From IMG/VR virus record IMGVR_UViG_3300037237_000057: a stretch of 20,000 nt of DNA. One strand, written 5' to 3'. Position numbers and translations under genes: made by a program. Below, piece after piece: positions 1 through 20,000 of this stretch. Position 1 is the first letter of the stretch. Every line of letters starts with the position of its first letter. Origin of the DNA: an uncultured virus (IMG/VR IMGVR_UViG_3300037237_000057) (taxonomy: Duplodnaviria; Heunggongvirae; Uroviricota; Caudoviricetes). The notes beneath the pieces were generated by a model. It had not been told where the DNA came from, ran no database searches, and saw only the letters and a list, made by a program, of their open reading frames with translations.

Positions 1-579
1 CAGTTCCGCGTGCTCCCGGGCGAGCTTCATAATTGCGCCCTTGGCTGCCGGGTTGGCTTCGATGGCTGCTTTGAGCGTTTCGTCCCCCTTGAGGATGTCA
101 TTCATCATCTGCGGGGTGATGGTCGGAGCTTCATCGAGCGAGTACGTCTCGGCTTCGGCTGCTGGGACTTCCGCCTCGGCTGCCTTGTCGTCGACCTTGG
201 GAGCTTCGGCCGCGGGGGCGTCGGCTACCGGTGCAACCTCTGCCGGGGGCGCTTCGGTCCCGGCCCACGGTGAATCGTCCTTGATCTCTACGCCGGGGTT
301 TGCTGCCTTGAAATCTTCGAGTTGCTGCCGCCAGGTTACTTCGGCCTGGTAGGACTCAACCGCATTGCCGTACTCGCTTGCGTTGAGCTTTGCTGGAGGC
401 TGAGGGCCTGCTGGCGCAGCTGGCGGGACGCCTGCCGCTGGTGTTGCCGTGGGTGGCGGCGATGCGACAGGCGCTGAGGTAGGGGCTGGGGGTGCTGCGG
501 CTGCGGGTGCGGCTGGTGGAGCGGCCGGCGCCGGTGCTGCGGCTGCCGGCGCGCTGGGAACGACTGGAGTTGATGCCAT
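1..579 (-). CDS. Probable capsid scaffolding protein, N-terminal part (runs off the window edge; absent from the ORF track)
   Basis: AAGGAG RBS precedes ATG at 579. The frame is open for 193 codons to position 1: MASTPVVPSAPAAAAPAPAAPP...EYGNAVESYQAEVTWRQQLEDFK...LKAAIEANPAAKGAIMKLAREHAEL. A Pro/Ala then acidic disordered N-terminus followed by helices, two genes after the portal, fits a scaffold. Confidence 0.65.
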   Translation of the reverse strand, partial: MASTPVVPSAPAAAAPAPAAPPAAPAAAAPPAPTSAPVASPPPTATPAAGVPPAAPAGPQPPAKLNASEYGNAVESYQAEVTWRQQLEDFKAANPGVEIKDDSPWAGTEAPPAEVAPVADAPAAEAPKVDDKAAEAEVPAAEAETYSLDEAPTITPQMMNDILKGDETLKAAIEANPAAKGAIMKLAREHAEL

Positions 580-627
580 GGGTAACGCTCCTTGAATCTG
601 CGAGGACTTGCCCCGTCAGGTTGAGAA

Positions 628-1800
628 TTACTTGTTGATCTGGCCGGTTGCGGTGTTGACCTTTCCGGCGAGTTGGGCTGCCTTACTGTCATCCGCGATC
701 TGCTGATTCGTGGGCTGGATAGGCACCACGGTCGATCTCGGCATAGAAGAAGATACCGGCTCGTGGATCCGAGGGGCGACTGAAGTAGGGCCCTCCGTTG
801 CCGGCTCGCCTCTCATCCCCGCCCGTTGCGCAGCCTCAACAGACGCCATGTTGGCTGGATTTTCTGGGAAAACAGGCAGCCCACCGCTCACTGGACTTCC
901 AGGGTATGCCGTCGGATAGTTTTTCCCGATTCTGACGAGGCGATCTCGAACGTAACCAGCGGAATCGCCGCCCTCAACGAAGAAGACTGGCCCACCCGCC
1001 TCGCTCTCCGGCTCGATTTTCACGATCTGGAGCAGGTTGGGATTTATCTTCCCGTCGCTCTCAATCACGCGGACCTGATCCCCAGCCTTCAACTGTGGAC
1101 CCACATTGTAGGAGCCGGGGTAGTCAGTTCCGTCGCCGGTCTCGGTCCAATGATCGGCTCCGTCTGGATAGCGCAGACTGCCTGATCCGGGTTTTTCATT
1201 GACCAGCTTATCGACGACTGCGGTTGAGATCAGCGTTGCAGGTGGATGCTGGTGCGCGAGATTACGCAGCCGCGAATCCCTGTCGATGTCGCTTTCGAGC
1301 ACTTGGCGCTGATCCAGAGGCACATGAATTCCCGGTGTGCCGACGAGTGCCGGATCGATGGCCGACACGGCCGGCCTGTTGTTGTATGGAGCAAAGCCAG
1401 CACGGCCGGCAGGAACTGGTGCCCCACCATATGCCTGCTCATGTCCCTCTGGATAGCCTCCCGAGCCTGGGGCTACCGAGCCCGGATGGTCACCTAAACG
1501 GTTGTTCCATTCCAAAGCATCCGCATGATCGGCAAGCAGTGCCGCGTGTGCGTCATTCACGGGAAGATCGAACCAACCGTAGCCGGCGCCTGCGTTGAGG
1601 GGAGGAACGCCAAGTTGGACAGTTCCAACCTTGCGGGTTGCGCCCGAAAGGACGAGTGTGGGTCCGCTGGTTGGGTCCGCGTACAGCACGGAAAGAAATT
1701 CCCGGCCGTCTGCCTGTAACTGCGAGCTCACAACCAGCGCAGGAACTGCTACGCCGTTGCGAACGAGGACTACAAGGTCATTGAATCTTTTCTGTGCCAT
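628..1800 (-). CDS. Hypothetical phage head-region protein (390 aa) with an SH3/KOW-like segment (LKAGDQVRVIE...) and Pro/Gly-rich linkers
   Basis: Strong RBS (TAAGGAG) right after the portal stop; lies between portal and scaffold. Function not recognised. Confidence 0.75.
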   Translation of the reverse strand: MAQKRFNDLVVLVRNGVAVPALVVSSQLQADGREFLSVLYADPTSGPTLVLSGATRKVGTVQLGVPPLNAGAGYGWFDLPVNDAHAALLADHADALEWNNRLGDHPGSVAPGSGGYPEGHEQAYGGAPVPAGRAGFAPYNNRPAVSAIDPALVGTPGIHVPLDQRQVLESDIDRDSRLRNLAHQHPPATLISTAVVDKLVNEKPGSGSLRYPDGADHWTETGDGTDYPGSYNVGPQLKAGDQVRVIESDGKINPNLLQIVKIEPESEAGGPVFFVEGGDSAGYVRDRLVRIGKNYPTAYPGSPVSGGLPVFPENPANMASVEAAQRAGMRGEPATEGPTSVAPRIHEPVSSSMPRSTVVPIQPTNQQIADDSKAAQLAGKVNTATGQINK

Positions 1801-1811
1801 GTTGATTCTCC

Positions 1812-4400
1812 TTATTGCGGTGTTAGAAACTTTGCTACTTTGTCGACGAGCTCTTTTCCTGCACTTACCTGTCCAGCAATCGAGTCACTCGGTCCCAGCG
1901 GAGGCATCTTACTTTGCTTCGAGAGATTGGCCATCGCGCCCATTGCATCTTGGAGGGCTGCTGCTTCCAACTGCTGCACCGTTGGGTTCGGCTGCGGCGG
2001 AGGCGGCTGCCCTTCCTTCTGGGCCTGCATGGCCAACTTGTTCATGTATCCCTTAACTTGCGACTGGTAATCGATGGCAAGCCGTTTGAATGCAATGATA
2101 TTAGCCCATCCCATCGGATTTTGGGCCTTCACGTCGCAGTTTTCTGCACAGAATTGGTCAATGGTTGGAAGAAGAATCGAGTAATCCTCCACCCACTTGT
2201 TCGGCGCGATCGACGGCTGGAACATCGGAGAGCCATCGTCCGGGTCGGTCATCTGCTTGCCATTCGGCCCAATCTTCGGCGTGGGAGGCGTCTGGAGCAA
2301 CCGGCGAATGTCCTGAAGGGTCTTCGAACGCTGTGCCGCGCCGGGAGCAACCGACCCAGGCAGGCCCCAGTAATCGTTGAGTAGTTGCTGGTTGGCGGTC
2401 TCATCGAGCCATGCAATTGCAGCCGGATTCTCTTTCTCGGCCATCTCCATGATGGTTTCGCACCACTGGCGCTTCTGCTCAGGCGTCATCGGCAGGCCTT
2501 CATCGGTGTTGGCCTTGACTCTTACCCTGCCCTGCATTTCGTCCAGATGGACGTAGTTGTTGCGGAACTCTGACCCGTTCTCCTCAATCACCGACCAGAG
2601 CGAGCCAGTGTAGCTCATATTGGCCTGGAGGCATTCAATCGCGTTCTGGCCGGCTGCCGCGTGCTCCTCCTTCATGGAGTCGTAGATGTCGCCAAGTGGG
2701 CCCATAGCCTGATCAAGCATCTGTTTCTGACCCTTGCCGGTCTCAACTCCCTCCTGTGTGCCGGTGCCAGAGACCTGTGGGGGGATGCCCGAGATGATCT
2801 GGCAATAATTCCAGAGACGGTCGAGATAGTTCATCAGCCCGGGGTCCATCTGGAACTGGAAATGAAAGATGGCATTTCCAAGGGGCTGCGTCACACCCTC
2901 ACCGACTGATGGGGTGGGGTTGAGCACTCCACCAGTCAGAGGCTTCCCGCTCATCTCTCGAATGTCGATGCGGCGCGGATCGACGAGAGTGATGCCTGTC
3001 GAGCACCGCTCCATGTAGTCGTCGAGGATGTTGTTGATGGCGTTGAACCGCTCATTGAACGGGACCACGTTATCAGCCACGCTTGGCGGATAGAGCCCGT
3101 AGCCGCGGTGCAGCTTGCAGCAGGACCATTCTTTGATGAGCACGGCAGGCTCGATGTTGAGCACCAGAGGCCCGTACATGGAAATCTTTAGGCCATAAGG
3201 GAATTTGGCCTGCAGGAGCCGGATAAACTCGTCGTCGTTGCGAATCCGGTAGTACGAATTCGGCTGGACCCAGATGAGCGAGTAGGTGCCGCGCGCCGAA
3301 AAGATGTCGGCAGTGACCGAGAATGAAGACGAGAAGACCATCGTTCGAACAAGCCTTTCGTAACTGGCATTGTCGTTTGTGGCGCTCTCTACGCCCTCCT
3401 CAATCTCGTTAGCCATGTCGGGGAAAGTGGCGCGAATGTCTGAAGCATCTGCCTCCCACTCAAGGGCCAGCAGGGGCACATCCTCCAAATACTCTTTGGT
3501 GGGGTCGGTATCGATCTGGAGCGGGGAGTAGATGCTCCACTTGGGCAGCCCGTTCGGCTTCTTCTTGGTGCCGACCTGGCCAATGACGCTCGAGGTCTCG
3601 CCCTGCTGGAAGTCTTGGGGATTGAGCGGAGCTCCGCACTGCGGGCACTTCATGGACCCAGACTGCGCAACTGCGCTCTCGGGGCTGTCCTGACCGCAAT
3701 TCAGACAATGGAAGTGATCTTGAGAGATTTGCGCCTGGACCGGGCCGTAGACAGGTTCGTCCTTGTAACCCACCCAGGTCCCGTCGACCACGAAGCGGGT
3801 CCACTTGAAATAGACGCCATAGAGGAAGAGATATTGTGATTCCAGCCCGAGCAGGCCCTTGACCTTGTTTGCCTCCTCGATGATGCTGATGGCCTCTTGG
3901 GCAGCTTTGGCTGTCGTCATGTCAGCCAGATTCTCGGCATTCTCGGGGCGAATGACTACCGGGGGCACCGCGCGCGCGACCGCGGAAGCAAAGTTGCGCC
4001 GGCAGGTCTGGGTGATGTTGTTGATGTACTTTTCGAGATAGCTGTAATCGGTCTCCTGATTGTTCTGCCGGTACCAGGCAACCGCATCGAAGTAGGTCCG
4101 GGAGATAGGGTCCCATCCAAGAATCTGCTTGCCTTTGTCGTACTCTGTGTTTTTCAACCAATTCGGCATCTTCATAATGCGATCGGTTGACCATTGGGTA
4201 CGGAATGGCGAGATGATCTCGGCTACAATCCTGTCCTCTTGCTCTTTGGTCAGCCCAGACTTCCGCGCTACGGCGTCCTTGTCGCCGCGCTGGGGATTCT
4301 GCGGGGTGCTCTCAGCGTTGACGAGGGGAGTCTGTTGCTGGCCTTGCATCTGTGGCATTCCGCCAGACTGCATGGTTAGAACGGGAGGGCTAGCCGCCAT
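1812..4400 (-). CDS. Probable phage portal protein (862 aa, large podovirus/P22-like type) with a CxxC...CxxC insertion
   Basis: Size and position before the scaffold. Motifs resemble large portals: YINNITQTCRRNFASAV, P.V.IRPE...D..TAKAA, SPLQI, IISGIPPQVSG..., and a Q/P-rich C-terminal tail. AAGGAAG upstream. Confidence 0.8.
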   Translation of the reverse strand: MAASPPVLTMQSGGMPQMQGQQQTPLVNAESTPQNPQRGDKDAVARKSGLTKEQEDRIVAEIISPFRTQWSTDRIMKMPNWLKNTEYDKGKQILGWDPISRTYFDAVAWYRQNNQETDYSYLEKYINNITQTCRRNFASAVARAVPPVVIRPENAENLADMTTAKAAQEAISIIEEANKVKGLLGLESQYLFLYGVYFKWTRFVVDGTWVGYKDEPVYGPVQAQISQDHFHCLNCGQDSPESAVAQSGSMKCPQCGAPLNPQDFQQGETSSVIGQVGTKKKPNGLPKWSIYSPLQIDTDPTKEYLEDVPLLALEWEADASDIRATFPDMANEIEEGVESATNDNASYERLVRTMVFSSSFSVTADIFSARGTYSLIWVQPNSYYRIRNDDEFIRLLQAKFPYGLKISMYGPLVLNIEPAVLIKEWSCCKLHRGYGLYPPSVADNVVPFNERFNAINNILDDYMERCSTGITLVDPRRIDIREMSGKPLTGGVLNPTPSVGEGVTQPLGNAIFHFQFQMDPGLMNYLDRLWNYCQIISGIPPQVSGTGTQEGVETGKGQKQMLDQAMGPLGDIYDSMKEEHAAAGQNAIECLQANMSYTGSLWSVIEENGSEFRNNYVHLDEMQGRVRVKANTDEGLPMTPEQKRQWCETIMEMAEKENPAAIAWLDETANQQLLNDYWGLPGSVAPGAAQRSKTLQDIRRLLQTPPTPKIGPNGKQMTDPDDGSPMFQPSIAPNKWVEDYSILLPTIDQFCAENCDVKAQNPMGWANIIAFKRLAIDYQSQVKGYMNKLAMQAQKEGQPPPPQPNPTVQQLEAAALQDAMGAMANLSKQSKMPPLGPSDSIAGQVSAGKELVDKVAKFLTPQ

Positions 4401-4710
4401 TGACTTCCTTCTTTATATGCAGGAGTTTGTCGCGTGCTTCTTGCAAGACCTTCGCCGGGCTTGGTCCACCCGTCTGCGATGCCTTGAATGCGTCTCGATT
4501 GGCAATGCCGATGACGTTTGCAATGGTCGGCCTGCCGCCTATGGGCTGGATGGTTGAGAGATCCGTATTCTCGTCGAGAGCAAGGGGAGCCGGTTCGCGC
4601 TGGAGGTAATCGAGAAACTTCTGGCGCATGGATTCGAGTGCCTCCTCGGCCTTCTGCGCCCGTGTCCGTTCCTCGTCAAACCTCTCGCGCGAGACGAATG
4701 GGAATCTCAT
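4390..4710 (-). CDS. Hypothetical protein (106 aa) with N-terminal coiled coil
   Basis: TAATG coupling to the upstream gene; overlaps the portal start by 11 nt. Confidence 0.7.
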   Translation of the reverse strand: MRFPFVSRERFDEERTRAQKAEEALESMRQKFLDYLQREPAPLALDENTDLSTIQPIGGRPTIANVIGIANRDAFKASQTGGPSPAKVLQEARDKLLHIKKEVNGG

Positions 4711-5123
4711 TAGTTGTATTCCGTGACCAGCACGCTGGTTGCAGCCGCCGTGCCCGAGCGAAGCTGAATCATGGTTGTAGCCGCGGTGAGACCTGGGGGG
4801 TTGTTGCCGACAATCGGCTGCCCGAGTTGGCCGATAATCTCACCCTGATACATGCGCTGTGCAATCGCTGATCCGAGCGCAATGGGAAGTGAGCCTTCGG
4901 GACCCGTGGCGCGAAAGATGGTAGTGAATCCGAGCACAGAGTTGTCGTCGGGAATTCTGTAATCAATCACTCCCTGGGGCGTGCTGGCCACTCCCTCGGC
5001 ATTGATGGCGCTCTCTTTGATGAGGAGACCGCGCACCGTAGACTTGGCCAGCACGGAGACAAATGCTCCGGCGCTGCCGTTGAGATCGAGAATGTACTCG
5101 TTGCCTGCCTGGCCCTGGGGCAT
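4710..5123 (-). CDS. Hypothetical beta-rich protein (137 aa), possibly a small virion protein
   Basis: ATG immediately follows the upstream TAG. Alternating beta pattern ending SVLVTEYN. Confidence 0.7.
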   Translation of the reverse strand: MPQGQAGNEYILDLNGSAGAFVSVLAKSTVRGLLIKESAINAEGVASTPQGVIDYRIPDDNSVLGFTTIFRATGPEGSLPIALGSAIAQRMYQGEIIGQLGQPIVGNNPPGLTAATTMIQLRSGTAAATSVLVTEYN

Positions 5124-5495
5124 CTATTTGCCTGCTTTCTTGGCCGTAATCCGCTTGCCCGGCCGCATCTGTCCCTTTTCCGGGACGTTGGTGGGGGTCT
5201 CGTCGGGAGCCTGAGAACTCTTGCCTGCGGGTTTCATCCAACTCTTTTTCATGGTTGCCTCTTTTTTCTCCCCTTTACGATTAACGTACTCGCAGCAGCC
5301 GCCCGGGTCCACGACTACGCGCCCATTCTCAGTCTTCGGCAGCTTTGAGCGTTCCATCATCGTAGACTGGCCGCACGAGCCTTTCGAATAGAATTCACAG
5401 TTGGAGCAAGAAAAAGGACCCTTTTCGGGTCCTTCATAGCCTGTACCGGCCTCGCCCTTTACGTGCGAGGAGTCTATCTGGATTTCCTTCAACAT
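5124..5495 (-). CDS. Cys-motif protein (about 123 aa) with a HiPIP-like Y..CxxCxFY..C..VxPxGCC pattern and a basic tail
   Basis: Start reassigned to ATG 5495 (or TTG 5492), overlapping the lysozyme stop. The track start at 5615 lies deep inside the lysozyme gene. Confidence 0.65.
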   Translation of the reverse strand: MLKEIQIDSSHVKGEAGTGYEGPEKGPFSCSNCEFYSKGSCGQSTMMERSKLPKTENGRVVVDPGGCCEYVNRKGEKKEATMKKSWMKPAGKSSQAPDETPTNVPEKGQMRPGKRITAKKAGK

Positions 5496-5926
5496 GACGT
5501 GTTGAACAGAACAACCTCCCTGGCACGCCTCGCTGCGAGTCCTGCCGACTGAACTTCTACGCCCTTTACTTCTTCCCAATCCCATCGCGGCATCTGAACA
5601 GGGACTTGATCCCATCCATGAGAGAGCATCACCGCAAAGTTGGCGGGCCCTTCGTTGTAGCAGAAGTCAGCGCAAGCATCATACTGATTTTGATTGGCTG
5701 TGGGTGGAAGAAGTCGATTGAGTGTCGGCTCAAACCGCGTTGATAGATCGGCAATCAGGAGAGCAACAGCCGCTTGCTGCGTGATGCCGTTTGCATAATT
5801 CGCAGAGTCTCCCGCCTGTAGATCGTGACCGTAACCGATTTGCTGCTTGCTATTGTCCGCAGCGATCTTCAGTGAAAGACCTTCGCTGCTTTCGATCAGT
5901 TCCAGTCCAGTCTGGCTCGTCTTCAT
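5489..5926 (-). CDS. Endolysin, GH24 (T4/P21-like) lysozyme, 145 aa
   Basis: MKTSQTGLELIESSEGL...D...IGYGH, ITQQAA..LL..DL, NQNQYDA..DF.YN.G and GLAARRARE..LF are typical GH24 motifs. GGGAG RBS before ATG 5926. Confidence 0.92.
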   Translation of the reverse strand: MKTSQTGLELIESSEGLSLKIAADNSKQQIGYGHDLQAGDSANYANGITQQAAVALLIADLSTRFEPTLNRLLPPTANQNQYDACADFCYNEGPANFAVMLSHGWDQVPVQMPRWDWEEVKGVEVQSAGLAARRAREVVLFNTSC

Positions 5927-6002
5927 CTGGCTCCCATTCGTCTCTAAGCATTCCAATGCAGAGGACCGCCAAAATCAGGAAGATCGCGGCGATCCCCTTC
6001 AT
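5850..6002 (-). CDS. Putative small single-pass membrane protein (50 aa; MKGIAAIFLILAVLCIGMLRDEWEPDEDEPDW...), not in the ORF track
   Basis: ATG 6 nt after the upstream stop fills the gap in the operon. Hydrophobic N-terminus followed by an acidic segment. Overlaps the lysozyme 5' end by 77 nt. Confidence 0.45.
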   Translation of the reverse strand: MKGIAAIFLILAVLCIGMLRDEWEPDEDEPDWTGTDRKQRRSFTEDRCGQ

Positions 6003-6008
6003 TGTCTA

Positions 6009-6251
6009 TTATCCAACCGTTTCAGCGATCAGCGCGGAAATCTTGCCTTTCACGGTTTCGGCCGATATGAAAAACGGGGTATTCATCACTTGGATGGTAA
6101 GCGTCGGGTCAATGTAGTGCCACTGAACCTGAACGCCGAACTTGCTGGCTTGGCCGCTTTCTCCCACAATGGGCACTCCAGCGGCTTGAGCCTTGGCAAC
6201 AAGCGCAGCATATTGCGTGGGGTTAATGGTGAATACCTGTGGGGCGTTCAT
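6009..6251 (-). CDS. Hypothetical protein (80 aa)
   Basis: TAATG coupling to the upstream gene; globular alpha/beta-like sequence. Confidence 0.7.
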   Translation of the reverse strand: MNAPQVFTINPTQYAALVAKAQAAGVPIVGESGQASKFGVQVQWHYIDPTLTIQVMNTPFFISAETVKGKISALIAETVG

Positions 6252-6769
6252 TAGACCTTCGCCACGCCCAGCGTTGGATTTGCGGCAGATGCATCATTCC
6301 ATGTCTTCTTGTACTGGCTCTCAGGTGAGTGGAAGATGCTGCGCTTGAAGCTCGGGACGAGTACCTGAACCTTGGCTGTCGTCTCCGCAATCACTTGCGC
6401 AGCGTACATGGCCTGCGTCTCTTCATGCACAGGTACGCCAGCGGGAGGAGCCGGTGCCGGGGAGTTGCCGGTCACAATCCCAATCACGGTTATGATGCCG
6501 CCGAGGATGATGTTGACGAACAGTTGATCCACATCGGGAATGGGCAGCAGTTTGACGGCACCCTGGAAATCTCCGAGGAGTTCGATGACCTCTTGCGCCA
6601 CGGTTCCGCTCTGCCAGTTCTGCAAAGCTGCGAGGGCGGCATTGTAGGCTGTTATGACAGCAATGCCAGCCGTCGTGTTGGTGAGTTTGGTTGCGGCGAG
6701 AATCGAGACTAGAGTCGGCTCGATGCCTTCCATCATTGCGATTGCTGTTTTGACCGCTGCTACACACAT
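6251..6769 (-). CDS. Hydrophobic helical membrane-associated protein (172 aa), lysis region
   Basis: Start reassigned to ATG 6769 (AAGGAG-7nt-ATG). Hydrophobic stretch LFVNIILGGIITVIGIV plus amphipathic helices. Confidence 0.75.
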   Translation of the reverse strand: MCVAAVKTAIAMMEGIEPTLVSILAATKLTNTTAGIAVITAYNAALAALQNWQSGTVAQEVIELLGDFQGAVKLLPIPDVDQLFVNIILGGIITVIGIVTGNSPAPAPPAGVPVHEETQAMYAAQVIAETTAKVQVLVPSFKRSIFHSPESQYKKTWNDASAANPTLGVAKV

Positions 6770-6785
6770 GATGATTCTCCTTTTC

Positions 6786-7082
6786 TTAAAGTGCCGACAG
6801 TTCTTGAATTTGGCGCAATCTTTCACGAAGATCCTCATAATAGCAATCATTCTCTGCGCACCTGTATACCTCAACATCATTCCCCATGCCGGAAAGAGTC
6901 AAGGTGCCAACCTGGATGCAGTTGACGATACCGTTATACCTGCGTTCTTCACACCCGACGCCGTGAACCGGGCCAGACTCAACTTCGGGCAGCTTTACGT
7001 GTTCCTTGCCACCCCAGAAGAAGTGATCTCCAACTTCCAATTCGGAAAAGCGAAGAGTCTTGGGATGATGCTGTTTTGGCAT
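6786..7082 (-). CDS. Hypothetical protein (98 aa)
   Basis: AGGAGG RBS before ATG. Begins with an F.EL.VGD.F pattern common in small phage proteins. Confidence 0.75.
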   Translation of the reverse strand: MPKQHHPKTLRFSELEVGDHFFWGGKEHVKLPEVESGPVHGVGCEERRYNGIVNCIQVGTLTLSGMGNDVEVYRCAENDCYYEDLRERLRQIQELSAL

Positions 7083-7090
7083 AAAGCCTC

Positions 7091-7333
7091 CTATTTATTG
7101 CGGTCATAAAGGAAATCATCAACTGCTAACTGCCGTTTCCCGAAGTCTGGGTGCATATCGCCTCTCCATGCACTTGGTTGGCCTTGATGAGCCTCCCCTA
7201 AAATCAGCAGCACAGCGCGATAGATCATCGGTTTCCAGCTAGAAAACCAACAACAGCTAGGATTGGCCAGCACCATGGCGGCTCTCGTTAGGCCGTCTTT
7301 ATAGCCCCGCTCGTATTCTATCGCCGCTTTCAT
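7091..7333 (-). CDS. Hypothetical protein (80 aa)
   Basis: ATGA overlap with the upstream gene and AAGGAG upstream. YERGYKDG motif. Confidence 0.65.
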   Translation of the reverse strand: MKAAIEYERGYKDGLTRAAMVLANPSCCWFSSWKPMIYRAVLLILGEAHQGQPSAWRGDMHPDFGKRQLAVDDFLYDRNK

Positions 7334-7701
7334 TCTGTCGGCTCCTTGACTGCCGGGGGCGGCAAGATCACTGTGGTCCTCGACAGCGTTGTAGCTACCG
7401 CCGTAGCTTCCGATTCATTCGGTAACGGAGATTTTACGAGAACCGATGCAGGCCCAGCGGAGGCATCAGAAAGAATGTTCTTTGCCGCGCCTTGGCTTGA
7501 GCTGTCACGGCTATATTTCATAATGATTCCGGCAATCAATATCACGTTGGCGATGATCTTCGGGTGGTGGACGAAAGCAGAAACGAGCAGACTGCGTACC
7601 TGTTCGTCAGAGGTGATGAGGGTCGCCCCGGCGATTAAAAAGGCGACGATAGTGTGACTCGTAATGTTCTTAGACTTAAACCAAGCAACAATGCTGTTCA
7701 T
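7330..7701 (-). CDS. Putative holin (about 123 aa; two hydrophobic segments and a polar C-terminal tail)
   Basis: TIVAFLIAGATLIT and IIANVILIAGIIM segments. Directly follows the peptidase via TGATG coupling; alternative GTG start at 7704. Confidence 0.55.
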   Translation of the reverse strand: MNSIVAWFKSKNITSHTIVAFLIAGATLITSDEQVRSLLVSAFVHHPKIIANVILIAGIIMKYSRDSSSQGAAKNILSDASAGPASVLVKSPLPNESEATAVATTLSRTTVILPPPAVKEPTE

Positions 7702-8477
7702 CACGCCGCCTTCATTGCCGCCACAAGGCTGTTGAGGTTGATACCCAGCGGGTCCACGTTCTGTTGGTTGAGGAAGGTATCAGAGACCACAATATAGCCC
7801 TCGTCGATGTAACTCCCCATGAAGCCAGCCGACGCCGGGATAAATAATCCCCAAGAGCGCATCTTTGCGCCTTGCGATCCCTCACCCGCCTGATCGATGC
7901 AGTGGCCCCCAGCGGATGGCAGTCCGGGCGCAAAGTTCCAGTTTGTTGTATCGTCCTCGCATTGCTGTGGACATTGAATGCCCAAGTAGCTGCCCCCGAA
8001 GGTATATGCCGCCCAGCGCATCAGAGCGAAGCTGGAAATATCGAGCGATGCCCATCCAACTATCTGGCTTAACCGGCTCTTGCCTGAGCGCGTGGTGACC
8101 TCGAAGCCGGTATTCTTCCAATAATCAAGCGCGATAGTCAAAACGCCGCCGTTGTCGGTTGGATTGTTTCCTGATGGCCCTGCGTTTGGATCGAACCCCG
8201 TCACGGCACTGTAGAGAGCGAGTGCCTGAGCCGTGGTGGGCACAATCGGGTCTGACGGGTCGGCATTGTTGCTCTGTATCTGAGCAAGACCGTAGGCACC
8301 CGCAAATGGACAGTCGCCCCAAAGATCGTTTCCGAGCACGCTCATCTCCGATTGCGGTACCGCGAATTCCCATCCCTGAGCAGGCACCGGAGGCCAAGTG
8401 GCAACCGCCGTCATGTGGTCAGACAGCGCAACGTGGGTTGGTTTGTGAACTGGGGCGAGCTTGCCAAGTTTAAGCAT
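7701..8477 (-). CDS. Papain-like (C1-related) cysteine peptidase, 258 aa, candidate second endolysin
   Basis: GNDLWGDCPFA (catalytic Cys), DNGG, GGHC (His) and SWG motifs in papain order. AGGAGG RBS. Flanked by membrane-protein genes. Confidence 0.75.
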   Translation of the reverse strand: MLKLGKLAPVHKPTHVALSDHMTAVATWPPVPAQGWEFAVPQSEMSVLGNDLWGDCPFAGAYGLAQIQSNNADPSDPIVPTTAQALALYSAVTGFDPNAGPSGNNPTDNGGVLTIALDYWKNTGFEVTTRSGKSRLSQIVGWASLDISSFALMRWAAYTFGGSYLGIQCPQQCEDDTTNWNFAPGLPSAGGHCIDQAGEGSQGAKMRSWGLFIPASAGFMGSYIDEGYIVVSDTFLNQQNVDPLGINLNSLVAAMKAA

Positions 8478-8487
8478 TTCTATCCTC

Positions 8488-8877
8488 CTAATGTGAAGAT
8501 TCTACTGCTTCCGGGGGCTTCGGGGTGTGGGAACTCTCAGCCGATGGCATATCAGCGGCGTATTGCTGAAATCCATGACTGAATTCAGGCTGCACCGTCT
8601 TCTTCGCTGCCATCAGGTCGCGGACCAGCCGCTGCGTCTGGGCAGGCTGCACCACATTGATTACCTTGACTTGAGCGCTTAGGGTGTCGATCTGGCGCTG
8701 GAGGTCTGTCACGCGCTGGTCATGCTGCGTTGCGGTTGCGGTAATCTTCGCATCCTCTTCCGCAAACTTGCTGTTGAGCCATACCGCACCGCCCCAGACT
8801 GAGCCTCCAAAGCCGCCAAGGATTGTCACCACGGCAAGGATAAGGGGGATCTGAGACGTGTTGGCCCGTGTGGTCAC
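8488..8877 (-). CDS. N-terminal TM plus coiled-coil protein (129 aa), i-spanin- or holin-like
   Basis: Start reassigned to GTG 8877 (GTGA overlap, GAGG upstream). IPLILAVVTILGGFGGSVWGGAVWL followed by the heptad segment QRVTDLQRQIDTLSAQV. Confidence 0.6.
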   Translation of the reverse strand: MTTRANTSQIPLILAVVTILGGFGGSVWGGAVWLNSKFAEEDAKITATATQHDQRVTDLQRQIDTLSAQVKVINVVQPAQTQRLVRDLMAAKKTVQPEFSHGFQQYAADMPSAESSHTPKPPEAVESSH

Positions 8878-9071
8878 TTGTTTTCGCCTCTCTTGTTCAG
8901 CCTGTCGCAAAGATCATAGGCCATCTGACCGGGGTTAATCTCCGCTGGCATGGACGCCCAAAATGATGCTACGGTCTGATTCGGCTCGGGCGCATACTGG
9001 GTGTCCCGCACATCCCACCAGTCGTTACCGTCTTTGACCGGCTTGGTCACGATATACCGCTGCGTGGTCAT
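8874..9071 (-). CDS. Hypothetical protein (65 aa)
   Basis: ATGA overlap with the upstream gene; GAGGG upstream. Confidence 0.65.
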   Translation of the reverse strand: MTTQRYIVTKPVKDGNDWWDVRDTQYAPEPNQTVASFWASMPAEINPGQMAYDLCDRLNKRGENK

Positions 9072-9232
9072 GTGGTCAGCCCTCTCTCTTTCCGTTGGTA
9101 TTTCTGCGCAATGGCCAGCAGCTCAGCTTCTTTCTTGAGCCATGCTTGATACTCAGCGTGGGTCATGGTGCTGCCAGTGGCGACGGCGACCAGAGGGCCT
9201 GTAGGATAGCCGGGTTTGGTTGGCTGGATCAT
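9068..9232 (-). CDS. Hypothetical protein (54 aa, MIQPTKPG...)
   Basis: Start reassigned to ATG 9232, an ATGA overlap with the upstream stop. Confidence 0.55.
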   Translation of the reverse strand: MIQPTKPGYPTGPLVAVATGSTMTHAEYQAWLKKEAELLAIAQKYQRKERGLTT

Positions 9233-9456
9233 ATGTGAACTCCGCTGGCATGAAGGATCATATCCGCTATGATAGTAGCGAAAATTCCTACAAGCAGCCA
9301 AACCATTTTGCTGAGATTTGAAGAAATTCCAGATATCGTAACTTCAGTCAACGTGACGCGAGTAGCGAGAGAAGGTTCACTCTTGCCCCTGTCAATCATC
9401 ACAAAGTCGTGAAGTTTCTCGAATTCTCGATTTAGATGTTCCAAGTCCGCCACCAT
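9229..9456 (-). CDS. Small C-terminally anchored membrane protein (75 aa), XhlA/holin-like architecture
   Basis: Helical N-terminus followed by MVWLLVGIFATIIADMIL. First gene after the fibre cluster; AGGGGG upstream. Confidence 0.65.
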   Translation of the reverse strand: MVADLEHLNREFEKLHDFVMIDRGKSEPSLATRVTLTEVTISGISSNLSKMVWLLVGIFATIIADMILHASGVHI

Positions 9457-9462
9457 GTCCCC

Positions 9463-10368
9463 CTAGTTCACCAGTTGAGGTTGAGAAATCTGGTCGCCGG
9501 TCGCTGAACCATTGGCGTCGATCACAAAGCCACTATAACCAGTAGTGTACGGCGAAGATGAATCAGTCACAGTACCACAGAGTACACCATTGCGATAGAC
9601 ACTGATTGCAATAGACTTTTCTGCCACAATCACCGCGCTGGCCCTGAAGACGCTGGTGGCCGTAAAGCCTGCGCTGCAGACGGCGGTGCCGATGGATTTG
9701 CATACCCCGGCTGTGCATTTGGTAACTTGCTGGTTGTCGCCGGAATTGTTGAGACTGACCGAGTATCCGTTGCCTGCAGCGGTCGTTGAAAGCAATCCCT
9801 GAATCGCGCCAAGACCGTCAACCGCAGCCACGGTGAACTGAATAGAGGGCGTCAGCGATGCCGGGCAGGATGTGAGGATAGCCCCGCCGCCGCGATATTT
9901 GGCATTAGCCTGCGCGACGCCAAGATCTTGCACCACACTGCCCCCGCCGATTGAGAACCCGGCAGGCTGCGTCCAGTTGGCGGAATTTAGAGCCGCCCCC
10001 AAGGCCCCGCTGAACGGATCGGTGAAGGGGGCGCAGGTGCCAGGTGGAGGCGGTGGAGGCGGAGGCGTGGTGCCGGTAGGGTAGGTGATTGTCACTGTTC
10101 CCGAAACTGGCATATTCCCGCTGATGTCTGTTCCTGAGACGCCCAGCGCTCCTGAGAGAGTTCCGGTAACGGTCGCTGTCGCCGGCGGGGATGCAGTGCC
10201 GGTTGGATATGTGACCGCTACGGTCCCCGAGACGGGCATACTCCCGGTAACACCAGTACCTTGAACGGTCAGTGTCCCCGTGAGGATCCCAGTAACGGTC
10301 GTCGTCTGGGCGTGAGCGATAGCAGCGAACAGAAACAAGCCTGCGAGTATCTTCATGGGTATCCTCAT
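9463..10368 (-). CDS. Signal-peptide protein (about 300 aa): tandem 37-aa repeats, poly-Pro linker and a lectin/concanavalin-like beta-sandwich
   Basis: Start at ATG 10368 (ATGA overlap) or 10356 (GAGG RBS): MKILAGLFLFAAIAHA|Q. C-domain FTDPFSG...NW...YRNG...VTDSS...GYSGF. Confidence 0.8.
   Translation of the reverse strand: MRIPMKILAGLFLFAAIAHAQTTTVTGILTGTLTVQGTGVTGSMPVSGTVAVTYPTGTASPPATATVTGTLSGALGVSGTDISGNMPVSGTVTITYPTGTTPPPPPPPPGTCAPFTDPFSGALGAALNSANWTQPAGFSIGGGSVVQDLGVAQANAKYRGGGAILTSCPASLTPSIQFTVAAVDGLGAIQGLLSTTAAGNGYSVSLNNSGDNQQVTKCTAGVCKSIGTAVCSAGFTATSVFRASAVIVAEKSIAISVYRNGVLCGTVTDSSSPYTTGYSGFVIDANGSATGDQISQPQLVN
10069..10305 (-). repeat. Intragenic duplication of 37 aa with a 42-aa period
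   Basis: TTTVTGILTGTLTVQGTGVTGSMPVSGTVAVTYPTGT versus TATVTGTLSGALGVSGTDISGNMPVSGTVTITYPTGT. Confidence 0.85.
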
Positions 10369-13300
10369 TGAATCGTCACGCTTCCAGTGATCTTGACCGG
10401 GCCGGTGATCGTCACCGAAGACGGCGCCGAAACTGGCGAAAATGTAGCGCTCACGGCGCAAGCGTTATTCGGCATCGAGAACGTGTAGGGATTCCCAGAA
10501 CCGCCGCAAGTTCCGGTGATACTAGAAGTGACGTAACCAGCGTTTGGAACTGGCGTGCAGGAGACAGATGTCCCATAGTTTTTAGCGCCTGTCGAGCAGC
10601 CCGTTATGGTTCCATTGCTCGGTGCATTGACTGTAAGCGTCCAGCTATTGAGCGCGAATGACGCGGTGGTGGTCACATTGCTGCTGCCGATAGTGCCTGC
10701 GCACACATTGCCTGTTATCGTGCCAGGGCAGAGCGTGATGCTGGAGAAGGTGCTTCCGATGCCTGCCGTTGCCGTTGAAGAGTAGCTTGCCCCCGTCGCT
10801 AGCCCGCTTGCAGGACAGTTTGTGCCTGAGTATGTGCCTGTCCCTGTTCCAGTCTTTGTCGGGGTGCAGGAGTAGGTCGGGGCCGTTATGGTGTACGCGG
10901 CAGAGCCCACTGAGGAATCAAGATAACCCGTTCCCCCCGCCACTGCATAGAGGGTTTCGCTGGCTGAGACGGACACTGGGCTTGTGTAAAGTGTCCCAGT
11001 TGTGCAACCAGTCGTCCCATTCGTTGCCGGTGAGCCGGTGGTGTTATAGCAGATTACGCCCCCACTAGATGTGGAGATTGCCACGTTCTGGGTACTTGAG
11101 TACGTGCCAGCCACTGGGCTAAAGGTCGGCGTTCCTGCTGTGGGTGTTCCACCACTAGAGTCTTCGGCACCAATGTCCAGCGGGTGCGTGCGGGCCGTGA
11201 GCTGGCTGGTGGACACGTTATAGCCGTAGCGCACAGGCAATTGCGCGGCAAGCCCGGTCAGCGCGGAACCGGCCCCGATAGCCGCAGAGCCGGATTGCGG
11301 GATCATGGTGGTGGAGTTGTAGGGCTGCGTAGCCGTGTTGAGGAAGTTGCCGTTCGTCAGCCCGTAGATGTGGGTATTCATGGGAGCAGACAGCGGCCAG
11401 AGGCAAGTCAGGTCGCAGCTATTTGGCCACCCAAAAGCGTATCCGCTCGAATAGCTGACGGTCGCTGAAATGGGAATTGGGTTGGCGATGTACGAATAGC
11501 TCGATGGCAGCGTGGTGAGCAGGTTGGTCGTCGCTGACAGCACGAGCGTCTGAAAGTCGCCCATCTGTATGGTGGAGTTCAGGCCGGAAGTTCGCGTTGA
11601 CCAGAAGATGTTATTCCATGTGTTGACGTGGGAGGTCAGGTACGGATCGTAGCCATCGTTGTTCTCTCCAATGGCAAATGCGACAGCGGCATTGTCCAGC
11701 GTGTTGTTGTAGAAGTAGAGGAAGCCGTTGCGGTCGGTCATGTCACCGATATTGTCTTCCGCGTAGTGGATCTGATCGAGGGCCGAAGCTCCATAGAGCA
11801 TGTTTCCGTAAACGAAGTCCTTTTGTTTACTCTCTTGATACCACGTCAGATTCGGCCCCAGACGGTCGCCGTAGAAGTACATTCCTGAGTTTGCCAAGTA
11901 GTATTCAAAGGCTACATACTGCGCGGCATCTTGAACCTCAACCATATCGACAACACGCTGCGCTCCGGTGCCGATGTAGTTGTAGCGGATGATCCCTTCA
12001 ACGCCGCGCCACTTGAGCATTGACCCTGTTGCCGTGGCGTTGTAGTTGTCGATGCGGTTGCCTTCCAACATGCAATAGAAGCACTGAACGTAAAGCTGAT
12101 GATAAGTCGCGCTTCCGGCAACACCAGAGTTCTGAATGTGATTGCCGCGAATCGTGACATTAGTTGTCGTGACGACAAACCCACTGTTGTCTGAATTCTC
12201 GGCAAGGAAGGTGCCATTCGAGTTGTTGTCGATGTCGTTGCCGTCGAAATCAACATAGATGCCGGAGCGAAGGTTGATGCCCGCCGCGCCCGCTACCCAT
12301 CCGCAAGTAGTGTGCGTTCCTGAGCCGTCGGGGCAGACACCAGAGATGCCCCCAGGCTGAGTGTAGTTGTTCCCCGGTCGCGCATTCTTAACGTGCAACC
12401 CGGTGATCAGCACATAGGCCGGAGCCATGACGGAGTTGCCGTCTCCAGAGTAGGGCGTGATAGCGTCCTGCCAATAGCCGTAATGGGGCTGTGCCATCCA
12501 GAGACTCATCACGCCGTAACCGGCCGCCGCGCCAATTGAGATGGAAGCGTCTGAGGATGTGGCGTTGTTGCCGTCCATGATGGGAAGATTGCCCAGCGAA
12601 TCAGGGACGCCGCAAAAGATGATGGGCTGAGTTGCAGTTCCCGATTGCTGGATCTGAAAATACTCAGGAAATGTGGATGGACTCAATCCTGTTGTGTCGG
12701 TGTTGACTAGCTGATACATCGTCCCCGGAGTGATGCCTGTGATAACAGGTGTGCTGCCGATTGTGGTGTAGGCTTTGCCGGCGCCTATCTGATAGAAGCC
12801 TCCCGTCAGAGCCGGATCGCGGTAGCATTCGCGCGGTGCGGTCTGTTCGGCGTTGCCAGCCGTGGCCCATGAAGGCATCGCATTGGGACTGACGTAGACG
12901 ATGGCCGTGTTGGAGCCGGAGTTGCAGTTGTCTGCATACTTGATGCCGTAGCGCCCGGTCACGCTGGCTGTGAATATTGTGTCGCGGTTGGTTGTGTCAG
13001 AGAGTGTGCCGTTGCCGCCCGCTGGCTGACTCGTGATTGACCATGTTCCTGTCTCATCTACGCAGCCCACCACCCACGATTGCAGGCTCATAGGCTGGCT
13101 CTGAAACGCCTGCTGATAGGCCGGAGCAACGATGACCGAGTTCTGCCCGTTGGGAAGCGTGCTGGTTGAATTGGCGCATACGTTGAATTTGTAGGTCGCG
13201 CTCTTGGTCGTATCGTCCACAGATTGGGCTGTAACCGTCACCACGCCGGTAGAAGCGAACGTGTAGGGACCAGCGTTGCCCGGCCCCGGCGTCACGGTGC

Positions 13301-14945
13301 AGGTCCCCGCGGTGCTCCCGATATTGACCTGCATGACAGGCAATCCGCCCGAGATGGACGATACCGCGCTGTGGGTCGGGTCAGTAAATGTGGCGCTTGT
13401 GCCACCCGTACCCGATGCAGTCCAATTGACGGTGCAACTACCTGTTCCAGACGTGCATTGCGTGCCGCTGATGGTGATGTTGGCATTGATCGTGCGCTGC
13501 GATCCGGGCAAAACGCCGAAGGGGAATGCTGGCACATTGGCTGTGATGGCTACGGTACCGCCTCCGGAGATTGTGTAGACCGCGCTGCCCACAGCGCTGT
13601 CGGTGTAGCCGGGGCATCCATGCACGTAGGCATAGAGAGTAACCGCCGTGGTGACAGAGTACGTGGTTTGGTTGGTGGTCGGCGTGGGGTTGGTGTCGAA
13701 GTAGATGTACGAGCTGCAACCGCTGGTGCTAGTGGAGGCTGTCACGGTCGTTGGGTTAGATACCGCGCCTGCCACTGGAGAGAAGGTTGGCGTGGACGCT
13801 GAGCCGCCACCTGATGAGGACTTGGGATATACCCAAAGTTCATGCTGCCCCGAGGATGTGGGGTCGGTAGCCGTATAGAAGCTGTCATCCCAAGGGCTGA
13901 TTGCTATTTGCTTATCGCTGGCCTGTTCACCCGAAGGCAAGCCTGTGGAGAATATACTCCAAGTCACCCCGCTATCAGTCGATCGATAGATGTTGGAGTT
14001 CCAGCCGCCAAGATACTCGCCTGCTACCACGTTTCCATACAGAGCGTGGTTGCTGATTTTGTTGTACGTTCCGCCTTGACTGAGGTCAGTCCAGGTGTTC
14101 GTGGACACCACATACCGCGATATCGAATAGGGACCACTTGAAAGGATTCGGCTCACTGCAATCAGGTAAGTCGGGGAGGTACTGGCGTTTCCGTCGCCAA
14201 CAATAACCTGTGCGTTACCGCCATACCCGGCAGCAGTGGTTGCCCACATGGCAGTGCCGCTGGACATATTCGCGGGGGACTTCATGTACGCTCCCTCACC
14301 GCCCCAGTACATCTGCCCATTGTACAGCGCCATTGCGTAATTGTAGCCACTCGTATAGCCGAAGCCAGTGTAGGCATCAGTGACCAAAGAACTGAATGTG
14401 GACCCGCCGTTGGTGGACTCCCAGAAATCAGCGGAGAGATCGCTCAGGTATATGTTGTTGCTGGCGTCCACCTGAAGGTTGCGCAGTTGCGTTTTGGTGC
14501 CGGATGGGTTGGAGGAGAAGGACCACGTAGACCCATTCCATTTTCCAACGACGCAATAAGAGCATCCTAGTCCGGGGCCGACACTGCCGATTCCGGCATA
14601 GATATTACCCGCAGAGTCTTGCGTCCAGCTATTCACTTCCGCAGTTCCGGAGTTCTGTGTGGCCGCAGGAAACCCTGAATCAATCTCCGTCCAATCACCT
14701 GCAGTTGTCGGATGATCCCGAAGGTCAGACACTTTGGCTTCCCATGTGCCATTGCCGATCATCGACACGTACAGATAGCAGTTGCTTGAGGCGAAAAGAC
14801 TAGCAACGGATGCGGAGCCGGTCGTCATGCCGGAGGGCAACGTCAGTTGTGCCCACGCCGCCGATGTGTTCGGTCCTGTCGGACACACAACAGCGTGCGC
14901 GAGCGGGGCAAAGAGCGCCAGCAGGAACAGAATCGTTTTTCTCAT
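10365..14945 (-). CDS. Large signal-peptide multidomain protein (1526 aa): Asp-box beta-propeller, chitobiase-C/Fn3-like domain, Ig-like domains, right-handed beta-helix, second chitobiase-C-like domain and InlB-B-repeat-like domains
   Basis: Start reassigned to ATG 14945 (ATGA overlap): MRKTILFLLALFAPLAHA|VV. Motifs: ESTNGGSTF and RSTDSGVTW; two TPTFSPVAG...DS.VGSA.YTI units; N-rich helix rungs (DGNDIDNN, RGNHIQN, EGNRIDN, YNNTLDN); SAAIGAG...DIGAE. Confidence 0.88.
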   Translation of the reverse strand: MRKTILFLLALFAPLAHAVVCPTGPNTSAAWAQLTLPSGMTTGSASVASLFASSNCYLYVSMIGNGTWEAKVSDLRDHPTTAGDWTEIDSGFPAATQNSGTAEVNSWTQDSAGNIYAGIGSVGPGLGCSYCVVGKWNGSTWSFSSNPSGTKTQLRNLQVDASNNIYLSDLSADFWESTNGGSTFSSLVTDAYTGFGYTSGYNYAMALYNGQMYWGGEGAYMKSPANMSSGTAMWATTAAGYGGNAQVIVGDGNASTSPTYLIAVSRILSSGPYSISRYVVSTNTWTDLSQGGTYNKISNHALYGNVVAGEYLGGWNSNIYRSTDSGVTWSIFSTGLPSGEQASDKQIAISPWDDSFYTATDPTSSGQHELWVYPKSSSGGGSASTPTFSPVAGAVSNPTTVTASTSTSGCSSYIYFDTNPTPTTNQTTYSVTTAVTLYAYVHGCPGYTDSAVGSAVYTISGGGTVAITANVPAFPFGVLPGSQRTINANITISGTQCTSGTGSCTVNWTASGTGGTSATFTDPTHSAVSSISGGLPVMQVNIGSTAGTCTVTPGPGNAGPYTFASTGVVTVTAQSVDDTTKSATYKFNVCANSTSTLPNGQNSVIVAPAYQQAFQSQPMSLQSWVVGCVDETGTWSITSQPAGGNGTLSDTTNRDTIFTASVTGRYGIKYADNCNSGSNTAIVYVSPNAMPSWATAGNAEQTAPRECYRDPALTGGFYQIGAGKAYTTIGSTPVITGITPGTMYQLVNTDTTGLSPSTFPEYFQIQQSGTATQPIIFCGVPDSLGNLPIMDGNNATSSDASISIGAAAGYGVMSLWMAQPHYGYWQDAITPYSGDGNSVMAPAYVLITGLHVKNARPGNNYTQPGGISGVCPDGSGTHTTCGWVAGAAGINLRSGIYVDFDGNDIDNNSNGTFLAENSDNSGFVVTTTNVTIRGNHIQNSGVAGSATYHQLYVQCFYCMLEGNRIDNYNATATGSMLKWRGVEGIIRYNYIGTGAQRVVDMVEVQDAAQYVAFEYYLANSGMYFYGDRLGPNLTWYQESKQKDFVYGNMLYGASALDQIHYAEDNIGDMTDRNGFLYFYNNTLDNAAVAFAIGENNDGYDPYLTSHVNTWNNIFWSTRTSGLNSTIQMGDFQTLVLSATTNLLTTLPSSYSYIANPIPISATVSYSSGYAFGWPNSCDLTCLWPLSAPMNTHIYGLTNGNFLNTATQPYNSTTMIPQSGSAAIGAGSALTGLAAQLPVRYGYNVSTSQLTARTHPLDIGAEDSSGGTPTAGTPTFSPVAGTYSSTQNVAISTSSGGVICYNTTGSPATNGTTGCTTGTLYTSPVSVSASETLYAVAGGTGYLDSSVGSAAYTITAPTYSCTPTKTGTGTGTYSGTNCPASGLATGASYSSTATAGIGSTFSSITLCPGTITGNVCAGTIGSSNVTTTASFALNSWTLTVNAPSNGTITGCSTGAKNYGTSVSCTPVPNAGYVTSSITGTCGGSGNPYTFSMPNNACAVSATFSPVSAPSSVTITGPVKITGSVTIQ

Positions 14946-16798
14946 TGAATCACCCCGCTCAGCACGCCGCTGAAGAATGAGCCATTGATTCCGCCAGCCA
15001 CGTACTGATATGCACCAATGTCCCACGCACCGGATGCTGGCCGCGCATTCCCAGCCGTGTCGAAACAGAGTGCAGGAATTGTCGCGCAATTGCTTGTGAG
15101 GTTCTGGCCAGCCAGAATGACTGCGCTTCCAGACGAAGGCACATAGCCTGCGGAGAGGTTTGGATTACCGAGAGTGGCGTTCGCGTCCTGCGCTCCGTAG
15201 GTGTTGCCAGCCGACTGCCAATTCGCAAAAGTTATTTCGTTCCAGCAGGTTGCGGACGTAGCATAGCAGTTGTAGTAATCGTTGTAGTTTGAGGTCAGAT
15301 TATAAGTCTGTCCTGCCCTGGCCTGAAGTCTTGTATTGAACTGAGCACGCTCACAGATGTTATTGATGAATTGTATGTTAGATACTGCACTAGTTCCAGA
15401 CTCGATCCCTAGGCAAGTAGTACTTTGCAAAACCCCGCTTGCATAGTCGTTACTCATTTCTGTATTGTTGAAAATGTCCAGATAGGTTGTTGATGATGGT
15501 GGGTTATTTGACACACAGATTTCGCCGCACCCAAAATGCGCTACACTGCCTTGGTCGTTCAGCACGTTATTAAACATCATCAGTGGGGTGCCGGAAGACC
15601 CTCCAGAATTCTCCCAGAAATAGCATGAATTTAAGCCTCTTCCCCAATTACCATCGCAAAGGTTGTTGTATACAAGCATGTTCGTAGCTATGAGATTCGC
15701 TTGAAATTGAAAGCCGTCATGGTGGCTATCGTCTACTTGGGGTCCATCGTCGAAGGTCGCACCATCATGGACGTGGTTGTTGTTGACGGTAATGTTGCTA
15801 AGTGTGGCGTTGGCACTGCTGCCGCCGATGTTTATTCCGTGGTTTATGTATCCCACATTGTTCCCTGAGATTGTCACGCCTGTATTACTATCGCCTGGAA
15901 CGGCGTTATAGCCGATCCCAGACTGAGTGTAACTGATATTCAAATTCTGAATGGTGGCATTATTTACGTTCTGAAAGCCAACCGCACCAGAACCTATAAA
16001 CCCAGCAGACTCGTCGTACATGAATCCGCCCGTTGCTGTTTGCCCAGAAGCTACCAGGGCCGTGTTGATCGTCGCGGTGCTGCCTGTACAGGTAGCAATT
16101 GGTATTCCCGCCGCGCCCTCTGTTGTAGGAATGTTGAGAGCTGAATTAGTCGAACCGTAGAGCGAGATCGGTACTCCAATCGAGTAGGCGCAGGGGTTGG
16201 TTAGATTGATCGTCACCACACTGCCACTAGATGAGAGAGAACTGACGGGCTGTGCTCCAAGCGGTTGATAAGCCGGCCCGATTGCGCAGGTCGAACTTGC
16301 GTCGCACTCAACCGTGGTGTTGCTTGTGTTTGCTGAGTAGATGAGGGTGCCACCTTGCTGATAGGTAAGGCCAGCGCCGTTTGCTGTTGTTTGGATCACC
16401 GCCCCAGAACCTAAACTAAGGACTGCGTAAGCCACGTTCAGATCGACGATTCCATCCGTACCGGCGTAAGGGGCTGTGATAGCTGAACCATTGTCGAGAC
16501 GCAGGGTGATTGGATTGCCTGAAGTCCCTGCCTGCTGCCACTTAAAATAAGCTGATGCCCCTGCTGGACCTGTCCATGTTCCACACACATGAACTGTAGT
16601 GCCAGGGCTGATCTTTCCTGCTGTGTAGGTTGAAGCCCAGTTGCCGAGTGTTGTCCAAAAGGTAACGGCATAAGCATTTCCGCAAGAGGTTCCAGTTCCC
16701 GATCCTGCGACGGTTTCAGCCACATAAATGTCCTGCGTTTGCGCCCTAGCGAAGTTGGCAGCGACGACAAGCGCCAGAATAAAAGCGAGTTTTAGCAT
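14942..16798 (-). CDS. Signal-peptide right-handed beta-helix protein (618 aa), depolymerase/adhesin-like
   Basis: Likely start ATG 16798: MLKLAFILALVVAANFARA|Q. Motifs: YVA...GSGTG.SC.NA, GTSGNPIT, NNHVHD, HHDGFQ, YNN/FNN rungs, and a choice-of-anchor-Q-like DTAGNARP...WDIGAYQY. Confidence 0.88.
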   Translation of the reverse strand: MLKLAFILALVVAANFARAQTQDIYVAETVAGSGTGTSCGNAYAVTFWTTLGNWASTYTAGKISPGTTVHVCGTWTGPAGASAYFKWQQAGTSGNPITLRLDNGSAITAPYAGTDGIVDLNVAYAVLSLGSGAVIQTTANGAGLTYQQGGTLIYSANTSNTTVECDASSTCAIGPAYQPLGAQPVSSLSSSGSVVTINLTNPCAYSIGVPISLYGSTNSALNIPTTEGAAGIPIATCTGSTATINTALVASGQTATGGFMYDESAGFIGSGAVGFQNVNNATIQNLNISYTQSGIGYNAVPGDSNTGVTISGNNVGYINHGINIGGSSANATLSNITVNNNHVHDGATFDDGPQVDDSHHDGFQFQANLIATNMLVYNNLCDGNWGRGLNSCYFWENSGGSSGTPLMMFNNVLNDQGSVAHFGCGEICVSNNPPSSTTYLDIFNNTEMSNDYASGVLQSTTCLGIESGTSAVSNIQFINNICERAQFNTRLQARAGQTYNLTSNYNDYYNCYATSATCWNEITFANWQSAGNTYGAQDANATLGNPNLSAGYVPSSGSAVILAGQNLTSNCATIPALCFDTAGNARPASGAWDIGAYQYVAGGINGSFFSGVLSGVIQ

Positions 16799-16799
16799 T

Positions 16800-17714
16800 C
16801 TAATAAGCGTACCCATTCGAGGTCGCCCCCGTCACTGAAAGAGTTCCCGTAAATGGCCCATAGGCTGTTCCAGACCTGACGTTAGCAATGCCGGGGTCTG
16901 TAGGTGTCACTGTAGCGTGTGAATTGACGACGCCCAAGGTGTAGCTGGTATCTTTTGGGGAGATGATGTAGTTGGTTGCTGCCGGGGTATAAAGAACTCT
17001 GCCAGCGATTGCTTGCGAATCTAGGCCGTTGACGATATTGCCTGTCAAGACGCTCCCCGTTCCTGTACCAACGCTGCATCCGTTGGTGGCGACTGTATTC
17101 GATCCAAAGCAGGTTCCAGCTAAATTGACGCCGCCCGTGGCTCCAGCGTAAACAAGTCCAGTAGCCCCGGTGGCGCTTCCCGCAGTAAAATTACCGACGT
17201 AGTACACAACAACAAGAGTGTGTGCGTCAGTTGATCCTAATTGACTGGAGGTTGATCCGCCTGTGATATTGCCGCAGATTGTTCCTCCACCCGTGGACCC
17301 CGTGATCGTTAAAGCTGTGGTCTTTGTGGCTGTGACGTTGGCGTGGATCGCGAGGTTGGTCGCAGTGGCATAAGTAAACGCACCGCCGTTTGTGGCGTCC
17401 GTAGCGAGCGTTGTAGTCACGGTCACCGTACCGCAGACACCCGCACTTGCGCCTGTCGCAGCACCGGGGTCCACATTCACCGCAATGCCCGTGCAACCGT
17501 TGGCGTTTAGTACGTCACCATTTGCGAAACTACCTACAGCGACTGGAGTTCCGGTAGCTACACACGAAGCTCCTTGAGTTGGGTACCATCCTGCTCCGCC
17601 AGTTGTGTAGTTGATGTTTTGGCTAACAAGCAGGTTGGCGTAATATGTCGTCGCCCACGCTGGGCATGAGCCCAGGAGCGCAATAAGGAGAAGAATGCGA
17701 GTTGCCGTTTTCAT
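16800..17714 (-). CDS. Signal-peptide (possibly lipoprotein) Thr/Gly-rich beta-solenoid protein (304 aa)
   Basis: ATGA overlap. [27 protein letters not shown][IF]T[GA]G-type rungs. C-terminal [19 protein letters not shown] resembles phage fibre motifs. Confidence 0.82.
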
Positions 17715-19726
17715 TGTTGCACCGCCAGTACCAGATTCCAGTTATCGCACGTTGCGGAGTTCACGTTTGCCATCAGCACATCGTTCTTAGCGATGGTTTT
17801 CCCTGTTGACCATCCGGTAAGCGTGGTGTCTTGATAGTATTTTGCCGTTGAGAGCGTAGGCAGGTCTGAGGCCGTGATGGTGTTCGTTACCGTGGGGATT
17901 GCCGCATTGACCTTCCACACGTCGATCACTGCCGAGCAATTCCCCGCGCTCAATGTTCCGGTCAGAGTCGCCGAAATGATAGTACCCGCGAAAGGCGCTG
18001 TGAAGGACGGGGTTGTGCCCGTTCCAACAGCGGTTCCCGCCGCCGCGCTGTTGCCGAAGGTAATGCTGGTGATTGAGACGCTGGCGACCAATGATGAGTT
18101 AGGAACTGTACCGCTATTGATCTCAGAACCCGCGATACTCTTGTTTGTCAGCGTCTGCGTATCTGTGGTGCCGACAATGGTTCCAGCGGGGGCGGCCACT
18201 GAGGATGTAACGGTGGTTGCCGTGGCTGCAATAGGAATCTGGGTTGCTGTCATGCCAGACAAACCACTAGAACCGCCTGACCCATTCGCTGCCGCCGTAA
18301 TTGACCCGTCTGCCGCAACAGTAATATTGGCGTTAGTGTAAGACGCTGCCGTTACTGCTGTTGCCGCGATGTTGGCGTGTGGCAGCAGTCCGGTCACATC
18401 CGCAGAAGCCAAATTCACCGCGCTTGATGTCAGCACCGATTCGTTTACGTTGTCGCCTGTAGCCGCCGCAGCCGCGTGCAGAATGCCAGCCGCAGCCGTA
18501 GCGGGGAGCTTGTACAGGAACGATGTGCCGCCCGTAACAGGAGCCGCGAATCCAGCGCTGTTTGCTGCGAGTGCGGGGATGTTGCCTGTTCCTGCTGAAA
18601 GATAGAGGGAGTTTGGGGTCGTTCCGGTACCTTGGAAGCTGGAGCCACTAACCGCCCCTGTGCTGGCAACCGAACTTGGCGTAATTGCTCCAAGTGCAAT
18701 AGTCAGCGCTGGTGTTGCCCCGCCTGACGATGTGCCGGAAACGCCGTTTGCCGATGCTATCGAAACCGCTGTGACCGTGCCAAGAGGAACCGCCGTATTG
18801 CAATTGAGCAGTGTCCCTGTCGCTGTGTAGGTACACATATCGCCGTCGGTGTATGTGCCTTTGAGCAGAGAAAGCGCCGATGTTGCCGTGGTTGCATTTC
18901 CGCTCAGCGCCCCGGTGAAGCTCGGTGCGCTCAACGCTACATTCGACGCGATGCTATTAGCCGCCCACGTCAGCGTTGGGGTGCCGGTATCGGCGCTTGC
19001 TATCGTGCCGCCTGCGAGGAGGGCAAGGTTTGTAAACGTCTGCGTAGCCGTCCATGTGTTCGCGTGGCCGAGAGCAAGAGACGCTATCACCGCGCCTGTA
19101 GTCGGCGAAACGGTCAACGTGCCGTCGGAATTGCTTGTAGACGAAACACCGCCACTGCTTCCATTTGCCGCAGCTGTCACGCTGCCATCTGCCGCAACGG
19201 TGATATTCGCGTTCGTGTAGCTTCCCGGAGTCACCGCAGTTGCCGCAATATTGGCGTGCGGGATGCCTGTGGGCAAGTCAGCCACAACCAGCGCGCGGAA
19301 AGTCGGTGCCGCTGCTGAGCCTGTAGTCGGACCAGCGAGGATAGTATTCGCGGTCTGCGTGCCGAACCCCGCGAGTATTTGAGCCGCGGTCGCAATCGAA
19401 GGTACGCCGGTTGCGGTCGTATTGTAGAGAATCCCGGAAGCAAGCGCCGAGAGTTGCGTACCGTTGAGGCCCGTTACTGTGGTTGCACCGCCTGTCAATG
19501 TGCTGTGTGCATCGCCTGAGAGCGCCGTGAATGAACCCGACCCGCCTGTAAATGTGCAAGTAGTTCCTGTGCAAGACACACCAGAACCTGTAAAGGTAAA
19601 ATTGCCAGTAGAACTATTGATAGACAGAACACCGCCAAGCCCTACTGGGCCAATGACAGGCGTCTGCGCGAACGCAGAAATAGTAAACAATACACTGGCA
19701 ATTAGTACAAAAAGTTTCTTTATCAT
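17711..19726 (-). CDS. Tail-fibre-like protein with a signal peptide (671 aa)
   Basis: Start reassigned to ATG 19726 (GGAG upstream): [21 protein letters not shown]. Fibre-type motifs [41 protein letters not shown] twice and [15 protein letters not shown]-terminal beta-sandwich PFAGTI...IDVWK. Confidence 0.8.
18281..19261 (-). repeat. Two copies of a 34-aa motif (19160-19261 and 18281-18382)
   Basis: [34 protein letters not shown] versus [34 protein letters not shown]; 31 of 34 residues identical. Confidence 0.9.
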
Positions 19727-19737
19727 TATGCTCCGTC

Positions 19738-19968
19738 TCATTTTGTTGGGTTTAATAGTCTGTTCTGGGGGATTCTCGCACCTTGGTAAAATATTCGAAG
19801 AGTATCCCCTGTTGAACTAGATAAGATTGGTAGTGGGCATCTTGTAAAACCAGTCAGACCCGGTTGAAAGTTGTCCATATTTGTTACTCCTACAGGAGTA
19901 GTACCAGCTTTGTCAACCGGACCATAATTACTTAGATCGAGTTCCCTAGACTGTTCTAATGAAGGCAT
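19738..19968 (-). CDS. Hypothetical protein (76-77 aa)
   Basis: AAAGGAG RBS precedes tandem ATGs at 19971 and 19968. AT-rich segment. Confidence 0.7.
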
Positions 19969-20000
19969 CATAACTCCTTTGTTTTGTTAGAGTTCCTGGC

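Follow-up and report, generated by a model that had tools for sequence, protein, structure and literature searches.

Tailed phages are assembled, in the textbook account, entirely in the cytoplasm. Filamentous phages assemble at the membrane without lysis of the cell, and their receptor-binding protein, g3p, has a Sec leader and disulfides. To our knowledge, signal peptides are absent from the proteins of Klebsiella-phage tailspike sets, which fold in the cytoplasm. The anchor-and-branch tailspike systems of Klebsiella phages [PMC8262889, PMC13579863, PMC12692247] are, like the locus described here, arrays of large beta-helix or fibre proteins, and the accessible parts of these papers do not contain the term "Sec signal peptide". 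The depolymerase sets of these phages, in the accounts available to us, also resemble this locus in having a conserved N-terminal anchor and exchangeable distal parts, and in being hypervariable between close relatives.

Leaders are known on other proteins that have something in common with the locus. Among late phage proteins, endolysins of the Sec-exported and signal-anchor-release kinds and the secreted antiholin RI rely on the Sec system of the host and stay in the periplasm until the holin is triggered, according to the available part of one review [PMC6116005]. Some Porphyromonas gingivalis prophage genes encode host-type (Q-rule) signal peptides suited to the host signal peptidase I, as described in the accessible part of that study [PMC10367356]. 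The MAT fibres of Bdellovibrio bacteriovorus, which the accessible part of the source presents as having many paralogues, combine a signal peptide, a conserved beta-rich N-terminal domain, and mosaic adhesive parts like those of tail fibres [PMC10769870]. Phage DGR targets are stated in the literature to be without leaders, and our literature search turned up no account of tail fibres or tailspikes with Sec leaders.

Coupled genes with leaders and paired cysteines

We analyzed a 20,000-nucleotide stretch of DNA from an uncultured soil phage (the window), in which five minus-strand genes encode proteins of 671, 304, 618, 1526, and 297 aa:

17711-19726, minus strand: g671, fibre protein; Sec-type leader in codons 1-20 (19667-19726); 6 mature Cys
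16800-17714, minus strand: g304, small beta-helix-like protein; leader 17652-17714; 6 mature Cys
14942-16798, minus strand: g618, putative beta-helix protein of a host-type family of predicted polysaccharide-cluster enzymes; leader 16742-16798; 16 mature Cys
10365-14945, minus strand: g1526, multidomain protein; leader 14892-14945; 30 mature Cys
9463-10356, minus strand: g297, protein with two T/G-rich repeats, a poly-Pro linker, and a C-terminal domain with 6 Cys; leader 10309-10356

The g671/g304 and g618/g1526 junctions are ATGA overlaps, the spacer between g304 and g618 is 1 nt, and g297 is preceded by an 8-nt spacer with GAGGA. With these overlaps and short spacers, the five genes are tightly coupled; the original prediction had called them coupled.

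Searches of Pfam and PHROGs placed none of the five proteins in a family, fibre families included, except for g1526, in which two accessory domains were recognized, one InlB B-repeat-like and one of the CHB_HEX_C type (PF18998, 1.2e-11; PF13290, 6.7e-5). g1526 also has two BNR-like motifs, at residues 177 and 322. It has one viral relative (81% over residues 309-1526), and a homologue of g297 (71%) that keeps its leader follows the g1526 homologue on another viral contig. g671 is the only one of the five with a sequence relationship to phage fibre proteins: its fibre repeat is common to 509 IMG/VR stretches, and at several of the loci that share it the adjoining genes are tail or baseplate genes. 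Among 76 complete ORFs with the repeat, 63 are leaderless and 13 bear leaders, and the leaderless fibres have few Cys. g304 has 55 homologues, some of which adjoin other leader-bearing genes in viral contigs (L190, L192, L193, and L194). g618 and g304 themselves have no Pfam match at E <= 0.01; PF13229 is assigned to homologues of g618 or g304 (P0004, P0009, P0012, P0070, and P0073; 1.7e-11 for a homologue in L133), including two of the listed g304 homologues.

Leader sequences had been proposed for all five proteins, and each reads exactly as proposed; for example, g618 has MLKLAFILALVVAANFARA with cleavage predicted before Q, g1526 has MRKTILFLLALFAPLAHA with cleavage predicted before V, and g297 has MKILAGLFLFAAIAHA with cleavage predicted before Q. 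For counting we used a crude heuristic of our own, not SignalP, which requires a basic n-region, a 9-residue stretch with a Kyte-Doolittle mean of at least 1.9-2.0, and small residues at -3/-1; a looser form of the rule also scans alternative starts. The heuristic calls all five genes as bearing a Sec/SPase I signal peptide, for which one expects, in the first ~35 residues, a basic n-region, a hydrophobic h-region of ~8-15 residues, and small residues at -3/-1. The leaders show the full n-h-c anatomy with AxA-type sites, and their style tracks the host group, with predicted cleavage between A and Q in low-GC, Bacteroidota-like contigs. The rule picked out 5/5 of the block genes in the window and 0/18 of the other ORFs. 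The background under the looser rule was 100 of 991 ORFs of at least 100 aa from 79 unrelated viral loci, and at that rate leaders on all five genes are far beyond chance.

Homologues of all five genes retain leaders, even as the leader sequences drift. In the g304 family, leaders were called at the annotated start in 50/55, and in 20/20 of those read by eye; in the g618 family they were called in 19/31 at the annotated start and found in 15/16 by reading. Our recount of mature Cys (6, 6, 16, 30, and 6 for g671, g304, g618, g1526, and g297) agrees with the numbers first reported, and the g304 leader holds one additional Cys. In three related genomes, 17/19 leader-block proteins have an even number of Cys, versus 60/105 other proteins of at least 150 aa (Fisher p 0.009); the two odd-Cys block proteins look like cases of a mis-set start or cleavage site. 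Parity is also even in 17/19 members of the g618 family, and there is no even-Cys bias in the g304 family (26/50 even). We strongly infer from these comparisons that the five proteins are exported. Export together with oxidative folding is a well-supported prediction from homologues and Cys parity.

The block in related genomes and its N-terminal domain

The block is larger than the module of five genes first described. Sister record G001, a 63.6-kb phage 99.83% identical to the window, has ten such genes in a row (~19 kb), and the five in the window are the distal half. Leaders are concentrated in the block: 9/10 block ORFs versus 2/39 elsewhere in G001, 4/4 versus 3/54 in G003, and 6/7 versus 10/59 in G004. 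They are maintained across the whole lineage, including on the six fibre-region genes of a distant relative, L017. The leader block and the lysis genes come before, and not after, the head and tail genes. Leader genes are followed by the holin/endolysin/Rz-like cassette and then by the HK97-fold capsid module, and in three records that CheckV estimates to be complete the block has phage early genes on one side and the lysis and head genes on the other. RecT, YqaJ, SbcC, and primosomal genes are found in the early region, and G003 has a terminal repeat. Landmarks in the window are:

19262-20000: stretch unmatched between the window and G001; module swap at the 5' end of g671
9229-9456, minus strand: small protein, holin-like by position only; membrane segment at the C-terminus; no family match
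8488-8910, minus strand: Rz-like (i-spanin-like) protein with an N-terminal membrane anchor; weak match (phrog_7686, 1.2e-4)
5489-5956, minus strand: endolysin (phage lysozyme), leaderless; PF00959, 2.9e-17; phrog_7, 1.5e-20
5413-5435, minus strand: best terminator-like hairpin in the window; 9 pairs, 5 G-C, T run; consensus match only
1812-4400, minus strand: portal-like 862-aa protein, assigned by size and position only, no family match; lineage marker

The hairpin lies 54 nt past the endolysin stop, where it may terminate a transcription unit comprising both the leader block and the lysis genes. A promoter scan of the window stayed at noise level (16 versus 9.9 expected), and no tRNA was found.

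Relatives were gathered with the portal-like protein, which has 14 viral relatives at 78-87% identity, is 40% identical in L017, and was not found in cellular contigs. Homologues of the capsid protein are confined to contigs of up to 67 kb. The capsid model (pLDDT 76.6, pTM 0.76) has 129 PDB matches at E <= 0.001, and all of those listed are HK97-fold shell proteins (phage, GTA, and satellite capsids and some encapsulins), with cyanophage A-1(L) (3e-9) and SU10 (3e-8) the best; its Atlas neighbors are viral at 0.98-0.99. On this model, the major capsid protein has the HK97 fold, as in Caudoviricetes. Comparison of the portal-like and capsid sequences with solved structures gave no meaningful match, Pfam was uninformative on the structural proteins even under permissive settings, and the fibre, capsid, and portal-like proteins had no match in 50,697 phage records; nor did isolate phages match the block in DNA or protein. 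We read the phage as lytic and tailed, with an HK97-fold capsid and a genome of ~60-70 kb.

The leader block is the hypervariable portion of the late region. Full-length identity between relatives is 95-96% for the capsid protein, 82-85% for the portal-like protein, and 71-75% for a 1023-aa protein; in block genes the N-termini alone are conserved. The G001 variant of g671 has a different N-terminal ~200 aa, with a leader still there. Two or three paralogues per genome share an N-terminal domain, and a conserved N-terminus with a variable C-terminus in 2-3 paralogues is the usual pattern for proteins docking on a shared phage platform. As to separate signal-less fibres elsewhere in the genome, the late genes held no other full-length-variable leaderless receptor-binding candidate, but the giant, variable, unassigned 2828-aa ORF of G001 could hide one.

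The shared domain of the core block genes is ~170 aa long and lies directly behind the leader. Its family comprises 742 clusters, nearly all with leaders, and it is N-terminal throughout the best 150 of the 742. Leaders were found in 133/148 members (Q at +1 in 78/133) and even Cys in 121/135 (p 2e-22), and 58 viral loci have the domain. It was absent from ~405 cellular genomes (401 from the class of a Terriglobia MAG, plus four further MAGs), in a search that recovered 5/5 phage records as positive controls. Within the genomes searched, then, the domain is by sequence phage-only, and its absence there makes a host secretion or envelope-anchoring tag unlikely. The five window genes are without the domain; in hhalign comparisons with the domain, the N-terminus of g1526 reached a probability of 5.5% and that of g671 1.6%. 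Pfam found no family in 47 of 48 members. Fold matches to the domain are middling: the best Z is 6.9, in a range called common, and small beta-barrels of phage tail proteins appear at Z 5-6. The model of a 316-aa core protein had no Foldseek match in the PDB at E <= 0.001 (viral matches had TM <= 0.21) and Atlas scores below 0.9, and the domain sequence had no meaningful match among solved structures.

g618 is different in origin. It has 31 homologues, and its family occupies 79 cellular loci, 62 of them in named Acidobacteriota, with no other phage protein matches there. The neighbors are polysaccharide-synthesis genes in 4/4 loci examined, and the host proteins are 27-54% identical to g618, aligned from the leader and mature N-terminus onward. 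These alignments place g618 in a family of secreted, host-encoded beta-helix proteins from Acidobacteriota polysaccharide-synthesis clusters. The periplasmic polysaccharide-modifying enzymes AlgG, AlgL, and PslG of other bacteria offer an analogy for this family. The phage host is probably among the Terriglobia (Acidobacteriota). Thus the view that the cluster is not simply captured host genes holds for the core domain and not for g618.

Fibre genes with leaders also take the fibre slot of 12 viral contigs unrelated to this lineage. They lie directly behind baseplate hub and wedge genes in L002, L010, and L016 and directly behind portal and capsid genes in L046 and L060, and they fill the fibre slot of P2/Mu-like baseplate modules of other contigs. 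In L010 and L016, leaderless fibre-like genes accompany those with leaders. When two leader-bearing fibres of other contigs were compared with isolate phages, short repeats alone matched.

Possible roles of the leader-bearing proteins

We tentatively favor the reading that the five genes are accessory cassettes of a receptor-binding and polysaccharide-degrading set that is exported and joins virions at lysis, and we give it close to an even chance, though short of one. Every member of the set would be made as a Sec/SPase-I preprotein, exported to the periplasm late in infection, and folded there with disulfides. Core members would carry the phage-specific ~170-aa anchor domain behind the leader, fused to variable distal parts, and some cassettes, such as g618, would be the host's own secreted beta-helix enzymes, taken over with the leader. 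Fibre-less particles built in the cytoplasm would meet the set once holin, endolysin, and spanin merge the compartments, and the set would then mount on the tail. Before lysis, it may already act on the polysaccharide coat of the cell. It is also possible, if somewhat less than evenly balanced, that whole tailed-phage lineages build the particle in two compartments, with capsid and tail put together in the cytoplasm and a complete receptor-binding and depolymerase set that is Sec-exported, oxidized in the periplasm, and mounted only when the holin opens the inner membrane.

Several observations weigh against mounting on the virion. The tailed-phage papers that our search found contain no account of mounting across compartments. 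The five window genes, being without the N-terminal domain, would need another docking route, and the fold matches of that domain are middling and the leader caller is a heuristic. The relatives of g618 are ordinary host enzymes. A leaderless receptor-binding part could lie in the 2828-aa ORF of G001, and leaderless fibre-like genes are present in L010 and L016. Lastly, the block and lysis genes precede the head genes, possibly as their own transcription unit, which would suit an envelope-acting module equally.

Such a module is the substance of a second reading, which we regard as possible, if on the whole doubtful: the proteins would be exported and never enter the particle, acting instead on polysaccharides as depolymerases and binders that are free in the periplasm or secreted and are produced together with the lysis genes. 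They could strip or loosen the exopolysaccharide or O-antigen of the infected cell, so that progeny escape the slime layer and fewer are lost on debris, and they may block superinfection; in effect, they would add a lysis step for an extra envelope layer. The position of the g618 family in host polysaccharide-synthesis clusters is consistent with this, as is the gene order, in which the block comes immediately before the genes for the holin, the Rz-like protein, and the endolysin, the best terminator-like site follows the endolysin, and the head genes lie beyond. There are precedents in the Sec export of endolysins and RI, as given in the available part of the review [PMC6116005], and in the P. 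gingivalis prophage genes of unknown function with host-type leaders, as given in the accessible part of that study [PMC10367356]. However, as much as 19 kb of a 63.6-kb genome is given over to the block, its conserved-N/variable-C anatomy with 2-3 paralogues is typical of platform docking, and the N-terminal domain is missing from the ~405 cellular genomes. The late genes offer no other full-length-variable leaderless receptor-binding candidate, and in other contigs leader-bearing genes sit in the fibre slot of P2/Mu-like baseplate modules. These points argue against the second reading.

We consider it unlikely that the exported proteins are fibres displayed on the infected cell in the manner of Bdellovibrio MAT fibres, for example to hold the cell near fresh hosts or matrix. 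The layout of leader, conserved ~170-aa domain, and variable parts would fit. However, we saw no outer-membrane anchor and no C-terminal sorting signal, the domain is phage-only in the genomes searched, and a lytic phage would gain little by decorating a cell that is soon to burst. It is quite improbable that the hydrophobic N-termini go unused, with the proteins remaining in the cytoplasm, joining the tail as usual, and forming disulfides after release. This would remove the topological problem, and late infection may impair Sec or the membrane potential, but the full n-h-c leaders with AxA-type sites in the style of the host group, the g618 leader inherited from host secreted proteins, the few Cys of leaderless fibres from the same search, and the strongly even parity of leader-bearing families all argue for export. 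That the block is host DNA outside the phage (a mis-assembled chimera or prophage flank) is extremely improbable even though the g618 family is mainly cellular, as its translationally coupled genes are embedded among phage genes in three CheckV-complete records, one with a terminal repeat, the N-terminal domain family is absent from ~405 cellular genomes, the portal-like protein is not in cellular contigs, and capsid homologues are on contigs of up to 67 kb alone.

Significance and comparison with known systems

If fibre and spike proteins with leaders and paired Cys do form a large, conserved, phage-specific family, either assembly of the virion would have a periplasmic leg, or the host coat would be attacked before lysis by phage enzymes of a new, exported class. 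If assembly does span two compartments, phages could adopt periplasmic polysaccharide enzymes of the host, leader included, as ready tailspike modules, a direct route for phage recruitment of host polysaccharide-cluster enzymes. The prediction of receptor-binding proteins in metagenomes would be affected, in that filters that drop signal-peptide proteins as "bacterial" would miss such a family, and depolymerases of this kind would likely misfold when produced in the cytoplasm. We know of no cultured Acidobacteriota phage, and the genes provide testable handles on such phages.

The locus differs from each of the described systems that it resembles. Unlike the Klebsiella-phage sets, the members of the block here all have a leader and paired Cys. 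Sec-exported endolysins and RI are lysis proteins, and the available part of the review does not mention exported fibres or depolymerases [PMC6116005]; the endolysin in the window is itself leaderless. The P. gingivalis prophage genes, in the accessible part of that report, number five, have no known function, and are taken to modify the host outer membrane; they are not described there as fibre or receptor-binding genes [PMC10367356]. MAT fibres, as presented in the accessible part of the source, are cell-encoded and cell-displayed [PMC10769870], whereas the genes here belong to a lytic phage and their N-terminal domain was not found in the cellular genomes searched; the likeness seen is one of layout. 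The secreted beta-helix proteins of host Acidobacteriota are encoded at loci without phage genes, whereas g618 is in a phage operon, coupled to fibre genes. In contrast to the filamentous phages with their g3p, the phage described here has an HK97-fold capsid protein and a lysis cassette.

Leader-bearing genes of the window and the phage that carries them

All plausible genes in the window are on the minus strand, including the five with Sec/SPase-I-type leaders, each named for its length in amino acids:

17711-19726, minus strand, g671
16800-17714, minus strand, g304
14942-16798, minus strand, g618
10365-14945, minus strand, g1526
9463-10356, minus strand, g297

Translational coupling links these genes. 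At two junctions they overlap by ATGA; the remaining two junctions have spacers of 1 nt and 8 nt, and the longer spacer contains GAGGA. The original prediction held that all five proteins begin with signal-type leaders and have even numbers of cysteines in their mature parts. Each gene does start with the leader proposed for it, and the mature Cys counts are 6, 6, 16, 30 and 6, in the order listed. A simple heuristic of our own design (basic n-region, hydrophobic core, small residues at -3 and -1) called leaders in 5/5 of these genes vs 0/18 other window ORFs. The proteins are high in T, S, G, A and N, and charged residues are very scarce (K+R 1.2-2.7%). Past its leader, g297 (9463-10356) has two near-identical T/G-rich repeats of ~43 aa each, then a run of eight to nine prolines and a Cys-bearing C-terminal domain. 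A tRNA scan found no tRNA in the window.

Downstream of g297 the genes are, in order:

first, a holin-like gene
second, an Rz-like gene (weak match to phrog_7686, 1.2e-4)
third, a phrog_19005 protein
fourth, membrane proteins
fifth, a phage lysozyme without a leader (PF00959, 2.9e-17)
sixth, the 862-aa portal-like protein and a Pro/Ala-rich protein

The lysis genes among these make up a holin/endolysin/Rz-like cassette with a leaderless endolysin. The top terminator-like hairpin of the window (5413-5435, minus strand) is 54 nt past the lysozyme (endolysin) gene, a hint that one transcription unit could comprise the leader block together with the lysis genes, apart from the head genes. The portal-like protein (window 1812-4400) is Cys-rich at residues ~223-263, with weak zinc-ribbon matches (DZR 0.02, TackOD1 0.0019); a zinc-ribbon-like insertion would be unusual for a portal.

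Across positions 1-19261, the window is 99.83% identical to a 63,617-bp viral record, G001, which is complete by CheckV estimate and is organized as follows:

early genes, minus strand: SbcC-like, RecT, YqaJ/RecE-like, radical SAM, primosomal and HNH
next, plus strand: three small genes
13170-32338: leader block, ten consecutive genes, the last five being those of the window
after the block: lysis cassette
structural module, without leaders: portal-like protein (862 aa), Pro/Ala-rich protein (568 aa), capsid protein (435-442 aa)
structural module, continued: proteins of 231, 314, 237, 122 and 1023 aa, then a 2828-aa ORF

Two relatives share this gene order. G003 is 57.7 kb long, has a terminal repeat and carries four leader-bearing genes in its block; G004 is 69 kb long and carries six or seven. 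From window position 19262 the window and G001 diverge abruptly within g671: over 19262-20000 the window does not agree with the G001 stretch L099, either in the upstream gene or in the first ~150-200 aa of the protein. In G001 the N-terminal ~200 aa of g671 are thus of another kind, and they still start with a leader. This divergence appears to be a recent module swap in which one leader-bearing N-terminus was exchanged for another.

The capsid protein has the HK97 fold. Its model (pLDDT 76.6, pTM 0.76) had matches at E <= 0.001 to 129 PDB chains. Every one of the listed matches is a shell protein with the HK97 fold: capsids of phages, GTAs and satellites, and some encapsulins. Cyanophage A-1(L) (3e-9) and SU10 (3e-8) are at the top. 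In the protein Atlas it falls within viral clusters (0.98-0.99), one of which carries SU10_MCP on 12% of its members, and all 33 homologues are on contigs of <= 67 kb. The capsid protein (L100:3134-4438 in G001, and relatives) is 95-97% identical, while the portal-like proteins of the same relatives are only 78-87% identical; it appears to be under unusually tight constraint. None of 50,697 isolate phage records had anything like the fibre, capsid or portal-like protein, and the portal-like protein had no match in the cellular contigs searched. The source of the window is a real, uncultured tailed-phage lineage, apparently virulent.

Two other late ORFs differ among the relatives. A 365-aa ORF of G001 (52099-53196; L100:12099-13196) has a Hint/intein-like segment (PF05203, 1.1e-5) and is much longer than its counterparts, which have 192 aa in G003 and 191 aa in G004; an inserted intein or homing element may account for the extra length. 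The 2828-aa ORF that closes the late region (54788-63274; L100/L101) has zero Cys and is conserved only in part; its G003 equivalent is three ORFs of 662, 759 and 669 aa, likewise without Cys.

Conservation and origin of the block

The block is hypervariable, with conserved N-termini. Among G001, G003 and G004, full-length identity is 95-96% for the capsid protein, 82-85% for the portal-like protein, 84-86% for the 231-aa protein and 71-75% for the 1023-aa protein; block genes have either no counterpart (all five window genes) or conserved N-termini alone. The first block gene (family A) shares its initial 280-370 aa with relatives. Other core genes have, immediately behind the leader, a domain of ~170 aa with two invariant Cys (the N-domain). 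Each genome has two or three paralogues with this domain, which in G001 are 316 and 892 aa long, and L017, a distant relative, has the domain too. The C-terminal parts fused to it range from 60 to 1400 aa. It was not detected in the five window genes, in comparisons that included the N-termini of g1526 and g671. Structure comparisons gave only middling matches and assigned the N-domain to no known fold.

A profile of leader plus N-domain, searched against 1.84 billion representatives, found 742 clusters at E <= 0.001 (207 at <= 1e-30). In the best 150 of these the domain is invariably N-terminal, in proteins of 140-1768 aa, and 133/148 representatives have leaders, most others being apparent mis-set starts. 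IMG/VR yielded 58 loci with 102 N-domain ORFs, and 31 of the loci contain the portal-like gene; leaders were called in 83 ORFs, 3 ORFs run off the locus, and the other 16 received no call, mostly because of start artefacts. A search of 401 genomes from the class to which a Terriglobia MAG belongs, and of four further MAGs, did not find the domain; the same search found it in 5/5 phage records used as a positive control. The profile and this cellular absence therefore argue that the block core is a phage invention. The claim that the cluster is not simply captured host genes thus stands for the core, with its phage-only N-domain, and fails for g618, which is of host origin. A search with the g618 family alignment found 79 cellular loci (62 Acidobacteriota lineages and 14 other phyla by record titles), to which none of the other G001 proteins has a match. 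In 4/4 annotated cellular loci a leader-bearing homologue is found amid polysaccharide-synthesis genes (DegT aminotransferase, UDP-glucose dehydrogenase, flippase, deacetylase, GT2 and GT4 glycosyltransferases, epimerase), from which we infer that the phage carries a host-type secreted beta-helix enzyme, leader included. This points to Terriglobia/Acidobacteriota as the probable hosts.

Leaders are kept for all five window genes and across the lineage. Among ORFs >= 100 aa, leaders were called for 9/10 block genes in G001 (the start of the remaining gene is uncertain), 4/4 in G003 and 6/7 in G004; outside the block the counts were 2/39, 3/54 and 10/59, mostly lysis-region membrane proteins or doubtful ORFs, and in 79 unrelated viral loci 100/991. 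All six fibre-region genes of L017, whose portal-like protein is 40% identical, have leaders, as do block genes of relatives with 78-87% portal-like identity wherever the locus includes the block. In the g304 family 50/55 leaders were called at the annotated start (20/20 on reading), and in the g618 family 19/31 by rule (15/16 on reading, several being masked by over-long gene calls). Homologues of g297 and g1526 occur together on one additional viral contig, with a leader on the g297 homologue. The following gene there (L253:5882-8080) encodes a 732-aa protein whose leader is of the lipoprotein type, Cys being the +1 residue, so the block may include lipoproteins.

Even Cys counts were found in 17/19 block proteins vs 60/105 other proteins of G001, G003 and G004 (Fisher p 0.009), in 121/135 N-domain family representatives (p 2e-22) and in 17/19 g618-family members. 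Unlike these families, the g304 family (P0032-P0086) has no even-Cys bias (26/50); the last residue of its proteins is aromatic (GGW, SNW, YAY). Leaderless fibre ORFs retrieved with g671 are low in Cys (mostly 0-7). Of 133 leaders of N-domain representatives (P0087-P0236), 78 have Q as their predicted +1 residue. The +1 glutamine rule is described as Bacteroidetes-specific in one report (PMC5837995). Here +1 Q is frequent though the lineage appears linked to Acidobacteriota, and A|Q sites also occur in several neighbouring Terriglobia proteins.

Leader-bearing fibre genes also occur in other phages. The g671 fibre repeat was found in 76 complete IMG/VR ORFs, 63 with ordinary fibre starts and 13 with leaders. 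Of the contigs with these leader-bearing ORFs, the 12 besides L017 (GC 0.40-0.66) have their leader-bearing genes grouped in runs. These genes immediately follow baseplate hub/wedge genes (phrog_196, phrog_6, phrog_587) on L002, L010 and L016, follow terminase, portal and capsid genes on L046, and follow a portal gene on L060; L010 and L016 have leaderless fibre-like genes as well. Genes of the g304 family likewise have leader-bearing neighbours, on contigs between 48 and 215 kb long.

Fate of the exported proteins

The leader-bearing block is real and, with ten genes in G001, larger than was reported. Export is strongly supported by comparison among genomes. The proteins would be exported via Sec, lose their leaders to signal peptidase I and be oxidised in the periplasm. 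We tentatively prefer the possibility that they are a receptor-binding and depolymerase set, which would be mounted on particles when holin and endolysin merge the compartments. We prefer this because the core has the layout of receptor-binding proteins docking on a common platform, because such genes occupy the fibre slot in other phages, and because comparison of G001, G003 and G004 revealed no other full-length-variable, leaderless receptor-binding candidate among the late genes. Somewhat less probably, the proteins are never on the particle and clear the polysaccharide coat of the cell as an accessory to lysis. This agrees with the origin of g618, with the placement of the block with lysis genes ahead of head genes, and with their possible common transcription unit. 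We suspect that the block is a set of phage receptor-binding/depolymerase cassettes routed through the periplasm.

None of the papers found in our literature searches describes a Sec leader on a tail fibre or tailspike. In a review of the enzymes with which phages breach the cell envelope (PMC6116005), the exported proteins listed are only endolysins that use Sec or SAR and RI, a secreted antiholin. For DGR targets, a missing leader was taken as a sign of phage origin in one study (PMC6199706), and another reports that five P. gingivalis prophage genes, all of unknown function, bear leaders (PMC10367356). Lastly, the Bdellovibrio MAT fibres (PMC10769870) resemble the block in layout, with leader, conserved domain and mosaic parts in that order, and by analogy a further alternative is that the exported proteins might be displayed on the surface.
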